Assembly: GCA_964557205.1 (NCBI GenBank)
Contig: CAZKZI010000002.1
Location: forward strand, 1 to 62,611
Direction of reading: 5' to 3'
DNA from: an uncultured Lentisphaeraceae bacterium
Lineage (GTDB): Bacteria; Verrucomicrobiota; Kiritimatiellia; RFP12; UBA1067
Length of the DNA: 62,611 nt
In this document: positions 1 through 62,611 of the stretch, piece by piece
Layout: every line of letters begins with the position of its first letter
How positions within the stretch are numbered: position 1 is the stretch's first letter
Translations under genes and position numbers: made by a program
The notes under the pieces: generated by a model
Database searches by the model: none
What the model was told of the DNA's origin: nothing
What the model saw: the letters and a program-made list of their open reading frames with translations, nothing else

Positions 1-106
1 TCAATTTTTATCTGCAAAATATTTTCGGTGTCATTAATTGTGACGCAACGCGTATGGTATATTATAAAAGTAATTTACGTGGTTTATCTTTAGAGAGGTG
101 GTTAAA

Positions 107-3100
107 ATGAAAGCAAACGTCATTCTGTATACGGCGTTCTTCGGCATCATTGCGACATCGGCGGCGACGAATCCCATCGCTTGGTGGAAGATGGATAAGA
201 TCGAAAACGGCAAGGTGGCGGACGCTTCCGGCAACGGACGCGACCTCACGGTGGGTGCGGATTGCTTCATCTCGAATTCCGTCCACCTGCTCGAGTCGGA
301 GTTTTCGACGCTGTACTATCCCGGCACCACTGGATCGTGGGCCTCGTTCAGTTGCCCGGCGCTGACCAACCGTACGATCGTCTTCTGGCTCTACCGCGAA
401 GCCTCGGGCTGGGGTCCGCTCGACGCCGAAGTCAACTGCATCCCCTATCTGTGCCACCAGCTTTCGAGCATGGAAATGCAGTGCCACCGCAATGATTCCG
501 CGCCCATCATCGAGCCGTGGTACATGAACTACAACTCGGGCGGCACGCATTATTATCCCCATTCCTATATTCCGGTGCCCCGGGGGACATGGCATCAGCT
601 CGTCATTTCCATCAAGATCACCGGGGAGGAATCGGGCGGGGTGTTGCCGGGCGTACAGTCCACCTATTTGGATGGCACGAAAAATTTGGCCACCGCCAAT
701 CTCACGTTCCCCTCGACGCTCGGCCACGCCGGCGAGGCGATCATCGGCAACACTGCAGAGGGCGGCGAACGCCCGATCTTCGGCCATCTGGGCGAGGTGC
801 GCATCTACGACCGTACGCTTTCCGATGCGGAAATATTGGCTCTTTACGAGGAAAAAATCCATGGCCAGCTGCTCGCCCGCTGGGACATGGAGGCGGTCGC
901 TACCGACGGCGACGGCAAGCGCTTTATCGCCGGCCCCGTTGCGTCTTCCCCGAAACTCTACCTCGGTGACGCGGTGACGGTGACGCCGGGCATCGACGGC
1001 AACGCGCTATGGTTTAACCCCACGAACTCCGACACGATGGTCAAGACCTGGGCTGTTTCCTCCACGCTCGGCCTAAACGCAAACATTTCCGCCGGCACGG
1101 TTTCGCTGTGGTTCAACATGGCGACGAACATCAAAGACACCACATTGTTCCCCTTGCCATCCGGCAGCTACAACAACATCCCCCGCATCTGGAATCTCAC
1201 CAGCAACAGTACGCGTTTAATGGTCAACACGAGCTCCGGTGTAGACCGCAACACCACAGACCTCTACTACTATCTGGGCGGCGATTACTGCTACAGACGG
1301 TTCTGGGACGGCTACCTTGAGAAGGGGTGCTGGTCGCACATCACGATCGTCTCCAGATACGTGCCGGACGGTTCCGGCACCTATACGGGCCAGTTCGACA
1401 TCTATGTGAACGGCGAACTTTCAGGCTCGACAACGTCGCTGGAGGCCATGACGTTGGAGGCGTTCCTGTTCACGGCCACGAAATTCACGCTTGGTGCCAA
1501 CGTCCAGGCCGACGACGACAACAACTGCCGCGTGTACATGGGCCTCATGGACGACTTCCGCGTCTACGCGGGCGCGCTGACGGCGGACGAAATCCGCGCG
1601 GTCTACCGCGGCTCCGCGAAGGTGGATGCCGGCTACGACTTCACGACGACTTTGGAGACGACGACGTTGCGCGGCGCGGTGGCCGCTTCCGCGGAGCTGC
1701 CGTACCGCAAGGGCTATGCGGGCGACATTTCGTGGGAACTCGTGAACGCGCCCGCGGGCGGCGAAGCGGTCGCGATCGAAACGCCCGCGTCGCCCGTCAC
1801 GCGCGTGAAGTTGCCGGTCGCGGGTACCTATACGTTCCGCCTCAAGTCCACGGCGATGAGCTTCGCGCGCACGAACGACGTCACGGTGACGCGCGTCGCG
1901 GCGACGACGGGCAACACGGCTCCCACGGTGACGCTTGCCGCGTCCGTCACCTTCCCATTCCAAGGCCTCAACGCGCTTGCGGCGACGGTGGCCGATCCCG
2001 ACCACGGCCCGGGCACACTGCGCACGAGCTGGAAGAAAATCTCCGGCCCCGGCGGAGTGTGGTTCGAGCCGGCTAACTCCAACGCCACGGAGGTGTCCTT
2101 AACGGCGACGGGTTCCTACGTTCTCCGCTGCACGGCGGAAGACGGCCAGGACACCACCTCGGCTGACATCACGGTGACGGTGGATGGGAACGCGAATTTC
2201 GACCCCGCGTCGCTCACGAACGGTTTGTTCGCGTTCTATCCATTCACGGGCGGCGCGAAGACGAACTATGTCGCGGGTGGCGTAAACGCCACAATGGTAA
2301 ATTTCCTCGCGGGCAATTTCACCCAGCATTTCGATCCGACGCTCGACGGCCTCGGTTACCGCGGTTATGGCGGCGAGGACTATGCGAACCTCGGCGCGAC
2401 CGGTTTTGGTGAGTCGGGCGACACCTATCCGACCGATAAGTGGCGTACGATCAGCTTGTGGATGTACCACGATGCCGGGGCGCGGCCGGGCGGGCGCATT
2501 CCGTACAACCCCTCGATCGTTTCCCATCGCGTTGCCTTTGACTTGATCTACCTCGACAATCCCGACAACGGCAACCATGGATTTTGGGCGTTCCAGGCGT
2601 GGGGTGGACGCAAATGGGGATGTCCCGCGAAGGATCCTGCGAACCGCTGGACGCATGTCGTCGCGATGTTGGACCGTCGCGCCGAGATTGACGGGGCTGA
2701 CACGTCCGAGATCTGGATCGACGGCGTGAAGCAGACACCTACGGCGGAGCCGCCCAACCTCAAGTCGCGCAGCAGCGACGCAAACGTGGCCATCGGCGGC
2801 ACCCATTATTCGGCGTACGGCTCTGCGTTTCATCCAGATTACTGCCTCACGAACGAAACGTATGGCATCACCACGCGCACGTTTCCGGGCGTAATCGACG
2901 AAGTGCGCTTCTACAACCGCAAGTTGACTGACGAGGAGATCCGCTACCTTTCCGCGCATCCGGTGCTCGACGCGAACAAGGCGCCGTCGCTCGATCCGCC
3001 GACGCAGTCGACGGCGCACCCTATCATGCGCAAGCCGCTCACGGCCGAGGTCACCGCGCACGACGACGCGCTGCCGTACGATTCGTCCTTGACTTACATG

Positions 3101-3292
3101 TGGCAGGTCGTGAAGGGCGATGCGTCGAACGTGGTTTTCTCCGCGCCCGACGAGCGCACCACCACGGCGACGTTCGCGGTCGTGGGCGACTATACGCTGC
3201 AGCTCGCCGTTTCCGACGGCCAAAGCACAACGTATTCCGACCCGATCGACGTCACCGTCGAGACGGGCGGCCTTATAATTAGACTGCGGTAA
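107..3292 (+). CDS. secreted multi-LamG (concanavalin A-like lectin/glucanase fold) protein with Ig-like repeats
   Basis: ORF 98..3292 opens with GTG. ATG at 107 follows AGAGAGG and gives a signal-like N-terminus (MKANVILYTAFFGIIATSAA). The LamG closing motif recurs three times (GHLGEVRIYDRTLSDAEILALY, LMDDFRVYAGALTADEIRAVY, GVIDEVRFYNRKLTDEEIRYL). Ig/PKD-like segments are present (AGTYTFRLKS, TGSYVLRCTAEDGQDTTSADITVTV, VGDYTLQLAVSDGQSTTYSDPIDVTV). Confidence 0.8.
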   Translation: MKANVILYTAFFGIIATSAATNPIAWWKMDKIENGKVADASGNGRDLTVGADCFISNSVHLLESEFSTLYYPGTTGSWASFSCPALTNRTIVFWLYREASGWGPLDAEVNCIPYLCHQLSSMEMQCHRNDSAPIIEPWYMNYNSGGTHYYPHSYIPVPRGTWHQLVISIKITGEESGGVLPGVQSTYLDGTKNLATANLTFPSTLGHAGEAIIGNTAEGGERPIFGHLGEVRIYDRTLSDAEILALYEEKIHGQLLARWDMEAVATDGDGKRFIAGPVASSPKLYLGDAVTVTPGIDGNALWFNPTNSDTMVKTWAVSSTLGLNANISAGTVSLWFNMATNIKDTTLFPLPSGSYNNIPRIWNLTSNSTRLMVNTSSGVDRNTTDLYYYLGGDYCYRRFWDGYLEKGCWSHITIVSRYVPDGSGTYTGQFDIYVNGELSGSTTSLEAMTLEAFLFTATKFTLGANVQADDDNNCRVYMGLMDDFRVYAGALTADEIRAVYRGSAKVDAGYDFTTTLETTTLRGAVAASAELPYRKGYAGDISWELVNAPAGGEAVAIETPASPVTRVKLPVAGTYTFRLKSTAMSFARTNDVTVTRVAATTGNTAPTVTLAASVTFPFQGLNALAATVADPDHGPGTLRTSWKKISGPGGVWFEPANSNATEVSLTATGSYVLRCTAEDGQDTTSADITVTVDGNANFDPASLTNGLFAFYPFTGGAKTNYVAGGVNATMVNFLAGNFTQHFDPTLDGLGYRGYGGEDYANLGATGFGESGDTYPTDKWRTISLWMYHDAGARPGGRIPYNPSIVSHRVAFDLIYLDNPDNGNHGFWAFQAWGGRKWGCPAKDPANRWTHVVAMLDRRAEIDGADTSEIWIDGVKQTPTAEPPNLKSRSSDANVAIGGTHYSAYGSAFHPDYCLTNETYGITTRTFPGVIDEVRFYNRKLTDEEIRYLSAHPVLDANKAPSLDPPTQSTAHPIMRKPLTAEVTAHDDALPYDSSLTYMWQVVKGDASNVVFSAPDERTTTATFAVVGDYTLQLAVSDGQSTTYSDPIDVTVETGGLIIRLR

Positions 3293-3304
3293 ACAAGTAA
3301 CAAG

Positions 3305-6300
3305 ATGAAAAAAATGCTGATTACGGCGGCGTGCGCTTGTGTGTGCGCCGCCATGGCGGAGCCTACGTTTTGGAAAGGCGACGGCGCGTCGCCGGTCGCG
3401 CTCGACGCGACGAAGACGTTCGAACTGCGCGTAGGCGAGGTACCGAAGATGGGCGACGTGTCGCTTTTGGTCGCGCTCGGCGCGCCGGTGGACGACACTT
3501 TCCGGCCAACGGTGACGCTCAACGGCGTGTCGGCCACGACGGAAACGCGCGCGCCGCTAGCGACCTGGCTGCCCGGTTTCGACGCAACGCCTGTCCGCTC
3601 CCCGAAGGAAACCCGCGAAATCCAAGCCGGCTACAGGTATTCCTTTCCCTTGTCAGCGCTGAAAACGGGTGGCAACACGGTCGCGCTTGGCCCCGCCGTC
3701 GGCACGCCCAAGCTTCACGCGCTCGCGCTCGACGTGGATCCGGCCAAGGAGGTCGTCGTGGAAAACGACGACTTCCGCCTCGTCGTGGGAAAAGATGCGT
3801 GCGTGAAGTCCCTCGTCGTGAAAAAGACAGGCGAAGAATGCGTGGACGCGGGGATGGCGCTGCCGCTTTTCACGGCCACGCAGGACAGGCCGTTCCACAA
3901 TGAGCTCAAGCTGATCCACCCCAACAAGCGCACGGTCTATCCCGCGACACGCCTGCGGCGGGAGGGTGATTTGCTCTACGTCGGCTTCGACCATGACCTA
4001 TACGAGGCGAAGGTGGCGCTCAAAACGACGCCCGGCTACGTGGCGTTCACACTTGCCGATTTTTCGGTCGACCGCAAGTCGACCTACGACTACCTGCGCA
4101 TGGACCTGCCGCCCGTCGTGTCCTTCCGCCTACAGATGCCGGTGAAGAACCGCGCAAACTTCGGCGACTGGCTCAACGCGAGCTGGGACGCGAAGGCCGC
4201 CGTGGGCGTGGTAGGCACCTCGCCCCATACCGACATTGACCACGAAACGCGGGCGGGGGCGAAAATACTCTACGCGGAGGCGACGGCCGGCGTGAAGCTG
4301 CGCGGCGCCGGGGCGGCGCTTCTCGCGGCACCCGGCCGCGAGGCGTTCCTCGACGCGATGGACGCGCTCGAAAAGGACTTCGGACTCCCCCGCGGCGTGA
4401 AGAGCCGCCGCTCGCCGGATGTGCAGGAGTCGATCTTCCACGTGTGCGCCGCGTCATTGCCGGCCGACGTCGACGAGCTCGTCTCCTACGCTAAGAAAGG
4501 CGGGTTCACGCTGATGACCTTCAGCTACGGGGACGTGTTCAAATGCGCGCCGAGTTGGGGACTGTGTGGCAACTACGACTGGAAGGACTCTTATCCGAAT
4601 GGCGAAGCTGACCTGAAGGCGATGCTCGCCAAGGTTAAGGCGGCGGGAATCAAGGCCGGTTTCCACACGTTGCATTCGCACATCGGACTGCAGAGTCGCT
4701 ACGTGACGCCCGTCGCGGATCCACGGCTCAACAAAACGCGCCGCTTTACGCTCGCCGCGCCGCTTTACGCCTCGACGAACACCACGGAAATCACGGTGTA
4801 CGAGCCCACGGCCGACGTGGTGATGTACGCTCCCTGCCGCATCCTCCAGTTCGGCGGCGAACTCGTTTCGTACGAATCGTACACCGCGGTGCCGCCGTAC
4901 AAATTCCTCGGCGTGAAGCGCGGTGCACACAAGACGCGCGTCGTGGCGCATCCGAAAGGCGAGGTGGGCGGCATCCTCGACATAAGCGAATTCGGCGCGC
5001 CGATGAGCTGCTACGCCGACCAGAACACCGACCTGCAGGACGAAGTGGCGGCAAAGATCGCGCGCGCCTACAACTGCGGTTTCGAGTACGTCTACCTCGA
5101 CGGCTCGGAGGGCGTGAACCGTCCATTCAACTACCACGTCGCGAACGCGCAGCTCAGATACTGGAAGCTGCTCACGCCCGAGCCCTCCTTCGGCGAAGGC
5201 GCCGCTAAGACGCATTTCGGCTGGCACATGCTCGCGGGCGCGAATGCGTTCGACACCTTCCAACCAGAAGTGTTCAAGGCGAAGCTGCGCGAGTTTCCGT
5301 TCAAGCAGGCACCGATCACGCAGCAGGACATGTCGCGCGTGGACTTCGGCTGGTGGGCGTTTTTCACTCCGTCCGGCGGCGCGCAGCCCAGGGTGGGCAC
5401 GCAGGCGGACATGTGGGAATACGGCACCTCCGTGGCAGCAGCGTGGGACTGCGCGATATCGATTCTCATGCCGGCGTCGGCGTTGAAACGGCATCCGCGC
5501 GCGGATGACATCCTCGAGATGATGCGGCGCTGGGGCGACTGCCGCCGGCGCGGCCTTTTCAAGGACGAGTGGCGCCCGCGGCTCAAGAACTACGCGCAGG
5601 AGCACCACCTCATCGTTGACGCCAAGGGCGATTACGATCTCGTTGACTATTGGCCGCTCGCTGTCGGCAACGGCCAAACCCCGGTGCGCGCCTTCGTTTT
5701 CGCGAAGGACGGCGCCACGTGGGTCGTCTACTGGCATGGATCGGGCGAGGGGCGGCTGCGCCTTCCGATCGCGGCGGGCGCGGCGGCCCTCTACGAAGAC
5801 TTCGCCGGCAAGTCCGTCGCGTTCGAGAAGGACGGCGCGTCGATCATCGTGCCCGCGATGAAACGCCTCTACCTCAAGACGACGCTCGCGCGCGACGCGG
5901 TCGAACGGGCCTTCGCGGCGGCGGCGCTTCTGCCGCCCGGGAATGCGCCGTTCCTCGGTTTCAACGAAGACGACACGCACTACTACGGCCGCGCCGACCG
6001 CGTCAACCCCGATGGTTTCAGGAATTACATCGACGACATCTGCCGCGGCAAGGTGACGGACTTCTTCATCTGCGCGAACGCACAGCGCTCGATCGTTAGC
6101 TCGAAGGTGTTCGACAGCGCTTGGAAAGACAAGCCGAATCCAACCGGGTATGGGCTCAATCTCAAGAACCTCGAAGCCACCGGCACGGACGCGATACGGC
6201 TGTGGATCGAGACGTGTCGCGCGAAGGGAATCCGGCCGTGGGTGTCGATGCGCATGAACGACATACACGACGTGGACGACTTCGACCACCCGCTGCACAG

Positions 6301-7453
6301 TTCGTTCTGGCGCAACCATCCCGAGTGCTGGGTGGCGCCGGGCGTCGGCGACCTCAAGAACTCGACGGGCTGCTGGCGCTCGCTCGACTACGCGCAGAAA
6401 CCGGTGTACGACTACCATCTGGCGTTCGTGAAAGAACTGATCGACCGCTACGGCGACGCGGAGGGCATCGAGCTCGACTGGCTCCGCGGCGTCTATTGCC
6501 TCACGCGCGGAAAGCAGAAAGACCTCTACCCCGTGCTCACGCATTTTATGCGCGACGTGCGCGCCTACGCCAACGCCGCAGGGGAGAAGCGCGGCCGGAA
6601 GATCCGCGTCGCGGCGCGCGTCCCGTCCGACCCCGACGCGGCGGCCTCCTACGGTTTCCGCGCGGTGGAATGGGCGAAAGAAGGGCTTGTGGACTTGCTC
6701 ATCCCCTGCAACCACTACGGCTGTTCGGACTTTCTCCTGCCGTACCGCGACTGGTGCGCGCGCCTCGCCGCCGTCAACCCCGCCGTGCAGGTGGTGCCGG
6801 GCACGGACTCGGGGATCAATTTCCTCGGCGCGGGCGGGCGGCGCATGATGACGCTCGACGAATACTACGGCTGGGCGGACGGACTTTTCGCCGAGGGCGC
6901 GCGGGACTTCTACCTCTTCAACCTCTACGAGAATCCGCCGGATTCTGTCGCCTGGAACGAGATGCTTTCGCACGGGTTCGACGTGGCAAAGGTCGCCGCC
7001 CATAGTCGGCGCTACGCAATCACCCACCGCGACGTGCCGGGGATCCGTCCAGACTACGGCAATCTGCTGCCCGCGAACTGGGCGAAAGGCGTGGAGCTGA
7101 CCATCCGCGTGGGCACGCCGCCGAAAACGGGCGGCAAAGTCGCCGTGCTCGCGGCGTTCGACGGGGCTGCGCCGGACGATTTCGCCGCGCGCGTCACGCT
7201 CAACGGCGTATCGCCGATCAGCGGCGCGCTCGAGCCGCCAGCGAACTGGCTCAACGGCACGAAGGCGAACATGACCACCGTCAAGCAGAGCGCCGATCCC
7301 CAGTTCGGGTACCTGCCGCAGAACGTGAAGAGCTCCATGCGCTATGCATTCCCGGCCGAGACCGTCCAACGCGGCACGAACGCGCTTGTCGTGAAGCCGG
7401 CGGGTGAGGGATCGCTGCGGCTCATGTGCCTGGAACTTGAAATCGTGCCTTGA
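3305..7453 (+). CDS. large secreted protein, probable glycan-active enzyme (family not identified)
   Basis: ATG 3305 with signal peptide MKKMLITAACACVCAAMA. The 1382-aa frame is uninterrupted. The N-terminal and C-terminal ~130-aa modules resemble each other (TVTLNGVS...YRYSFPLSALKTGGNTVAL versus RVTLNGVS...MRYAFPAETVQRGTNALVV). I cannot name a catalytic family from motifs. Confidence 0.6.
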   Translation: MKKMLITAACACVCAAMAEPTFWKGDGASPVALDATKTFELRVGEVPKMGDVSLLVALGAPVDDTFRPTVTLNGVSATTETRAPLATWLPGFDATPVRSPKETREIQAGYRYSFPLSALKTGGNTVALGPAVGTPKLHALALDVDPAKEVVVENDDFRLVVGKDACVKSLVVKKTGEECVDAGMALPLFTATQDRPFHNELKLIHPNKRTVYPATRLRREGDLLYVGFDHDLYEAKVALKTTPGYVAFTLADFSVDRKSTYDYLRMDLPPVVSFRLQMPVKNRANFGDWLNASWDAKAAVGVVGTSPHTDIDHETRAGAKILYAEATAGVKLRGAGAALLAAPGREAFLDAMDALEKDFGLPRGVKSRRSPDVQESIFHVCAASLPADVDELVSYAKKGGFTLMTFSYGDVFKCAPSWGLCGNYDWKDSYPNGEADLKAMLAKVKAAGIKAGFHTLHSHIGLQSRYVTPVADPRLNKTRRFTLAAPLYASTNTTEITVYEPTADVVMYAPCRILQFGGELVSYESYTAVPPYKFLGVKRGAHKTRVVAHPKGEVGGILDISEFGAPMSCYADQNTDLQDEVAAKIARAYNCGFEYVYLDGSEGVNRPFNYHVANAQLRYWKLLTPEPSFGEGAAKTHFGWHMLAGANAFDTFQPEVFKAKLREFPFKQAPITQQDMSRVDFGWWAFFTPSGGAQPRVGTQADMWEYGTSVAAAWDCAISILMPASALKRHPRADDILEMMRRWGDCRRRGLFKDEWRPRLKNYAQEHHLIVDAKGDYDLVDYWPLAVGNGQTPVRAFVFAKDGATWVVYWHGSGEGRLRLPIAAGAAALYEDFAGKSVAFEKDGASIIVPAMKRLYLKTTLARDAVERAFAAAALLPPGNAPFLGFNEDDTHYYGRADRVNPDGFRNYIDDICRGKVTDFFICANAQRSIVSSKVFDSAWKDKPNPTGYGLNLKNLEATGTDAIRLWIETCRAKGIRPWVSMRMNDIHDVDDFDHPLHSSFWRNHPECWVAPGVGDLKNSTGCWRSLDYAQKPVYDYHLAFVKELIDRYGDAEGIELDWLRGVYCLTRGKQKDLYPVLTHFMRDVRAYANAAGEKRGRKIRVAARVPSDPDAAASYGFRAVEWAKEGLVDLLIPCNHYGCSDFLLPYRDWCARLAAVNPAVQVVPGTDSGINFLGAGGRRMMTLDEYYGWADGLFAEGARDFYLFNLYENPPDSVAWNEMLSHGFDVAKVAAHSRRYAITHRDVPGIRPDYGNLLPANWAKGVELTIRVGTPPKTGGKVAVLAAFDGAAPDDFAARVTLNGVSPISGALEPPANWLNGTKANMTTVKQSADPQFGYLPQNVKSSMRYAFPAETVQRGTNALVVKPAGEGSLRLMCLELEIVP

Positions 7454-7475
7454 TGCAACAGGAAGGACGGCGAAG

Positions 7476-9200
7476 ATGAAAAAGATGGTTTTGTCCGCGG
7501 CGTTAGCCACGTTTGGCGTGGCAATGGCGGCAGAGTGGAACTTTCCCGCCGGCGGCGACCCGAAGCTCGTGGTACCTCATGGCCCTGAAACCACGTTCAC
7601 GGAGGGCCTGAGGGCCGAAATCGACTTCTCGATCGACATCTCCAAGATCAACCCCACCCACCACTTCGCGAACCTCTTCACGAAGGGCAAGGATTTCATG
7701 GATGGCTTTTCGGTGATGGTGCGCGACACCGGACGGATGCTCGTGGACGTCAAAGGCATTGAGCCGAGCTACTATCATCATTGCGTTGAACTCGAAGCCA
7801 ACCGCGCGTACCATCTTGTGATGTACATTACGCGCGACAACGTGCGCCTATTCCTCGACGGAAACGAGGTGGGCAGCTACGTCTACCGCGGTGCCTTCGA
7901 CTTCTCGACTACGGCGCCGCTCACGATCGGCTCGATGGCCGGCTACACGTTCCCCGGCTCGATCACGCATTTTAAGCTCGAACCGCTCGCTGCCGTGAAA
8001 GTGCCGCCGGGCGGACCGGGACGACTTCTCTTGGAACCGCCGACCGATCAGGCGCGCGCCAAGATCCTCTGGTCGCGCGCGATCTGCCGCGACCGGGGCC
8101 GCTACGTGGGCTGGCCCACGGTGTGCCGTCTCCGGAACGGCGACATCCTCGCCGTGTTTTCCGGCGACCGCGAGGAACACGTCTGCCCATGGGGCAAAGT
8201 GCAGATGGCGCGCTCGATAGACGGCGGTGAAACGTGGGAAGGCCCCACCACGATCGCGAACGGGCCGGTCGACGACCGCGATGCCGGCATCGTGCAGATG
8301 CCCGACGGCGACATTGTGGTGACCTACTTCACCTCCGTCGCCTACCGCACGGAGTCGTTCCTCAAGAAGGACTGGCCGCGCGACGATCCGCACTACTGGT
8401 GGAAGCGCCACGACGAGAAGATCTCCGACGAAACGCGCCGCGCGGCACGCGGCTATTTCCGCATCGTCTCGAAGGACGACGGGAAGACGTGGTCGAAGCC
8501 GACGCGCATGGAAGGCGTGGGTAGCGCGCCGCACGGCCCCGTGCTGCTCAGGGACGGTTCGCTTTTCCAAGTCGGCATCACGGGCAAGCACCGGAAGCTC
8601 GCGGACGGCACCGTCAAGAAGTGCACGGCCGTGGGCGCGTGGAAATCCACCGACAAGGGCGCCACGTGGCAGTGCCTCTGCCCCGACATCCCGTGGTCGG
8701 ATGACGAAGGGCTCAAAAACATGGCGCTCGACGAACCGCACGTGGTGGAGCTCGCCGACGGCACACTCGTGGGCATGATCCGCTTCAACGGGAGCGACCA
8801 ATACCTGCGCCAGACCGTTTCGACGGATGGTGGCAAAACGTGGACGCGCATCGTGAAGACCCCCATGGTGGGGTTGCCACCGCACCTCATCCGCCTCGCG
8901 GACGGTAAGCTCGTGTGCGTCTACGCCCGCCGGATATCAACCCCGTGCTACGGCGAATACGCCTGTATTTCCGACGACGATGGCAAGACCTGGGACGTAG
9001 CGAACGAAATTTTGCTCAGGCCCTACCACAACTACGACATCGGCTATCCTTCAAGCTGCCTGCTGCCGAACGGCGATATCCTCACGGTGTACTACCACCC
9101 GCGCCAGGTCGGCGAGAAACCGTGTTTGATGGCGACCAAGTGGCGGGTCAAGAGCCACGACGGTCTGCCCGCCGCCAGCGGATTCGGGCGGTTGAACTGA
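7476..9200 (+). CDS. LamG-like domain + BNR/Asp-box (sialidase-fold) secreted protein
   Basis: Lies within ORF 7404..9200. ATG 7476 follows GGAAGGA and gives signal peptide MKKMVLSAALATFGVAMA. Five Asp-box motifs S-x-D-x-G-x-T-W are present (SIDGGETW, SKDDGKTW, STDKGATW, STDGGKTW, SDDDGKTW). Confidence 0.85.
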   Translation: MKKMVLSAALATFGVAMAAEWNFPAGGDPKLVVPHGPETTFTEGLRAEIDFSIDISKINPTHHFANLFTKGKDFMDGFSVMVRDTGRMLVDVKGIEPSYYHHCVELEANRAYHLVMYITRDNVRLFLDGNEVGSYVYRGAFDFSTTAPLTIGSMAGYTFPGSITHFKLEPLAAVKVPPGGPGRLLLEPPTDQARAKILWSRAICRDRGRYVGWPTVCRLRNGDILAVFSGDREEHVCPWGKVQMARSIDGGETWEGPTTIANGPVDDRDAGIVQMPDGDIVVTYFTSVAYRTESFLKKDWPRDDPHYWWKRHDEKISDETRRAARGYFRIVSKDDGKTWSKPTRMEGVGSAPHGPVLLRDGSLFQVGITGKHRKLADGTVKKCTAVGAWKSTDKGATWQCLCPDIPWSDDEGLKNMALDEPHVVELADGTLVGMIRFNGSDQYLRQTVSTDGGKTWTRIVKTPMVGLPPHLIRLADGKLVCVYARRISTPCYGEYACISDDDGKTWDVANEILLRPYHNYDIGYPSSCLLPNGDILTVYYHPRQVGEKPCLMATKWRVKSHDGLPAASGFGRLN

Positions 9201-9244
9201 AACTGCGCAGGTTGCGCGGACGCTATTTTGAATGGGAAGGAAAT

Positions 9245-9715
9245 GTGGCTGTGGAAAAGAACGAATTGAGAAAACTTCTGGGCGTGAGAAAGGCATCGGA
9301 CCTCGACAGCACCGTGGACTTCAGGTTGGCTTTCCATCCGCCGAGATGGGTGCTGGCGAGTGTGCATCCGGCCGTTGTCATCTCGGATTCCTTCGCGGCC
9401 GCAGATCGTCGGGCGGCATCCCTCGCCGAGGTCGGCCATCCGGCCCTTGCCGCCGAGACGCGTCCGGCGGGCAAGGACGCCGAAGCATTCGCCCTATGCG
9501 TGGAGGGCGTCGTTATCGCGGCGCGCACGCTCGCGCATTTCACGGGCGGTCGCACGCTCGACATGCATGCGGAGGGCGCTGCGGCGAACGCGGCGGCGGC
9601 GGCGTTCGCGCTGGAACGCGGTTATTTCGACGGTTTCCATGCGGCACATCCGCCCGCGGCGCGCGCGGGCCTTCCCGATTGGAAGGCACTGACCGGCGGT
9701 ACGGAGGTGCTCTGA
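9245..9715 (+). CDS. possible N-terminal-domain fragment of a split GH20-like (beta-N-acetylhexosaminidase-like) gene
   Basis: This is the tail of ORF 8915..9715 beyond the upstream stop. GTG 9245 is preceded by GGAAGGA. TGA at 9713-9715 lies 1 nt before ATG 9717 of the next ORF. The start is uncertain. Confidence 0.3.
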   Translation: MAVEKNELRKLLGVRKASDLDSTVDFRLAFHPPRWVLASVHPAVVISDSFAAADRRAASLAEVGHPALAAETRPAGKDAEAFALCVEGVVIAARTLAHFTGGRTLDMHAEGAAANAAAAAFALERGYFDGFHAAHPPAARAGLPDWKALTGGTEVL

Positions 9716-9716
9716 C

Positions 9717-10607
9717 ATGGCGGAAATAAGGGCCAACCTCGTCCACCTCGGCAGTTGCATGTGGGCGGATCCGCCGGGCCGACTGGTCTGCGAGGATGCG
9801 GAATGGCAGGCCATCACGGAACGCATGGCCGCCAAAGACTACAACATGATCCTCGTGGATCTCGGCGAAGGCGTCCGCTACGAAAGCCATCCCGAGATCG
9901 CCTCGGAGGGCGCATGGAGTGTCGGGAAGCTGCGCGGGGAACTGGCGCGGCTCAGAGGCCTCGGCCTAGAACCGATCCCGAAGATGAACTTTTCCACCGC
10001 CCACGACATCTGGCTCGGGGAATACCACCGGATGGTTTCGACGCCGGAATACTACCGCGTTTGCGGGGACTTGATCCGCGAAGCCGCGGCCATTTTCGAC
10101 AAGCCGCGCTTTTTCCACATCGGCTACGACGAAGAGGATGCCTGGAACCACGTCGGCCACGCCTATGTGGCCTTGCGGCAAGGCGAGCTCTGGTGGCACG
10201 ATCTCGATTGGTTCGTGCAGACCGTCGAGAAGGCGGGCATGCGCGCGTGGATGTGGAGCGACCACATCTGGGAGCACCGCGACGAGTTCCTAAAGCGCAT
10301 GCCGCGCAGCGTCGTGCAGTCCAACTGGTACTACGACGACGCTTTCAATTCGCGCGCCTTCCGTTGGCCGCGCGTCATGAACTATATCGACCTCGATAAG
10401 GCCGGTTTCGACCAGATTCCCACTTGCTCGAACTGCGTCTCCGACGTGAACGCAGTCGGCACGGTGGATTTCTGCCGGAAGAACCTTTTGCGGGACAGGC
10501 TGCTCGGATTCCTGCAGTCGAGCTGGCGTTTGACTACCGCCGCAAACCGGAAGAAGAACTTCGACGCCATCGACCAGCTCGCCGTAGCGGCGGCGTATGG
10601 ATCGTGA
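9717..10607 (+). CDS. GH20-like TIM-barrel hydrolase domain protein
   Basis: 296-aa ORF. FFHIGYDEED resembles the GH20 H-x-G-G-D-E catalytic strand. LEPIPKMNFSTAHDIWL resembles the GH20 'viPEid.PGH' strand. The family call is by eye only. Confidence 0.5.
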   Translation: MAEIRANLVHLGSCMWADPPGRLVCEDAEWQAITERMAAKDYNMILVDLGEGVRYESHPEIASEGAWSVGKLRGELARLRGLGLEPIPKMNFSTAHDIWLGEYHRMVSTPEYYRVCGDLIREAAAIFDKPRFFHIGYDEEDAWNHVGHAYVALRQGELWWHDLDWFVQTVEKAGMRAWMWSDHIWEHRDEFLKRMPRSVVQSNWYYDDAFNSRAFRWPRVMNYIDLDKAGFDQIPTCSNCVSDVNAVGTVDFCRKNLLRDRLLGFLQSSWRLTTAANRKKNFDAIDQLAVAAAYGS

Positions 10608-10620
10608 AGGGAAAATTACA

Positions 10621-12312
10621 ATGACGCAGCATTTCCATTGGATCAACTGGGCGATCGTGGGGGCATCTCTTTCGGCTGTCGTTTTCGCCGCGGCGGCGGA
10701 CGTGAAAGAATGGAAATTCCCGGACGGAAAGGACTTCGTACGCGTGTTGCCAGCCGAGGAACAGCCGGACTACCGCGACGGGTTCCGCGTGACGGCTGAT
10801 TTCATCTGCGACTTCGAGGCGTTCGACAAACAGAAGTGTTTCGGCAACATCGTCACCAAAGGACGCGACTTCGACCAGTCGTTCAGCGTGATGATCCGCA
10901 AGAGCGGCGATCTGCTGGTGGACCTGAAGGGGTGCGACCCCGAGTACGAGATCGTCGAGCTCGGGCTCAAGTCCGGCGAACGCTACCGCCTGGAAGTCGT
11001 TGTCGTGCCGAACGCCGTGTACGTTTCACTCGACGGCAAGGTGTGCGGCGGCTACGCCACGGCGGGTGAATTCCGATTCGATCCGAAGCTGCTGATCCAC
11101 GTAGGGCAGCTCGGCGGCTACAAATTCGAGGGAAAGCTTTTTTCCGTTTCGCTCGAAGCGCTGACGCCGCAGGCCGCGAAGGAGAGCGAGCCGACGTCGG
11201 ATTTCGCCCCGCCCGCGCATCAGGCGCGCGCGGAGGTGTACTGGACTAAGCCGATCTGCGTGGAAACCAACCGCTACATCGGCTGGCCGACCGTGTGTCG
11301 GCTCAAAAATGACGATCTGCTTGCTGTGTTCTCCGGCGACCGCGACGCGCACGCGTGCCCATGGGGAAAAGTACAAGCCGTGCGTTCGGCGGACGACGGT
11401 GAAACCTGGAGCGCCCCCACGACGGTGGCGAACGGCCCGCTCGACGACCGCGACGCCGGCGTGGTCGTCTTCCCCGACGGCGAAATCATCGTCACGTATT
11501 TCACCTCCGTCGCCTACCGGTCGAAGAAGTTCCTCAAGACGGACTGGCCGCGTGACGATCCGCACTACTGGTGGAAGCGTCACGACGACAAGATCTCAGC
11601 CAAGACGCGCAAAGAGGCGCTCGGCTATTTCCTCGTCAGGTCGAAGGACGACGGGCGCACGTGGGGCGAACCCGAGAAGATGACGCTCGACGCGCACGCG
11701 CCCCACGGACCGATCCTCCTGAAGGACGGTGGTCTCTTCCAGTTCGGGCTCGTGCAGTCCGCCGACGGCAACTGCCTCATCCGCGCGATGCGCTCCGACG
11801 ACCGCGGCCGCACCTGGCGCACGGTCTGCCGGGAAATCGGGCATTCGGGCCGCAACAAACTCGGTTATGCGATCTACGACGAACCGCATGCGGCGGAACT
11901 CCCGGACGGCACATTCGTGGGCTTCGTGAGGAACAACTGCGATTCAAGCCCCATGGTCATGCAGCGCACCCTCTCGACGGACGGCGGGTGCACGTGGACG
12001 CCGTTCGAATCCTCCGGGCTCGTGGGCCTGCCGCCGCATCTGACGGCGCTCGGCGGCAAGCGGGTGCTCTGCGTCTATGGTCGGCGCGAAAGGGCATTCG
12101 GCTTCGGCGAGTTCGCGGCTTTGTCGGACGACGGCGGCGCCACGTGGGACGCGGCGCACGAAATCACGCTTGCGCGTTCGCACTGCGGCGATCTCGGCTA
12201 TCCCTCGACGGCGGTTCTGCCGGACGGCAAACTCGTCACGGTTTATTATCAGCAACGGATTCCGGGCGAACGCCCTTGCCTCATGGCCACGAAGTGGCGC
12301 GTGACAAAATGA
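10621..12312 (+). CDS. LamG-like domain + BNR/Asp-box (sialidase-fold) protein, paralogue of 7476..9200
   Basis: Lies within ORF 10597..12312. ATG 10621 avoids overlap with the upstream stop and gives a hydrophobic N-terminus (WINWAIVGASLSAVVFAAAA). Asp-boxes are SADDGETW, SKDDGRTW, SDDRGRTW, STDGGCTW, SDDGGATW. Long collinear identity to 7476..9200 is visible (for example DWPRDDPHYWWKRHD in both). Confidence 0.85.
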   Translation: MTQHFHWINWAIVGASLSAVVFAAAADVKEWKFPDGKDFVRVLPAEEQPDYRDGFRVTADFICDFEAFDKQKCFGNIVTKGRDFDQSFSVMIRKSGDLLVDLKGCDPEYEIVELGLKSGERYRLEVVVVPNAVYVSLDGKVCGGYATAGEFRFDPKLLIHVGQLGGYKFEGKLFSVSLEALTPQAAKESEPTSDFAPPAHQARAEVYWTKPICVETNRYIGWPTVCRLKNDDLLAVFSGDRDAHACPWGKVQAVRSADDGETWSAPTTVANGPLDDRDAGVVVFPDGEIIVTYFTSVAYRSKKFLKTDWPRDDPHYWWKRHDDKISAKTRKEALGYFLVRSKDDGRTWGEPEKMTLDAHAPHGPILLKDGGLFQFGLVQSADGNCLIRAMRSDDRGRTWRTVCREIGHSGRNKLGYAIYDEPHAAELPDGTFVGFVRNNCDSSPMVMQRTLSTDGGCTWTPFESSGLVGLPPHLTALGGKRVLCVYGRRERAFGFGEFAALSDDGGATWDAAHEITLARSHCGDLGYPSTAVLPDGKLVTVYYQQRIPGERPCLMATKWRVTK

Positions 12313-13508
12313 AAGGACCCCCAATGAAAAAGATCGAAAGAATTTCCGCGCTCGAGCGCGAATACGTGAAACAGGTGCTGGACGGCCAGTTCAAGAGCGC
12401 CAGGAACTACTGCATGGTGACGCAGTTAGAAAAGGAATTCGCCACCAAGATTGGCGCGAAATACGCGATCGCGATGGTGAACGGCACGGCGACCTTGCAC
12501 TGCGCTCTTGAAGTGGCGGGTGTCGGCGAGGGAGACGAGGTGATCTGCCCGCCCTTGACTATGGCGAGCACCAACATGTGTATCCTTCACGTGGGCGCGA
12601 CGCCTGTCTTCGCGGACGTCGACCCCGATACGTTCACGATCTCCCCCGCGTCGATCGCGGCGAAGATCACACCGCGCACAAAGGCGATCATCCCCGTGCC
12701 GCTCTATGGCCTCCCCTGCGATATCGACGCGATCATGGCGATCGCCGCGAAGAACAATCTCACGGTGATCGAGGACGCCGCACAGTGCTTCCTCGGCAAG
12801 TACAAGGGCCGCACCGTAGGACATACCGCCCACATGTCGTCTTTCAGCTTCCAGGCCTCGAAACACATGACCTGCGGCGAAGGCGGCATAGTCACGACCA
12901 ACGACCCCGATCTCGCGCTCAAACTGCGGCGCTATTCAGGCCTCGGCTACGGCTCGATCGGCCTCGAGAAGAGCCGCATCACGAAGGAGGACATTCAAAG
13001 TCCCACCTTCGAGCGCCACGTCATCATGGGATGGAACTACCGTCCGTCTGATCTCTGCGGCGCGGTGGCACTCGCGCAGCTGCAGCGTCTCGACGAACTC
13101 GTCGAAATGCGCGTCTTGGCGGCGAAGCATTTCCTTGAGGCGGTGAAGCCCTTCGGCTGGCTCAAGCCGCAGGCCGAGCCGGAGGGCTACGTCAATTCTT
13201 GGTGGGCCTACGTGATGGCGTTCGACGTAAAGAAGGTGGACTGGTTCACGTTCCGGAATAAGTTCAGGGAACTTGGCGGCGACGGCGTGTACGGCGCATG
13301 GATGCTCGGCTATCTCGAGCCCATGTACCGGAACCGCAAGTTCCTCGGCCGCGAGAAAAAAATCGGCGGCGATTTTGCGAAAGGAATTTGTCCCGTGGCT
13401 GAAGACCTCCAGCCGCGTCTGCTGCAGTTCAAGACCAACTACTTCGACGAAGCGGACGCCGTCCGCCAGGCGGAGATTCTCCGTAAGACCTGCGAATTCT
13501 TCGACTGA
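12309..13508 (+). CDS. DegT/DnrJ/EryC1/StrS-family PLP-dependent aminotransferase
   Basis: ATG 12309 overlaps the upstream TGA (ATGA); an alternative ATG lies at 12324. The sequence is typical of the family (VNGTATLHCALEVAGVGEGDEVICPPLT) and has the PLP-lysine motif SFQASKHMTCGEGG. Confidence 0.85.
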   Translation: MKGPPMKKIERISALEREYVKQVLDGQFKSARNYCMVTQLEKEFATKIGAKYAIAMVNGTATLHCALEVAGVGEGDEVICPPLTMASTNMCILHVGATPVFADVDPDTFTISPASIAAKITPRTKAIIPVPLYGLPCDIDAIMAIAAKNNLTVIEDAAQCFLGKYKGRTVGHTAHMSSFSFQASKHMTCGEGGIVTTNDPDLALKLRRYSGLGYGSIGLEKSRITKEDIQSPTFERHVIMGWNYRPSDLCGAVALAQLQRLDELVEMRVLAAKHFLEAVKPFGWLKPQAEPEGYVNSWWAYVMAFDVKKVDWFTFRNKFRELGGDGVYGAWMLGYLEPMYRNRKFLGREKKIGGDFAKGICPVAEDLQPRLLQFKTNYFDEADAVRQAEILRKTCEFFD

Positions 13509-13517
13509 GGCGTGCGC

Positions 13518-13625
13518 ATGAAGAATCTGTTTGATCTCACGGGCAAAGTCGTGGCAATCACCGGCGGCGCCGGCGGGACGGCAGGATCACGGCAGAACTT
13601 TTCGAAACGGAGAAGTCAGAACTGA
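13518..13625 (+). pseudogene. 5' stump of a short-chain dehydrogenase/reductase gene
   Basis: ATG 13518 gives MKNLFDLTGKVVAITGGAGG, a classic SDR Rossmann start (TGxxxGxG). The sequence then diverges and stops after 35 codons (TGA 13623-13625). Confidence 0.5.
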
Positions 13626-13654
13626 ACCCGCTTCCGGCACAGAAGGCGCATTTT

Positions 13655-13691
13655 TTGGAGGGCGTTTTCTTTGAGGGATCTGGCGGCGGGG
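13655..13691. repeat. short interspersed motif, copy 1 (TTGGAGGGCGTTTTCTTTGAGGGATCTGGCGGCGGGG)
   Basis: Near-identical to 21113..21153 (TTGGAAGGCGTTTTCTTTCTTTGAGGGATCTGACGGCGGGG). Confidence 0.7.
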
Positions 13692-13841
13692 CGCGACAAC
13701 GGGCTTGCCGTTGAGAATGTCGGAGACCTGTCCCCTTGTTTGTTCTGAAAGAAAACACCCTTGCAGACTGCGGTGTGCGATGTGATAATTCAGCGGTAAT
13801 AGAATACGCGTGCAGGTCAACTTTGGAATTAAAGGGAGCGA

Positions 13842-16649
13842 ATGAAAAAGACGCTTTGGCTGTTAGTTTGGATGGTGGGAATTGCCTGTGCGGAAATGAA
13901 GCCGATACCGACCAGCGGGCCCGGCTGGCAGGGCGATCCGTTGACGTGGAAGTTTCGCCAAGACGGCATACATTGCACGCTGTCGAATGTCAACGGGATC
14001 GCCGTATACCGCGCGTCGCCGCTGGCATCGAAGGTAACGGTTGAGACCGTCTTCACGCCACAGAAGGCTCCGGGCTTGAACTGGAATGTGGCTGCTGTCG
14101 CCATCGTGGCCGACGAACGCAATTTCTGGCACCTCGCGTTGGTACAGACGCCGCCCGAACAAGGCTGCAAGCCCATGTTCGAACTCACAGAGATGCGCGA
14201 CGGGGAGTGGCTGGCGCAGAGCAATTTGAAGTTGGAGATCAACGAGGAAAGTGGCCAAAAGTGGGCCTTCGGTCAGTCCTATCGTCTGAAGCTGAACTTG
14301 GACAAAAGCGGCATTACGGGAACGATTGCGACGTCCAGCGGAAACCAGATTCTGCGGAAGCGGTTTGCCTTCACGGACGTTGCCGTTAAATGTGGTAGGC
14401 CCGCCGTGCGCATCAATGGTTTCACGGGAACGTTTGCGGAAATTCGCGCTGAGTCGGACGAGCCAATGGCTGATGTGAAAGTGGATGCTGCGTTTCCCGT
14501 CTATGCCATGGAAAACACGGTGCCGGGGATCACCGACCAAGCGACTGGTTTCTTCCATGTTGCGCAGAAACCGGACGGTCGCTGGTGGGCCATCGATCCG
14601 CTCGGACGCGGCGTTGTGCTGATGGGTGTCGACCATGTGACGTTTCATGGGCACTGGTGCGAGAAGCTGGGGTACAGTCCACACGCAAAGAAGAACGAGA
14701 AGAAGTACACTGACCATGCGGAGTGGGAAAGCGAGACGCTGGGTCGGCTGAAGACATGGGGTTTCACTATGCTCGGCGCGGGATGCGATTCGAAGCTTAA
14801 ACACCGTGGTCTGGTGCACACCGAGTTTCTCGGCATCGGCGACCACCTCGCGACGCTGGGCGACGAATATGACATCACGCCAAACGAGCGTCGGCCCTGT
14901 TCGTCGTTTCCAAACGTGTTTCATCCCGATTTCGAGGCGCACTGCCAATATCGTGTGCAACAGAGCTGCGTGCCGAATCGTAACGACCCTTGGCTGTTTG
15001 GATACTTCATTGATAACGAGTTGGCGTGGTGGGGCCGCGGCGGTTCCGAGACCGGACTGTTTGACGCGGTTATGAAAAAAAGCGCGACGCATACGGCCAA
15101 GATCGCCCTGCGCGATTTTTTGGCGCGGCAGGCGGAAAACGACGTGGCCAAGTTCAACGGCCTGTGGGGAACCCAACTCAAGGGCTTTGATGAGATTTTG
15201 GCGCTGAAGGCCTTGCCGGTTGCGAACGATGCGCAGCGGGTAGTGAAGCGCGATTTTCTGCGCTTTGCGGCGGATCGCTACTTCTCTGTCACGACGCGCG
15301 CAATCCGCGAGGCGGACCCGAACCATCTGGTGCTAGGCGCACGTTTCGCGGGAACAAGCGGTGCCGATCCTGTGGTGTGGGAGGTGTCCGGCAAATACTG
15401 CGACGTGGTGACCTTCAACTGTTATCCCATGGCCGATCTGGACGAGGGCCGCGTCTACACGCACTTCGGCAAAGGCGGCGAGTTGGTGACCGAGCACTTC
15501 GCCAAATTCTACGACACTGTGAAGCGGCCGATGCTGATCACTGAATGGTCCTTTCCCGCGTTAGACGCCGGGTTGCCGAGCGTGCATGGCGCGGGACAGC
15601 GCTTCCGCACGCAGGCTGAGCGCACGGCAGCGACGAGTCTGTTCGCACGCACGATGCTGAGTTTGCCGTTCTTGCTGGGCTACGACTATTTCATGTGGGT
15701 GGACGAGCCCGCGTTGGGTATCAGCACGCCGTTTCCTGAGGATTCCAACTACGGGCTTATCAACGAGGACGGTGTGCCTTACCCGCTTTTGACCGAGATG
15801 TTCACGGCGCTGCAACGCGAGGCGGGCGTTTGGCGCTTCAAGTCTGCTCCCGAGGCGAAACAGACGCTGAAAACCGGTCCGCTGCCAACTGCGATGTCGG
15901 TTGCGCGCGCGGCGGCGACGGGCGAAACGAAAGCGTTCTTTGTGCGCGAAGGCGACATGTTCCGCGCGGGCAACGGACGGATCGAGCTTTCCGGTGCTTT
16001 GGGCGGCGGCAACCTTGTGCGGCGCGTGACGCTCGACGGCGCGGAGAAACCGATCGGGCAGTACAATGCGCTGATCCAAACGTTGAACGCGAACGGGCAG
16101 AACCGCTGGACCGATACGCGGACGGTGAAGGCCGTCGTTGGGTGTGTGGATGAGGGCGTCGCGGTGGTGGAGGTGACGGGCGCGACAGAGGGCTCGGAAA
16201 GTTTCGAGGTGACGCACCGTCTGATTCTACCGCCCGGAACGCCGTGGTTCATCAGCGAGGTGGTGAGCGTGAAAAACACGGGAACGGGACCGCTCAAGCT
16301 GAACGGGATATTCTTCCGATTGTACAGCGACTTCAAAGACGTGCCTGAAGAATTGCCACCGAATCTATGGGGCATGCCGACGGCGAGCTGTTGGCTGGAC
16401 AGCAAGGACGGACGCTTTTTTGGCGCGGTGGCGTTCAGGCGGTCCGATCTGCAAATTCACTTCTGGGTGGATGAAAATGGCTGTGGCGCGCATCCCGATG
16501 CGAGACTGGCGATAGTTGAAACGGCGGTTGTTCCGGGTGCGGTCTGGATGCCAGCGGAACCGGTCTATCTGATTTGCACGGCTGGAACCGGCGGCAGCGT
16601 GGCGTGGCTGAAGTGCGCGCAAGAGCTTGGTGTGATTCTCGGGCGTTAG
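13842..16649 (+). CDS. secreted glycoside hydrolase-like protein (clan GH-A-type TIM barrel plus accessory domains)
   Basis: ATG 13842 follows AAAGGGAG and gives signal peptide [28 protein letters not shown] is a candidate N-E acid/base strand. [12 protein letters not shown] is a candidate nucleophile Glu strand. FMWVDEP...[12 protein letters not shown] is typical of GH42/GH50-like enzymes. The exact family is not determined. Confidence 0.6.
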
Positions 16650-16731
16650 AACCATTGAAATCAGACACAACCATGGAGGCAACAAAGATGAAGAAGAACA
16701 GAAATGCAGTGCAAGGAAGGAGCGAAGAACA

Positions 16732-17106
16732 ATGACAGCAAGAAAACAAGTCTACAAATGCAACGTATGTGGCAACATCGTCGAGGTTTTAGATAGTGGC
16801 GAGGGCGAACTCGTCTGCTGCGGCGAACCGATGCAGATTCAGACTGAGAATACCGTGGATGCGGCACGCGAGAAGCATGTGCCGGTGATCGAGAAGATCG
16901 ATGGTGGCGTGAAGGTGAAGGTCGGCAGCGTCGCGCATCCCATGGATGACAAGCATTGGATCGAGTGGATCGAAGTGATTGCCGATGGCAAGAGCTATCG
17001 TCAATTCCTCAAACCCGGCCAGGCGCCTGAAGCGGTGTTTGCGATCACGGCCCAAGAGATTACGGCCCGCGAGTACTGCAGTTTGCACGGGCTGTGGAAG
17101 GGGTAA
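16732..17106 (+). CDS. dfx: desulfoferrodoxin (superoxide reductase)
   Basis: 124 aa with RBS AAGGAAGGAG. It has the N-terminal desulforedoxin-like Cys cluster ([12 protein letters not shown]...LVCCGEPM) and a C-terminal SOR centre II region ([27 protein letters not shown]). Confidence 0.9.
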
Positions 17107-17196
17107 TCCGTTTGAGACAGATTGCTTTATCATGCAAAATAGAGTACCCTAAAAGCCGTGTTGGCGTTGAACAATGTATGAAACATCAGGAGTACC

Positions 17197-17769
17197 ATGA
17201 ATCGATTATTGGCAATCGGGATGATGGCAGGATTGATGGGGTGTGTAAGCTCCGAGAACGATGAGGCTACTGTGACCAATATCTACGATTTAACGATGCA
17301 GGACATTGATGGGGAAGCCGTGTGCCTTGGAGCTTTTAAGGGCAAGGTCTTATTGATTGTCAACGTGGCCAGCAAATGTGGTTTTACTGGGCAGTACGAG
17401 GGATTGGAGCAACTCTACAAGACATACAAAGACCAAGGCCTTGTCATTCTTGGTTTTCCGGCGAACAACTTCATGAGGCAAGAGCCGGGAACAGAGGCCG
17501 AAATCAAAAACTTCTGCACGCTGACCTATGGTGTAACCTTCCCGATGTTTGCGAAGATTTCGGTGAGGGGCAAAGACATCCACCCGCTCTATCAGTTCCT
17601 GACCTCGAAGGCAGACAACGCACAATTTGGCGGCCGGATCTCTTGGAACTTCAACAAGTTTCTGGTTTCGCGGACTGGCGCAATCATCGGGCGGTTCGGT
17701 AGCCGTACGAAGCCCGACGACAAAGCACTCGTCGCGGCGGTAGAAGCAGCGCTCAAGGCACCCAACTAA
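17197..17769 (+). CDS. gpx: glutathione peroxidase family protein (Cys-type), lipoprotein-like signal
   Basis: Motifs VASKCGFT, LGFPANNF and WNFNKFLV are present. The N-terminus is MMAGLMGC. The active-site residue is encoded by TGT (Cys), not TGA. Confidence 0.9.
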   Translation: MNRLLAIGMMAGLMGCVSSENDEATVTNIYDLTMQDIDGEAVCLGAFKGKVLLIVNVASKCGFTGQYEGLEQLYKTYKDQGLVILGFPANNFMRQEPGTEAEIKNFCTLTYGVTFPMFAKISVRGKDIHPLYQFLTSKADNAQFGGRISWNFNKFLVSRTGAIIGRFGSRTKPDDKALVAAVEAALKAPN

Positions 17770-17777
17770 GGGATGTC

Positions 17778-17909
17778 ATGGACAAAATCCGGCTCGGTGT
17801 CAGCAAATGCTTTCTCGGCGAAGTGGTCCGCTACGACGGTTAGCACAAACACGGTCACTTCATCACCGACCCGATCGAGTTGAAACTCCGCACCCATGCA
17901 TCGCGGTAG
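17778..17909 (+). pseudogene. DUF523-like gene remnant with an in-frame TAG
   Basis: MDKIRLGVSKCFLGEVVRYDG-TAG-HKHGHFITD matches the conserved DUF523 N-terminus (IG.SACLLGE.VRYDGGHK). The stop at 17841-17843 replaces the Gly. The frame ends at 17907-17909, exactly where base composition drops. Confidence 0.45.
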
Positions 17910-18066
17910 TATTATTAAATTACCAGTCCCTTTATATGAATTTTGACACTGCAGATGATGAAGAGAAGTTCACTGAGGGGATTCTTGCGGTTCCCGTGGT
18001 TGCATAGGCGACACGTTTATGACAAGCACTCCCCAATTCAGGATTTGAAAGGAAAGGCGGCTCGAC

Positions 18067-18447
18067 ATGAGTGAAGCTGCAGTGATTCCGGTGGAACGGA
18101 TTGAGAGGGCTATCTATCTGATACGCGGGCTCAAGGTTATGCTGGACGGGGATTTGGCCGCACTGTACGGTGTGGCTACCAAGCGGCTGAAGGAACAGGT
18201 GCGCCGAAACAGCGACCGGTTCCCGGACGACTTCATGTTTGTCCTTGATAGGCAAGAGTTTGCGACTTTGAGGTCGCAATTTGCGACCTCAAAGTCTGAA
18301 TCTCGCGGCGGTACGCAGTATCTTCCCATGGCCTTTACCGAACAGGGCGTGGCGATGCTCTCGACCGTGCTGAACAGCAAGCGCGACCTCGGCCCCCGGG
18401 GGGTGCTGACGGTGGAGGGGACGGGCGTCATAGGAGCTATTCGCTGA
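18067..18447 (+). CDS. ORF6N (KilA-N-related) domain protein, C-terminus probably truncated
   Basis: IERAIYLIRGLKVMLDGDLAALYGV.TKRLKEQVRRNSDRFPDDFMF.L...EF..LRSQFATSK...RGGTQYLPMAFTEQGVAMLSTVLNSKR is the ORF6N signature. The sequence after LNSKR does not continue as in family members. Confidence 0.7.
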   Translation: MSEAAVIPVERIERAIYLIRGLKVMLDGDLAALYGVATKRLKEQVRRNSDRFPDDFMFVLDRQEFATLRSQFATSKSESRGGTQYLPMAFTEQGVAMLSTVLNSKRDLGPRGVLTVEGTGVIGAIR

Positions 18448-18684
18448 AAAGTGTTTCCTCGTGTTGGTGTGGAAGTTGCAGCGTATTGTTTGTTACGGTG
18501 TTTTCAATTGACGAGTATCTCTGAAAGTAATGAATCTTTGGCATAAAGCTCCCCATTTAAAAATTTACCATCAATTTGGTTGCGGAAACTTGGAAATCAA
18601 CAACGCCAAGAAGAAGGGCCCATTCAATGCGATGCCGGGCGAATTTCGCACGGTTCTGTCATCACCGCAGCACTTGTAGAACTG

Positions 18685-18954
18685 TTAAGCACCGACACAC
18701 AGCGCCACGGCTTGAGCTATTTCGTCAAGTTGCACCGCTTCGATCCGGCCGAGATAACGGGCGAAGCGGCGAAGGGGAACGGATTTTACCTGAAAGGCAT
18801 CAGCAGCGGACTCCTTCGAAAGACCGTTTGTTCCAGAAGGTTTCAGGTTTACCATCCAAGGTGACTCCACATACTTGGGAGACCAATCAGTGACCGGTAC
18901 CACGATGCGGAGGGGGAGACGGCCGATGGCATCCAGACTGAGAATAACGGCCGG
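18685..18954 (-). pseudogene. PemK/MazF-like toxin remnant (N-terminus missing)
   Basis: The minus-strand frame reads PAVILSLDAIGRLPLRIVVPVTDW...GLSKESAADAFQVKSVPLRRF..YLGRIEAVQLDEIAQAV, which matches the MazF core. A TAG at 18955-18957 cuts off the N-terminal strand, and no antitoxin ORF lies upstream. Confidence 0.5.
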
Positions 18955-19297
18955 CTAGTCAACGACAATTATACTTCCCTACCAGCGACAATTATAATTC
19001 CCTCTTTTTGTGTGTTTTTATTAGGTGTGTTTTTCAGCCATCAGGCTGCCTGACATTGGGTTAATGGGCGGGGAGGATGATGGGGCGGGTGTACGTTCGA
19101 GAAATTTGTCGGGTGTGTTGCCGGCAACGAAGAGATCATGAAGTGGAAGGCCTTCCTTGAAAGGCGTTACTTTGTCAGTTCAGGGTCAAACCTAAATAAG
19201 AATTCCGTTACCGAATCACGGCGTGGAACGCTCTCTTTTTGTACCTACGGCATTTTATATTACACTTCTCGTACTTTTGAATTCCCGCCGACACCAG

Positions 19298-19326
19298 TTG
19301 ACATGTTTGGAAAAAGGGCTTATTCT
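19298..19326 (+). promoter_or_regulatory. candidate sigma70-type promoter for the HEPN/SecB-like module
   Basis: TTGACA (19298-19303), a 17-nt spacer, then TATTCT (19321-19326), about 60 nt upstream of ATG 19388. Confidence 0.3.
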
Positions 19327-19387
19327 TGTGATGTTTTGAGGGCACTTAGGTGTTTTGAGACCTGCAGACGGATATTGGTCTGTTGCC

Positions 19388-19744
19388 ATGAGTTATAAAA
19401 AACGCTCTGATGAATTTTGGGATGCCGCTGAACTATGTAATTCGAACGATTTGTATGCGGCGGCCGCCAGTCGATTTTACTATGGCCTCTTTTTGGCCGT
19501 GTGCGGTTTTTTTGTGACGAAGAAGGGGTTTGATCCGAATCCTTCAAATGTGCACAGTAGACTGTTGACGAAGCTGAAAGAAGAGGAGCCAGATGGCAAA
19601 CGGGATGCGCGAGTGTTTCGTGAGTTCAAAGATATCCGCGTTGATGCGGATTATGCGAAGGCAGAGGTTTACAAGATTGATCTGACTGAACGATCAAAAG
19701 CTGATGCGGTCCGGCAGAAGTATTTGAAGAAAATGGTGGGATGA
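19388..19744 (+). CDS. HEPN-like domain protein (putative toxin of a three-gene module)
   Basis: Lies within ORF 19355..19744, with ATG at 19388. The helical pattern is typical of HEPN proteins (DLYAAAASRFYYGLFLAVCGFFV...HSRLLTKL...FKDIRVDADYA). I do not see a clear R-x4-6-H RNase motif. Confidence 0.55.
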   Translation: MSYKKRSDEFWDAAELCNSNDLYAAAASRFYYGLFLAVCGFFVTKKGFDPNPSNVHSRLLTKLKEEEPDGKRDARVFREFKDIRVDADYAKAEVYKIDLTERSKADAVRQKYLKKMVG

Positions 19745-19748
19745 TTTT

Positions 19749-20270
19749 ATGGAACCGGAGAGACAAGAGGTTTTCAGTAGAGTCGAATGTGTGGCGCGTG
19801 AACGTTTCCCCGAGTATACTGTTGTTGCTGAGAGTGATCCGAGTGACAGTGGCTCGATCGGGGTTGGTGTTTATGGCGTGCCGCTGGCGGAGGTCAGTGC
19901 GGTTAGGAATATCATTTACGACTTGGAAGAGGAAATATTCCCTCGTGGAGAGTACTGCCTGTCTGCTTTTGTACGCGATGTCGAGTACACACGACAGTAT
20001 TGTTCGCAGTGCATGCCGGAGGCTAAGGCGTTGTCGATTGACATGGACGAACTCTGTTTGCAGCTGTCGCAGAAAGAGAGTTCCAAGTGGATGGACAGTA
20101 CGCCTATAAACGGGGTGGCTGCCTTGGGACGTTACGCTTCAGAGAAGATGGACGTTTCGATTGTGACTGACTTCTTGTCCTCGGATTGCAGAGATAAATG
20201 GTCTCCGAATGAAAGTTGTCCCTCGTCTGGGGTTCCTGTCGTCGAAAACAACTTTGATCGCGCCGCATAA
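19749..20270 (+). CDS. hypothetical protein (candidate antitoxin position in the TAC-like module)
   Basis: ATG 19749 lies 4 nt after the HEPN stop. It is followed after 8 nt (GAGG RBS) by the SecB-like gene. No recognisable domain. Confidence 0.5.
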   Translation: MEPERQEVFSRVECVARERFPEYTVVAESDPSDSGSIGVGVYGVPLAEVSAVRNIIYDLEEEIFPRGEYCLSAFVRDVEYTRQYCSQCMPEAKALSIDMDELCLQLSQKESSKWMDSTPINGVAALGRYASEKMDVSIVTDFLSSDCRDKWSPNESCPSSGVPVVENNFDRAA

Positions 20271-20278
20271 GAGGTTTT

Positions 20279-20743
20279 ATGGACAGCACGAAAGAGCCCG
20301 GTATCATTCTCGACAAAGTGGTGTTGCTCAAGTCTGACGTCGAGTATAAGCCAAATGTGAAAAGGGCCGATGAAGGAGGGCTTTCTTATTGTTTGGCACT
20401 GACTAAGTTCACCAGGAATGAAGCGGCAGAGGATACTGAACTGTGTGCCATAGTCGAGTTTGATCTGATGAACGGCATTGAAAACGCACCCATTGTTTTC
20501 AGAGCTACCTTCTATCTCGAATACAAGCGTCCAAAAGAGGCGTCGATGGCTTGGACAGAATTCAAGAACCCAATGGTGCTCGCGCATGCCATTCCGTATC
20601 TTCGCGAGTTTGTGACCAACATGACGGCCCGGATGCCTGTGCCTCCGCTCATCCTTGATCCGGTCAATACGATTTTGCTTTACAAGCGTTATCAGGCAAG
20701 CCAATCGCCCGCTCAGGCAGAAGCCGAAGCGAAGCCCTCCTAG
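20279..20743 (+). CDS. SecB-like chaperone
   Basis: AHAIPYLREFVTNMTARMPVPPLILDPVNTILLYKRY aligns with E. coli SecB [39 protein letters not shown]. The upstream beta-strand pattern is also collinear, and the tail is acidic and Ala-rich. Confidence 0.7.
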   Translation: MDSTKEPGIILDKVVLLKSDVEYKPNVKRADEGGLSYCLALTKFTRNEAAEDTELCAIVEFDLMNGIENAPIVFRATFYLEYKRPKEASMAWTEFKNPMVLAHAIPYLREFVTNMTARMPVPPLILDPVNTILLYKRYQASQSPAQAEAEAKPS

Positions 20744-21044
20744 CCCGTGGGATCGTGCAGAGGCAAATCTGGTTGCTTGTGTTTTTTCTCTGCGAACCAG
20801 TTGAGAAGCGACGTAGCGCAAGGTCGATGGCAACGGACGGTTCAGGAGGCAGCGCAGGCCCGCGGAGGCCGGCGCGTGACCGGTGTTGGTTGATCAGTTT
20901 GTCGGCGCACCCTGCGGCGTCGATCACCGTGAGCTTCGGGCTAAATCGGTGATCTTTGATTTGACCGGAAACACATTTTGGACGATTGGGACGTTTTCTC
21001 GTAAGTGTCTTTACTTTGACCTACTGGTTGCCAGTTGATAGCCG

Positions 21045-21053
21045 TGCTATAAT
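21045..21053 (+). promoter_or_regulatory. extended -10 element TGCTATAAT with no obvious downstream gene
   Basis: A perfect TGnTATAAT at 21045-21053. Downstream lie only a 15-codon ORF (MKKNTRKTDKSGRRQ) and repeat copy 21113..21153. Confidence 0.25.
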
Positions 21054-21112
21054 GGCGGCATGAAGAAAAACACGAGAAAAACCGACAAGTCGGGGCGCAG
21101 GCAATAGCCGGT

Positions 21113-21153
21113 TTGGAAGGCGTTTTCTTTCTTTGAGGGATCTGACGGCGGGG
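21113..21153. repeat. short interspersed motif, copy 2
   Basis: See 13655..13691. Confidence 0.7.
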
Positions 21154-21191
21154 ATGAGGCGGAGGTGTCCTTCTTCGTTATTATGAAGATG

Positions 21192-21665
21192 TCAGTTCGT
21201 AAGCGCCATGGCCTTGATCCGCTTTTCCAGTGCCTTCCAGTCGGGTTCGGGTTCTGAGAGCAAAATGTCTGTAATGTGAACGTGGGTATAGATGTTGCCT
21301 GATATAGGAGCACGGTACTGACTCCCCCTCCAGCGCTTCCAGGTCTTTGCCCGTTCCGGCGTATACAGTGCGGTTGTCCATATCTCGATCAGGCAGGTTT
21401 CCGGGCACAACACATAGATCCATTCGTTGGAAAGCGGATTAAAAAATGGATCAACTTGTTCTTTTGTGCCAAGACCGTGTTTATGCAAACGCGCTTCCGG
21501 GTCTGGATATGCTGTTCCTTTAAGAGCTTTTTCGATAAGCACCAGATCGATTGTTTGCGGTTGTCCCGCTACCTTGCCACAATAGGGGCAGACGCCACCA
21601 GAACGGACCTCCTGCCAATCACCGCAGGTTTTGAGGATTTCGACGAGATATGGGCAGCGTTTCAA
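21192..21665 (-). CDS. hypothetical protein with a Cys-x2-Cys ribbon-like element
   Basis: 157-aa ORF with a TTG start and a CPYCG motif. It is divergent from the McrB-like gene. No family recognised. Confidence 0.4.
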   Translation of the reverse strand: MKRCPYLVEILKTCGDWQEVRSGGVCPYCGKVAGQPQTIDLVLIEKALKGTAYPDPEARLHKHGLGTKEQVDPFFNPLSNEWIYVLCPETCLIEIWTTALYTPERAKTWKRWRGSQYRAPISGNIYTHVHITDILLSEPEPDWKALEKRIKAMALTN

Positions 21666-21683
21666 CAGGTTTGATGGACAATT

Positions 21684-21794
21684 TCAGATCAGCTCGACCA
21701 TTACGCGGTCGCCGTTGATCTCCCGTAGAACAATGCGGATGTTTTCCTCGCCCTTCTGCGGCTTGCTGTATATGACAATGTCGTTTGCTTTCAT
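21684..21794 (-). CDS. possible small ORF (36 aa)
   Basis: ATG 21794 gives MKANDIVIYSKPQKGEENIRIVLREINGDRVMVELI and stops at 21684-21686, 18 nt upstream of the TTG of the next ORF. It is below the ORF-track cutoff. Confidence 0.2.
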   Translation of the reverse strand: MKANDIVIYSKPQKGEENIRIVLREINGDRVMVELI

Positions 21795-21815
21795 GGTATT
21801 TCCATGCGAGCTAGC

Positions 21816-21845
21816 TTGCATAAGCAAATATTGTTAACGTATAAT
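21816..21845 (+). promoter_or_regulatory. candidate promoter for the McrB-like gene
   Basis: TTGCAT (21816-21821), an 18-nt spacer, then TATAAT (21840-21845), about 180 nt upstream of ATG 22025. Confidence 0.3.
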
Positions 21846-22024
21846 GAAATGCATTAACAAGTTCGAATGGGCTAAACCTTTTGCCCCTTTCCAGCACTTG
21901 ATAGTCGGCTAGTTGCATTGGGTAGGGTGACACAGTTAAAGAGCATTTATGAGCAACTCGTTTTCTTTGAGTATCTGTTGCGGAGCGGATTTTGCGGTCA
22001 CGTAAGTTTTATTAAAGGGATTCT

Positions 22025-24610
22025 ATGAGTATTCGTAATTGCATTGAAAGAGTTATAAATGATTGGCCCACTGAAAAGAGTAAGCCATTTAAAGGAAACG
22101 AGCTGGCCGAATTTATTCGTACAGTTTTTACCAATGAAGTCCGCGAAATCGTAGGTTCCATAAATCCAATGCTAAAGGTTAAAGCGAGTCCCGGCGCTGG
22201 AAATTGGGCGAGTGTTCCGTGGTTGGCCATTCTGGACCCGAAAATAACAGATTCTACTGAAGACGGCGTTTACCCCGTATATTTTTTCCGTGCTGACGGC
22301 ACAGGTGGCTATTTGTCTTTAGGTCAAGGTACGACAACTCCCACTAAGTTGTTGGGTAAAAAAAGGGCAAGAATACGCGCTCAGGTGATGGCCGCAGATT
22401 TGCGCAAACAAATTCCCTTGCTCAACAAATGGATAGAGGGAAAGACATATCTTCGCACAGAAACTAATCTTGGCGGATCATATGAAGACGCAAATATTGG
22501 GGCACGTTTGTACGAAAAAGGACAAGTTCCAAGCGAAGAAGTGCTTCGTGAGGATTTGGCGGATATATTATCCATATATCAGGAAGTAGTTAATATCTGG
22601 CCCTCAAAAGGACTTGTTAACACGCCACTGCAAAAAATGGTGAAGGCGTTTCGCCAAGACTTCCCCGACTTCAAAACCTTTGGGGATTGCGGACAAGATT
22701 TTCTGAAGAACGAAGACGGGTACAAGCGTAAAGCGGTTAGTCTATTCTCTGAATTATTCAATGATTGGCTGGATGGAGCCCCAGACAGTTTGGAAGCATC
22801 GGATTTTTCAGCCAAAATCCTTAAGATTTTCAGGAAGACTAATTTGCTCGACTGGCGTACCGTGGATAAAATCGACGGAAACATTTTAAAGTCGGCCAAA
22901 TTGCTACCTCAGTTCCAGACGCTGTGCCATAGTCTACTGGTCAAAGCCAGAAGCGGGAAGATGCTGGACAGCGAGTTGGAGTCTCTGGTCGGGTTTATGG
23001 TCCAGAAGGGGAAAGCGCCGCGTGCCGCAACCCAAATGATCCCCTCTTATCTGCTGATGCTCGCCAAGCCAACAAAATACATTTTCATCAAACCGACACT
23101 GGTTGACGCTTTCTTCCAGCGCTTGGGGCACGGTGATCTGCTGGGACAGCCTTGGCTAACCGCGGAGGCCTACGGTAAAGTGCTGGGGCTTTTTGTAAAT
23201 GTCCAATCACAGCTCGCGGAGCTTGGCCCGCGGGATATGATCGACCTGCAGTCCTTCTACTATGTTGTTGTGGGGTATGGACAAAAAGGGGCTGTTATGC
23301 TGCCTGAACCAGAAGGCTCAGTGGAGAAATCCGTGGACTACTCAAAAGTTTTTCCAGAAATCGTGCCGGCTTTTGCAACCGCGATATCTGAATCCGGGTT
23401 TTGCATTGGCAATAATCTGCCTTTGCGGTTCATCTCGTCGTTAACCGCGAAGCCGTATGTTGTTCTCACAGGAAATTCCGGTACTGGGAAAACCAAACTG
23501 GCGGAACTTTTTCCCCGATGGCTTAGCTGTGAAGCGAACGATCGGCTCGCCTTGGTTCCTGTTGGAGCTGACTGGACCGATAGCCGTAATGTCCTCGGTT
23601 TTGTAAACCACATTCGGTCTACCAAGCCTGTTGGAGAAACGGTCGATGTGCCGCTTTATCAGTCCACCGTTATCCTAGACTTGCTTCTCGCCGCTAGGAC
23701 TCAACCGTCCCAACCGTTTTTCCTGATTCTCGATGAGATGAATCTCTCCCACGTGGAGCGATATTTTGCGGATTTTTTAAGCACCATGGAATCAGCGAAG
23801 GGTGAGTTGCTGTTGCATTGCGAGGGCCGCTTGCTCCCTCGCAAATTGGGCGGGGCCGCCGATGTTCCGGAAGTTCTGCCGATGCCGCGCAATGTGTTCG
23901 TCGTCGGTACTGTGAATGTGGATGAGACAACTTACATGTTTAGTCCGAAAGTCTTGGACCGCGCGAACGTGATTGAATTTCGAATTACTAAGGATGAGGT
24001 TAATAAGTTTTTTGAGCAAGGCGGAGGTAATATTGGCGAGTTAGAGTCAGCGCCGGAGGGTACCGCAGAGGCGTTTTTGGAACTTTCTCTGCGTGCACGT
24101 GGTGTGCGGAGGGCTGACGATAGTGAGCGGGAGCCGCTGGCTGCCCCAGCCAAACTTGCTGAATGCCAAGAAAAGCTGAAAGAAGTTTTCGAAATCCTTT
24201 CAAACGCTCGGTTGGAATTTGGATACCGTACACTGAACGAGGTTTTACGTTATGCCCGAGTTGATTTTGAGTTAACAGAGGATAAAACGAAGTGGAAGTG
24301 GGAGGATTGCATGGACGCGCAGATCCTGCAGAAGATCTTGCCGAAACTTCATGGGAGCAAGCGCAGGATTGAAACTGTGCTTATCGAACTGGCTCGTTAC
24401 TGCGAAACGGGCCTTTTGCATGAGGAGAAGAGCGTTTACGCCTCAGACTTTATGGTTACGCCTAAAGTCAAAAGAGTCCCTAGACCAAAGAAAAGCGAAG
24501 GGGACACAATTCCAGGACCGGATACAGTTGTTTTCCGCGAGAGTTACGAGAAACTGTGCGACATGATCGATGCGGTCCGGCGTGACCAGTTTGTCAGCTT
24601 CATCCAATAA
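22025..24610 (+). CDS. McrB-family AAA+ NTPase with an N-terminal DUF3578 (MrcB_N-like) domain; type IV restriction specificity/motor subunit
   Basis: The N-terminus KVKASPGAGNWASVPWLAILDPKITDSTEDGVYPVYFFRADGTGGYLSLGQGTT is the DUF3578 signature. Walker A is LTGNSGTGKTKLA. Walker B region is FFLILDEMNLSHVERYFADFLSTME. VVGTVNVDETTYMFSPKVLDRANVIEF corresponds to the McrB GTMNTADRS...RRF region. Confidence 0.85.
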   Translation: MSIRNCIERVINDWPTEKSKPFKGNELAEFIRTVFTNEVREIVGSINPMLKVKASPGAGNWASVPWLAILDPKITDSTEDGVYPVYFFRADGTGGYLSLGQGTTTPTKLLGKKRARIRAQVMAADLRKQIPLLNKWIEGKTYLRTETNLGGSYEDANIGARLYEKGQVPSEEVLREDLADILSIYQEVVNIWPSKGLVNTPLQKMVKAFRQDFPDFKTFGDCGQDFLKNEDGYKRKAVSLFSELFNDWLDGAPDSLEASDFSAKILKIFRKTNLLDWRTVDKIDGNILKSAKLLPQFQTLCHSLLVKARSGKMLDSELESLVGFMVQKGKAPRAATQMIPSYLLMLAKPTKYIFIKPTLVDAFFQRLGHGDLLGQPWLTAEAYGKVLGLFVNVQSQLAELGPRDMIDLQSFYYVVVGYGQKGAVMLPEPEGSVEKSVDYSKVFPEIVPAFATAISESGFCIGNNLPLRFISSLTAKPYVVLTGNSGTGKTKLAELFPRWLSCEANDRLALVPVGADWTDSRNVLGFVNHIRSTKPVGETVDVPLYQSTVILDLLLAARTQPSQPFFLILDEMNLSHVERYFADFLSTMESAKGELLLHCEGRLLPRKLGGAADVPEVLPMPRNVFVVGTVNVDETTYMFSPKVLDRANVIEFRITKDEVNKFFEQGGGNIGELESAPEGTAEAFLELSLRARGVRRADDSEREPLAAPAKLAECQEKLKEVFEILSNARLEFGYRTLNEVLRYARVDFELTEDKTKWKWEDCMDAQILQKILPKLHGSKRRIETVLIELARYCETGLLHEEKSVYASDFMVTPKVKRVPRPKKSEGDTIPGPDTVVFRESYEKLCDMIDAVRRDQFVSFIQ

Positions 24611-24631
24611 TTCTGCCGAGCATGTTGTTGT

Positions 24632-25015
24632 ATGAGCGAACTTGGAACACCTCTGGCGGTCATCCGCGTGACATTGGACGGATGCGCTATCCGGATTTAT
24701 CCGGCTTCCGAAGACAACCCCGAGGTGCCTTTCGATTTCAAGGAGTTGCAGAGCGCGACTTGTTTGCTCGAGGGCCGCACGGCCAAAGGTGGTGATGTTC
24801 CATTCCGCTATGACCCAACAGCCTCGGCACGGGGACTACAGCCGCTTAGACTTTATGAGAACACCCGCTATTGCTGGGAGGTGGAGGGGATAGCTGAGAC
24901 CAATGGGCCGTTCAGCTCTTTGAAGTCACCCGGTCGCGCAGAATGGCATGTGCGGCGCCGTAAAGAGCGCATCGAGGGTGATTTCCGAGTTACCAACTAT
25001 CTGGGCACAGCTTAG
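24632..25015 (+). CDS. N-terminal fragment of a DUF2357/McrC-like protein (ends at an in-frame TAG)
   Basis: Ends ...GDFRVTNYLGTA-TAG. It is in the same frame as 25043..27037, and the intervening codons are open. Read through, the sequence gives the DUF2357-like F.v.NYvG.a......L.FEV.S.KLD.E.EY motif. Confidence 0.6.
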   Translation: MSELGTPLAVIRVTLDGCAIRIYPASEDNPEVPFDFKELQSATCLLEGRTAKGGDVPFRYDPTASARGLQPLRLYENTRYCWEVEGIAETNGPFSSLKSPGRAEWHVRRRKERIEGDFRVTNYLGTA

Positions 25016-25042
25016 ATTCGGCTGAAGCCGGATGGGGCAGCT

Positions 25043-27037
25043 TTGCACTTCGAGGTTCTTTCCAGAAAATTGGACTTTGAGGACGAGTACCGCTGGATGG
25101 TTCAGGCGCTGGCCGAAGAATGTCAACAGTTACTGCTGGAGTGGAACAGTCCCACCGCCTTTTCGATCCGCTCTGACGCAGACCATGACCGGCGATTGCT
25201 GCTGGAGCAGTTTCTGTTTCTCAGGCACTGCCTGCTCGGTAGCGACAAGCTCGACAGTTTTCTGGAGCAGATCAGGCGGCGACCGCATACGTTGCTCAGG
25301 CGTGAACAAATGTGGCAGCCATCAGCAATGGCGTATAGTCCTGCCTTTGTACGCGACCCGATCAGGTTCGGCCGGTCGTGGCGGGAGAACGGTGAAGGCG
25401 CATTCTTTCCAGAAGAGGTCTTGTCGGAGCGGAAATTCGAGACGCTCGACACACAGCCGAACCGGTTCATCAAGTTTGCTTTGCAGCAGTTTCAAGAGCT
25501 TTGCGATAACGTCCGATCCATGCTTAAGAAGGAGCAAGGAACCGCCTGGATGGAGGCGGGGCTGATGCAGGAGTCCTTGGACGCGTTTCTGCTGGATCCT
25601 TTCTTTGATGAAGTTGAGCCCTTGCATCGGATTCCGTTGGACAACGTGACGCTGCAGAAACGCGAGGGATACAGGGATATCCTGTTCACTTGGCTGATGT
25701 TGGAAGTGGCGGCGCAACTGGATTGGCCAGGGCGCGATGACGTATACGACGGGACAAACCGTGATGCGGCCACGCTATATGAATACTGGCTCTATTTCGT
25801 TTTGAGGAAGCAACTCTTGGAGAAGTCGGGCGATCACAGCCTAGCGATGGAGGAGTTGTCGGTCAATCGGGAGGTCGAATCCGGCGCGCTACCGTTCATA
25901 TGTCAGACCGATGCGGGCAATCTGGAGATCAACCTCAAAGAAGGATGCGCTTCTTTATCGAGGTTTATTTGGAAAGCAGATGACGGACGTTCCCTTTGTA
26001 TTCATCTATTCTATAACCGCACCTTTATCGGCCAGAAAGATCCACGAAAGCGCGGCTCTTACAGTCATTCTTTCCGGCCGGATTACACGCTAGTCATTCT
26101 GCCGGGCGAGTATGCAGCAGACCGATGGGATACGGCCGAAAATAAAGCCGAACAGGAGGGGCGGATCGCATACCTGCATTTCGACGCCAAATATCGAATC
26201 GAGAAGCTCGATGATCTGTTCGGTCTCGACAGCGATGATTTTCTGAGGGATGAAAACGTCGAAGTGAAAACACGGCAAACCTATAAGCGCGGCGATCTTT
26301 ATAAGATGCACACCTACAACGACGCGATCCGGCGGACGGCAGGCGCATACGTTTTCTATCCCGGGAATGCACAGGACAGCAACGAAGCGGCCAAGAGATT
26401 CGGCCGATTTGAAGAACTGGTCCCGGGTGTTGGGGCTTTCGCTGTGCGGCCTGGGAAGACTGGGCCGACGGGTGTTATTGCGGTGCGAAGTTTCATCAAG
26501 GACGTTCTGAAACATCATTTAAACTCATTCACCCGCGATTACCGCATCCGGTATTGGACTCACAGGACTATCTGTGAGACGCCCGCTATGCAAGCAGACA
26601 ATGATCATGGGGAACACCGACAAGCCCCAGCCGGTGACATTGCGGTGGTCGTTGCTTGGGCACGGTCTGAAGCCGTTGCGGAATTGTGGAGGGAGAAGAA
26701 GTTCTTTTATGTCCATGCGCTTAAGGCGACTCAGCGACAGCAAGATGTCCCTGAAGGGCTTTTGAGCGCAGACAAAGTTTTACCTCACTGTGACGGCAAG
26801 TGGCTGTTATGGACAGCGAAAATTGAACGCTGGGAGTTGGTGGAGAGGCGGCAACTCATCGATGCTTGGTTGGGGGGCGATGAGAGCCTGCTGGGCAGCG
26901 ATACGAGCTACTACTATGTGGCTTCGCTGAAGCAGTCCGAGAGCATTGAAGGACTCCCGATCGTGCGGACACCTAGGCGGGGGTACGACGTGGTACCGTG
27001 GTCCAAGCTTTTTGTGGCGGGGGCGGATGAAGGATGA
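25043..27037 (+). CDS. DUF2357-type McrC-like protein with a PD-(D/E)xK nuclease domain (C-terminal 664 aa)
   Basis: The ORF-track start is TTG 25043. HFEVLSRKLDFEDEYRWMV and DTQPNRFIKFAL are the McrC/DUF2357 ENR-type motif. The nuclease motif is FRPDYTLVIL ... YLHFDAKYR ... DLYKMHTYNDAI. Confidence 0.75.
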   Translation: MHFEVLSRKLDFEDEYRWMVQALAEECQQLLLEWNSPTAFSIRSDADHDRRLLLEQFLFLRHCLLGSDKLDSFLEQIRRRPHTLLRREQMWQPSAMAYSPAFVRDPIRFGRSWRENGEGAFFPEEVLSERKFETLDTQPNRFIKFALQQFQELCDNVRSMLKKEQGTAWMEAGLMQESLDAFLLDPFFDEVEPLHRIPLDNVTLQKREGYRDILFTWLMLEVAAQLDWPGRDDVYDGTNRDAATLYEYWLYFVLRKQLLEKSGDHSLAMEELSVNREVESGALPFICQTDAGNLEINLKEGCASLSRFIWKADDGRSLCIHLFYNRTFIGQKDPRKRGSYSHSFRPDYTLVILPGEYAADRWDTAENKAEQEGRIAYLHFDAKYRIEKLDDLFGLDSDDFLRDENVEVKTRQTYKRGDLYKMHTYNDAIRRTAGAYVFYPGNAQDSNEAAKRFGRFEELVPGVGAFAVRPGKTGPTGVIAVRSFIKDVLKHHLNSFTRDYRIRYWTHRTICETPAMQADNDHGEHRQAPAGDIAVVVAWARSEAVAELWREKKFFYVHALKATQRQQDVPEGLLSADKVLPHCDGKWLLWTAKIERWELVERRQLIDAWLGGDESLLGSDTSYYYVASLKQSESIEGLPIVRTPRRGYDVVPWSKLFVAGADEG

Positions 27038-27386
27038 GGGACGGAGGGGGCGAGCAGTTCGTTAGGTCATTATTGCATTAATTGGGGGGGGGCTGATTGC
27101 GGGAAGCGCGTTAGGCGCGATATGCACGATCAGAGTGGAGGGGGAAGCGGGAAAGTCGTGGTTTCAAGAGGTTCCAACGCGCCGCGTGCTCGGGGTTCAG
27201 GGTTTGGGTAAGTTGATATAGCGCGATACGGCCCAACCTTGTTGCCAGAATCCGATTCTGCAGGAGGGAGGCGACATCGATGATGTCCGCCAGTTCGAGC
27301 AGGCCGTACCTGCGCTCGCTGACGAGGTAGTCCCGACGTGCTCTTGGAATGTCAGCTCGGGCGGGGCATGTCGTTTGGCCATGGCG

Positions 27387-28067
27387 TCAGGGCTCCGGTG
27401 GCGGTTTGAAGCCGTTGAGCGTTTCGATCAGCGTGTAGACGGTTGTGCAGGGGTTGGCGCGTGAAGGTGGCGTTTGGAACGCGACGACATCATTATGGAG
27501 GCGCTTAGCCCAAGCAATCGCCTGGGCCTGCTTGCCGGTTTGCGAAAGGACTTGATACATGTCCACGGCGTTCTTCGCGTAAGGCCGGTCCATCAGGTCC
27601 GTGAGTTTGTCTTGATACTCGGTGCGGGGCATGGCGGTGATGCGGTACTCGAAATGGAGCACGTACCAGAGTTCGAAAGCCTCGTTCGACCAGGCGGCCT
27701 TCATGCCCTGATTCTCGGCTTTCAAAATGGCGTTGTCGAAATTAGCGGGCGGGAAGCTGTCGCGGTCAAAGACGACCCAGACCTGGTCGAACGGATAATC
27801 ACTGTCGGCCCGCTCGTCACGCAGCGCCTGCGCTTTCTCGACCAGCCGCAAGGTGTTGTCGCCCTCGCCGCTGATTTCCACTTCAATGACATGCAGGGGC
27901 AATTCGGCTTTGATAGCCTTGAAGTAATTGGGCTCGGTCTTCTCGCCCTCGCAGACGATCAAGAGACGCTGCCGCTCAGCCAAAGCGTCGACTTGTCGTT
28001 TGAGGCTTTTTTGGCTGCGAAGGTGCCACGGCGTGTTGCGGTCGCTAATCTTGACGGGTTTCCCCAT
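27387..28067 (-). CDS. RloB-like (Toprim-related) protein
   Basis: LLIVCEGEKTEPNYFKAIK ... FDQVWVVFDRDSF ... AWSNEAFELWYVLHF is the RloB family signature. The start overlaps the upstream ATPase gene by 23 nt. Confidence 0.85.
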   Translation of the reverse strand: MGKPVKISDRNTPWHLRSQKSLKRQVDALAERQRLLIVCEGEKTEPNYFKAIKAELPLHVIEVEISGEGDNTLRLVEKAQALRDERADSDYPFDQVWVVFDRDSFPPANFDNAILKAENQGMKAAWSNEAFELWYVLHFEYRITAMPRTEYQDKLTDLMDRPYAKNAVDMYQVLSQTGKQAQAIAWAKRLHNDVVAFQTPPSRANPCTTVYTLIETLNGFKPPPEP

Positions 28068-29355
28068 GATCCGTCTCCTTCAAGAGGGTTTCGAAGTGGC
28101 CCAGATAGGGGATCGCGCCGTAGCGGCCGCGGATGTAATTGGCGGCAAGATCCGCATCATTGCGCACCTTGGAGCCGTCCGGGAGTTTGAACTCGGCCAA
28201 CGAATAGAGCGTCGTGGCGGCGAGGCGGTCCTTTTCCGTGAACCAGATCTGGTCGCGGCGCAGCTTGCCCTTTTCGAGCAGCATCGTGTCGTGCGTGACA
28301 AAGATCAACTGCGCGCCCTTGGGATTCGTCACGGTGGAGTTGAACATTCCGACGATGGCCTTGGTCAGTAGCGGGTGCAACTTGGCGTCCAACTCGTCGA
28401 TAGCCACCACGTAACCGTTGTCGAGGCAATCTAGAAGCGGGGCGGCCATGCGCAGGAACTTCTTAGTGCCTTCTGACTCTCGCTCGTTAAATGGAAAAGG
28501 TATGAGGATGTCCGGTTCACCGTCACGAAACCGTTGATGGATCGCTGAAATCTTCAGAGACGTTTGGTTGCGCAATTTGTTCTGCATTTCCGGGGTAAAG
28601 AACTTGAGATATCCTTCGTCGGCAGAAGTTGGCGCTTCATTGACGCTGAGTTCTGAGATTCCGACATCCGCGTTTCTGACAAAACGCACAAGTTGATCAT
28701 GCTTTGTCACGTCTTGGATGCAACGAGCGGTATAGGCGTCAAACATTTGATCGTTCAGTCCGTGGATCGTCCGGAAGTCGTTAAACCACTTGAGGATGTG
28801 ACCGGCAGTCTCGCCGTTGAACTGCGCGACGACCGAGAGGAAGAGGGCGTTATCGCGGGTCTTATCCTCCAGTCCGGAGCCCTCCTTGAACGTTTTGCGG
28901 ACGTCGATGCCGTCGTCCTCGCGCAGGAAGAGGGTGGTCTCTTTGGTCTTTTCCGTGCGGAGCAGCCATTCCTTGCGGACGGCCTTGCTGTCGGCCTCGA
29001 AACCATAGCGGTAACGCGCGCCGTTCTGGATAAGCGTGATCTCGAAGCGGCTCGGGGCGTTTTCGGTGGCGGTGTCCAGCAGGAAAGGCTTGACGGGTAT
29101 ATCATCCTCGACCTGAGTTTCCTTGGACGAGGAGAGTACGAAGCGCCGCATGAAGACCATGGCGGCGATCAGGTTCGACTTGCCGCTTGCGTTGGCGCCA
29201 TAGATGGCGGCGCTTTTTAGCAGGCGGGTATCGTCGGAGCCGGCCTCGAAGGTGTTATCATCGAGCTGCTCCTTGTAGGCGTTCACGGCGACCATGCTGA
29301 GCCGCACGGGGTCCTTGAACGAAAGATAGTTGCCGACTTCGAAATCGATCAACAT
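28045..29355 (-). CDS. AAA_15/AAA_21-type ABC-like ATPase (RloA/OLD-N-terminal-like)
   Basis: MLIDFEVGNYLSFKD..., Walker A IYGANASGKSNLI, the C-terminal VVAIDELDAKLHP (Walker B/D-loop) and QLIFVTHDT (H-loop). Confidence 0.85.
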   Translation of the reverse strand: MLIDFEVGNYLSFKDPVRLSMVAVNAYKEQLDDNTFEAGSDDTRLLKSAAIYGANASGKSNLIAAMVFMRRFVLSSSKETQVEDDIPVKPFLLDTATENAPSRFEITLIQNGARYRYGFEADSKAVRKEWLLRTEKTKETTLFLREDDGIDVRKTFKEGSGLEDKTRDNALFLSVVAQFNGETAGHILKWFNDFRTIHGLNDQMFDAYTARCIQDVTKHDQLVRFVRNADVGISELSVNEAPTSADEGYLKFFTPEMQNKLRNQTSLKISAIHQRFRDGEPDILIPFPFNERESEGTKKFLRMAAPLLDCLDNGYVVAIDELDAKLHPLLTKAIVGMFNSTVTNPKGAQLIFVTHDTMLLEKGKLRRDQIWFTEKDRLAATTLYSLAEFKLPDGSKVRNDADLAANYIRGRYGAIPYLGHFETLLKETDHGETRQD

Positions 29356-29429
29356 GGCTAATCCTTTTGGTTCTGTGTCTCAAAAACAGCCGTAGTATGA
29401 CACAAGAATCCGTCTAATGCATCAGAAAT

Positions 29430-29444
29430 TGTGATAAAATCACA
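29430..29444. promoter_or_regulatory. perfect 6-3-6 palindrome TGTGATAAAATCACA upstream of the ATPase/RloB operon
   Basis: Read directly from the sequence. It lies about 75 nt upstream of the ATPase start (29355, minus strand) in an AT-rich stretch. Confidence 0.25.
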
Positions 29445-29771
29445 AAAATATAAATTCATACTCCTGAATACGCCGACGATCGGCGGCCAGATTGTTGAGG
29501 CGGGGTTAGTACAGGGCGAGCGTGGATGTTCTCGGGGCAGGCTCGTGTTTTCCAGGGAAGCGCTGATCGCGAAAGGGGCTACCTGGGCGATGGATGCCTG
29601 CCTTATCTTCTGGTTTATGATGTCGCGCCGCTGGATGAAAATGATCCCTTGAACGGATATGTCTGGGATCTTTCGAAAGTACCTGACGTCGACAGCGGGC
29701 TCGGCTCCGCCGTTCCGAAGAAAGGCATCGCGTTGAGTGAGCTGATGAAAGCCGCGAATAAGAAAACGTAG

Positions 29772-30120
29772 TACGGAGGGAGAGCGCTCAAGGGGAGATG
29801 TGGAATGGGGGAGAGTAGCAGTTGGCAGAAGCAGTGGGCAGAGATGGTCCGTCTTCGTCCGGCAGATGCCCGTCTTCTTCCCTCATGAGCGGGATTTCGT
29901 CGTGATACAGCCGGACTACGTCGCGGCAGACCGGGGTAGCGGGGTGGGGGAAGTTCTAAAGTTTGAGAGTGCAAAAATGCGGGAGTTGGGGGAAGAGGGA
30001 AGACAGTGGGCAGTAAGCAGTAGGCAGGGCGGAAAGCGCGGTAGGCACGATAAGCACGATAAGCCGGGGTAGCGGGATGGGGATGGTGGAAGTTCGAGAG
30101 TGCGGAAGTTGGGGGAGAGA
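29772..30120 (+). repeat. purine-rich 7-nt-periodic tract with two ~57-70-nt direct repeats
   Basis: Heptad runs are visible (GGCAGAA GCAGTGG GCAGAGA; GCAGTAA GCAGTAG GCAGGGC). 29931-30000 and 30064-30120 are direct repeats (CCGGGGTAGCGGG.TGGGG...GAAGTTC...GAGAGTGC...GGAGTTGGGGGA.GAG). Confidence 0.6.
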
Positions 30121-30180
30121 CGCGATAGGCCCTCTGCCTTAACAACGGCTTGCATTACCCGGCAATAGACATGGAACAGT

Positions 30181-30203
30181 TGCCTTGCCTTGCCTTGCCT
30201 TGC
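30181..30203. repeat. pentanucleotide microsatellite (TGCCT)x4
   Basis: tgccttgccttgccttgccttgc, read directly; about 130 nt upstream of tlyA. Confidence 0.9.
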
Positions 30204-30333
30204 GCTGACCTGTTGTGGTAACTTGTAGTCATGGCAAAGCGGTTGAGCGGATGGCGGAAAGGCTGATGACCAACAGGGTTGTGCAGCGGGCGGCCGCGCG
30301 GGTCTTAAGGATGCTGGAAACAGGAAAAGTCTA

Positions 30334-31122
30334 ATGTCAAACTACGCCCCCTGTGTGGGATTAAAGAGGCGTCTTGACGAACTGCTGGTCATGGCCGGTC
30401 TGGCTGAGAGCAAAGAGCGCGCAAAGCGGCTGATTATGGCGGGTGAGGTGCGGGCGGGAGGGCAGGTGGCGACCAAGCCCGGACACAAGTATGCCGCTGA
30501 CGTGAGCCTGACAGTGGCGGCGCGCCCACGTTTCGTAAGCCGCGGCGGCGATAAACTGGAAGGGGCTTTTGCCGCCTTTCCGGCCTTTGATGTTGGGGCG
30601 AAAGTCTGTTTGGATGTGGGAGCTTCGACAGGCGGGTTCACTGATTGCCTGCTGCAGCACGGCGCGGCACGTGTGATAGCGCTGGACGTGGGCAAGGGAC
30701 AATTGCACTGGAAGATGCGGCAGGATCCGCGGGTGCATGTGATCGAAGGTTTCAACGCGCGGTATATGCGGTTGTCCGACCTGCCAGAGCAACCGCAGGC
30801 TGCTGTGACGGATGTCTCTTTCATCTCGCTGAAGCTGATATTGCCGCCGATATCGGACGTGCTGCCGCCGGGAGGCGAGATCGTTTCTCTGATCAAGCCG
30901 CAGTTCGAGGCCGGTCGCGAGAACGTGCCCGGCGGTGTCGTGCGTGATCCGGCGGTGCGAGAGGCGGTGGTGGCGGGAATCCGTGATTTCGGAACCGGAT
31001 TTTTGCATCTTGAATGGCTTGGCTGTGTAGAATCGCCGTTGAAGGGTCCGGAAGGGAATGTCGAGTTCCTGGCGTTGTGGCGCAAGGAGAAGAGAGAAGA
31101 GAGAATAGGGAATAGGGAATAG
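30334..31122 (+). CDS. tlyA: TlyA-family rRNA (cytidine-2'-O)-methyltransferase
   Basis: S4-like N-terminus (RLDELLVMAGLAESKERAKRLIMAGEVR), FVSRGGDKLEGA, and the SAM motif CLDVGASTGGFTDCLLQHGA. The last ~12 codons (RKEKREERIGNRE) are encoded by the downstream repeat tract. Confidence 0.85.
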   Translation: MSNYAPCVGLKRRLDELLVMAGLAESKERAKRLIMAGEVRAGGQVATKPGHKYAADVSLTVAARPRFVSRGGDKLEGAFAAFPAFDVGAKVCLDVGASTGGFTDCLLQHGAARVIALDVGKGQLHWKMRQDPRVHVIEGFNARYMRLSDLPEQPQAAVTDVSFISLKLILPPISDVLPPGGEIVSLIKPQFEAGRENVPGGVVRDPAVREAVVAGIRDFGTGFLHLEWLGCVESPLKGPEGNVEFLALWRKEKREERIGNRE

Positions 31123-31475
31123 GGAAGAGTGAATAGTGAAGAGGGAATAGTGGAGAGTGGAGAGAGCAGGGACCGGGGGATTTCAACCACAGAGAACACT
31201 GAGAGCACAGAGAGAGAGAAGAGAGAATAGGGAATAGGGAATAGTGGAGAGTGGAGAGACCGGGGGATTTGTAACCACGAATGAGAAAGAAAGCAAGGAC
31301 CGGGGGATTTTTAACCACAGAGAACACTGAGAGCACAGAGAGAGAGAATAGTGAATAGTGAATAGTGAATAGGGAATAGGGCAGAATTAGGAATTAGGAA
31401 TTAGGAGTTAGGGGCGTGGCGCGGCTGGTGGAATAGTGAAGAGGGAAGAGAGCAGGGGCCGGGGGCGTTAGAGTA
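31085..31475 (+). repeat. cluster of purine-rich 7-nt-periodic tracts with three copies of a conserved core
   Basis: Heptads GAATAGG x3, GAAGAGT, GAATAGT, GAAGAGG, GAATAGT, GGAGAGT and so on. The core CA.GGACCGGGGGATTT(C/TT)AACCACAGAGAACACTGAGAGCACAGAGAGAGAG occurs at 31167-31218 and 31294-31346. A partial core lies at 31254-31285. Confidence 0.85.
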
Positions 31476-31524
31476 GGCATTTTTTTTGTTACAGTCCGAA
31501 GCTGTTTGCGTATATATTAAAGGC

Positions 31525-33237
31525 ATGAAGCTTTTTTGCGTCATTTTAGCCGCCGCTCTGATCATTGCGCTGCCTTTCATGTTAAGGAAGGCGCCTGCCG
31601 CGGGTGAGTGGAACGATGGCGATCCCGAGCTGATTGTTGTGACCGCCCACAATGAGGCTTTCCGGCAGGAGTTTGCCGATGGTTTTTCAGCTTGGCACCG
31701 GGAAAGATACGGCAGTCCGGTGCGTATCGACTGGCGGGTGATCGGCGGCACGACCGAGATCATGCGTTATCTGGCGTCGGAGTACGCGGCTTCCGCGCGG
31801 CGTTATTTCACTGGACTAGGCCTGCCGTGGCCGGCTGATGGCAGCGCGGCGGTGCTGGCCGCCAAAAGGCCGGAGCCGGAAGACCGCGGGGAATTGTGGG
31901 AGAGGTTTAGGGCATCGGACAACGCCGCTGAGATCACCTGCCGCATGGATCTGTTTTTCGGTGGCGGCACGTATGACCACTCTAAGGCGGAGCGGCAGGG
32001 GCTCACGGTGTCGGCCTGGGGTCAGGCAGGCCCGCCGCCTGGTATATTCGAGGATGCGGATGGGCGTGTGCTGATACCGCGAGAGATGAACGGCGAGGTC
32101 TGGTACGGCGAGGCTTATTACGGCTGTGTGCTGAGCGCCTTCGGAATTTGTTACAACCGCGACCGTCTGGCGGACCTCGGGATCGATAAGCGTCCTGAGG
32201 CGTGGCGGGATCTGGCTGATCCGCGTTATTTCGGCACGTTAGGGTTGGCTGATCCATCCAAAAGCGGCAGCGTGGCCAAAGCTTATGAGATGGTGATACA
32301 CGAACAGTGCGCCAAGGCCGTAACTGAGGCCGGGTTCACGCGCGAGCAGATCCGGGAGTTCGAGCGGATGGCCTTTTCAACGGGAGGTTCCGCCGGGCTG
32401 CCGCAGGCATATCAGGCCGCAGTTGAGCGCGGATGGTTGGCTGGCATAAACCTGATGCGCCGCATCGGGGCCAACGCGCGTTACTTCTCCGACGCGTCGG
32501 GCAAGGTGCCTGTGGATGTCAGCGCGGGCGCGGCAGCGGCGGGGATTGCCATTGACTTTTTCGGCAGGCTGCAATCAGAGATGTCCACTCCGCCGGGCGG
32601 CGAGCCGGTTATGTGCTATATCACGCCGATGGGAGGTTCCGGGGTTAATTCAGATCCTATAAGTCTGTTGCGCGGTGCGCCGCACCGGGCGCTGGCGGTG
32701 CGTTTCATCGAGTTCACGCTCGGCGAAGAGGGTCAGCGCCTCTGGAGTTACAGCGTTGGCGAGCCCGGCGGACCGCGGCGCTTCACCTTGCGGCGTTTGC
32801 CTATACGGCGAGATTTCTATCCGTCGGACGACCCGGTGTTGCAGGCGACTTTTGAGCGGCACCGTGCCCATCTCGCCGAGCCCTTGTGGGAGCCGGAGGT
32901 CGACGCCTACCGGCTGGGCGCGTCCTTTATTTATGAGGCGCGCTGGACCAGTCGGCATTTCGGTGTGCAGCGCGACTTGATCCGGGCCATGTGCATGGAC
33001 TCCGGCGATGAGCTGCGGAGTGCGTGGCAGGCCATTCTGGAAAACGGCGGGCCTGAGAACAATCCCGAGGCAATGCGGCTGCTCAATGCGTTGCCGGACC
33101 AGCCGCGTCCCTTGACCTGGGCCAGCGCGGTCGACATTTACGCCACAGTGCCGCGGCTGGAACTGCTGCGCGACTGGACGGCGTTTTTCCGTCGGCAGTA
33201 CCGGCTGGCCGAGAAAAAGGCCTGCACGACCCGATAG
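31525..33237 (+). CDS. periplasmic solute-binding protein (ABC-type, iron/polyamine-like PBP2 fold)
   Basis: Lies within ORF 31486..33237. ATG 31525 gives signal peptide MKLFCVILAAALIIALPF. PELIVVTAHNEAFRQEFADGFSAW...IDWRVIGGTTEIMRYL is typical of this SBP class. The substrate is unknown. Confidence 0.6.
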   Translation: MKLFCVILAAALIIALPFMLRKAPAAGEWNDGDPELIVVTAHNEAFRQEFADGFSAWHRERYGSPVRIDWRVIGGTTEIMRYLASEYAASARRYFTGLGLPWPADGSAAVLAAKRPEPEDRGELWERFRASDNAAEITCRMDLFFGGGTYDHSKAERQGLTVSAWGQAGPPPGIFEDADGRVLIPREMNGEVWYGEAYYGCVLSAFGICYNRDRLADLGIDKRPEAWRDLADPRYFGTLGLADPSKSGSVAKAYEMVIHEQCAKAVTEAGFTREQIREFERMAFSTGGSAGLPQAYQAAVERGWLAGINLMRRIGANARYFSDASGKVPVDVSAGAAAAGIAIDFFGRLQSEMSTPPGGEPVMCYITPMGGSGVNSDPISLLRGAPHRALAVRFIEFTLGEEGQRLWSYSVGEPGGPRRFTLRRLPIRRDFYPSDDPVLQATFERHRAHLAEPLWEPEVDAYRLGASFIYEARWTSRHFGVQRDLIRAMCMDSGDELRSAWQAILENGGPENNPEAMRLLNALPDQPRPLTWASAVDIYATVPRLELLRDWTAFFRRQYRLAEKKACTTR

Positions 33238-33245
33238 AGAACATT

Positions 33246-34715
33246 ATGGAAAAAGGCTTTTATTGGGGGTTGGTAAACAGACTGCATGCCGCAGTAGCGG
33301 CTGGCCTACTGGCGCTCTTATCAGGCTGCTGTTATCATGCGGTCAAGCCCTTGCCGGATGGGCTTTCGTATAGCAGCGGGTGGCTACCGGTGCCGGAAGC
33401 CCGGTTCTTGAGCGACCGCTCCGGTGTGGACGCTGTCGGGCGGCGGCTGGTGGAACAGGAGATTTTCGACGAGGTGTTCGGCATGATCGCCCGAGCCGAA
33501 AGGCTGGTGCTGGTAGACATGTTCCTGTTCAATGATTTTCTCGGCGTCGGTCCGCCGCCGCACCGCTGTCTCAGCAAAGAGCTGACCGAGACCCTGATCG
33601 CGCGCAAGCGTGCTGTGCCGGGATTGCGTGCGGTGCTGATCACCGACCCGGTGAATACAGTTTACGGCGGCATGGAGAACACTTATCTAAAACGTTTGGA
33701 GGCGGCTGGGGTCGAGGTGGTTGTCACCCGCCTGGAGGCGCTGCGCGACAGCAACACCGCCTGGTCGAGCGTATGGAGATTGTTCGTCCAACCTTTTGGC
33801 AACAGCCCGGGCGGCCGGGTGGCAAACCCTTTCGGTCCGGGCCGGGTCACTGTGCGCAGTTGGCTGGCGCTGCTCAACTTCAAGGCCAACCATCGTAAAG
33901 TGGTGGTGGCAGACGCGGGCGGCAGGCTGTACGCGCTGGTTACTTCCGCCAACCCGCATGACGGCAGCAGCGCCCACTCGAACGTCGGGATTGTGTTCGA
34001 GGGCGTGGCGGCGCAGGCAGTGCTGGAGACGGAGCAGGCGGTGCTGGAATTCAGCGCCGCGCCGACAGCGCCTTTATGCAACGAGTTCGTGGATGCCGCG
34101 GCGCACGCCGGGGGTCTGCCTGACGCGGGCGGAGTGCGGTTGCAGGTGCTGACCGAAGCGGCGATCGCAGATGCGGCCGAGGCCATGATAGACAGCTTGG
34201 ATGCAGGTGATCGGCTGGACCTGGTCATGTTTTATCTGGCTGACCGCGGTGTTGTCTGTGCGCTCAAGGCTGCGGCAGGATGCGGCGTGTCCTTGCGCGT
34301 GGCACTTGATCCGAACAAGGACGCTTTCGGGCGGCAGAAAAGCGGGATGCCGAACCGGCAGGTGGCGCGGGAACTGGTGGCGGCGGGTGTGCCGGTGCGC
34401 TGGGCGGTGACGAGCGGCGAGCAGATGCATTCCAAGCTGCTGTTGGCGCGAAGGGCTGACGGCTCGGCTGATCTGCTTTTGGGCTCGGCAAACTTCACGC
34501 GCAGGAATCTTCGGGACTACAATCTGGAGACCAACGTGCGTTTGTCCGGCGGAGCTGAAACGCCCGCGCTGTGCGCTGCGGCGGATTACGCCGAGCTGGT
34601 CTGGAACAACACAGGGCGCGTTTACACGACAGCTTACGAGAAGTATCGCGACGATTCGCGCTGGCGCGTCTGGCGTTACCGACTGCAGGAGGCCACTGGT
34701 CTCTGCACCTGGTAA
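33246..34715 (+). CDS. phospholipase D-family (two HKD motifs) lipoprotein
   Basis: Lipobox LLALLSGC. HKD-1 is NHRKVVVAD. HKD-2 is MHSKLLLARR...LLGSANFTRRN. Confidence 0.85.
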   Translation: MEKGFYWGLVNRLHAAVAAGLLALLSGCCYHAVKPLPDGLSYSSGWLPVPEARFLSDRSGVDAVGRRLVEQEIFDEVFGMIARAERLVLVDMFLFNDFLGVGPPPHRCLSKELTETLIARKRAVPGLRAVLITDPVNTVYGGMENTYLKRLEAAGVEVVVTRLEALRDSNTAWSSVWRLFVQPFGNSPGGRVANPFGPGRVTVRSWLALLNFKANHRKVVVADAGGRLYALVTSANPHDGSSAHSNVGIVFEGVAAQAVLETEQAVLEFSAAPTAPLCNEFVDAAAHAGGLPDAGGVRLQVLTEAAIADAAEAMIDSLDAGDRLDLVMFYLADRGVVCALKAAAGCGVSLRVALDPNKDAFGRQKSGMPNRQVARELVAAGVPVRWAVTSGEQMHSKLLLARRADGSADLLLGSANFTRRNLRDYNLETNVRLSGGAETPALCAAADYAELVWNNTGRVYTTAYEKYRDDSRWRVWRYRLQEATGLCTW

Positions 34716-34860
34716 GAGAGAGAGAATAGAGAAGAGAGAATAGTGAAAGAGTGAAGAGTGGAGAGAGCAGGGGCCGGGGGATTTTAACCACAGAGAGCAC
34801 AGAGAGAGAGGGAATGGGGAAGATGGAAGAGGGAAGAGGGAATAGTTAATAGTGAATGCT
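34716..34860 (+). repeat. purine-rich heptad tract plus one core copy, starting right after the PLD stop codon
   Basis: The core CAGGGGCCGGGGGATTTTAACCACAGAGAGCACAGAGAGAGAG lies at 34768-34810, flanked by GAATAG/GAAGAG heptads. Confidence 0.85.
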
Positions 34861-35034
34861 GGCAGGTTTGCATTGGTCTGTTCCTGTTCGAGCCAGCCGT
34901 GCGCGAGTGTGTGGCGGAGACCGTCTAGGAACGAAAAATCTCTTCCAGCGCACGGCGCACGGCTTTGTCTTTCGGCACGTAGCCGACGTGACATAATAGA
35001 GTCCGTCCGTGTAATCGTGGCTTGCTAGGCGCAA
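34846..35034 (-). pseudogene. possible remnant of an IS200/RAYT-like Y1 transposase N-terminus
   Basis: The minus-strand frame reads RLASHDYTDGLYYVTSATCRKTKP, resembling the conserved RAYT start (..YDYS..G.YFVT.CT..R.). The similarity is short, and downstream frames look scrambled. Confidence 0.25.
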
Positions 35035-35094
35035 CGTCTTACGACGCGGTTGTCGGTGAGTGGCACCGGCTTGAGGCCGCGGTTAGTAATCACT

Positions 35095-35922
35095 TTAGTG
35101 GATGCGTTTGACGGTGCGGGCGGTGAAGGCGAGGTTTTTAAGCGCATCGCAGTAGTTGGGATCAAAAAAGAAGGGTTTCAGGTTATCCCAGGGGACTATT
35201 GTGTCAACCACGCCGGCCGCGCCGCAGAACACGCTGTAGGGCGGTATGTACCAACGGATGCCGCCGGGTTCGATCATGAAGTTACCGTTCTCGAATAACC
35301 CATCGGACATGACCTTGCTGTAAGGGGCCATCTCGGGGGGCAGCGGGGGTGAGTTTTGTTCTTTGCAGGCCTTGTCAACGATGTGTCGGTTAAGTTGAGC
35401 GTATTTTTCGGTGTCGAAAAAGTCATGTTCGGAAAGCAGCTTGCCGGTGTTGAGCGAGAAAACGCGGTTGATAGAGTAAGCATGGCAACCGTTGCCGCCC
35501 TCGGTGTGGTAGCCGTCAATGGTATAGCCGAGATAACCGGCTGTGGCGAGGCAGATTTTAAGCTTGGCGTGGTAATCCAGATAGCGATTCGCCTGTTCCC
35601 TGATTTTGAACAGGGCTTTGTAGACCAAGTACCTTTGGGCTTGGTCCGGTGCATCGTACCGCATCGGCGCGGTTTTGGATTTGTGGTCATAGAACGGGTC
35701 GGTGAAGACATCCCGGCAGATCTGGCGGCGGATGGCGGTGAGCACATTTTTATCAACACCGTCTATGTTATCCGGCCAGTCAATGTTCCAGTCGATGTCT
35801 AGCCCCAGATTGTTGAAACTAGATTTGACGCAGCCCTCGCAGGTTTTTAAAGTGACTTCGTTTTCGGCATACAGGCTGGTGGTGAGGTTGGCGCAGAGGG
35901 CTAAAAACACAAGATGTTTCAT
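35095..35922 (-). CDS. DUF3298/DUF4163-like secreted protein
   Basis: Lies within ORF 35095..36111. ATG 35922 gives signal peptide MKHLVFLALCANLTTSLYA. The C-terminal FMIEPGGIRWYIPPYSVFCGAAGVVDTIVPWDNLKPFF resembles the DUF3298 end motif. Confidence 0.55.
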   Translation of the reverse strand: MKHLVFLALCANLTTSLYAENEVTLKTCEGCVKSSFNNLGLDIDWNIDWPDNIDGVDKNVLTAIRRQICRDVFTDPFYDHKSKTAPMRYDAPDQAQRYLVYKALFKIREQANRYLDYHAKLKICLATAGYLGYTIDGYHTEGGNGCHAYSINRVFSLNTGKLLSEHDFFDTEKYAQLNRHIVDKACKEQNSPPLPPEMAPYSKVMSDGLFENGNFMIEPGGIRWYIPPYSVFCGAAGVVDTIVPWDNLKPFFFDPNYCDALKNLAFTARTVKRIH

Positions 35923-36137
35923 ATCAGGACTCCGAGTTCGGGTTATGCATGGCAAGATGTATGATGTTGAAAGGATGGCACAAGCGGTGACGGATGTCCA
36001 GAAGTGCCGATAAAAAATTCGGATATTCCAGTATGTTAATGAATAACGCCTGCCAATGTCTGTCAAAACACTGTTTTCGCAAAAGCCGCAAAAAAGAGCA
36101 AAGTGTGGCAAACGGGTTTATCGACGTTGACAGCAGT

Positions 36138-38204
36138 TCACCGATCGAGACTGGAGAGAAACTCGGAAATGGGCGTTATGCCTGTGATCAACAGGAAGTC
36201 CCGGGCGCGGGTGGCAGCCACATAGAGCATCTGACGCTCCATCGCCATGATGTCATTCGCATCAGCTTCGCGCATGGCGCAATCCAGCCGCGTTTGGAGC
36301 GGCACCCACATGGCATCGCACGCCATTACCGCAACTGCTTTGAACTCAAGTCCTTCCGCATAGGGCATGGTCGCCATCGCGATTTTTCCCTCTTCATCCG
36401 GGTTTCCTTGGTCTAACAGAACATAGTCTTGCTTTACCAAGGTCACAACCTCTTCGGCACGCGGTAGCAATTCATGGGTGCGCACGAAAATGCAGCACTC
36501 TTGCGGCTTGACCCCTGCCTCAAAAACCTGTTCCAGCCATTGGGCAACCCCGAACTGCTCTTCTTCCTTTGTCATGTACTGTCGGATCGAGGGCGATAAC
36601 CCCGAGAATATTGAGATGGCCTGGCGCCGATCTTCAATGACTCCATCCGCATCCTGAAATTGCTTTGAGACAAAACGATCAGCCAGCATCCGTATCTGAT
36701 GCGAGGTACGGTAGTTGACCTTAAGAATGTGCGAGCGGCCGACAATGTTAATCCCAGCCGATTGCCACGAGACCAGTGGTTGCCGAATCCGCTGTCCTAA
36801 ATCACCTACAAAGAAGAGCGATTGCGGCGTTTTGCGCATGGCGTTAAGCAACACAAGGTGCTCGTGCCGTAAATCCTGGCATTCGTCAGTAATAATGTAA
36901 TCGAATGGATTCTGCAACCTTCCGTCAGCAAGCATCATAGTCACGGTACGAACTTGACGAAAAGGGGGCGTCAGTCCGCGTGCTGCCAGAAGCTTAGTCG
37001 CCCGCTCAACAATTCGCCAGATCTCATGCCGCTGAACCCGACTCAACCGCACAAGTCGTCCTTGTCGCGCTAGCGCGGCATAGGACTCCGGGTTGTCAAC
37101 TCCGGCTACTTCGATCACCTGACTCCACTCGTCAAAGAGGAAGTCTTCCGAATAGTTGTTTAAATCCAAATCGATCCGGGCTTCCTTAAGCGTCTTGCGT
37201 ACCTCCCGCTCATCTGCTGCTGGCGCGGTTGTCGCTTTTCCGTCCAGAAGCAGTTCCGGCAGTGTATCAATTGCCACAACAGTGATGTGTTCAAAAACAG
37301 TTGAATCATCTCCGACTAATCGCTGCACCAGCGAGGCAAGAGATGCGGCCAGTGCCCGGGAGATCGTTGTCAACAGGATTCGTGCTGTGGGCGCTTGACG
37401 TGCCAGGTGCACCGCCCGGTGTAAAGCCACCACCGTCTTGCCAGTTCCCGGACCGCCGCAGATACGCGCATCGCCGTCATCCTCTGCTTCGACCCACTTA
37501 CGCTGTTCGGGGTGAAGGAAGATGCGCCAATCATCCCAGGGCATGGACAAGGCGGCTTGCAGTGCATTCGGCGAATCAATAGCGTAAAAACGGCGGGCTG
37601 CATCGGGTGCGAGAAACGGATTGGTTGTCGCCACTGGCCACCGCGTCACTCGCGGTGTACCGCCGCTCGCCAGTGTCAGCAGGGCTTCGACAGCTTCCTC
37701 CGGCAAATATTCGATAAAGTCCAACAATTCTTTTTCCGAGCGAACACCACGCACATCGTTCACCCACTGATCCGGAATTCCCAGCCAGGCAAATTCGGTT
37801 CGCGGTAGATTGGCGAACAGGGGACGGCGCTGATCGCGTACGGGTGTGGGTCTGGCACGCATTTCTGACTTCACCAGTTCACGCAGAACAACCATCTGCA
37901 TTGCGCCGGTCGTGGGATTGGCAGCAAACTTCCGTTTCTGCGCCCAGGCATAAGCCTGATCGTGGTGGTCGGCATAGCAGAAGAGGGTGCCGTGCTCTGA
38001 GTCATGCAGAATGAGCCGGATGTCCCGCGTACTTCGCAACGACCAGAAGCCAGGATCGCGGCAGCGGTCGAGCCGGTGTTTGCGCAACCCCGGATGGGCG
38101 GGGTTCGCCTGATACATCTCCGCCGCCTCGACCGCGCTCTCTCGCTCAGCGGCCTGCAGTCGCGTCAGACTCTCAGTAAAACTCTTGGCAATGAACAATC
38201 CCAT
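36138..38204 (-). CDS. UvrD/Rep-type SF1 helicase with an N-terminal RelE/ParE-like domain (operon gene 7)
   Basis: Walker A GGPGTGKTVVALHRA, motif II FDYIITDECQDL, motif III FFVGDLGQRI, NYRTSHQI, and motif VI LYVAATRARDFLLITG. The N-terminal ~95 aa (NPAHPGLRKHRLDRCRDPGFWSLRSTRDIRLILHDSEHGTLFCYADHHDQAY) follow the RelE/ParE pattern. Confidence 0.85.
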   Translation of the reverse strand: MGLFIAKSFTESLTRLQAAERESAVEAAEMYQANPAHPGLRKHRLDRCRDPGFWSLRSTRDIRLILHDSEHGTLFCYADHHDQAYAWAQKRKFAANPTTGAMQMVVLRELVKSEMRARPTPVRDQRRPLFANLPRTEFAWLGIPDQWVNDVRGVRSEKELLDFIEYLPEEAVEALLTLASGGTPRVTRWPVATTNPFLAPDAARRFYAIDSPNALQAALSMPWDDWRIFLHPEQRKWVEAEDDGDARICGGPGTGKTVVALHRAVHLARQAPTARILLTTISRALAASLASLVQRLVGDDSTVFEHITVVAIDTLPELLLDGKATTAPAADEREVRKTLKEARIDLDLNNYSEDFLFDEWSQVIEVAGVDNPESYAALARQGRLVRLSRVQRHEIWRIVERATKLLAARGLTPPFRQVRTVTMMLADGRLQNPFDYIITDECQDLRHEHLVLLNAMRKTPQSLFFVGDLGQRIRQPLVSWQSAGINIVGRSHILKVNYRTSHQIRMLADRFVSKQFQDADGVIEDRRQAISIFSGLSPSIRQYMTKEEEQFGVAQWLEQVFEAGVKPQECCIFVRTHELLPRAEEVVTLVKQDYVLLDQGNPDEEGKIAMATMPYAEGLEFKAVAVMACDAMWVPLQTRLDCAMREADANDIMAMERQMLYVAATRARDFLLITGITPISEFLSSLDR

Positions 38205-38210
38205 GACCGC

Positions 38211-40703
38211 CTACTGCATGGTTCCGATCGCTGAACCCAGTTCCCGATCTTCAATTGTGTCCGTTTTGCGGATAAACCGCGCCACATAATCGGAAAAGCA
38301 GCCTCCTACCTGATTCATGTTAGCAACCATGGTTGGAGGAAAACATACATTAGCAAGCTGTCCGTCAAAGTTAATTAGCCGCAACAATCTTTCCCGCAAG
38401 GGATCATCTTTATTGGCAAGAAAGTCCGGATGCGTTTCACGTACGCTAAGAGCAAAGAGGATAGAAAACAACACGTCCTTCCGTGGCACATCAGCAAAGC
38501 CATTAAGATTGAAGTTTGGCAAATAATTTATCAAAGCGTTCAAATAGCATTGCACAAGTTCAAGATTTATTGTGATTCCAGTATGCCAGCAGAGCATCCT
38601 AAAGAGTGACCAACACAACATTTTCGCTTGCTGTGGATCACTAAAATGTGCGTTTTCGCAATAGTTTACGAGTAATTGAAGATCATCAGGATGATCACCA
38701 AGAACAAAACCAGGGCCATGTGCCTCGGAGTAAGACGGGAATGGTGCGTTAATTCGCAGAAGTGAGCGAATATGATTCTTGTAAGCTTGCGATGCATGTC
38801 CGTGACAGTAGTTGTTCTGCTTACTCCAATTATTACGAAGCTGCATACCAGCAGGTATGTTTCCGTTTTGCCAAAGATGATTCGAGAGAATCTCTGCCAA
38901 CTCGGATATTTCCCTGTCTGGTAACACACGCGTGCCAAACAGACCGCGGGTAGGTTGACTTGGGTGAGCACGCCACCCCCAGCGATCAAGAGCGCTAAAA
39001 GGAAAAATTGGTGCGCAGTGAACCGGGGGAGAATCAACACGATATTGCTGAACAGCATTTTGCAAAGCAGCAATTTGATCTTCTTCCCCATTACAGTATC
39101 TGACCAACAAACTGAGCATTTCCAGATTTGCTGGATCATCATAGATGCGTCCAATTACAGGTTGAGCTTCAAGATAGCCTTTGTGCTCAGGCTCGGGCTT
39201 CGTCTCTCTGCCTTGTGCGTGATCGTCTGGATCAAGGGCATAGGTAAGTATGACGGAGTTTTTTCCCTGTTTTCCGTCCGAAACAAAAGGTCGCGAATCA
39301 TCAGCCGCAGTGACAGTAAACCTGGCGTTTCCCCTTGCTGCTTCTACCGTTGCATCAAGACGCAGAGGCAGTTCTTGTGGCAATGGCGTAAAAAGGTCCA
39401 CCTGAAGCCGACGTGCGTAGTCGTAGTCTGGATCATCACAAGGAAGCCGCCGAACGAGCATGGAAAAGCGATCTCGATGACGGTTGATGCAGAAGGCATT
39501 GTGTATGGCGTCATCATTTAATGTCCACGGGATTCCTGGTTCAACCTCCTGATTGGGAGCAACAAGCTGCCTGCCGCCTTGGCTGGTCCAGATTCTGTAC
39601 TCCGGCAACGTATCGTAGTAGGTCGGTTGATTTTCCGCCCGCCGCTCGGCGAAAAGCCGCGATCCTTCAGCTACCGCTGCAAGCGGTAACACCCGGATAT
39701 TCCGTCCAGGCCATACGCCCTCAAGCATCGCTTTCAACCCGTCCGCATCAAGATGCGTGAGCCATCCGTAAACAAGAATGGTGTCGCCTTGCGCAAGATT
39801 AAAATCCTGATGCGTAAGGACGTTCTGCAAGCCATGCCACGTGTGCGGTAATGCGTCAGGCTTTGTTACATGGACCTTTTGCCAACGTATTCCTGCACAG
39901 ACCCAGATATCAAATGCGCGCGCTTCGGATTCCAACTGCTCCTGCACCTCGGGCGCGGTCTGGCAACATCTTAACTGGTCGCGCTCAGGGATATTGGAAA
40001 ACAACTCACTCCAGGCGCCATTCAGAGCCGTGTAATTAAGGTTTCTCCGACGCTCAATGTCTGTCGCGCAGGTGCGAACTGGCGCAATCCAGGCGTTGTC
40101 GCGCTGATGGCGTCGCCAGGTTAGTCGCGTAAACTCCAGCCCTGCCGAGTCGAGGTCCAGTACCCAGACCGCGCCGGTGCCCTTTGTATTGGCAAAGACT
40201 TCTTCCCCATCGCCAGCGGTTAGCCAATACAGCATGGCGGCCACGGGCCGCCAAAGCAACGATACATCGGAATGGATGCCGCTCAAGGCGCGCAGCAACG
40301 CATCCTGCGCGTCTTCGTTCAACCGGTTGGGGATTACAAAGGCGAGTTTTCCCTGCTCGTTTCTTAATGTAGGCAAATGTGCTTTAAGAGCATCAGCTAC
40401 CAATGATGCGCTTTGCCAGACATTTTTCCTCTGCGTCAAATCGCGCCAGATTGCCTCAATCGAAAGCAGGTTGGCTGTGAAAACAGTAGCGGCGTTATTT
40501 CCCTGTACGATATTGAACTCTCTGTTACATACCTGTGGACGAAAGTTTTTGGGACTGCCCCACGTTATGCGCTCGTCATGATCCTTTGCACCAGCGGCAT
40601 CGGCATAGGGTGGGCAACCGAGGAGAACGTGTCGTGTATTGACAGCTTCTTGTTCTATCTGCCACCGCAGGGCTCGCCCAGAGAGATCAATGCCGACACT
40701 CAT
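38211..40703 (-). CDS. large protein with an N-terminal degenerate Hsp70/actin-fold (ASKHA) ATPase domain (operon gene 6)
   Basis: Collinear matches to DnaK NBD motifs are visible. VGIDLSG matches [28 protein letters not shown] matches [33 protein letters not shown] matches [28 protein letters not shown] matches [26 protein letters not shown] matches [26 protein letters not shown] matches PDEAVAIGAAVQG. The C-terminal ~480 aa are unassigned. Confidence 0.6.
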   Translation of the reverse strand: [830 protein letters not shown]

Positions 40704-42373
40704 GTCATCACCTCCTGAAGCATTTTATGGACTTTGTCCTTGAAGAATCCATTGCTGCCACGCAGCATGTTTTTATCAGGCGGCAACTCCCATAGAACAG
40801 CACGCCCTTTGCGATCTTCCACTCTTGTTCTTTCCGCAGCGCGCACAAGTAACAACATGGGAATCGTAACCGTCGAGCGATTCGTTTCTGGCGAATGCCT
40901 CCATGCGATGCCAGCTTCTTCAACCCCCTTCAAGCATTCGGTGCGTAACGCCTTTGTTTTCATTTCATCCTGCCATCGACCATCGCCGATCAGTGTCCAG
41001 ACTGGAACCGCACGCACTTTTGGCCAGTCGGTAGAAACTGCAATCCAGTAAAGATCGGCATTCAGCCGATCCAGCGACAGGCCGCCCAGGCTGGACACAC
41101 GGCTAACGTCTTCACGGTTGAAAAGATAAAGCGAGATGTGGTTGCCGTCGTTTTCAAAGACAAGCGGACCATCGAAGGGTTCGGCTTTGAACCAGCAACC
41201 AAATTGTGGCTCTTTGAGGATGCGAATTGGTTTCATCGAGGCCTGAAATGCCGGAGGCCTCTCTTGGAATTTCAGGGTCCGCATGACTTCTATCATGCTT
41301 GCACGTACATAGTCGGTCCAGGCACGGCGTTTCCAGCGCCACGTCTGGTCACAAATGTCCTCCTGACGCAGCAACTTCTGATAAGCATCCCAGACCTTCA
41401 TGTACCGGACGTTCTGCTGAAGGGCGTAATTGGGTCTGCGGCAGGGAACTGCCAGCGGCGTCACACTGGTCAAAGTTGGTGATGACAAAAACTGTTCACA
41501 TCGGCGTGCAAAGGCGTCCACCCGACGTACACGTCGGCTGCAAACCGTTTCATCATTATTTCGCAGCAGCTCCCCGGTGCATTTTTTGCAGCGGGCACAC
41601 TCTTCTGCGACATACGCCATTGCTGCTGTTCGAGCGCGTCTACAGAAATCATGTACTACCCGATTTTCCAGGGTATTGGCTGTTTCTTCTCGAATAACCG
41701 CCAAAAGCTGCTGCCGATCTCCGGCTTTAATGACAGAGGTATGCCCTGGACGACGGGCGTAGTCGATAAGTGCGGTGAGGTCCATCTCCTGAAGGCGATC
41801 CAGCCTGACCTGGGCATGTTTACGCTGCAGTAAACGTCTCGGTCTTTCGATGATCTCCTGAAGTGGGCCGGGTAAATCTTCAGCTAGATTACAGATTAAT
41901 GCGCGCGAGGCAAAGTCCTCATCCTGAGATGAAAAAAAACTTTCAATCGCCTCTGTTAATAGCTGCTCAAAAAATAAGTCATACAGTTTCTTACGCTTTT
42001 TATAGAGATCATCGGCAAGTTCCTGCAGGTTATTAGTTAACATGCTATGGAACTTGCCAGGCCACTCCTCATAACTTGTTGACTGGGCACCTTTGTATGG
42101 CAGAATGGTAGTTGTCTCCTGCATTGGTAAACGCAGCGTCAAATCCTGTGGACCATCTGCGCGAAATGACGGGCCGGGAAGTTCGAACCAGAAGCTGCCA
42201 TCTGATAAGCGTGTCGGAGTCAGTCCAACTGCCAGATGTGCCACCTCTTCTTCAGATGCATCATAAATCCAGATGCCTGCGCCGTTGTCCGGTCTAACCC
42301 CTTTGTCAGGCGTAACACCTCTTGCCGGAGAGAGTATTACCTGCCAGGGGTATTCTGTGAATGCCCATGGCAT
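40700..42373 (-). CDS. McrC/DUF2357-like protein, nuclease motif not evident (operon gene 5)
   Basis: IIERPRRLLQRKHAQVRL and EETANTLENRVVHDFCRRA parallel QIRRRPHTLLRRE and LDTQPNRFIKFALQQF in 25043..27037. The position of PDY...DAKY reads ADLYW...IGDGRW. The start overlaps gene 6 by ATGA, and the gene lies 3 nt after gene 4. Confidence 0.5.
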   Translation of the reverse strand: MPWAFTEYPWQVILSPARGVTPDKGVRPDNGAGIWIYDASEEEVAHLAVGLTPTRLSDGSFWFELPGPSFRADGPQDLTLRLPMQETTTILPYKGAQSTSYEEWPGKFHSMLTNNLQELADDLYKKRKKLYDLFFEQLLTEAIESFFSSQDEDFASRALICNLAEDLPGPLQEIIERPRRLLQRKHAQVRLDRLQEMDLTALIDYARRPGHTSVIKAGDRQQLLAVIREETANTLENRVVHDFCRRARTAAMAYVAEECARCKKCTGELLRNNDETVCSRRVRRVDAFARRCEQFLSSPTLTSVTPLAVPCRRPNYALQQNVRYMKVWDAYQKLLRQEDICDQTWRWKRRAWTDYVRASMIEVMRTLKFQERPPAFQASMKPIRILKEPQFGCWFKAEPFDGPLVFENDGNHISLYLFNREDVSRVSSLGGLSLDRLNADLYWIAVSTDWPKVRAVPVWTLIGDGRWQDEMKTKALRTECLKGVEEAGIAWRHSPETNRSTVTIPMLLLVRAAERTRVEDRKGRAVLWELPPDKNMLRGSNGFFKDKVHKMLQEVMT

Positions 42374-42376
42374 AAA

Positions 42377-44050
42377 TTAATTGTCTTCCCCGTATGCCCA
42401 ATCCAACCCCTGCCAGTGGAAGAAACCGGAGCGGTTTTTCTGTCTGTTTACAGCGTTATCAAAAGCAGTATTCAGGGTGTCATCGCCAATTAGTTGGACC
42501 GTTTCTCCTACCAGCTCCAGTGTCTGAGCATGTTGTGTAAGGTCCAGTCCACGCAGTTTGGGCATGATGCGCATGCCAATCTGATCGGCCAGCGGACGTT
42601 TAAAGAAACCTAGTGTATCACTCTCGTCAATTCCCGCAGCCTTGTATGGATAGTTTGCCAGATAGCTCAGCATGGCCTGGTAGGATCTGTGCGCAAATGG
42701 ACGTCCCAGGTTTGCTAATTCGTTATTGAGTCTTTTGAGTTGCTGCTCTGCTATATGCCAACGACCATTTTCCTGTGTGTCAATTGCAGTAACGTCTTGC
42801 TTCCAATTTTCCCAGGCTGTGCGTTGCAGCATCTTTTGTGTGCCATTCTGTTTATCGGCTGTCATAGGTTTCAAGTTGTTGGGCCGCCCGAAATAGAGCA
42901 CATTTGCCCGATCAAGAACCTTGTCTGAGAGACTTTGGGTAGTTTCGTCCTCGTTCATTGTGCCGACAAAAAGCGTATTGTAATTTGCGAACAGTTGGAT
43001 TGGTTTTTCCCTGAATTCAACTTCTTGGTTGTTTTCCCCCTCCTTTTCAAAACCGTTGGCACCTGCGAATATCTCCATTGCAACTCTGCGCCGATGTTCG
43101 GTATCGTCTAGCCTGCCCCCGCGACGCAACTCCAGCTTGCTCAGGAACTCACTGAAGTAGTATTCAATACGTGCCAGGTTCATCTCATCCAGCATTGCCA
43201 TCAGCATGTATTCACTGAGGTCAGGGTCAGGATGTAACCCCTCCTGCGGGTGATGTCCCTGAAACTGAAACAGCGCTTTGGCAAGCGGTGTCGGTTCATA
43301 GCGGTTGGTGACATAGTTAAAGAATCCGAGAAGATCCTTGGGGCTGTCCCAACGCGGCTCAACCGCCAACGTAACCAGATGTATGCCCATGGCTTTGGCA
43401 TAGAGATCCGGCAGGGCGCTTTTTCCTGTTCCGCTCACGCCCGCCATAACCGTCAGGCTGGATATATCGGAGGTCTTAAGTGAGGTGTGGAAGGCATAGA
43501 GCAGACGCTCTGGCAGATCATATTCACGAATATTACGAACATAGTTCTTCATGCCATCCAATGCCTGGGTCTCAGATTTAAATTCCTGATCGGCAGATGG
43601 AGTTGTAAATACCGGATTTTTGACAATCCCCTCAAATGCCGCCTGTCGCAGAACAACCGGCCTCTCTTTCCGTGCCTTTGCAATGGCGGCAAGATCATCC
43701 ATCATCTGTTGGTTGGTCTGACATATTGAATGTTGTAACTCCCTTGTACTCTTGAGCGTTTCGTCCAGGGCCTTCAGTGCCTTAGCCTTTGATTCGTATT
43801 CCTGTGCTTTGGACCCCAGATTCTCAATAGCCTCGTTGATCTTTTTGAGCTTGGCTTCGTTCGGGCCAATTTCGTTTTCAAGGTCGTTCTTTTTTGCTTT
43901 CAGTTTGCTTATTTCAGGAATCAACTGCCCCACCCGTTCCTGTGCTTGTTCGATTTGATTTTTCAACGTATCAAGCGATGTGCGGGCTTCATCTCGATCC
44001 TTGCGAAGTCTTTCCAATTCATCCGCGAGCAAGGCATGTTCTGACTCCAT
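42377..44050 (-). CDS. coiled-coil + McrB-family AAA+ NTPase (operon gene 4)
   Basis: The N-terminal ~110 aa have heptad-rich coiled-coil character. Walker A is MAGVSGTGKSALPDLY. Walker B region is MLDEMNLARIEYYFSEFLSKLE. FVGTMNEDETTQSLSDKVLDRANVLYF is present. It is clearly paralogous to the AAA+ module of 22025..24610. Confidence 0.8.
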   Translation of the reverse strand: MESEHALLADELERLRKDRDEARTSLDTLKNQIEQAQERVGQLIPEISKLKAKKNDLENEIGPNEAKLKKINEAIENLGSKAQEYESKAKALKALDETLKSTRELQHSICQTNQQMMDDLAAIAKARKERPVVLRQAAFEGIVKNPVFTTPSADQEFKSETQALDGMKNYVRNIREYDLPERLLYAFHTSLKTSDISSLTVMAGVSGTGKSALPDLYAKAMGIHLVTLAVEPRWDSPKDLLGFFNYVTNRYEPTPLAKALFQFQGHHPQEGLHPDPDLSEYMLMAMLDEMNLARIEYYFSEFLSKLELRRGGRLDDTEHRRRVAMEIFAGANGFEKEGENNQEVEFREKPIQLFANYNTLFVGTMNEDETTQSLSDKVLDRANVLYFGRPNNLKPMTADKQNGTQKMLQRTAWENWKQDVTAIDTQENGRWHIAEQQLKRLNNELANLGRPFAHRSYQAMLSYLANYPYKAAGIDESDTLGFFKRPLADQIGMRIMPKLRGLDLTQHAQTLELVGETVQLIGDDTLNTAFDNAVNRQKNRSGFFHWQGLDWAYGEDN

Positions 44051-44055
44051 TCGGG

Positions 44056-44475
44056 CTATTTCAGTTTTTCGGCTTGTGCTATCAATTCCTGGATTTTATC
44101 ATTTAGATTTTGAAGCTCCCTTTGCTTGGTATTGATCTCGGCCACCAGATTGGCAAGTATTTTTTCCAATGCCTCCCGTTCCCCATCTAATCTTGGCTTC
44201 TCATATTCAAGCCAATCCTCGGCCTCTTTTTTTCTCCTTAAAATCTCTGTAACCTTTGTATATTCGTCGTTCAAATTTTCAAGCTGTTTGCTCAACAACG
44301 TAGCTTTTTCAGCATTTTCAATTTGATTTTTTAAGGCAGTCAACTCTTTGTCAGCGTTACTGCGCAATAGCGCAACTTGTTCTTCGAGATCGCGTTTTTC
44401 GCGGGCTTTGCTGATATAGATGACGATTGCCAGAACAGCAGATGCCAGATAGGCGATAATTAGATGATTTTCCAT
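44056..44475 (-). CDS. small membrane-anchored coiled-coil protein (operon gene 3)
   Basis: An N-terminal hydrophobic helix (LIIAYLASAVLAIVIYI) is followed by KAREKR and ~110 aa of E/K/L/Q-rich coiled-coil sequence. It shares LKNQIE(N/Q)A with the gene 4 N-terminus. Confidence 0.65.
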   Translation of the reverse strand: MENHLIIAYLASAVLAIVIYISKAREKRDLEEQVALLRSNADKELTALKNQIENAEKATLLSKQLENLNDEYTKVTEILRRKKEAEDWLEYEKPRLDGEREALEKILANLVAEINTKQRELQNLNDKIQELIAQAEKLK

Positions 44476-44499
44476 AATGATGTTCCTGTTAGTTTGAGA

Positions 44500-45768
44500 T
44501 TATGGTTGCGGCTGGAGGTCAGCATCCGCGTTCCCAGTCGCACCTGCCGGAGCCTTCGCATTAGTAGCGCGAATGAATCGCTCAAGTTCAGCAAGATCCT
44601 TTTTGAGCTGTTCCAGCGTCTTGCGCACAATCAATTCATCGCGCCTCGCCTCGTCCAGGCGTTTGTGAGCTTCGGCTGCGCCGATCCGCGCCTCTGCCTC
44701 GGCTTCACGTGCTTTCATTTCTCCTTCTTTGGCAGCCTTGAGCCGCGCCTCCGCCTCGGCGACCTGTGTTTGCACCTTTTTTAATGCGGATTGCAGCTCA
44801 ATGATCTCAGCCGTTGCCTTATCGATTTGATCTTTCAGATCGCGAAGTTTTTCATTTGCCTGCTCAACTTGTGCCGTGTATTTGGACGCCTCAGTGCGCC
44901 TGGCATCAGTCTGTTCGCGTGCCGATTTCAGATTTGCCTGTTCCAAGGCCAGCTCCTCCTTGATCTCCGACAGCAGCTTGTTGGTGGCAGTAAGTTGAGC
45001 TTCCACTGCTGTTTTGGCTTGCAGAGCGACCGCCTGTTCCTGTTTCAGATCGTTCAGCCTCTTTTGTTCTTTTTTGATCTCCGCAAGAGTCGTATTCAGG
45101 CTGGAGAGAGCATTTTTCAATTCGGCGTCCTTCTCGTCGATTTCCGCACCCAGACGTTTTTTATCGTCGCCCAGGGTGACGATATCCTTGTTCAATTGGT
45201 CACGGCGTTTCTCGGCATCAAGTGCTTCCTGCGTCAATCGCGGCACGCGTATTTCAAGCCCCTGCAATGCTACAGCCACTGTGTTGGTATGCGCCTGCAG
45301 GTTTGCCGACTCCTGTTTTAGAAACTCTGTTTCTTCACTAACTTTTCCATTCTCGATTCGCAGTAGATGATTCGTCCGCGACAGAGTTTGGCAAATACTT
45401 TCAGCCGCCATACGATCCGCTTCAGCATTTTTACGCAATTCATTCTCTTTGTTATGGGCTGCTATAGCACTTTGCAGTTTGGTGTTAGCTTCTCTAACGC
45501 GATCAACCAGGTTGGTTAATTCAATTTCGGTTTCCACCGTCTCCTGAACCTTCCGGCTAGTTTTTTTATTGAGCTTGTCAATTTCTTCGTTGAGAGAGAC
45601 AACCTCCTTTTTTTTATCACGTATGCGAGCCTTGATATTAAAAAGTTCAACTTGCGGCAGTAATCCGACGATAACGACACTGATAAAAATAATCAAGACG
45701 CACAGTTCAATGATGCCCTGCCAACGTTTTTTATCCGGCTTGCGCACCTGTTTTTCAGTCTGTTCCAT
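44500..45768 (-). CDS. membrane-anchored long coiled-coil protein (operon gene 2)
   Basis: The ORF-track start TTG 45777 overlaps gene 1. ATG 45768 lies 9 nt after GAGGAG and 1 nt after the gene 1 stop. One TM helix (GIIELCVLIIFISVVIVGLL) is followed by ~380 aa of coiled-coil-type sequence. Confidence 0.65.
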   Translation of the reverse strand: MEQTEKQVRKPDKKRWQGIIELCVLIIFISVVIVGLLPQVELFNIKARIRDKKKEVVSLNEEIDKLNKKTSRKVQETVETEIELTNLVDRVREANTKLQSAIAAHNKENELRKNAEADRMAAESICQTLSRTNHLLRIENGKVSEETEFLKQESANLQAHTNTVAVALQGLEIRVPRLTQEALDAEKRRDQLNKDIVTLGDDKKRLGAEIDEKDAELKNALSSLNTTLAEIKKEQKRLNDLKQEQAVALQAKTAVEAQLTATNKLLSEIKEELALEQANLKSAREQTDARRTEASKYTAQVEQANEKLRDLKDQIDKATAEIIELQSALKKVQTQVAEAEARLKAAKEGEMKAREAEAEARIGAAEAHKRLDEARRDELIVRKTLEQLKKDLAELERFIRATNAKAPAGATGNADADLQPQP

Positions 45769-45769
45769 G

Positions 45770-46396
45770 TTAATCAACTCCTCTCATTTGATTCCAAAGT
45801 GTCTTTACCTGTTTGGCACATTCATCCATGTCTTGCATCAACTCTGACACCCAAAACCGTTTAACCGACCATCCAGCGGCTACGAGTTTTGCGTCCCGTA
45901 TAACATCTTGTACTTTGCGACGTCCTCTCCTGTCGCAATGGGTGGAGCGTCCGTCCACCTCCACGTCCAGACGTTGACATCCGTCTGACGATACGAGAGC
46001 GATGTCAAGAAAGTACCCCTCGGCAGGATACTGTTGGAAGATGTTAAGTCCCATCTTCCAGAGCTTGTCGGCAAATGCCGGTTCCCAGACTGGACCGATA
46101 AAGGCGGGATTACCCACTAGCGTTGGGCCGCTAGATGATGAACAAGATGGCGTGTTGACCGATTTTGAAAGTGTTTTATCAGAAGCAGAAAACTGCTTGA
46201 GACACCAGAGTGTGCCGTGATTTATTGACACAGCATTTTCATCGGACAGGTCGGCCATGGCCATGGCAACCTGGCTCAGGCGGGTGGCAAAACCGATACG
46301 CATACGCAGCACATAAAATCCCATGCCGACCGGCGAACCGGCCAGGTTTTCCTTAATCGCTTGTTTCAGTGTTTCATCTCGCAACGCAGATGGCAT
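45770..46396 (-). CDS. DUF559 / Vsr-like restriction-endonuclease-fold protein (operon gene 1)
   Basis: The C-terminal half FADKLWKMGLNIFQQYPAEGYFLDIALVSSDGCQRLDVEVDGRSTHCDRRGRRKVQDVIRDAKLVAAGWSVKRFW follows the DUF559 pattern (E..f...L...g....Q..v..Y.lDfa....l.iEvDG..H.....D..Rd..L...Gw.v.Rf). The N-terminal ~110 aa are unassigned. Confidence 0.7.
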   Translation of the reverse strand: MPSALRDETLKQAIKENLAGSPVGMGFYVLRMRIGFATRLSQVAMAMADLSDENAVSINHGTLWCLKQFSASDKTLSKSVNTPSCSSSSGPTLVGNPAFIGPVWEPAFADKLWKMGLNIFQQYPAEGYFLDIALVSSDGCQRLDVEVDGRSTHCDRRGRRKVQDVIRDAKLVAAGWSVKRFWVSELMQDMDECAKQVKTLWNQMRGVD

Positions 46397-46649
46397 GTTT
46401 TTGAAAACCTTAAAAACAGACGTAAATATATCCTGTCACATTAATAAAGATATACCATTCACATCATTATTCGAAACTATAACTGGGTTGCGTACTGATG
46501 GCAAGTCTCTTTGAGAGGAAGATGGCAGACGGGTTGTGATTGATTTTTGGCACCGCTGGAAGTAGTATATATACGGTTTATGTACGCGAATTAGTTTCTC
46601 ATTTGCCTTTCGAGTTATGTAGGACAAGTCAGGATTCAGCGGGGGAGTT
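46397..46649. promoter_or_regulatory. AT-rich divergent intergenic region (likely promoters of the seven-gene operon and of 46650..48803)
   Basis: A 253-nt gap between divergent starts, markedly AT-rich. I could not pin convincing -35/-10 hexamers. Confidence 0.35.
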
Positions 46650-48803
46650 ATGAAAAGACGTGAGATGTTGGTGGCGACGGGATCGGCGGTGATGGGGATG
46701 AGCATGCGGCCTTTTGTCGCGCATGCGCAGGTCGGCGTAAAGACGGGCGGCAAAAAAGTTTTCCGGGCTGGGGCCTGTGCGCAGGACATCACGCCGGAAT
46801 ATTTTCCGATCGCCGTGAACGGCGGGTTTAAGCCGCGCTATGTCGAGAAGGCGCTTGATCCGCTACACGCGCGCTGTCTGGTGCTTGATGACGGCGCGGG
46901 CCAGATCGCCATGGTGGTGGTCGACAGTTGTGTGCTGGGCCGTGAATTGATGGAAGAAGCCAAGCAGACGGCCAGCCGTCTGACGGGGATTCCAGTCGGC
47001 CGGATTTTCATCTCCGCCACGCACACGCACTCCGCCCCGGCGGTGATCAGCCTGCTGGGCACGGATCTGGAACCGCGTTACCGTGCGTGGTTGCCGGGCA
47101 AGATCGCGGAAGGCATTCATAAGGCGAGCAAGGCGCTGGCGCCGGCACAGGTCGGCTGGGCGGTTGAAAGCCTGCCGGAAGTGGCGCAGTCGCGCCGCTG
47201 GATCGCGAGGCCAGACCGCATAAAGGAGGATCCTTTCGGCGAGTTTACCACTAGGGCGACCATGCATCCGGGATACCGCAACCCGGACTGGGAAGAGCCT
47301 TCGGGACCGATGAATCCGGAGGTCAGCGTACTGGCGGTACGCCGGCCTGACGGTTCGCCGATTGCCTTGCTGGGGAGCTTTTCGATCCACTATGTCGGCT
47401 CCGGCGCTCTTTCGGCCGATTACTTCGGCGTTTTCGCGGAGCGCGTCGCCGCCCTGCTGGAAGCGGGACGGGAGGGGCGGCCTTTTGTGGGAATTTTAGC
47501 CAACGGGGTCAGTGGCGACGCATATCTCAAGAATTACACTTTGGAGAAGCAGGACAAGTTCGACAAGCACTCCATTGCCGAGGTGGTGGCGCAGGCGGCG
47601 TGCAAAGCCTACCGCGCGGCGGTTTGGAGTGACTGGCTGCCGCTGGATGTGCGCGAATCAGAGCTGGAACTGAAACTGCGTGAACCCAAGATCGAGTGGG
47701 CGAAGAAAATCATGGCGGAGATCGAGGCTGGACGCGAGAAGGCGGAATCGCTGACCGGGGCTTACGCGCGTGAGCAATTTTTGCTGGCTGAGATGCCTAA
47801 AACCGTTCGGCTCAAACTGCAGACTTTGCGCATCGGCAAGTTGGCGATCGTGGGTATCCCCTGCGAGGTCTTTGCGATCACGGGTTTGCGGATCGCGGAG
47901 GCGAGTCCGTTCGAGCACACCTTCACGGTGATGCTGGCTAACGGCTATAATGGCTATCTGCCGCCGCCCGAACAGATGGTCATGGGCGGGTACACCACAT
48001 GGCTGGCGCGGTCCAGTTATCTGGAGACGGAGGCCGAGCCGAAGATCGTGGCTGAGGTCGGGAAACTGCTGACCGGGCTGGTCGGCGGCGGGGCGGTCAA
48101 GCGCGCGCCGAGACCGCTAGCGCCGTACGCCGTGGCGGTTATGGCGTCCGAACCGCTGGTATATTGGCGGCTGGACGAGCTGGCCGGGCCGCATGCGCTG
48201 AACGCGGTGGACGGGCGGCCGCTGGGAAAATTCGGCATGCCCACGGCCTACCACATGCCCGGCGCGCAGGCGCCGGATTTCCCCGGGCTTGGCGCTGGCA
48301 ACCGCGTGCCGCATTTTGTTGGCAAGCCCTTGTCGGCGGCGGTGGCCGGGCTGGCCGGGTCTTACAGCGTCGAGTTCTGGTTTTACAACTGCATGCCGTC
48401 CGACGCGCGCGCTGTGACGGGTTACCTGTTCGCGCGCGGCAACGGCGACCGGCTGGCCATCGGCGGCACGGCGCAGGCACCGGGGAAACTGGTGTTCCAT
48501 GTCGGGGACGATCTTGGGCAGGCGTTAGGCGGCAAGACCGATGTGCCGTTGCGCAATTGGGTGGATCGAGAGAGCTGGCATCATGTGGCTTTCGTGCGCG
48601 ATGGCCAGACGGTCAAGGTGTATCTCGACGGCAAGCCGGAGCTGGCTACGGAGACCGCGTCGCCGGACGCGTCGCCGGATTTATGGATTGGCGGCAAGGG
48701 TGACGGCGAGCTGGGGTTTGAAGGCCGCATTGACGAGGTGGCCGTGTTCAGCCGTGCGCTGGGCGCCGAGGAGATCGTGCGGCACTACCGGGCGGCGGTG
48801 TAG
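46650..48803 (+). CDS. neutral/alkaline ceramidase-like N-terminal domain + C-terminal LamG domain protein (Tat-type signal)
   Basis: RBS GGGGGAG. The N-terminus MKRREMLVATGSAVMGMSMRPFVAHA looks like a Tat signal. RAGACAQDITPE...LHARCLVLDDG...VVVDSC...ISATHTHSAP follows the ceramidase-like pattern. The C-terminal LamG motif is GRIDEVAVFSRALGAEEIVRHY. Confidence 0.65.
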   Translation: MKRREMLVATGSAVMGMSMRPFVAHAQVGVKTGGKKVFRAGACAQDITPEYFPIAVNGGFKPRYVEKALDPLHARCLVLDDGAGQIAMVVVDSCVLGRELMEEAKQTASRLTGIPVGRIFISATHTHSAPAVISLLGTDLEPRYRAWLPGKIAEGIHKASKALAPAQVGWAVESLPEVAQSRRWIARPDRIKEDPFGEFTTRATMHPGYRNPDWEEPSGPMNPEVSVLAVRRPDGSPIALLGSFSIHYVGSGALSADYFGVFAERVAALLEAGREGRPFVGILANGVSGDAYLKNYTLEKQDKFDKHSIAEVVAQAACKAYRAAVWSDWLPLDVRESELELKLREPKIEWAKKIMAEIEAGREKAESLTGAYAREQFLLAEMPKTVRLKLQTLRIGKLAIVGIPCEVFAITGLRIAEASPFEHTFTVMLANGYNGYLPPPEQMVMGGYTTWLARSSYLETEAEPKIVAEVGKLLTGLVGGGAVKRAPRPLAPYAVAVMASEPLVYWRLDELAGPHALNAVDGRPLGKFGMPTAYHMPGAQAPDFPGLGAGNRVPHFVGKPLSAAVAGLAGSYSVEFWFYNCMPSDARAVTGYLFARGNGDRLAIGGTAQAPGKLVFHVGDDLGQALGGKTDVPLRNWVDRESWHHVAFVRDGQTVKVYLDGKPELATETASPDASPDLWIGGKGDGELGFEGRIDEVAVFSRALGAEEIVRHYRAAV

Positions 48804-49071
48804 GGAAGAGAGAAGAATTAGGAATTAGGATGGATGCAAGCCAGCCGTGCTGCTGTGCTGGGGAGACGGGTTATTGCGACCACCAAGTGGACGCAATGGA
48901 GAGGGTAAAAAAAGAAAGAGAGAAGAGAGAGTAGGGAAGAGGGAAGAGAGAAAGAGTGGAGAGAGAATAGCCCCCCCGCCCGGGGTTTCGGTAATGAACG
49001 AGGTGGTAACGGTTATCAACGAATTAAACGAATGAGACGAATTATAATTAGCTTAATTAGCTTAATTCGGT
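48804..49071 (+). repeat. purine-rich heptad tracts, a degenerate core, and a 9-nt-periodic AT-rich tract
   Basis: It starts at the stop codon (TAGGGAAGAGAGAAGAATTAGGAATTAGGA). GAGTGGAGAGAGAATAGCCCCCCCGCCCGGGGTTT resembles the core's left part. 49018-49071 has 9-nt periodicity (AACGAATTA AACGAATGA GACGAATTA TAATTAGCT TAATTAGCT TAATTCGGT). Confidence 0.7.
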
Positions 49072-49100
49072 GAGAAAACTTGAAGTTATAGGTAAAGCGC

Positions 49101-49808
49101 ATGAGTGAGCAGAAGAGGTTGACTTTGGTGGCGGATCGTTCGGCCGGTAGTTCCGGAGTGGCAGTGTTTCGCGGCAGTGAGTCGGTCTGCATAAAACGGT
49201 GGGAGGCCGAGCCTTCGCGCACGCCAGAATGGATTGCCGAGGCGGGGAGCGCCTTGGACCAGGCCGGGATTGAGCTGTCCGAGATCGGGCAGTTCATTTG
49301 CGGTTTGGGTCCCGGGTCGTTTTCGGGCATACGCTCGTGTTTATCGGCCTTGCAGGGCATGGCGCTGCCAGGTGGGCGACCGGTTTGCGGCGTGTCCAGC
49401 GCGGCGGCGCTGGCGTTGGGACAGGCGTGCGGCGAGGAGGCGATTACGGTGGCAGGCGACGCGCGGCGCGGCCGAATCTGGTGTGTGACTTACAGGGTGG
49501 ATCGGGATGCGGCGCGGGTGCGTCTGATGGACGGGAGCGCGCCGAGCCACACCGGCGACGATTTCACGCTTACTACGGCGGAGGATCTGTTGTATGCCGT
49601 GCCGGAAGGAACGCGTGTCGTTTCGCCGGAGTGGAGGCGGTTGGAGACGGTGTTGACAGAGATGTTTCCGACGGAGCTACTGGTGCGGCAGGATGTTTTT
49701 CCGGACGTTGTTGACTTGGGGCGGCTGGCCTTGGCCGAACCTGGCGCGTGTTTGTCGGATCCGGTGCCGATCTATTTGCATCCGGCAGTGGCGGCGCGGG
49801 GAGGCTGA
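49101..49808 (+). CDS. tsaB: tRNA t6A biosynthesis protein TsaB (YeaZ) family
   Basis: LTLVADRSAGSSGVAV...ICGLGPGSFSGIRSCLSALQGMAL...VCGVSSAAALA is collinear with E. coli TsaB (AIDTATEACSVAL...[29 protein letters not shown]). Confidence 0.7.
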   Translation: MSEQKRLTLVADRSAGSSGVAVFRGSESVCIKRWEAEPSRTPEWIAEAGSALDQAGIELSEIGQFICGLGPGSFSGIRSCLSALQGMALPGGRPVCGVSSAAALALGQACGEEAITVAGDARRGRIWCVTYRVDRDAARVRLMDGSAPSHTGDDFTLTTAEDLLYAVPEGTRVVSPEWRRLETVLTEMFPTELLVRQDVFPDVVDLGRLALAEPGACLSDPVPIYLHPAVAARGG

Positions 49809-49849
49809 GTGGAATGGCGGAGTGATGGAATAGTGGGAAAGCTGGCGTG

Positions 49850-51553
49850 ATGAGGTGTAGGCAAGTTATAGCGGCGGTGCTGATGGCGGCGCTGGGGGCG
49901 TGCGGCGAGACGGTGTTCCGTCGCAGCATGGAGCGCGTGTCCAGCATGGATCCGGCAATGGCAGCGTCGTTGTATGCCGCGCGGGCGGTGCAGCTCGCGT
50001 ATGAGACGCTGTTAGAGTTCGACTACGCGGCGCGTCCGTACCGGCTGGTGCCGGGGCTGTCCGAATCCTTGCCGGAGGTGCAGTCGAACGGGTTGGTCTA
50101 TGTTTTCCGCATCCACCCTGAGGCGCGTTTCCAGCCTGATCTCTGTTTTGGTGTAGGCGCTGGGGGAGCGGCGCGCGGTCGGCCGGTTGTGGCCGGGGAT
50201 GTGATTTTCGCGCTCAAGCGGTTGGCTGACCGGCGGGTGGCATCGCCTGGCGCGTGGCTGGTGGAGGACACGATCGCGGGGATGCGGACTTTCGCGGATG
50301 CCAGTGTGCAGGGCAGCGCTACCGATTACGCTATGGAAGTTGCGGGGCTGAGGGCGCTTGATGCCCGCACGGTACGGATCGAACTGACACGGACTATGCA
50401 CCAGTTCATATGGTACATGGCTATGGCTTACACGGCGGTGGTACCGCGTGAGGCGGTTGAGTTTTACGGGGATGATTTTGGCGGACACGCGGTCGGCACG
50501 GGGCCTTACCGGCTGGCGGGGTGGCGGCGCAATCACCAGATGATCTTTGAGCGTGATGCCGGTTGGCGCGGCTGGGACGCGGGGTCGGGCAAAAGCGGGG
50601 ATGGCGCGGGCGCACGGCCTTTCGACAAGGTGGTGTACCGGGTGATCGACGACGCATCGACACAGTGGTTATGTTTTCTTGCGGGCGAGCTGGATTTTCT
50701 GGGCGAAATCGCGCGGGATAACTGGGATGCGGTGATCGGGGCCGACGGTGCATTGATCAGCGGGTTGCGCAAGCGTGGCATCAGTTTGTATTCCATGCCG
50801 GCGCTGGAGGTGGCGTATGTCGGAATCAACATGGAAGATCCGGTTTTGGGTGGCAACCGGGCCTTGCGGCAGGCACTGAACTGCGCTTTCGACAGCGAGG
50901 CCTGGGTGCGTTTTTTAAACAACCAGGTGTTGCCCTGCGACGGGCCGGTGCCGCCCGGGATCGAGGGGCGTCTGGAGAGTCCGTTCCCTTACGCCTCGAA
51001 CATAGAAAAGGCCAAGGAACTTTTACGTGTGGCGGGTTATCCGGACGGGGTTGACCCGCGCACCGGGCGCAGGCTGGAACTGACGCTGGATTTGGGGCGC
51101 ACGTCGCAGGACATCCGCGAGTCCACCGAACTGCTGGTGGCGTTCTACGAGCGCGCTGGTATCGCGCTCAAGCCACAATACCACAACTGGCCGACCTTTC
51201 TGCGCCGCGTGTCGGGTCGGCAGAGCCAGATGTTTCGGATCGGCTGGGTGGGAGATTATCCCGATGCCGAGAATTTTCTGCAACTTTTTTACGGCAAGAA
51301 CATTTCTCCGGGGCCGAACCGGACGAATTTTGTCGATCCCGGGTTTGACCGTCTTTACGAGGCGGCCTGCAGCGCGTCCGGCGCGGTTGAGCGCAGCCGC
51401 TACTGGGCCGAGGCGCAATCACTGGTGCGTGAAGAGTGCCCGTGGATTTTTCTGCACTTCAGGCGGGCCTACAGTCTGTGCCAAGCGCGGGTCTTGAATT
51501 ACGTGCCCTCCGATTTTCCGTATGGAACGGAGAAATATCTGCGGGTGAGATAG
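49850..51553 (+). CDS. ABC transporter substrate-binding protein, family 5 (peptide/nickel type), lipoprotein
   Basis: The ORF-track start is GTG 49847, with ATG at 49850. Lipobox-like LMAALGAC. ETLLEFDY..RPYRLVPGLSESLPEVQSNGLVYVFRI and WVGDYPDAENFLQLF are typical SBP_bac_5 segments. Confidence 0.75.
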   Translation: MRCRQVIAAVLMAALGACGETVFRRSMERVSSMDPAMAASLYAARAVQLAYETLLEFDYAARPYRLVPGLSESLPEVQSNGLVYVFRIHPEARFQPDLCFGVGAGGAARGRPVVAGDVIFALKRLADRRVASPGAWLVEDTIAGMRTFADASVQGSATDYAMEVAGLRALDARTVRIELTRTMHQFIWYMAMAYTAVVPREAVEFYGDDFGGHAVGTGPYRLAGWRRNHQMIFERDAGWRGWDAGSGKSGDGAGARPFDKVVYRVIDDASTQWLCFLAGELDFLGEIARDNWDAVIGADGALISGLRKRGISLYSMPALEVAYVGINMEDPVLGGNRALRQALNCAFDSEAWVRFLNNQVLPCDGPVPPGIEGRLESPFPYASNIEKAKELLRVAGYPDGVDPRTGRRLELTLDLGRTSQDIRESTELLVAFYERAGIALKPQYHNWPTFLRRVSGRQSQMFRIGWVGDYPDAENFLQLFYGKNISPGPNRTNFVDPGFDRLYEAACSASGAVERSRYWAEAQSLVREECPWIFLHFRRAYSLCQARVLNYVPSDFPYGTEKYLRVR

Positions 51554-51617
51554 GGGATGGTTGATGGGGGTTATAAGTTGCGTGGCGTGGAGTTAGTTTG
51601 CTAAATTATAAATCGTT

Positions 51618-52265
51618 ATGAAAATAGTAGTTTTTCTGGGTGCGCCGGGTTCCGGCAAGGGTACTATTGCCAGTCGTATGGCGGAGGCGAATGAAACATG
51701 GCGTCATGTCTCGAGCGGTGACCTGCTGCGTGACGCGGTCAAGCGGCAGACGGCCGCAGGTAATGAAGCCGGAGGTTACATGAAGCGCGGGGAGCTGGTG
51801 CCGGACGTGATCGTCGGACAGATGATCGGGAATTGCATAAGCGGCGTGGCGGGCGCGGACACCATGTTGCTTGACGGGTTTCCCCGGACCGTGGCGCAGG
51901 CCGAGATTCTGGACATTGTGGTCGCGCGATGCGGTGCTGAGCTAGCGGCGGTGATTTTGTTGGAGGTGGCGGACGATATCATCGTAGAGCGTATCGCAGG
52001 CCGCCGGAACTGCCCCAAGTGCGGGGCGGGGTATCATGTCAAAAACATACCGTCGCGGGTCGAGGGCGTTTGTGACGTGTGCGGGACCGGGCTGGTTGTC
52101 CGCAAGGACGACAATCCCGAGACGGTGAAGAACAGGCTTTCGGTTTACAAGGGGCAGACGGTTCCGCTGATTGATTTTTACGGTGTACGGGGCTTGTTGC
52201 GGCGGGTTGACGGCACAGGGCGAATTGACGACACAGTGCAGATAATCAGGCAAACTTTGGCATGA
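51618..52265 (+). CDS. adk: adenylate kinase (Zn-lid type)
   Basis: P-loop GAPGSGKGT, LLDGFPRT, and lid cysteines CPKCG...CDVCG. Confidence 0.95.
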   Translation: MKIVVFLGAPGSGKGTIASRMAEANETWRHVSSGDLLRDAVKRQTAAGNEAGGYMKRGELVPDVIVGQMIGNCISGVAGADTMLLDGFPRTVAQAEILDIVVARCGAELAAVILLEVADDIIVERIAGRRNCPKCGAGYHVKNIPSRVEGVCDVCGTGLVVRKDDNPETVKNRLSVYKGQTVPLIDFYGVRGLLRRVDGTGRIDDTVQIIRQTLA

Positions 52266-53011
52266 AGATACATTTGAAGAACGCATCGGAGCTTGATGGC
52301 ATGCGGACCAGTTGTCGCATGACTGCCGAGGTTCTGGGTCGTGTTGCGGAAGCTGTACAGCCGGGGGTGTCCACCGGGGAGTTGGACGAGCTGGCAAAAA
52401 AGATTATAATGGGTATGCGGGCGCGGCCATCGTTTTTGGGGTATCACGGATATCCGGGAGCGATGTGCATATCCGTCAACGACGAGGTGATCCACGGCAT
52501 ACCTGGTAAGCGAGTCATAATGCCTGGCGATTTGGTCAGTCTTGATGTTGGGGTTTTTTACAACGGTTTCCATGGTGACAGCGCAACCACGGTGATGGTG
52601 GGGGTGACCGATTCTGATGTTATCCGGCTGGTCGAGGCTACGCGCCGGGCTTTGTCCGTGGGGTTGACGGTGGTGCGGCCCGGGGCGCGTCTGTCGGATG
52701 TTTCCCATAGCATAGAGTCAACGGCCAAGGCGGCGGGATGTTCGGTGGTGCGCGAGTTTGTGGGGCACGGCATAGGCAGGGAGTTGCATGAGGACCCGCA
52801 GATTCCCAATTTTGGGGCTCCGGGGCACGGGCCGGTGCTTCGTCCGGGGATGACATTGGCGATCGAGCCGATGGTCAACCTCGGCCGCCCCGAGGTTTCT
52901 GTGCTTGACGACGAATGGACGGTTGTCACGCGTGACGGTCTAGCTTCGGCTCATTTTGAGCATACAGTAGCGGTTTTGGAGGACGGAATGGAGATACTTT
53001 CCAAGGTTTAA
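52262..53011 (+). CDS. map: type I methionine aminopeptidase
   Basis: ATGA overlap with adk. Metal-ligand context is present: DLVSLDVG, GDSATT, FVGHGIG, LAIEPM, FEHT. Confidence 0.95.
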   Translation: MKIHLKNASELDGMRTSCRMTAEVLGRVAEAVQPGVSTGELDELAKKIIMGMRARPSFLGYHGYPGAMCISVNDEVIHGIPGKRVIMPGDLVSLDVGVFYNGFHGDSATTVMVGVTDSDVIRLVEATRRALSVGLTVVRPGARLSDVSHSIESTAKAAGCSVVREFVGHGIGRELHEDPQIPNFGAPGHGPVLRPGMTLAIEPMVNLGRPEVSVLDDEWTVVTRDGLASAHFEHTVAVLEDGMEILSKV

Positions 53012-53102
53012 AAAGATTTTTTTATTTATTTAATAATTGGGTATAGACAAAGCGTATGGTTTTTGGTTAAATCTACTCCCTTTTTTGAACAAGGAAAAGA
53101 TC

Positions 53103-53216
53103 ATGAAAGTTCGCAGTTCAGTGCGGCGCATTTGTGAGCGTTGCCGGGTGGTACGTCGCAAAGGTGTCGTACGCATCATTTGTACGAATCCCCGCCATAA
53201 GCAGCGTCAGGGTTAA
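53103..53216 (+). CDS. rpmJ: 50S ribosomal protein L36
   Basis: Translated by hand as [37 protein letters not shown]. It is below the ORF-track cutoff. Confidence 0.9.
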
Positions 53217-53232
53217 TTCAGAGAGGACAGCC

Positions 53233-53637
53233 ATGCCGAGATTGATGGGTGTGGATATTCCGGGTAGGAAGCGTGTTGAGTATGCTCTCCGGTACATTCA
53301 CGGGATAGGTCCCAAGCGGGCCAATAACGTGGTCGAGAAATGCAAAGTGGATCCAGCCAAGAAGGCTGACGATCTGACACCTGACGAAATTCGTCAGATT
53401 GTTGCCTTCATACAGGACCATTATCGGGTCGAGGGTGATCTGCGCCGTGAGATTTCGCAAAACATCCGGCGGCTTATAAGCATCGGAACCTATCGCGGTT
53501 TGCGCCACAAGCGCGGATTGCCGGTACGCGGTCAGCGGACCAAGACCAACGCGCGGACCCGCAAGGGCAGCAAGCGTACGGTGGGAGCGGTGCGTAACAA
53601 GTCGGCTCGCTCGGCCATCAAGGCCAAGGGCAAGTGA
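53233..53637 (+). CDS. rpsM: 30S ribosomal protein S13
   Basis: Lies within ORF 53134..53637. ATG 53233 gives MPRLMGVDIPGRKRVEYALRYIHGIGPKRA...GLRHKRGLPVRGQRTKTNARTRKG. Confidence 0.95.
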   Translation: MPRLMGVDIPGRKRVEYALRYIHGIGPKRANNVVEKCKVDPAKKADDLTPDEIRQIVAFIQDHYRVEGDLRREISQNIRRLISIGTYRGLRHKRGLPVRGQRTKTNARTRKGSKRTVGAVRNKSARSAIKAKGK

Positions 53638-53722
53638 CCTTGTGGTTGAAGCGGTGGTGTCCGGTCGCGTCAAAAACGCATACCGAGTGCCTTATTTAAA
53701 CTTATATCGAGGCTGATAACGC

Positions 53723-54361
53723 ATGAGCGAAGAAGCTGTCAAAGAAAAAGCTGTTAAAACAGAAGCTGTGAAAGAAAAAGCTGTGAAAACAGCAGCTGTC
53801 AAAGAAAAAGCTGTCAAAGAAAAAGCTGTGAAAACAGAAGCTGTGAAAACAGAAGCTGTTAAAACAGAAGCTGTTAAAACAGAAGCTTTGAAAACAGAAG
53901 GGCCGGTCGCTGCCGCAGAGCAAACGGCTGTTAGTGAAGCGGCTGCGGTCATGGCGGTGGGCGAAGAGCCCGCCAAAGCTATGGATGCGGCCAAGAAAAA
54001 GGGGAAGGGCAAATCGATTCCTTCCGGCATCGCATTTGTGCGTTCCACCTTTAATAACACGCTGGTTTCAATCGCGGATGCCCGCGGGGGTGTGATCTCC
54101 TGGAGTTCGGCCGGCAAGGCCGGGTTCAAGGGGTCGCGTAAATGCACCGCTTTCGCGGCCACGATGGTGGCGCAGGACGCTGCCCGGCAGGCGATGGCCA
54201 AAGGCATGCATGAGGTTGAGGTTAGAATCCAGGGTGCCGGGGCAGGTCGCGAATCCGCTGTGCGGGCTATCCAGTCCTCAGGACTACATATCACTTTGAT
54301 CAAGGATTGCACGCCTATACCCCACAACGGTTGCCGTCCACGCAAACGGAGGAGAGTCTAA
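53723..54361 (+). CDS. rpsK: 30S ribosomal protein S11, possibly with an ~85-aa repeat-containing N-terminal extension
   Basis: The canonical S11 core is [50 protein letters not shown]...[13 protein letters not shown]. An alternative canonical-length start is ATG 53981 ([11 protein letters not shown]). Confidence 0.9.
53729..53900 (+). repeat. tandem 15-nt (5-codon) repeats GAAGCTGT(G/T/C)AAAACA / GAAAAAGCTGT
   Basis: Read directly from the sequence. They encode (E/K)(A/K)AVK(T/E) repeats if translated from ATG 53723. Confidence 0.85.
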
Positions 54362-54362
54362 G

Positions 54363-54992
54363 ATGGGTCGATATACAGGTCCTGTTTGCCGCATCTGCCG
54401 GCGTGAGGGGCAAAAGCTGTTTCTTAAAGGCGCCAGGTGCTACATGGCCAAGTGCGCGATTGAGCAAGGGGCGCCAGCTCCTGGCCAGCACGGAAGGCGC
54501 CGTGCCCGCAAGATGTCGGAATACGGCGAGCAGCTCCGGCAGAAACAGTGCCTGCGCCGCCAGTTCGGCATGCAGGAACTTCAGTTCAAGCGCTTTTTTA
54601 AAGAGGCTCTGCGTCGCGAGGGCGTGACCGGCGAGATTCTGCTTCAGTTGTTGGAAACCCGGATGGACAATCTTGTTTATCGGCTGGGCTTTGCCTCTTC
54701 CAGGCGCGCGGCGCGACAATTCGTGCTGCACGGCCATATGGCTGTTAACGGAAAGAAGGTTTCCGTTCCGTCCATGATCCTGAAGGTGGGTGATGTTATC
54801 GAGGTGCGTGACCGGCCGCGCAGCCGGGACCTCGCTACACGCAGTCTTGAGGCTGCCACCACCCAGCAGACACCGCCGTGGCTTTCGTTGGAACAGAAGG
54901 CTTTCCGGGCAGAGATACTCAGTCTACCGACACGCGAGCAGATCGCGCCGGTCGTGGATGAGCAGGCCATTGTCGAATTGTATTCGCGTTAA
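54363..54992 (+). CDS. rpsD: 30S ribosomal protein S4
   Basis: MGRYTGPVCRICRREGQKLFLKG.RC...LETRMDNLVYRLGFA.SRRAARQFV.HGH..VNGKKV..PS. Confidence 0.95.
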   Translation: MGRYTGPVCRICRREGQKLFLKGARCYMAKCAIEQGAPAPGQHGRRRARKMSEYGEQLRQKQCLRRQFGMQELQFKRFFKEALRREGVTGEILLQLLETRMDNLVYRLGFASSRRAARQFVLHGHMAVNGKKVSVPSMILKVGDVIEVRDRPRSRDLATRSLEAATTQQTPPWLSLEQKAFRAEILSLPTREQIAPVVDEQAIVELYSR

Positions 54993-55059
54993 GCAATATA
55001 GCGTTATAGCGTTGATGGCCGTAGCCTCTTAGTCGGGGCCGGCCTGAAAGGACGGAACT

Positions 55060-56055
55060 ATGCCGATTCGTTTGAGTCGTTTTGAAATGCCAAGGCGCGT
55101 TCAGAAGGAAGATAACACCGCCACCGCCACCTACTCGCGTTTTACCGCGGAACCGTTTGAAGTTGGGTATGCCCGCACTATCGGCAACTCACTTCGGCGT
55201 GTTTTGCTGTCTTCCATCGAGGGGGTTGCGATCACATCCGTAAGGATCGCCGACGTCAGCCACGAGTTTGCGTCTCTAAAGGGCGTCAGCGAGGATGTGA
55301 CGGACATCATCCTGAACCTCAAAGGAGTCTTGTTGAAAAGTTACAGCCGCAGTCCGATTTGGCTGAAGCTGAACAAAAAAGGCCCCTGCGTGGTCACGGC
55401 TGCCGATTTTGCCGATGAAAACTCGATAGAGGTTCTGAATCCCAACCATCCTATTGCGACACTTGACACTGACGGTGTGCTGCAGCTTGAAGCGGAGATC
55501 CGCACCGGGCGCGGCTTCTGTGCGGCTGAAGGCAACAAGTCGGACGAGCAGGAAATCGGAAGAATTCCGATTGACAGCATTTTCTCGCCTGTTTCCCGTG
55601 TTAATTTCTTGGTAGAGAACACGCGCGTGGGCCAGCGCACAGATTATGAGAAGCTGGTGATTGATATCTGGACGGATGGGCGGATCACACCGGATGATGC
55701 TTTGAAGACGGCAGCGGCGGTGCTTCGCCACCATCTTGACGTTTTTGTGGATTACAGCGAAGAGGTTTTGGAGTTCGAAGAGTCGGAGAAGAAGGTCGAT
55801 GAAGAGCGTGACCGTCTGCGCCGCATACTGAACATGAGCGTCAACGAGATCGAGCTCAGCGTGCGCGCGGCCAACTGTCTGAACAACGCTAACATCACGA
55901 CCGTCGGTGAGCTGGCGATGAAGACCGAGGCTGACATGCTGAAATATCGCAATTTCGGTAAGAAGTCGCTAAACGAGATCAAGGACAAACTGTCCGAGTT
56001 GGGGCTCTGTTTGGGATACAAGTTTGATGCAGCTTTGATCGAGAACAACAAATAA
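55060..56055 (+). CDS. rpoA: DNA-directed RNA polymerase alpha subunit
   Basis: FTAEPFEVGYARTIGNSLRRVLLSSIEGVAITSVRI... and the C-terminal domain ELSVRAANCLNNANITTVGEL...NFGKKSLNEIKDKL. Confidence 0.95.
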   Translation: MPIRLSRFEMPRRVQKEDNTATATYSRFTAEPFEVGYARTIGNSLRRVLLSSIEGVAITSVRIADVSHEFASLKGVSEDVTDIILNLKGVLLKSYSRSPIWLKLNKKGPCVVTAADFADENSIEVLNPNHPIATLDTDGVLQLEAEIRTGRGFCAAEGNKSDEQEIGRIPIDSIFSPVSRVNFLVENTRVGQRTDYEKLVIDIWTDGRITPDDALKTAAAVLRHHLDVFVDYSEEVLEFEESEKKVDEERDRLRRILNMSVNEIELSVRAANCLNNANITTVGELAMKTEADMLKYRNFGKKSLNEIKDKLSELGLCLGYKFDAALIENNK

Positions 56056-56073
56056 ACTTTTGAGGGGTATAAG

Positions 56074-56487
56074 ATGCGTCATAACAGAATCGCCAAAAAG
56101 TTCGGACGGTCAATGTCGCACCGTAAGGCTCTGATGAGCAGCCTGGTGACGAACTTGATTTTGCAGAGCAGCATAAAGACAACCTTGCCCAAAGCCAAGC
56201 AGGCGCGGCGGGACGCTGAAAAAATGGTCACAATGGCTCGCAAAGGAACACTGGCCTCCCGCCGCATATGTTCCGCACGGTTGCAGAGTCCTAGGGCTGT
56301 GCAGATGCTGTTTGATAGCGTAGTGTCGGCGATGGATGGCCGCAACGGCGGGTATACTCGCATACTGAAGCTGGGGCGGCGTCGCGGCGACGGTTCCGAG
56401 ATGTGCCTGTTGCAGTGGGTTGTGATTCCCGCGCAAACCGCCGCTGTGGAAGCAGTCACGGCTGAGCCCGCCGAGAAGAAGGCGTAA
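56074..56487 (+). CDS. rplQ: 50S ribosomal protein L17
   Basis: MRHNRIAKKFGRSMSHRKALMSSLVTNLILQSSIKTTLPKAKQARRDAEKMVTMA...GGYTRILKLG.RRGD. Confidence 0.95.
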   Translation: MRHNRIAKKFGRSMSHRKALMSSLVTNLILQSSIKTTLPKAKQARRDAEKMVTMARKGTLASRRICSARLQSPRAVQMLFDSVVSAMDGRNGGYTRILKLGRRRGDGSEMCLLQWVVIPAQTAAVEAVTAEPAEKKA

Positions 56488-56542
56488 AAATTTGGCGCTT
56501 CGAGAATTTGACGGGTAACGACTTTTGATGCCTGCCAAAAAA

Positions 56543-57967
56543 CTAATCCGCTAGTTCCACCAAGCCGACTTCGGTAATCTTAGACGCTTCCTGATAATCG
56601 TAATCGGTGTTGATGGCCCACAGGTCGTGATCAGTGCCTTGGCTGATATTCTGAGCGGCCAGATAGCCCATAAGTATGCTGTGGTCTTGATTGTTGTATT
56701 TGAAGGCGCCGTAACGTCCGATAACGCATAGGTTTTCGATGGACTTCAGATACGCGGCCACTGTGGCGAGCGGTTCTCTGTATCCTTTGGCGTAAACAGG
56801 GTAGGAGTTCTCCAGTCTGACCACATGTCCTTCGAGTACGCTATGTCCGCTCAACAGACCGGACAGCCGCAATTCATCAGACGCGATTGCGATAAGTTCA
56901 TTATCCGGTTTGCTAAACAGAGTATCTTCGGAATAACACCAATATTCCAGCGCCACAACGGTTTCCGAGAGTTTCCCGTAAAGTTGTGGCACCCAGTTTC
57001 TGAAGTTGCTGATGCGTCCGGTCTGCAGTTCGGTGGAGTGCACATATAGCCAGTTGTCGCGGAAAAGGTCTGAGCAGTCTATCTGCAGGTGGACGACGAT
57101 TGTATTACGGAAACGCAGACGGGGGAGAGCCTGCCTAACCGCCTCTGGAACAGTGTCCATGCGCGAGACAAGGTGGGTGATCGGCATGCACGAGACAACA
57201 CGGTCAAAACGCTTGACCGTGCCGTCGTTAAGTTCGATCCCCACGGCGCGGCCGGACTCGGTCACGACCCTTTTGGCGGGTGTGTTCAAGTGAATCTGGT
57301 TGCCGTGCTTTTCGCAGAACTTGGCCATGCGGGCGTAGATCGAGCCGGTGCCGCCATGAGGATAGGCGAACTGGTCAACCAGCGTCTTGTGTTTTGAGGC
57401 ATCCAATCCGAACGCGTCTTTCAAAGCTTCGATCAGCGAGAACTTCTTGATGCGCTGCGCCGCGAAGTCCGCGTCAAGTTCCGCACAGGGTATGCCCCAA
57501 AGCTTCTCACTGTAGGTCTTGAAAAAGAGAGTGAACAGGCGCTGACCGAAACGACTGGCCACCCACTCCTCGAAAGTCGGTTCGGGGTTGTGTTTTTTTG
57601 AGACAAACAGGCGGATGGCGTAACTGATGAGGCAACGGGCAGTTTCTAGAAAGCCCAGGTTCAAGAGCGCGTTGAAAGGTTTAAGAGGGTAGTAAAAAAA
57701 CTTACCTTTATAAAGAATCCTGGTCAGCCGGTTGACCATTGAATAATCTTTGCCTGCCACCTCCAACCAGAGACTGTTGACGCGCGTGTCGCTGCTGAAA
57801 AAGCGGTGCGGGCCGAGATCAACGGTCTGTCCCCAAAGCGAGATTGATTTCGCCATGCCGCCCACGGAAGGCGAACTTTCAAACACCTCCACCTCGACAC
57901 CGGCTTTGGTAAGTTCATAGGCAACCGTCATTCCGGCCGGGCCCGCGCCGATAATTCCAACCCTCAT
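56543..57967 (-). CDS. FAD-dependent oxidoreductase (amine-oxidase / UDP-galactopyranose-mutase-like fold)
   Basis: The N-terminal dinucleotide-binding motif is MRVGIIGAGPAGMTVAYELTKAGVEVEVFESSPSVGGMA. 474 aa. Specific function not determined. Confidence 0.7.
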   Translation of the reverse strand: MRVGIIGAGPAGMTVAYELTKAGVEVEVFESSPSVGGMAKSISLWGQTVDLGPHRFFSSDTRVNSLWLEVAGKDYSMVNRLTRILYKGKFFYYPLKPFNALLNLGFLETARCLISYAIRLFVSKKHNPEPTFEEWVASRFGQRLFTLFFKTYSEKLWGIPCAELDADFAAQRIKKFSLIEALKDAFGLDASKHKTLVDQFAYPHGGTGSIYARMAKFCEKHGNQIHLNTPAKRVVTESGRAVGIELNDGTVKRFDRVVSCMPITHLVSRMDTVPEAVRQALPRLRFRNTIVVHLQIDCSDLFRDNWLYVHSTELQTGRISNFRNWVPQLYGKLSETVVALEYWCYSEDTLFSKPDNELIAIASDELRLSGLLSGHSVLEGHVVRLENSYPVYAKGYREPLATVAAYLKSIENLCVIGRYGAFKYNNQDHSILMGYLAAQNISQGTDHDLWAINTDYDYQEASKITEVGLVELAD

Positions 57968-58063
57968 CCATTCTCCCGTTTCTTTGTAGGAAATAAGTAT
58001 AGGCAGTGTGCTGGTCGAATGCTAATATAAAAATTCAACGCTGGAGGTCGGAAAGGGTGTTTT

Positions 58064-60715
58064 ATGGGCAAATGCGCCGCGTTATTTCATCGTATTGGGC
58101 TGCATCACATTTTTGGGATGGTTCTAGCGTTATCAGGTGTGATGATAGTCTTTTCCCCTGTGATTTCGCGATATTCCGGTCTGATCGCCCCCGATTCCAT
58201 GCCGTTTTTCGCTTATCCTTGGCGCACCAGTCATTTTGAAACAATGCTGGCAAGCGGATCATTCACACCTCAGAATCTTTATTGGTTGCTTTTGCACCCG
58301 CTGTACGCGCATGAATTGACCTATATAATCGACTCGCTTGTGTTGACATTTGGTGCGGTCTACTATTTGCGCACTCAGCGTCTGCATCCTTTGGCAGCCT
58401 GGTTTGGCGGGTTGGCCTTGGGACTATGCGGTTATACTTTCACGCTCTTCAGCGCTGGCCATCGCGGTTATTTTCACATGTTCTCCTGTGCCGTGTGGGC
58501 GTTTGGTCTGATCGCGCGCGGGTTTGAGACAAGGAAGCTGTTTTACTTCGCGATGCTGGGCCTGGTGTTCGCGTGGGGCGTGCCGTATCAGCCTGACGTC
58601 CTTCTGCTGGTCGGTGCTTTGGCGTCGGCGTATGTGTTGTGGCTGACGGGAAGGGATAGAAGTCGGAAGTCAGAAGTCGGAAGTCAGCGGTCGGAAGAGG
58701 TGGGGCAGGAGATGGGAGATGGGGGACGGGAGACGGGAGACGTGAGTCGTGAGTCGCGAGTCATCAAAGCAGCGACAGGCCGATCTGGCTACTGGAAAAC
58801 CGCGCTGCACGTCTGGCCCAGGTTCGGAGTGTCGGCATTGGTGTTGGTTCTGGCAGGGTTTGGGGGTATCCGTGCGGCGCTCACAACGCAGATCGCAAAC
58901 CGCGATGCGCAAATTGCGGGTGTGACAGGAAAGGTTGAGAAGGCGGATGGGAAATCCGTGAAAATGACGGATGCCCAGAAGCGTGAGCGCTGGCTGTTCG
59001 CGACGAACTGGAGTCTGCCGCCAGAGGACGTGCTGGAATTTATCGTGCCCGGGGTGTATGGCAACGATTCCGGCCAGCCGCCTTATCCTTATTGGGGGAG
59101 GCTGGGGCGGCCCCACCACAGCGTCTTCCAAAAAGGGCGAATGATGCCGAATTATCGTCAGCATACGGTCTACCTCGGGCTCGTCCCTCTGCTCTTCGCT
59201 CTCTTCGCGGTGTTCGCCTGGTTCTCGTACCGCCGAACAAAGGAACCCCTTCCTAACCACGCGAGCGCCTCATTCCCATTCTCAATTCATCCTTCATCCT
59301 TCACCCCTCAAAATTATTCAGATGTCCCCTTCTGGTGCGGCGTGTGGGTGGTCTGCCTCTTGTTGGCCTTCGGCCGCTACACGCCTTTGTATAGGCTTTT
59401 TTACGCGCTGCCCTACATGGACTACATTCGCGCGCCGGTCAAGTTTCTGCATCTGGTGGAGATCGCGACCGCTTTTCTGGCCGGCATGGGTATGGAAGTG
59501 TTTATGCGTGCCGAGCGTGACGCGTTGCGGCGCAAGCTGCTCTGGTTGGCGGTCAGCATAACCGCGCTGTTGCTATTGGGGTCGCTGGTGGTCCTGACGG
59601 CCAGGCCTGCGATTGTCAGGCATATTGCAGAGCTAGGCATGGCACAGCTTGCCGATGCGCTAGGAGGCTACGCAGTGCGCAACTTCGTCCGATCAACAGG
59701 GCTTGCCATGCTGATAGCGGGCGCACTATGGGCGGTTGTTGGAAGGTGCCAGAGCGAACGGGCGCGGCTGGTATTGGGCGGGTGTTTGATGGTGGTGCTC
59801 TGTCTGGATCAGGCGGAGGTGGCCAGCCGGTATGTGCGCGCGATGGATTTGGGCCCGCTCTACCGCGAGAACGCGGTGGTCAAGGCGATCAAGAAACAGG
59901 CTGGAGGGCAACTTGCGAACGTTGTCAATTATGCGACACAGAATGCAACGGGACGAGACTGGTTTAGTTCGTCGCTGGCATTCAACGGCATTCGCAATCT
60001 GGCGCCTTCGCAGGATGAGATCGGCCAGCCATACGGGCGCATTTTTCTGGGGATGCAGAAAGAGCCGTTAAGACTGTGGAAGCTATTGGGGGCGCAGACG
60101 GTGATCGTGCCGCTGAAAGGCAGTGAGGGATTATTACGGGCGGGTGTGTTGCAGCCGCTGTTGAACTTTGAACTGGGGGCAGGCACTGTCAGACAGGTGC
60201 AGCAGCCTGGTGACAAGACCCTCGTCCTGGCGGCTTTACCGAGAGCGGGAAAAGGGCTGCGTTTCCTCGTAGATTGGCAGGGTGACGTGCCGGTTGAAAG
60301 GCAGGCGGAGGTTCTGGTTAAGGGACAGCGGAGCGTCTCCGACGCGCCTTGTCTGGCTGGCTGCAAATTAGTGTCCGGGGGGCAGGTTGAGACCCTTACA
60401 GAGCGCGGGTTGCCGGGGGCGCTTGCGACGCGCGTCAGAGTCAAGACTGACGGGCCCGGCCTGCTGGTCTTTAATGAGCGAGCTGATGACCGCCAAGAGG
60501 TGCTGGTGGATGGAAAGGTCGCGTCCGGGTATGTCGCGGACGCGGTCTGGCGGGCGGTACTGGTTCCGTCTGGTGAACACGAGGTCTTATTGAGGCACCA
60601 CCGAAAAACAGCAGAATTAATCTTAAGTATCCTGACAGCGCTGGCAATCTTCACATGGGCACTGGCTGTTAATTTCTTGCATAAAAAACCGGAGTTTGCC
60701 GGAGTTTCGGCATGA
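58064..60715 (+). CDS. large polytopic membrane protein (YfhO/glycosyl-carrier-transferase-like), with a repeat-encoded loop
   Basis: 883 aa with many hydrophobic segments in the N-terminal half, more at ~aa 430-560, and a C-terminal TM. The neighbourhood holds envelope polysaccharide genes. The family call is tentative. Confidence 0.55.
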   Translation: MGKCAALFHRIGLHHIFGMVLALSGVMIVFSPVISRYSGLIAPDSMPFFAYPWRTSHFETMLASGSFTPQNLYWLLLHPLYAHELTYIIDSLVLTFGAVYYLRTQRLHPLAAWFGGLALGLCGYTFTLFSAGHRGYFHMFSCAVWAFGLIARGFETRKLFYFAMLGLVFAWGVPYQPDVLLLVGALASAYVLWLTGRDRSRKSEVGSQRSEEVGQEMGDGGRETGDVSRESRVIKAATGRSGYWKTALHVWPRFGVSALVLVLAGFGGIRAALTTQIANRDAQIAGVTGKVEKADGKSVKMTDAQKRERWLFATNWSLPPEDVLEFIVPGVYGNDSGQPPYPYWGRLGRPHHSVFQKGRMMPNYRQHTVYLGLVPLLFALFAVFAWFSYRRTKEPLPNHASASFPFSIHPSSFTPQNYSDVPFWCGVWVVCLLLAFGRYTPLYRLFYALPYMDYIRAPVKFLHLVEIATAFLAGMGMEVFMRAERDALRRKLLWLAVSITALLLLGSLVVLTARPAIVRHIAELGMAQLADALGGYAVRNFVRSTGLAMLIAGALWAVVGRCQSERARLVLGGCLMVVLCLDQAEVASRYVRAMDLGPLYRENAVVKAIKKQAGGQLANVVNYATQNATGRDWFSSSLAFNGIRNLAPSQDEIGQPYGRIFLGMQKEPLRLWKLLGAQTVIVPLKGSEGLLRAGVLQPLLNFELGAGTVRQVQQPGDKTLVLAALPRAGKGLRFLVDWQGDVPVERQAEVLVKGQRSVSDAPCLAGCKLVSGGQVETLTERGLPGALATRVRVKTDGPGLLVFNERADDRQEVLVDGKVASGYVADAVWRAVLVPSGEHEVLLRHHRKTAELILSILTALAIFTWALAVNFLHKKPEFAGVSA
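58653..58764 (+). repeat. 7-nt-periodic purine-rich tract inside the CDS (16 heptads)
   Basis: GGGATAG AAGTCGG AAGTCAG AAGTCGG AAGTCAG CGGTCGG AAGAGGT GGGGCAG GAGATGG GAGATGG GGGACGG GAGACGG GAGACGT GAGTCGT GAGTCGC GAGTCAT. It encodes DRSRKSEVGSQRSEEVGQEMGDGGRETGDVSRESRV. Confidence 0.8.
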
Positions 60716-62064
60716 TCCGTCTGAAGGAAAAGATCAAGGCGTGGCTGGGTCCCCTGTGGTGGTATGCCGCTGTCATGTTCTGCGTTGGGCGTTTCGGCGA
60801 TGTCATCAATCTGTATACCGGACTCTGGCTTGTTCCCAAATGGGTTCCGCCTGCAGAGTTGGGCGCACTGCTGCCTCTGGGGCAGATCGGCGGTCTCCTG
60901 GGATTGCCGCTGGCAATTTTGCTGATCCCGTTCATGAAGTTTTTGAACACCTTTGGTGCACGGGAAGAGACTGGCAAAGTCAAAGCGCTATTGTGTGACG
61001 CACTGATGCTGGCAGGGGTGTCGGCCGTTGCCATCGTCGCCTACACATGGTTTTCCGCGCCGTTTGTTTTCGAGCGGTTGCGCATCAGCGGAACTGGTCT
61101 GATCTGGTTGCTGTGCGGCATTGCGGTCACATCTGCGTTCATTCCGATTCTGAACAGCGGGTTGTCGGCACTCAAGCTGTTTCGTTGTATGGGTGTGGCA
61201 GGTCTTGCATCTGCGCCTGTCCGTCTGGTTTTTCTGTTGGCACTGCTTCCGGTTTACGGGTTAGTCGGATTCTTTTCCGCACAAGTTCTGTCGAATGTTG
61301 CGGCTCTCGGGATCTCGTTCTGGGGATTGCGCAAGATCATGTCGGCCGGAATTAGGCGGGAATCGTATCGCGGGTATTGGCGCGAGATGGTGCAATACAC
61401 CATTCCAATTGCAGGGATCATGTTGGCCAACAACCTTTCATCGACGGCTCAATTGCTGGTCATCCGGCAGAGGTTGCCGGATGTTGAATCGGCGGCCTTT
61501 TATTTCTTGTCGCGCTTTTCAGAGATCCCCAATGTTTTGTGGTCGGCGATCGCGATAGTCTTTTTCCCAGTCATTTCCGAGGCGTTCGAGAAGGGAAAAG
61601 ATACACGGAGGATACTGATTCAGGTGTTGCTGTTCACGGTGGGCGGCGGGGCAATTGTCGCAGTCGTGCTGGGGGTAGGAATTGAGTGGCTGTTCGGAGT
61701 TGTATCCAAGTGGCACAACTATCGGCCGTATGCCGGTCTCATGGTATGGATGGCGATGACCAATGTGTTCCGTGTTGCGTTCGCCTGTTTTTCGAACCAC
61801 GAAATGGCTTGTCGGCGGTTCGGGTTTATCCGTTATGCGGTGCCCTTATCTCTGCTTGAGGCAGCCGTTTTGGTGTCGCTGACGGGCTATGGCTTTTTCA
61901 CGCCCTATTTGCCCCTGACGTGGGTTGAGTGGATGAGCTCACTGCATGCAGCACGGTTGGAATTTATTGTGTGTGCTATGCTGATCACATCTTTTGCGGT
62001 GTTTCTGGGGCTCGTTATTCAGATGTCGCTTTTCCGGACCGGTGCCAGGCGAGCGTCCGCCTGA
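60712..62064 (+). CDS. polysaccharide/oligosaccharide flippase-like (MOP/Wzx-type) membrane protein
   Basis: ATGA overlap with the upstream gene. About 12-14 hydrophobic helices over 450 aa, in an envelope-glycan gene context. Confidence 0.55.
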   Translation: MIRLKEKIKAWLGPLWWYAAVMFCVGRFGDVINLYTGLWLVPKWVPPAELGALLPLGQIGGLLGLPLAILLIPFMKFLNTFGAREETGKVKALLCDALMLAGVSAVAIVAYTWFSAPFVFERLRISGTGLIWLLCGIAVTSAFIPILNSGLSALKLFRCMGVAGLASAPVRLVFLLALLPVYGLVGFFSAQVLSNVAALGISFWGLRKIMSAGIRRESYRGYWREMVQYTIPIAGIMLANNLSSTAQLLVIRQRLPDVESAAFYFLSRFSEIPNVLWSAIAIVFFPVISEAFEKGKDTRRILIQVLLFTVGGGAIVAVVLGVGIEWLFGVVSKWHNYRPYAGLMVWMAMTNVFRVAFACFSNHEMACRRFGFIRYAVPLSLLEAAVLVSLTGYGFFTPYLPLTWVEWMSSLHAARLEFIVCAMLITSFAVFLGLVIQMSLFRTGARRASA

Positions 62065-62611
62065 TGGCCTCATCCAGAGGGCAGCGGGGATAGAGTCCGA
62101 GTTCCGTTTTGGCCCGCTCGATGGAGGGCACATAGCGGGAAGGGGGGGCAAAAGGATCGGGGGTGCCCAGAACCGTGATCGGTGCGTTTGTCCCGGCACA
62201 CGCTTGCACTTTGTAAGCGAGTTCGCGGATGGAGAGCGCTTCGTCCGACCCTATATTGTAGGCATTGGCATGCTCGCCCTTCAGCAAGATTGTCAAAAGC
62301 CACTCGGCGAGATCCGCGGCGTAGAGATATGAGCGCAGCGGCGTGCCGTCACCTTTGATCATGATGGGGGTGTTGTTCAGCACGTCGCGGATAAAGTTGC
62401 CGATCGCGAAGTGGGTGTCTAACGGCAGATACGGTCCGACGAAGGCGAACGGCCGGGCGATCACGCACTCGAAGTGTCCGTCAGAGGCGTCAAGGCACAG
62501 TTGCTCAGAAACTTTCTTGCCTTTTCCGTAAGCGGTTGTGGGGGTGCCCTCGTAGGTTTCAACGAGGTGGGAGAGTTCAGGTGGTTGTTGTCCGTAGACC
62601 GCGCCAGAACT
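62015..62611 (-). CDS. NAD-dependent epimerase/dehydratase (extended SDR), 5' end outside the window
   Basis: The minus-strand frame is open to the window edge: SSGAVYGQQP...TAYGKGKKVSEQL (SS.AVYG and the catalytic Y-x-x-x-K), then ...RPFAFVGPY...IKGDGTPLRSYLYAADLAEW. Confidence 0.8.
   Translation of the reverse strand, partial: SSGAVYGQQPPELSHLVETYEGTPTTAYGKGKKVSEQLCLDASDGHFECVIARPFAFVGPYLPLDTHFAIGNFIRDVLNNTPIMIKGDGTPLRSYLYAADLAEWLLTILLKGEHANAYNIGSDEALSIRELAYKVQACAGTNAPITVLGTPDPFAPPSRYVPSIERAKTELGLYPRCPLDEAIRRTLAWHRSGKATSE

Follow-up and report, generated by a model that had tools for sequence, protein, structure and literature searches.

The 830-aa open reading frame at positions 38211-40703 (minus strand) of the window, by which we mean the entire 62,611-nucleotide stretch of DNA that was analysed, encodes a very divergent look-alike of Hsp70 that is probably non-catalytic. 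We consider it reasonably likely that this gene is the cnuD of a Type III-B-derived CoCoNuT, and that its product would serve as the non-hydrolytic recognition or adaptor arm of the CnuB GTPase. CoCoNuTs are McrBC-derived, coiled-coil anti-phage systems that were described by computation (Bell, Sahakyan, Makarova, Wolf & Koonin, eLife 2024, PMC11090510). In both Type III-B and Type III-C systems, a protein named CnuD combines an NBD/SBD unit resembling Hsp70 with HEAT-like repeats, carries degenerate Walker A-like motifs whose adjacent helices are better conserved, and is predicted to be a poor ATPase (PMC11090510). Although the initial annotation of this DNA treated the 830-aa protein as unexplained, the same architecture and context had already received this name. 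The finding of an Hsp70-like protein is therefore correct but largely known, and the protein sits in a slightly unusual version of the operon.

Six strings resembling DnaK NBD landmarks, noted in the initial annotation as occurring in the right order over the first ~350 amino acids, are indeed collinear at residues 3-9, 122-136, 151-160, 179-191, 309-315 and 341-352. An AF2 model of the full protein (pLDDT 79.6, pTM 0.76) was compared with the PDB by using Foldseek, as had been proposed, and the top 50 matches are all Hsp70 or Hsp110 proteins (best E 4.5e-11), with the first actin-like match appearing at E 2e-2. Hsp70 homologues also lead the matches in the BFVD viral library, where the top 20 all belong to this family. 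Alignment with hhalign of a 127-sequence family profile to DnaK/HscA/HscC covers residues 1-470 with E 4.5e-5, a score of 48.7 and a probability of 69%, whereas the best score among 20 shuffled DnaK controls is 19.0. A smaller 14-sequence profile aligned to DnaK alone yields E 0.38.

An alternative reading holds that the collinearity of the motifs is due to chance, or that the protein derives from another ASKHA branch (actin/MreB/ParM or sugar kinases) instead of Hsp70. Consistent with this possibility, Hsp70 is invisible to every library HMM and single-sequence method. For example, searches of Pfam, NCBIfam and PADLOC return nothing relevant, whether for the protein itself or for the 13 relatives closest to it, the Pfam HSP70 family (PF00012) is absent in the protein, these 13 relatives and 10 distant ones even at E<=10 or 0.1, and the 14-sequence profile finds no Hsp70 among PDB sequences. 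However, the uniform Hsp70 identity of the 50 best PDB and 20 best viral matches, and a profile-profile alignment that runs through the Hsp70-specific linker and SBD-beta far above the shuffled controls, leave this reading with a negligible likelihood. These results, together with the residue conservation described below, support the earlier proposal of an Hsp70-fold module with degenerate nucleotide-site motifs. The family to which it belongs comprises 573 representative clusters at E<=1e-3 in a profile search, and comparison of the window protein with its orthologue in a related locus (L004) gives a pN of 0.26 vs a saturated pS of 0.79.

Four segments can be distinguished in the protein, all encoded, like the operon features given further below, on the minus strand. 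Residues 1-358 (39630-40703) correspond to an Hsp70-type NBD with degenerate catalytic motifs, as judged from AF2, Foldseek matches to DnaK, BiP and Sse1, hhalign and conservation. The pLDDT values in this domain are mostly 80-96, with low confidence at residues 42-76, and its motif residues are D6, W151-R152-P153, D183-L-D-S-A-G, E190, Y312-G313-W314 and G347. Residues 359-505 (39189-39629) form a conserved linker (P360-T-Y-Y-D364-T-L-P367) followed by an SBD-beta-like sandwich with an invariant G458; the linker and G458 are kept in at least 113 of the 127 relatives, and the model has ten beta strands spanning residues 363-504. Foldseek aligns the NBD plus the SBD-beta region to full-length Hsp70s (570-705 columns), and the hhalign alignment continues to DnaK residue 494, placing the PTYxDxLP linker opposite LLDVTPL and a PAxGxA motif opposite PAPRG of DnaK.

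Conservation and AF2 define residues 506-523 (39135-39188) as a connector in which H507, G509, E512, Q514, V516, G518, R519, I520 and D522 are invariant in the 14 closest relatives; it is often deleted in the wider family and has low pLDDT at 516-522. For residues 524-830 (38214-39134), AF2 and Foldseek predict a solenoid of armadillo/HEAT-like type that is helical throughout and replaces the Hsp70 lid. A separate AF2 model of residues 515-830 has a pLDDT of 81.0 and a pTM of 0.83, and the best Foldseek matches of the solenoid are to designed armadillo repeats and importin-alpha, although these are weak (E 0.06-0.3, probability up to 0.96). All members of the closest clade share the C-terminal tail DT(I/V/L)(E/A/K)DRELG, which varies in the wider family. 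The initial annotation held that the ~480 amino acids beyond the NBD do not resemble an Hsp70 SBD, but residues ~359-505 constitute the SBD-beta sandwich behind its conserved linker. According to the model, the non-Hsp70 part is confined to residues 524-830, and just the lid is replaced.

In its NBD, interdomain linker and SBD-beta topology the protein resembles DnaK, BiP and Hsp110/Sse1, and its predicted arrangement is closest to the ATP-bound or docked forms of DnaK, BiP and Sse1. The Foldseek matches with lower rmsd and higher TM values are ATP-state or docked structures (4b9q_C with rmsd 8.4, 4jn4, BiP-ATP and Sse1), whereas ADP-state Hsp70 structures deviate from the model by an rmsd of 15-24. 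The protein differs from canonical Hsp70s in its low identity (11-16%), the change of the catalytic Glu to Arg, the loss of phosphate loops, the solenoid that stands in for the SBD-alpha lid, the lack of an EEVD tail and its location in a defence operon.

The decay of the nucleotide site is most evident at the catalytic position itself. At the position of DnaK E171 the window protein has R152, and 123 of the 127 relatives have Arg; at the neighbouring N170 position, 126 of them have Trp (W151 in the window protein). The position of DnaK D8 (D6) is Asp in 51 of the 127 sequences, whereas that of D194 (D183) is Asp in 53, Tyr in 39 and His in 31; T199 corresponds to G188, and D201 corresponds to E190, with Glu in 118 of 127. 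Thus, of the catalytic residues whose conservation was to be checked, E171 is lost, D8 and D194 are retained in a minority, and D201 is replaced by Glu. The region of DnaK K70 falls within the low-confidence residues 42-76, opposite an alignment gap. As described in the initial annotation, the glycine loops are altered (DLGGGT to DLDSAG and VGG to YGW): the GGGT loop of DnaK becomes DSAG, the GG adenosine motif becomes YG, and the GTTNS loop is lost. Across the 127 relatives, very little variation is seen in W151-R-P-x-A155 and G347, in contrast to the variable phosphate-1 and phosphate-2 loops. These comparisons of aligned residues show that the two metal-binding Asp residues are dispensable across the CnuD family.

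Because Arg replaces E171 in nearly all relatives and the glycine loops are lost, ATP hydrolysis by CnuD appears unlikely. However, all 14 sequences of the closest clade have D6, D183 and E190, and the window protein may therefore still bind metal or nucleotide, or even perform slow hydrolysis. The invariance of these three residues and the complete NBD-linker-SBD-beta topology would suit a true Hsp70 chaperone, driven by ATP and engaged in folding or assembling the remaining proteins of the operon. We regard this role as highly improbable given the substitutions at E171 and N170, the lost GTTNS and GGGT loops, and the non-acidic residues that over half of the family carries at the positions equivalent to D8 and D194. 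Furthermore, there is no helical lid, profile searches of the operon genes reveal neither a J-domain nor a GrpE gene, and none of the 24 members tested matches Pfam HSP70. The preference of the initial annotation for an adaptor or sensor over a foldase is made more plausible by these residue frequencies.

The genes of the operon are arranged in the order Vsr-like nuclease, CnuA, CnuB (an NxD GTPase), CnuC (DUF2357 without a nuclease motif), CnuD and UvrD-like helicase. The best sigma-70-like site upstream of the first gene is TTGCCA-17-TATAGT (46476-46504; 10/12 positions), which is only a candidate promoter because promoter-like sites in this region are no commoner than in shuffles. The first gene (45770-46396) encodes a standalone Vsr-like PD-(D/E)xK nuclease of 208 aa with its domain at ~105-200 (Pfam MTES_1575 1.1e-11, DUF559 1.1e-7). 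It is followed by a CnuA-like coiled-coil protein of 425 aa (44500-45777), which has only weak coiled-coil/SMC-type matches, occupies the CnuA position as in three distant loci (L015-L017) and carries a hydrophobic helix at residues 22-40 (Kyte-Doolittle mean 3.14 over 19 aa).

CnuB is split into two reading frames. An N-terminal fragment of 139 aa (44056-44475), with a predicted membrane helix (hydrophobic residues 4-22) and coiled coil, shares 36% identity (7e-13) with residues 1-124 of CnuB from L004, which is 703 aa long. The split is caused by a one-base difference in an A5 homopolymer (44065-44069). One added A produces a single 699-aa ORF reading ...AQAEKTEIARMESE..., as L004 reads ...ASEIAEMESE..., and this frameshift means that the window copy may be non-functional. 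The larger part (42377-44050) comprises a coiled coil and an McrB-like AAA+ GTPase of the NxD clade (AAA_5; PADLOC PDC-M26A 7e-39) with Walker A GVSGTGKS, Walker B LDEMN and the signature GTMNEDE. CnuC (40700-42373) is an McrC homologue with DUF2357 (3.4e-9) and 30% identity (4e-35) to the CnuC of L015; neither the whole protein nor its last 200 residues match a PDDEXK family. The McrB-like and McrC-like assignments of these upstream genes bear out the McrBC-like operon proposed initially. The ATGA overlap of 4 nt between the start of the CnuD gene and the DUF2357/McrC-like gene (GTGATGACATGAGT, 40700-40703) is also confirmed and supports translational coupling of CnuD to this operon. By gene coordinates, the same 4-nt overlap is also present in five independent relatives; the stoichiometric co-production that the initial annotation deduced from the overlap is conjectural.

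The last gene (36138-38204) encodes a 688-aa UvrD-like SF1A helicase (Pfam UvrD-helicase 8.5e-14, UvrD_C 1.7e-12) whose 225-residue N-terminal region matches nothing in Pfam or PDB sequences. An orthologue (65% identity) holds the equivalent position in L004/L005, but the gene is kept in the closest relatives only and is missing from this position in P0008, P0013 and L015-L017.

Assignment to CoCoNuT relies on homology to proteins in operons that have the published gene order, with the published CnuD itself compared by description. A profile search reaches P0108 (E ~6e-21), and a profile of distant relatives reaches P0175 and P0179. All three reside in operons encoding an AAA_11/AAA_12-MTES_1575 helicase, a coiled-coil protein, CnuB, DUF2357 and CnuD, which is the canonical CnuH-CnuA-CnuB-CnuC-CnuD order (L015-L017). 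Like the Type III-B/III-C CnuD, the window protein is encoded by a separate gene straight after CnuC, has an NBD/SBD unit followed by HEAT-like repeats and carries degenerate phosphate-binding motifs. Its partners also match, namely a coiled-coil NxD CnuB, a DUF2357 CnuC predicted to lack an active nuclease, CnuA and a Vsr-like nuclease. The Type III-B CnuA is a separate coiled-coil protein with no other recognisable domain (PMC11090510). CnuB is tentatively placed in the Type III-B branch on the basis of its 34% identity (3e-82) to its counterpart in L015, a canonical Type III-B locus, with GTMNEDETTQSLSDKVLDRANVL being identical.

Several features nonetheless set the window apart from canonical Type III-B. 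Its CnuD is up to ~120 residues shorter (830 aa vs 864-953 aa in the canonical loci examined), and pairwise similarity to the L015 CnuD (P0175) is weak (7e-9 by direct BLASTP). Coiled coils are 'usually' predicted within the CnuD of Type III-B as well as Type III-C (PMC11090510), whereas no long coiled coil is evident in the window protein and its AF2 model has no long paired helices. The Type III-B CnuH is a UPF1-like SF1 helicase with a wHTH, an OB fold and a C-terminal Vsr-like nuclease (PMC11090510), but no AAA_11/AAA_12 helicase is present in the window operon. Here the Vsr-like protein is separate and shares 38% identity (6e-18) with the C-terminal end (residues 1073-1170) of the 1173-aa CnuH of L015; relatives have standalone homologues of ~170-230 aa in the equivalent position. 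The standalone protein stands in for the Vsr domain that is part of CnuH in canonical Type III-B systems. The same cassette recurs in the loci of relatives. Helicase and Vsr are fused in L015-L017 and encoded by separate ORFs in L008. Lacking a UPF1-like CnuH, and having both a Vsr-like nuclease as a protein of its own and a UvrD-like helicase downstream, the window operon is a derived one.

These differences also allow a bolder but less probable reading, in which the operon is an offshoot of Type III-B CoCoNuT that is uncatalogued and has swapped its helicase, with CnuD as a nucleotide-independent Hsp70 clamp. CnuH would first have split from the Vsr nuclease, as in the L008 intermediate, and later have been lost, with the UvrD-like SF1A helicase being recruited downstream. 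The near-universal Trp-Arg-Pro (for Asn-Glu-Pro) would fill or rewire the former ATP site, and the whole CnuA/CnuB scaffold would be tethered to the membrane through its N-terminal helices. If true, an McrBC-type machine would sit at the membrane under the direction of a pseudo-chaperone.

Comparison with other McrBC-type systems informs on the likely partners of CnuD. In Type III-A, CnuC and CnuD are fused (CnuCD), and the NxD McrB clade has Hsp70-McrB fusions at its base (PMC11090510). The window CnuD, in contrast with CnuCD, is a separate polypeptide coupled by the 4-nt gene overlap only, and the HEPN RNases, CSDs and TerY-P modules of Type III-A (compared by description) are missing from its operon. 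In both kinds of fusion, an NBD/SBD unit of the CnuD type, resembling Hsp70, is physically joined to McrBC machinery, an argument for CnuD acting as part of a complex with CnuC/CnuB. The window also contains a canonical McrBC copy (22025-27037). E. coli-type McrBC shares with CnuB/CnuC a tandem of an AAA+ GTPase and a DUF2357 partner, but the canonical McrB in the window carries a DNA-reading domain at its N-terminus (MrcB_N 7e-49) together with an NxxD motif, and its McrC has an active PD-(D/E)xK nuclease (PDDEXK_7 1.6e-20). The CoCoNuT pair differs in having a coiled coil and an NxD motif, in lacking a nuclease motif and in being accompanied by extra subunits.

Our literature search found no experimental work on any CnuD. 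The protein most likely serves the CnuBC GTPase as a recognition or adaptor subunit that is itself non-hydrolytic. It would act as a non-hydrolytic, or extremely slow, clamp in a docked Hsp110/ATP-state-like form and not as an ATP-driven foldase, and would bind CnuC, probably via the solenoid. CnuB would be without the DNA-reading domain of McrB and CnuC without a nuclease of its own, with CnuD supplying target recognition for the CnuB GTPase ring. Capture of a ligand by SBD-beta and the solenoid would be relayed via CnuC to trigger GTP hydrolysis by CnuB, which would license the standalone Vsr-like enzyme, the sole predicted active nuclease of the operon, assisted in the window's clade by the UvrD-like helicase. 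The N-terminal hydrophobic helices of CnuA and CnuB suggest that the assembly probably works at the inner membrane. The ligand may be RNA or the ribosome, as proposed by the CoCoNuT authors, or, in the manner of classical Hsp70 binding, a polypeptide that is unfolded or of phage origin.

In the first case, CnuD would bind ATP/ADP without turnover while its NBD/SBD binds viral or aberrant RNA or the ribosome and so steers the system towards RNA. This published inference rests on the degenerate Walker A-like motifs and on reported RNA binding by Hsp70/DnaK (Bell et al. 2024, PMC11090510). Arg and Trp make up 14% and 9% of the 98 invariant positions vs 7.6% and 2.8% overall, and the ribosome-associated Hsp70s Ssb and the RAC complex are among the top Foldseek matches. 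However, the domain net charges are -4, -6 and -5 in the window protein and around zero in relatives, and neutral to negative domains lend no support to generic RNA binding. The operon encodes no HEPN or other dedicated RNase, its nuclease being Vsr-like and its helicase UvrD-like, and no CSD, YTH or SmpB-like domain is detected in any of its proteins. The Vsr-like and UvrD-like families are best known from DNA transactions. On balance, we find RNA targeting rather unlikely.

We are similarly doubtful of the second case, in which SBD-beta and the solenoid would capture an unfolded or phage-encoded protein and so trigger the GTPase and nuclease, by analogy with the CmdTAC system, which reportedly uses chaperone-based sensing. 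Both the peptide-binding domain of Hsp70 and the linker have been kept and show strong conservation, the replacement of the lid is most like peptide-binding armadillo/importin-alpha repeats, and a Sel1/TPR repeat protein flanks the Vsr-to-CnuD cassette in two relatives. Against this, the solenoid matches are weak (E >= 0.06).

This work opens no new category; its value lies in the tie to the CoCoNuT literature and in a corrected domain map. The compact version of the operon, without a CnuH-type helicase and with five conserved core genes only, could be easier to reconstitute. The window adds predictions at the level of residues, namely Arg at the catalytic Glu position and dispensable metal-binding Asp residues, and it gives some indication that the complex is anchored in the membrane and that modules are exchanged as it evolves. 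CnuD-type proteins are among the few cases in which an Hsp70 scaffold has apparently given up the chaperone role to become a component of an immune machine.

The 830-amino-acid protein is encoded by a single ORF (38211–40703, minus strand), which is gene 6 of a tight minus-strand operon with intergenic gaps of −8 to +24 nt. The G+C content of this operon is ~47–55%, compared with 60–65% in the flanks of the window. Preceding the target are genes for a Vsr-like nuclease (45770–46396, 208 amino acids; MTES_1575 1.1e-11, DUF559 1.1e-7), a coiled-coil protein that has matches of the coiled-coil type only (44500–45777, 425 amino acids), a small coiled-coil ORF (44056–44475, 139 amino acids), a protein combining a coiled coil with an McrB-like AAA+ GTPase (42377–44050, 557 amino acids; AAA_5, PADLOC PDC-M26A 7e-39, motifs GVSGTGKS, LDEMN and GTMNEDE), and a DUF2357 McrC-like protein (40700–42373, 557 amino acids; DUF2357 3.4e-9) with no match to a PD-(D/E)xK family. 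A UvrD-like helicase (36138–38204, 688 amino acids; UvrD-helicase 8.5e-14) follows, and all of these genes lie on the minus strand. As noted in the initial annotation, the target start codon overlaps the stop codon of the McrC-like gene (...GTGATGACATGAGT..., ATGA at 40700–40703), which couples the two genes. No Rfam families were found across the whole window, and a promoter and terminator scan yielded results no better than those for shuffled sequences.

The initial annotation had proposed a degenerate Hsp70 nucleotide-binding domain (NBD) on the basis of six motif strings, which we place at residues 3–9, 122–136, 151–160, 179–191, 309–315 and 341–352. Scans of the target with Pfam, PADLOC and NCBIfam produced no meaningful match, and the Pfam HSP70 model matched none of the 14 close sequences (the 13 closest at E ≤ 10) or 10 distant relatives. 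A profile built from the target and its 13 closest relatives retrieved no Hsp70 from PDB sequences, where the sole match was a spurious Cache-domain protein (E 0.73). When aligned by hhalign with E. coli DnaK alone, this 14-sequence profile paired residues 120–203 with DnaK 138–214 through the same motifs, at a non-significant E of 0.38. The motif alignment is therefore not validated by these approaches.

An AlphaFold2 model of the target was prepared from the 14-sequence alignment with no templates (mean pLDDT 79.6, pTM 0.76, residues 1–510 mostly >80). Foldseek comparison of this model with the PDB gave Hsp70 and Hsp110 chains exclusively among the top 50 matches, led by DnaK (4b9q_A, E 4.5e-11) and followed by BiP, Ssb, Sse1 and mortalin, with alignments to Hsp70s spanning 570–705 columns and thus extending far beyond the NBD alone. 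Among predicted viral structures, the top 20 matches were likewise Hsp70 homologues, and the first actin-like match appeared at E 2e-2. An exhaustive HMMER search recovered 573 representative clusters, 305 of them at E ≤ 1e-10, and most of the proteins are 780–1010 amino acids long. A profile of 127 full-length members aligned residues 2–466 with DnaK 4–476 (E 1.3e-3). Significance in hhalign was reached only by pairing this 127-sequence profile with a three-member profile of DnaK, HscA and HscC, which aligned residues 1–470 with 1–494 (E 4.5e-5, probability 69%, score 48.7). This score is well above chance, given that 20 shuffled DnaK sequences scored at most 19.0 and reversed DnaK scored 16.0, and the profile alignment reproduces the DnaK motif pairings of the initial annotation. 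The structural matches, the deeper profile and their agreement with those pairings confirm that the target is an Hsp70 specifically, rather than a generic ASKHA protein.

The NBD comprises residues 1–358 and is followed by a linker, P360-T-Y-Y-D364-T-L-P367, that is kept in at least 113 of the 127 relatives and pairs with LLDVTPL, the interdomain linker of DnaK. The last ~480 residues had initially been described as having no resemblance to an Hsp70 substrate-binding domain (SBD), and this description is contradicted by the linker and by the β sandwich that comes after it. Ten β strands in the model (residues 363–504) are aligned by Foldseek to Hsp70 SBD-β, and this region includes G458, which is invariant in 127/127 relatives within the family consensus PAxGxA. 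With DnaK as the sole hhalign target, this consensus falls opposite DnaK PAPRG. Beyond a clade-specific connector (residues 506–523), residues 524–830 are all-helical in a separate model of residues 515–830 (pLDDT 81.0, pTM 0.83). This solenoid best resembles armadillo, importin-α and HEAT types, with weak statistics (E 0.06–0.3, probability up to 0.96) that are consistent in direction. The architecture is therefore an Hsp70 NBD, linker and SBD-β, with an ARM/HEAT-like solenoid in place of the helical lid. The prediction puts SBD-β against the NBD in a docked arrangement like that of ATP-state Hsp70 or Hsp110, because ATP-bound or docked structures (4b9q_C, 4jn4, BiP-ATP and Sse1) give higher TM-scores and rmsd values of 8–11 Å, versus 15–24 Å for ADP-state or undocked structures.

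To evaluate the nucleotide site, DnaK residues were mapped through the profile alignment, and conservation was counted in the 127 relatives and in the 14 closest sequences. DnaK N170-E171-P172 corresponds to W151-R152-P153 (Trp in 126/127, Arg in 123/127 and Pro in 115/127 relatives), such that the catalytic Glu is replaced by Arg family-wide. The equivalents of D8 and D194, D6 and D183, are invariant in the close clade, and across the wider family they are Asp in 51/127 (Ser in 33) and 53/127 (Tyr in 39, His in 31), respectively. D201 is represented by E190 (Glu in 118/127). The glycine loops are altered as originally observed, with GGGT changed to DSAG, which is variable, and G341-G342-Q343 changed to Y312-G313-W314, in which G313 is near-universal (126/127); the GTTNS loop is represented by a variable LSGRA. 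DnaK K70 aligns to a gap where confidence in the model is low (residues 42–76); W48 and R55 in this region are invariant, and equivalence to K70 cannot be claimed for either. The substitution of the catalytic Glu and the dispensability of the metal-binding aspartates argue against ATP hydrolysis as a function of the family. The three acidic residues retained in the close clade may still permit binding of nucleotide or metal. The target is under purifying selection, with pN of 0.26 against a saturated pS of 0.79 in comparison with a 60%-identical orthologue.

Proteins of this kind have been described as CnuD, a component of the coiled-coil McrBC-type anti-phage systems called CoCoNuTs (Bell, Sahakyan, Makarova, Wolf, Koonin, eLife 2024, PMC11090510). 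The Walker A-like motifs of published CnuD are degenerate, and the prediction made for it is binding of ATP with hardly any hydrolysis, and binding of RNA. In Type III-A, the Hsp70-like NBD and SBD with HEAT-like repeats form a fusion with the McrC homologue's DUF2357 domain. Type III-B consists of CnuH (an SF1 helicase of the UPF1-like kind to which a Vsr-like nuclease is fused), CnuA (nothing but coiled coil), CnuB, CnuC (an inactivated nuclease) and CnuD (PMC11090510). The window GTPase carries a coiled coil and the NxD signature GTMNEDE, and its DUF2357 partner is without a nuclease.

Type III-B membership was judged through the gene context of distant homologues. Three of these (P0175 from Desulfonatronovibrio magnus, P0108 and P0179) share one five-gene arrangement: an AAA_11/AAA_12 helicase with C-terminal MTES_1575/DUF559, a coiled-coil protein, CnuB (669–843 amino acids), a DUF2357 protein and the target homologue. 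The window and D. magnus loci correspond in the Vsr domain (38% identity, 6e-18), CnuB (34%, 3e-82), CnuC (30%, 4e-35) and CnuD (7e-9), and gene coordinates reveal the 4-nt CnuC/CnuD overlap in five independent relatives as well. Given the shared context, the homology part by part and the recurring overlap, we consider it very likely that the target is the CnuD of a CoCoNuT descended from the Type III-B kind. The degenerate Hsp70 sensor or adaptor envisaged in the initial annotation thus coincides with the printed proposal for the CnuD family. No experimental work on CnuD or CoCoNuT came up in a search of the later literature.

Unlike published Type III-B systems, the window operon lacks CnuH and instead carries a standalone Vsr-like protein directly upstream of CnuA. 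The same arrangement occurs in the two closest relatives (L004 and L005, 60% CnuD identity), in the contig of relative P0008 (43%), and in three more diverged loci (L002, L009 and L010, ~30%). We rejected the idea that the 208-amino-acid Vsr-like protein is a decayed CnuH remnant, because standalone homologues of ~170–230 amino acids are found at the equivalent site in several diverged relatives. Another diverged locus (L008, a Kiritimatiellae MAG, 34%) carries a CnuH-like helicase (594-amino-acid ORF, 2–1783) cut by the contig start and, in another frame, a separate Vsr-like ORF (~1806–2162). This is possibly an intermediate between fused CnuH-Vsr and the helicase-less operon. The UvrD-like helicase is found 3' of CnuD in the closest relatives only, and unrelated genes occupy this position in other relatives. 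For its residues 1–225 (37530–38204), no match emerged from Pfam, NCBIfam or PDB sequences; residues ~40–95 recall RelE/ParE-type toxins by eye only, a likeness that would be a counterpart to the RNase-toxin-like domain that some CnuH proteins carry. The close family is rare, with 16 clusters in a 5.8-billion-protein index; 185,579 species genomes yielded five loci, chiefly from rumen Kiritimatiellae MAGs.

CnuB is broken in two in the window. The 139-amino-acid ORF is colinear with residues 1–124, and the 557-amino-acid ORF with residues 137–703, of the 703-amino-acid L004 orthologue. One added A in the A5 run at 44065–44069 restores a 699-amino-acid CnuB colinear with this orthologue; the frameshift could reflect a sequencing or assembly error, a true inactivation or a tract prone to slippage. 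Nucleotide identity between window 40967–43717 and L004 6990–9740 is 88.6%, versus ~66% in the flanking genes. Against the closest relative, the CnuB GTPase core shows for the most part a synonymous difference of 0.04–0.15, with a single 80-codon block at 0.34, and codons 1–80 of CnuC show 0.09. Values of 0.6–0.9 are reached in the Vsr gene, in CnuA and CnuD and in the helicase, and the coiled coil of CnuB and the C-terminal portion of CnuC are comparably high. This mosaic divergence suggests that the motor core alone was recently exchanged or recombined between otherwise old lineages.

Strongly hydrophobic 19-residue segments (Kyte-Doolittle mean 2.2–3.5) are located near the N-termini of CnuA (residues 22–40, 45658–45714) and CnuB (residues 4–22, 44410–44466), both in the window and in all five comparison loci (L002, L004 and the three canonical loci L015–L017). 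On this basis, CnuA and CnuB are predicted to be membrane-anchored. For this type, the CoCoNuT paper (PMC11090510) makes no mention of such segments in its main text.

The C-terminal tail of CnuD (residues 815–830, 38214–38261) is acidic and invariant in the close clade, with the pattern DT(I/V/L)(E/A/K)DRELG, and shows no conservation in the wider family. A role as an EEVD-like docking motif was left unsupported, as the tail is clade-specific only. In two relatives (the P0008 contig and L002), the Vsr-to-CnuD cassette has a Sel1/TPR repeat protein at its flank, an arrangement that, together with the tail, is reminiscent of Hsp70 tail-TPR pairing.

The window also holds a second, canonical McrBC pair on the plus strand of the same island, an MrcB_N-domain protein (22025–24610, 861 amino acids; MrcB_N 7e-49) and McrC (25043–27037, 664 amino acids; DUF2357 1e-33, PDDEXK_7 2e-20). 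The surrounding stretch of ~16–46 kb has a G+C content of ~0.47–0.57, with one 0.63 block at 32–34 kb, between flanks of 0.60–0.65, and looks like a defence island. Other genes here encode an ORF6N protein (18067–18447), a HEPN protein (19355–19744), a weak SecB-like match (20279–20743), RloB (27387–28067) paired with an AAA_21 ATPase (28045–29355), and a PLD-family protein (33246–34715). This stretch showed no tRNA, no integrase and no Rfam family.

We propose that CnuD would act as a non-hydrolytic clamp, derived from Hsp70, that binds CnuC. In Type III-A, which is without a nuclease domain, the two proteins are fused. CnuD would recognise the target on behalf of a GTPase lacking a DNA-reading domain, and ligand capture would be relayed to GTP hydrolysis and then to the Vsr-like protein, the sole predicted active nuclease, perhaps assisted by the UvrD-like helicase in the window operon. 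Worded in this way, the adaptor or sensor mechanism seems to us slightly better than an even prospect. The published proposal holds that the CnuD ligand is RNA or the ribosome. The window operon encodes a DNA-type nuclease and helicase, and no RNase or RNA-binding domain was found in it, which makes the case for targeting RNA alone weaker here than it is for Types II and III-A. Net-charge analysis likewise reveals that the CnuD domains are not basic and gives no sign of a basic nucleic-acid-binding surface. A polypeptide ligand would be permitted equally well by the retained peptide-binding domain and by the armadillo-like replacement of the lid.

The target is a further member of a kind already known and described purely by computation, in an operon variant that differs from the described type by the absence of its signature helicase. 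CnuD would represent an unusual use of the Hsp70 fold, one that would not surprise a specialist familiar with the CoCoNuT paper.

Follow-up and report, generated by a model that had tools for sequence, protein, structure and literature searches.

CoCoNuTs (coiled-coil nuclease tandems) form a large class of McrBC-derived systems that was predicted entirely by computation (Bell et al., eLife 2024, PMC11090510). The same 2024 work described both coiled-coil McrB fusions, i.e., the CoCoNuTs, and one transmembrane (TM) helix-bearing relative, CoCoPALM (PMC11090510). No experimental test of any CoCoNuT type was found in the literature. In Type III-B CoCoNuTs, the GTPase presents an NxD rather than an NxxD signature, usually followed by E or D, CnuC comprises DUF2357, an inactivated PD-(D/E)xK domain and an N-terminal Ig-like domain, and CnuH corresponds to a UPF1-like SF1 helicase fused to a Vsr-like nuclease (PMC11090510). 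In CoCoPALM, the GTPase bears an FtsB-homologous TM and coil domain, coils are found on both the McrB and McrC homologues, and a signal-peptidase-family or pilus-assembly gene is included (PMC11090510).

The window considered here, namely, the whole 62,611-nucleotide stretch analyzed, derives from an uncultured Lentisphaeraceae bacterium, the RpoA of which groups with Kiritimatiellia upon clustering. It contains a minus-strand operon running from 46396 to 36138 that, as assigned from architecture rather than from placement in a tree, is probably a helicase-less variant of the Type III-B CoCoNuT, with a predicted anti-phage role. The region under study corresponds to the front half of this operon, where the ORFs delineated in the original prediction were confirmed, all on the minus strand. 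The features of the operon are as follows:

46476..46504, minus strand: sigma-70-like promoter match (TTGCCA-17-TATAGT, 10/12) upstream of gene 1, consensus match only
45770..46396, minus strand: gene 1, 208 aa, 'mini-CnuH', N-terminal CnuH segment with a predicted Vsr-like (MTES_1575/DUF559) PD-(D/E)xK nuclease domain attached directly to it
44500..45768, minus strand: gene 2, 422 aa, CnuA-like single-pass membrane protein with a coil of ~360 aa (hydropathy, heptad score, homology)
9 nt upstream of the gene 2 ATG, minus strand: AGGAG Shine-Dalgarno sequence
45658-45717, minus strand: predicted gene 2 TM helix, residues 18-37
44056..44475, minus strand: gene 3, 139 aa, N-terminal CnuB fragment, collinear with residues 1 to ~135 of relatives
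44410-44466, minus strand: predicted gene 3 TM helix, residues 4-22, then the KAREKR positive patch and the first part of the coil
within the gene 3 coil part: conserved (W/F)LE..P.L.AE motif
44065..44069, minus strand: A5 run, GCCGAAAAACTG on this strand, the most economical frameshift site
42377..44050, minus strand: gene 4, 557 aa, C-terminal CnuB fragment, coil (residues 1 to ~129) plus McrB-like AAA+ GTPase
43418-43441, minus strand: gene 4 Walker A, GVSGTGKS; Walker B is MLDEMN and the signature is GTMNEDE, with N-E-D at 42947-42955
40700..42373, minus strand: gene 5, 557 aa, CnuC-like McrC homologue with a DUF2357 domain (Pfam DUF2357, 3.4e-09)
38211..40703, minus strand: gene 6, 830 aa, CnuD-like, Hsp70-like nucleotide-binding plus substrate-binding unit, with an all-helical C-terminal repeat region (~residues 524-828)
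36138..38204, minus strand: gene 7, 688 aa, UvrD-like SF1 helicase (Pfam) plus a 225-aa N-terminal domain

The number of promoter sites found in the region by a sigma-70-like consensus scan was not above that in shuffled sequences, and the match at 46476..46504 is a possible promoter of the operon.

The operon resembles a Type III-B CoCoNuT in encoding an NxD GTPase with an N-terminal coil (CnuB, the coil here being cut by a frameshift), a McrC homologue that has DUF2357 and in which no active nuclease motif was seen (CnuC), a separate Hsp70-like protein with helical repeats (CnuD), a separate coiled-coil-only protein (CnuA) and a Vsr-like PD-(D/E)xK effector, in having no TerY-P module, and in presenting the same gene order as seen in related loci. 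It differs in that gene 1 is without the UPF1-like helicase core that defines CnuH, in that CnuB is frameshifted in the window, and in that a UvrD-like helicase follows CnuD, an arrangement found only in the window, L001 and L012. The hosts of the relatives include Planctomycetota, Verrucomicrobiota, Kiritimatiellia and Desulfobacterota, as well as Alphaproteobacteria.

In gene 4, GTMNEDE represents the NxD+E variant of the GTPase signature, the N, E, D and E of which are invariant in 62 aligned relatives. AlphaFold2 modelling (pLDDT 83) led to Foldseek matches with dynein AAA modules, MoxR/NorQ and McrB (6hz4_E, 6e-05), placing the GTPase in the dynein/MoxR/McrB AAA+ clade with McrB not being the closest match. 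Sequence-only PDB searches with the GTPase did not find McrB, and the score against Pfam AAA_5 (19 bits) lay under the cutoff of 22. Gene 4 also matches the PADLOC model PDC-M26A (7e-39), such that the family has already been flagged as a candidate defence gene; genes 5 and 6 matched no PADLOC model at E up to 0.01, and no mention of PDC-M26 was found in the literature.

As for the partner proteins, Pfam DUF2357 was matched in 25/25 members of the CnuC family, none of which matched nuclease models, while inspection of the gene 5 C-terminal region revealed a retained 'ADLYWIAV' element without a (D/E)xK motif. Judged by its motifs, CnuC would be a McrC homologue with an inactive nuclease. The AlphaFold2 model of gene 6 (pLDDT 79.6, pTM 0.76) returned DnaK, Hsp70, Hsp110 or BiP as all of its best 47 Foldseek matches (best E = 4.5e-11), and the family profile, when compared with PDB sequences, found only the DnaK nucleotide-binding domain, collinear from residue 1 (E = 0.13). 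Gene 1 matches Pfam MTES_1575 (1.1e-11) and DUF559 (1.1e-07). Its residues 33-106 match residues ~40-126, and its residues ~100-200 match residues ~1050-1150, of the same 1040-1240-aa CnuH-type proteins from related loci, which carry AAA_11/AAA_12 helicase domains. Such fusion of the Vsr-like nuclease to an SF1 helicase was seen in 40 related loci; the SF1 helicase core is absent from gene 1, and a short Vsr-like nuclease of 170-221 aa is found in the window and in L001, L002, L006, L007 and L052. Gene 7, with matches to UvrD-helicase (8.5e-14) and UvrD_C (1.7e-12) and an N-terminal domain without a Pfam match, may be an accessory or replacement helicase, its membership in the system being uncertain.

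Genes 2, 3 and 4 had been presented in the original prediction as three consecutive proteins. In relatives, however, genes 3 and 4 are one gene. Indeed, complete relatives in species-representative genomes were in all 77 cases at least 638 aa long (median, 704), and in 72 of these 77 a TM-like segment was detected within the first 80 aa. Of the best 119 database matches, 115 were at least 600 aa long, and all but one of these (114) carried such a segment, the exception being a start-codon miscall. Gene 3 is collinear with the N-termini of these relatives, its opening MENHLIIAYLASAVLAIVIYISKAREKR matching the MENYILLAYLASAILAIVIYVNKARKQK of P0003. Moreover, adding one A at 44065-44069 fuses genes 3 and 4 into a single 699-aa ORF that reads ...ELIAQAEKTEIARMESEHALL... 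The break corresponds to a -1 frame change at or near the A5 run, with both frames being jointly open across only ~16 codons around the run; upstream, the gene 4 frame reads KTEIARMESE, matching the EIAxMESE of relatives. Taken together, genes 3 and 4 are fragments of what was ancestrally a single gene, CnuB, and the three coiled-coil ORFs are really two genes, namely, CnuA and a split CnuB. Intact CnuB is predicted to comprise a short external N-terminus, one TM helix, a cytoplasmic coil of ~250 aa and a McrB-like NxD GTPase.

Given how no split CnuB was encountered among the 77 genomic and 115 long database relatives, it is improbable that genes 2, 3 and 4 are three functional proteins in which homologous gene 3 and gene 4 coils pair, so as to recruit a soluble McrB-like hexamer non-covalently to a membrane anchor. 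This reading can draw on the coil-rich nature of both genes 3 and 4, on the appearance of the same split in an independent contig, and on a conserved Met 5 nt past the gene 3 stop that would permit coupled translation. The two genes were earlier said to share a near-identical stretch, yet the segment in question shows 10/19 identities (BLASTP E = 0.048, single pairwise comparison), a likeness that is ordinary for two coiled coils and not significant. Furthermore, in the AlphaFold2 model of the repaired protein, where helices at residues 2-199 and 211-271 precede the AAA+ domain, the break sits within the first of these continuous helices, meaning that, were the coil parallel and homomeric, the two fragments would follow one another along its length instead of lying alongside each other. 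What appeared to be a second case of a split CnuB was rejected, as it reflects a scaffold gap.

Whether the cell nonetheless makes intact 699-aa CnuB was considered in two forms. The break maps to a homopolymer, and one extra base there restores a full-length ORF of typical size, as expected of an assembly or consensus error. Such an error is quite unlikely, since the identical junction was found in the independent contig L086 (3674 nt at 100%; separately assembled, with a MEGAHIT-style name) and the exact 557-aa gene 4 product is present in four contigs, although these may stem from related samples. Upon alignment, the junction in the window also contains a 5-aa insertion not seen in any of the relatives, which points to genuine local rearrangement and not to one base having been miscalled. 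Alternatively, programmed -1 ribosomal frameshifting on GAA-AAA-C could yield full-length CnuB and, with it, a regulated mixture of anchored and free GTPase. The shift needed is in the -1 direction and, by inspection, slippage of Lys-tRNA on A-AAA would give exactly the repaired protein. The site is not, however, a canonical X-XXY-YYZ heptamer, the downstream 80 nt are less stable than shuffled sequences (z = +1.88; 197/200 shuffles fold at least as well), and the arrangement was seen in none of the relatives, making this explanation very unlikely. A genuine frameshift in CnuB is thus the preferred reading. In this genome, the anchor (gene 3) and the coil-GTPase (gene 4) would accordingly be made as separate products, with gene 4 probably still being translated by reinitiation at the pre-existing Met, a residue conserved in close relatives. 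The frameshift separates anchor from GTPase, such that the tether is probably lost, and the system, its gene 4 product untethered, is probably impaired or decaying.

TM segments were called by Kyte-Doolittle hydropathy (19-residue window, threshold 1.6) and topology was assigned from charge counts. Among the seven operon proteins, only genes 2 and 3 exceeded the threshold, peaking at 3.14 (residues 19-37) and 2.22 (residues 4-22), respectively, in agreement with the single TM helix ascribed to each from the outset. By a heptad-register score, 75% of gene 2 was flagged, as against 13% in composition-matched shuffles, along with 79% of gene 3 (shuffles, 21%) and residues 1-105 of gene 4 (shuffles, 3%), with genes 5 and 6 scoring 0%; in profile searches, the coil regions matched the coils of SMC, myosin and NDC80. 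The coil that follows the TM helix and KAREKR patch of gene 3 and the ~110-aa coil that opens gene 4 were hence borne out. For gene 2, ~380 aa of uninterrupted coil had been proposed; the coil itself stands, whereas residues 132-176 fall under the heptad threshold and interrupt it.

In 72 CnuB relatives, the tail preceding the TM segment has a median length of 8 aa and contains 0.43 K+R, whereas the 15 aa following the segment contain 3.26; K+R is higher on the C-terminal side in 61 of the 72. By this charge bias, the CnuB coil and GTPase are predicted to be cytoplasmic, as the positive-inside rule had led the original prediction to place the gene 3 coil. Retention of the McrB-like ATPase on the inner side of the membrane, as proposed earlier, holds for the family as well, although probably not for this genome, where the tether is likely to have been lost upon frameshift. 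Tethering through the pairing of homologous coils, by contrast, did not hold up, as the relatives carry TM helix, coil and GTPase on one polypeptide. Rather, membrane tethering appears to be a conserved trait of the family that is realized by fusion, the anchors having been kept across phyla. TM helices, which go unmentioned for Type III-B CnuA and CnuB in the main text of PMC11090510, are the rule here.

In at least 56 related loci, the ORF directly preceding CnuB encodes a TM helix plus coil. Gene 2 is homologous to the gene at this position in L001 (30% identity, E = 2e-37), with the reservation that coil similarity is generic and cannot prove orthology. By position and architecture, gene 2 is taken to be CnuA, which evolves fast, spans the membrane once and bears a long coil. 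CnuA could be oriented opposite to CnuB, its N-terminus inside and its coil periplasmic, serving as an envelope-side sensor that signals to the GTPase via TM-TM contacts rather than coil pairing. Across 56 CnuA-like proteins, net charge is +1.12 in the 15 aa before the TM segment versus -0.25 after it, with 37 of the proteins more positive on the N side and 12 on the C side, yet bare K+R counts are balanced (2.46 versus 2.68), and the ORF start codons are uncertain, such that N-terminal tails may be over-extended. Gene 2 itself has six K+R before the TM helix and four after, and CnuA is conserved most strongly in its TM region. Kiritimatiellia are a diderm lineage, and the host should therefore possess a periplasm. 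Against this orientation, the cytoplasmic coil of CnuB tends to be much longer where a locus has no CnuA, hinting that the extra coil acts in the cytoplasm. Receiver domains, moreover, are a cytoplasmic type of domain. The Type I-B CnuA bears such a domain (PMC11090510), which likewise speaks against a periplasmic coil. On balance, a periplasmic CnuA is considered unlikely.

Like CoCoPALM, the family described here fuses an N-terminal TM helix and coil to an NxD McrB-like GTPase. The N-terminus showed no Pfam match to DivIC/FtsB even at E up to 5. Unlike CoCoPALM, none of the seven operon proteins matched signal-peptidase or pilus-assembly families, the McrC homologue (gene 5) has no coiled coil, and Hsp70-like and Vsr components are found instead. 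With classical McrBC of E. coli K-12, the operon shares Walker A, Walker B and a GTMN-type signature in an AAA+ NTPase, together with a DUF2357 partner. It departs from McrBC in its signature (NxD rather than NxxD), in bearing a coil and TM helix where McrBC has its N-terminal DNA-binding domain, in the absence of a (D/E)xK motif from the partner and in having three extra components; the earlier remark that classical McrBC does not feature membrane anchoring was correct. A canonical McrBC pair is encoded in the same window (22025-27037), with its McrC matching PDDEXK_7 and keeping PD...DAK.

Membrane anchoring combined with cytoplasmic nuclease activity is known from Shield and Zorya. ShdA of Shield is a membrane protein with a long coiled coil and, on the same chain, a cytoplasmic RmuC nuclease domain, constructs without the anchor being uncloneable, which suggests toxicity (PMC10270631). 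In Zorya, ZorAB is a 5:2 ion-driven motor and the 70-nm cytoplasmic coiled-coil tail of ZorA recruits ZorC and ZorD (PMC11946911). As in these systems, anchoring plausibly allows for action at genome entry and limits self-damage; the likeness is one of working principle only, with no sequence or domain homology.

In the intact system, the CnuB AAA+ ring would assemble with CnuC, the McrC homologue predicted to be nuclease-dead, and Hsp70-like CnuD, and the CnuB stalks and TM helices would keep the resulting complex on the inner side of the cytoplasmic membrane, where CnuA may adjoin it as a partner coil or sensor. The sensing of invading or aberrant nucleic acid would then turn on the Vsr-like nuclease encoded by gene 1, with membrane confinement directing activity to the site of phage genome entry and lessening self-damage.

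For annotation, the lesson is that three "hypothetical coiled-coil proteins" correspond to two genes of a known system. The anchors make fractionation, localization and anchor deletion simple handles on CoCoNuT mechanism, and the frameshifted CnuB offers a natural anchor-cut allele that can be compared with intact relatives. The TM helices of CnuB, together with an adjoining membrane-anchored coil protein in most loci, tilt the expected mechanism toward action at the membrane, similarly to Shield and Zorya. More speculatively, and with considerable doubt, membrane tethering may define and be required by Type III-B (perhaps also Type III-C) CoCoNuTs, with CnuA, which may face the periplasm, and CnuB forming a two-component membrane device that couples an envelope event, such as phage genome entry or membrane perturbation, to the cytoplasmic GTPase, Hsp70-like protein and Vsr nuclease. 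If so, the system, although derived from McrBC, would sense location instead of base modification.

The genes considered here form a seven-gene cluster on the minus strand in which neighbors are tightly spaced or overlap by 3-4 bases, with a G+C content of 47-54%, as compared to 56-65% in the flanks.

Genes of the cluster and the site preceding it
46504-46476, minus strand: candidate promoter-like site upstream of gene 1
45770-46396, minus strand: gene 1, 208 aa, Vsr-like nuclease domain
44500-45768, minus strand: gene 2, 422 aa, transmembrane (TM) helix and coil
44056-44475, minus strand: gene 3, 139 aa, TM helix and coil
42377-44050, minus strand: gene 4, 557 aa, coil and GTPase domain
40700-42373, minus strand: gene 5, 557 aa, DUF2357 protein
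38211-40703, minus strand: gene 6, 830 aa, Hsp70-like protein
36138-38204, minus strand: gene 7, 688 aa, UvrD-like helicase

When Kyte-Doolittle hydropathy was calculated over 19-residue segments, only the products of genes 2 and 3 among the seven proteins exceeded the threshold of 1.6 (3.14 at residues 19-37 and 2.22 at residues 4-22, respectively), in agreement with the original prediction of TM helices in these two proteins. The coiled coils predicted for both and for the N-terminus of the gene 4 product were likewise borne out by a heptad-register score, which flagged 75% of gene 2, 79% of gene 3 and residues 1-105 of gene 4, well above composition-matched shuffles (13, 21, and 3%, respectively); the score was 0% for genes 5 and 6. 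NCBIfam and PDB profile searches returned matches to SMC, myosin, and NDC80 coils. The gene 2 coil, originally described as uninterrupted, loses its heptad signal between residues 132 and 176, and the stretch thought to be near-identical in genes 3 and 4 amounts to 10 identities in 19 positions (E = 0.048 in a single pairwise comparison), a level expected by chance for coils. Pairwise BLASTP among genes 2, 3, and 4 yielded short, non-significant coil matches only.

Nor are three separate coil proteins encoded, since genes 3 and 4, by comparison with their unsplit relatives, are a single gene, CnuB, here frameshifted. Database relatives of gene 4 are typically 640-690 aa long, with an N-terminus that is ~120 aa longer and that presents a TM helix and, after it, a coil, opening with MENYILLAYLASAILAIVIYVNKARKQK in one such protein (P0003), as compared to MENHLIIAYLASAVLAIVIYISKAREKR in gene 3. 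Of the best 119 database matches, 115 are 600 aa or longer, and 114 of these contain a TM segment, the single exception being a start miscall at L001, the closest related locus (from a Bacteroidales MAG), where correction of the start codon gives a 703-aa ORF. In a set of 83 non-duplicate related genomic loci, all 77 CnuB homologues with a complete 5' end are at least 638 aa long (median, 704), 72 contain a TM-like segment within the first 80 aa and none is split. Cultured strains among the sources of candidate intact relatives include Caenispirillum bisanense USBA 140, Desulfopila sp. IMCC35006, and Botrimarina hoheduenensis Pla111. Gene 3 is collinear with the N-termini of full-length relatives, including a conserved (W/F)LE..P.L.AE motif. 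This motif (~44167-44217, minus strand; residues ~87-103 of repaired CnuB) lies within an otherwise fast-evolving coil, with A98, E99, and L103 being near-invariant across 62 relatives, and may act as a hinge or bind a partner.

At the junction, the gene 3 stop codon (TAG, 44056-44058) lies 5 nt upstream of the gene 4 ATG, with the two frames being offset by -1 and jointly open for only ~16 codons. Upstream of its ATG, the gene 4 frame reads KTEIARMESE, matching EIAxMESE of the relatives, and addition of one A to the run of five at 44065-44069 yields a 699-aa ORF. Because the junction also contains an insertion of 5 aa, the exact mutational event is uncertain. An isolated error does not account for the break: the exact 557-aa gene 4 product was found on four contigs, one of which, an ENA contig from a separate assembly, shows 100% identity over 3674 nt, junction included. 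Programmed -1 frameshifting at the break was considered and rejected, as both a canonical heptamer and downstream structure are absent. A presumed second split CnuB, P0095, instead reflects a scaffold gap of Ns. The position of the gene 4 start Met (44048-44050, minus strand) is also Met in seven of eight close intact relatives aligned (in the context xMESE, or MEGE in one); that intact CnuB genes too give rise to a soluble, internally started isoform is a possibility raised by these alignments.

As for orientation, the CnuB tail preceding the TM helix is short (median, 8 aa) and contains on average 0.43 Lys and Arg residues, as compared to 3.26 in the 15 aa that follow, with the C-terminal side being the richer in 61 of 72 proteins and net charge agreeing with these counts. 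This bias predicts an N-out/C-in topology, as the GTPase requires, and so upholds the proposed cytoplasmic location of the gene 3 coil. The idea of a membrane-tethered GTPase thus stands for CnuB, whereas the mechanism put forward, namely pairing of separate coils, does not, and in this genome the tether is broken.

Gene 2 was also compared with the genes found at the same position elsewhere. The GTPase gene is directly preceded, in at least 56 loci, by an ORF of 300-630 aa whose product has a single TM helix near the N-terminus and is otherwise rich in coil; 49 of 56 such ORFs were connected by pairwise phmmer comparisons that left shuffled sequences unmatched, and gene 2 shares 30% identity (E = 2e-37) with its L001 counterpart. 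When 1.84 billion representative proteins were searched with gene 2 by phmmer at E values up to 0.001, only four relatives were detected, such that the CnuA family is untraceable by sequence. Despite this, the slot and its architecture are kept across several phyla. A profile built from 49 CnuA-like proteins matched gene 2 at 3.7e-23 and none of 140 shuffles. The same profile, however, matched the coil regions of all 78 CnuB proteins as well (E values as low as 3e-94), and its score was therefore rejected as proof of membership, reflecting generic coil similarity. As such, gene 2 is a CnuA-type partner by virtue of position and architecture rather than profile score. No conserved motifs were found in CnuA outside the TM region and heptad leucines.

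For CnuA, whose start codons are uncertain, the charge pattern predicts no single orientation: Lys and Arg counts around the TM helix are balanced (2.46 vs. 2.68), net charge favors a positive N-terminal side, being +1.12 there and -0.25 on the other side (N > C in 37 proteins, C > N in 12), and gene 2 itself has six Lys and Arg before the helix and four after. Some CnuB homologues from Phycisphaerae/Planctomycetota (L031, L049, L055, and L074) reach 1346-2295 aa through hugely extended coils. One reading, by which proteins of this length are fusions of CnuA to CnuB and could settle the orientation of CnuA, was rejected since their high scores correspond to several overlapping generic coil matches. 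Three of these loci (L049, L055, and L074) have no CnuA-like gene, a hint that a longer CnuB coil may substitute for CnuA.

The remaining genes define the system. The gene 4 GTPase contains Walker A (GVSGTGKS) and Walker B (MLDEMN) motifs and the signature GTMNEDE, an NxD+E form of the NxxD motif of McrB that is invariant in 62 relatives, and matches the PADLOC candidate PDC-M26A at 7e-39. An AlphaFold2 model of repaired CnuB (pLDDT 83) was placed by Foldseek in the dynein/MoxR/McrB AAA+ clade, with McrB (6hz4_E) matched at 6e-05. As PDB searches by sequence alone gave no McrB match for the GTPase domain, and no match at all for the gene 5 product, CnuC, McrB was matched by fold comparison only. 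Gene 5 encodes a DUF2357 (McrC N-terminal domain) protein; this domain was matched by 25 of 25 family members and nuclease models by none, with the (D/E)xK motif missing. For gene 6 (CnuD; model pLDDT 79.6), the best 47 Foldseek matches were all DnaK, Hsp70, Hsp110, or BiP (top E = 4.5e-11), a helical C-terminal region being predicted after the Hsp70-like part; the sequence profile alone gave a weak collinear match to the DnaK nucleotide-binding domain.

Gene 1 encodes a Vsr-like MTES_1575/DUF559 nuclease domain that, in 40 related loci, forms the C-terminus of a 1040-1240-aa SF1 helicase, CnuH; the CnuH gene precedes CnuA in 31 loci and follows the Hsp70-like gene in nine. Residues 33-106 of gene 1 resemble the CnuH N-terminus and residues ~100-200 the C-terminal nuclease, with the helicase core (~950 aa in full-length CnuH) absent, such that gene 1 looks like a "mini-CnuH" from which that core was deleted. 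Short nuclease proteins (170-221 aa) also replace the fusion in L001, L002, L006, L007, and L052. The UvrD-like helicase, gene 7, follows CnuD only in the window, L001, and L012. At relaxed thresholds (E up to 5), Pfam gave no match to the N-terminal domain of either gene 1 or gene 7. By eye, the first ~90 residues of the N-terminal 225 aa of gene 7 (37530-38204, minus strand) resemble RelE/ParE-type toxins; if so, they would parallel the RNase-toxin-like domains that other CoCoNuT helicases are reported to carry.

In Type III-B CoCoNuTs, a computationally predicted class, CnuB is described as having an NxD motif and a coil and the nuclease of CnuC as inactivated, Hsp70-like CnuD and coil-only CnuA are encoded separately, and the helicase CnuH carries a fused Vsr-like nuclease (Bell et al., 2024; PMC11090510). 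In architecture, the present gene set matches this description, an assignment that follows from the rest of the operon, i.e., the identities of genes 4, 5, 6, and 1; CnuA-less cyanobacterial loci fit Type III-C of the same authors. By contrast to the description, gene 1 lacks the helicase core, an additional helicase, gene 7, is present and may replace that of CnuH, and CnuB is frameshifted. The main text of the eLife paper and that of the preprint are silent on TM helices in CnuA and CnuB of Type III-B, and the sole TM-bearing relative named there is the undescribed CoCoPALM clade (PMC11090510). The locus does not fit the latter: Pfam gave no match to FtsB/DivIC, a signal-peptidase gene is absent, and the McrC homologue is without a coil. 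It is a variant form within a known, computationally defined class.

Comparison with L001 revealed 88.6% nucleotide identity between window positions 40967-43717 and L001 positions 10580-13330 (a stretch covering the GTPase and the greater part of the McrC-like gene) and at most 66% outside this region; protein identity is 94% for the GTPase, 35% for both coil parts, and 30% for CnuA. This mosaic relationship points to recombination or, alternatively, to much faster evolution of coils and anchors.

The surroundings contain further defence-type genes.

Defence-type genes elsewhere in the window
22025-27037, plus strand: canonical McrBC pair (861-aa MrcB_N protein and 664-aa DUF2357 + PDDEXK_7 protein)
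28045-29355, minus strand: AAA_21 ATPase
33246-34715, plus strand: PLD-like protein

In the McrC of the canonical pair, the PD...DAK motif is intact, providing an internal control for the apparently nuclease-dead gene 5. Low G+C content is seen at ~16-26 and ~36-46 kb; together with the several defence-type genes, these two stretches suggest a composite defence island at 16000-46400. A tRNA scan for an integration site found no tRNA gene. RpoA (55060-56055) falls in a cluster of at least 90% identity with RpoA from MAGs of the Kiritimatiellia, a diderm lineage.

What is documented here, namely the set of parts, the conservation of the anchors, the break in the tether, and the charge bias for cytoplasmic CnuB, provides the basis on which a mechanism can be proposed. 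In an intact system, a CnuB ring, together with CnuC and the Hsp70-like CnuD, would be held under the inner membrane by CnuB stalks, modeled as a ~200-residue helix, a break, and a ~60-residue helix, with CnuA lying beside this assembly in the membrane. The Vsr-like nuclease would be licensed once foreign or aberrant nucleic acid is recognized, and membrane confinement would direct activity to the site of phage genome entry and limit self-damage. By analogy, precedents may be found in ShdA, a membrane-bound protein for which anchor-less constructs could not be cloned, suggesting toxicity (PMC10270631), and in ZorA, whose 70-nm cytoplasmic coiled-coil tail recruits nuclease effectors (PMC11946911).

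In this genome, if translation reinitiates at the conserved Met, the resulting gene 4 product would be a free cytoplasmic protein, and the break falls inside what is modeled as one continuous helix of repaired CnuB. Given such an untethered product and the position of the break, the system here is more likely impaired than rewired. Across the family, it is the conservation of the membrane anchors in CnuA and CnuB that merits follow-up.
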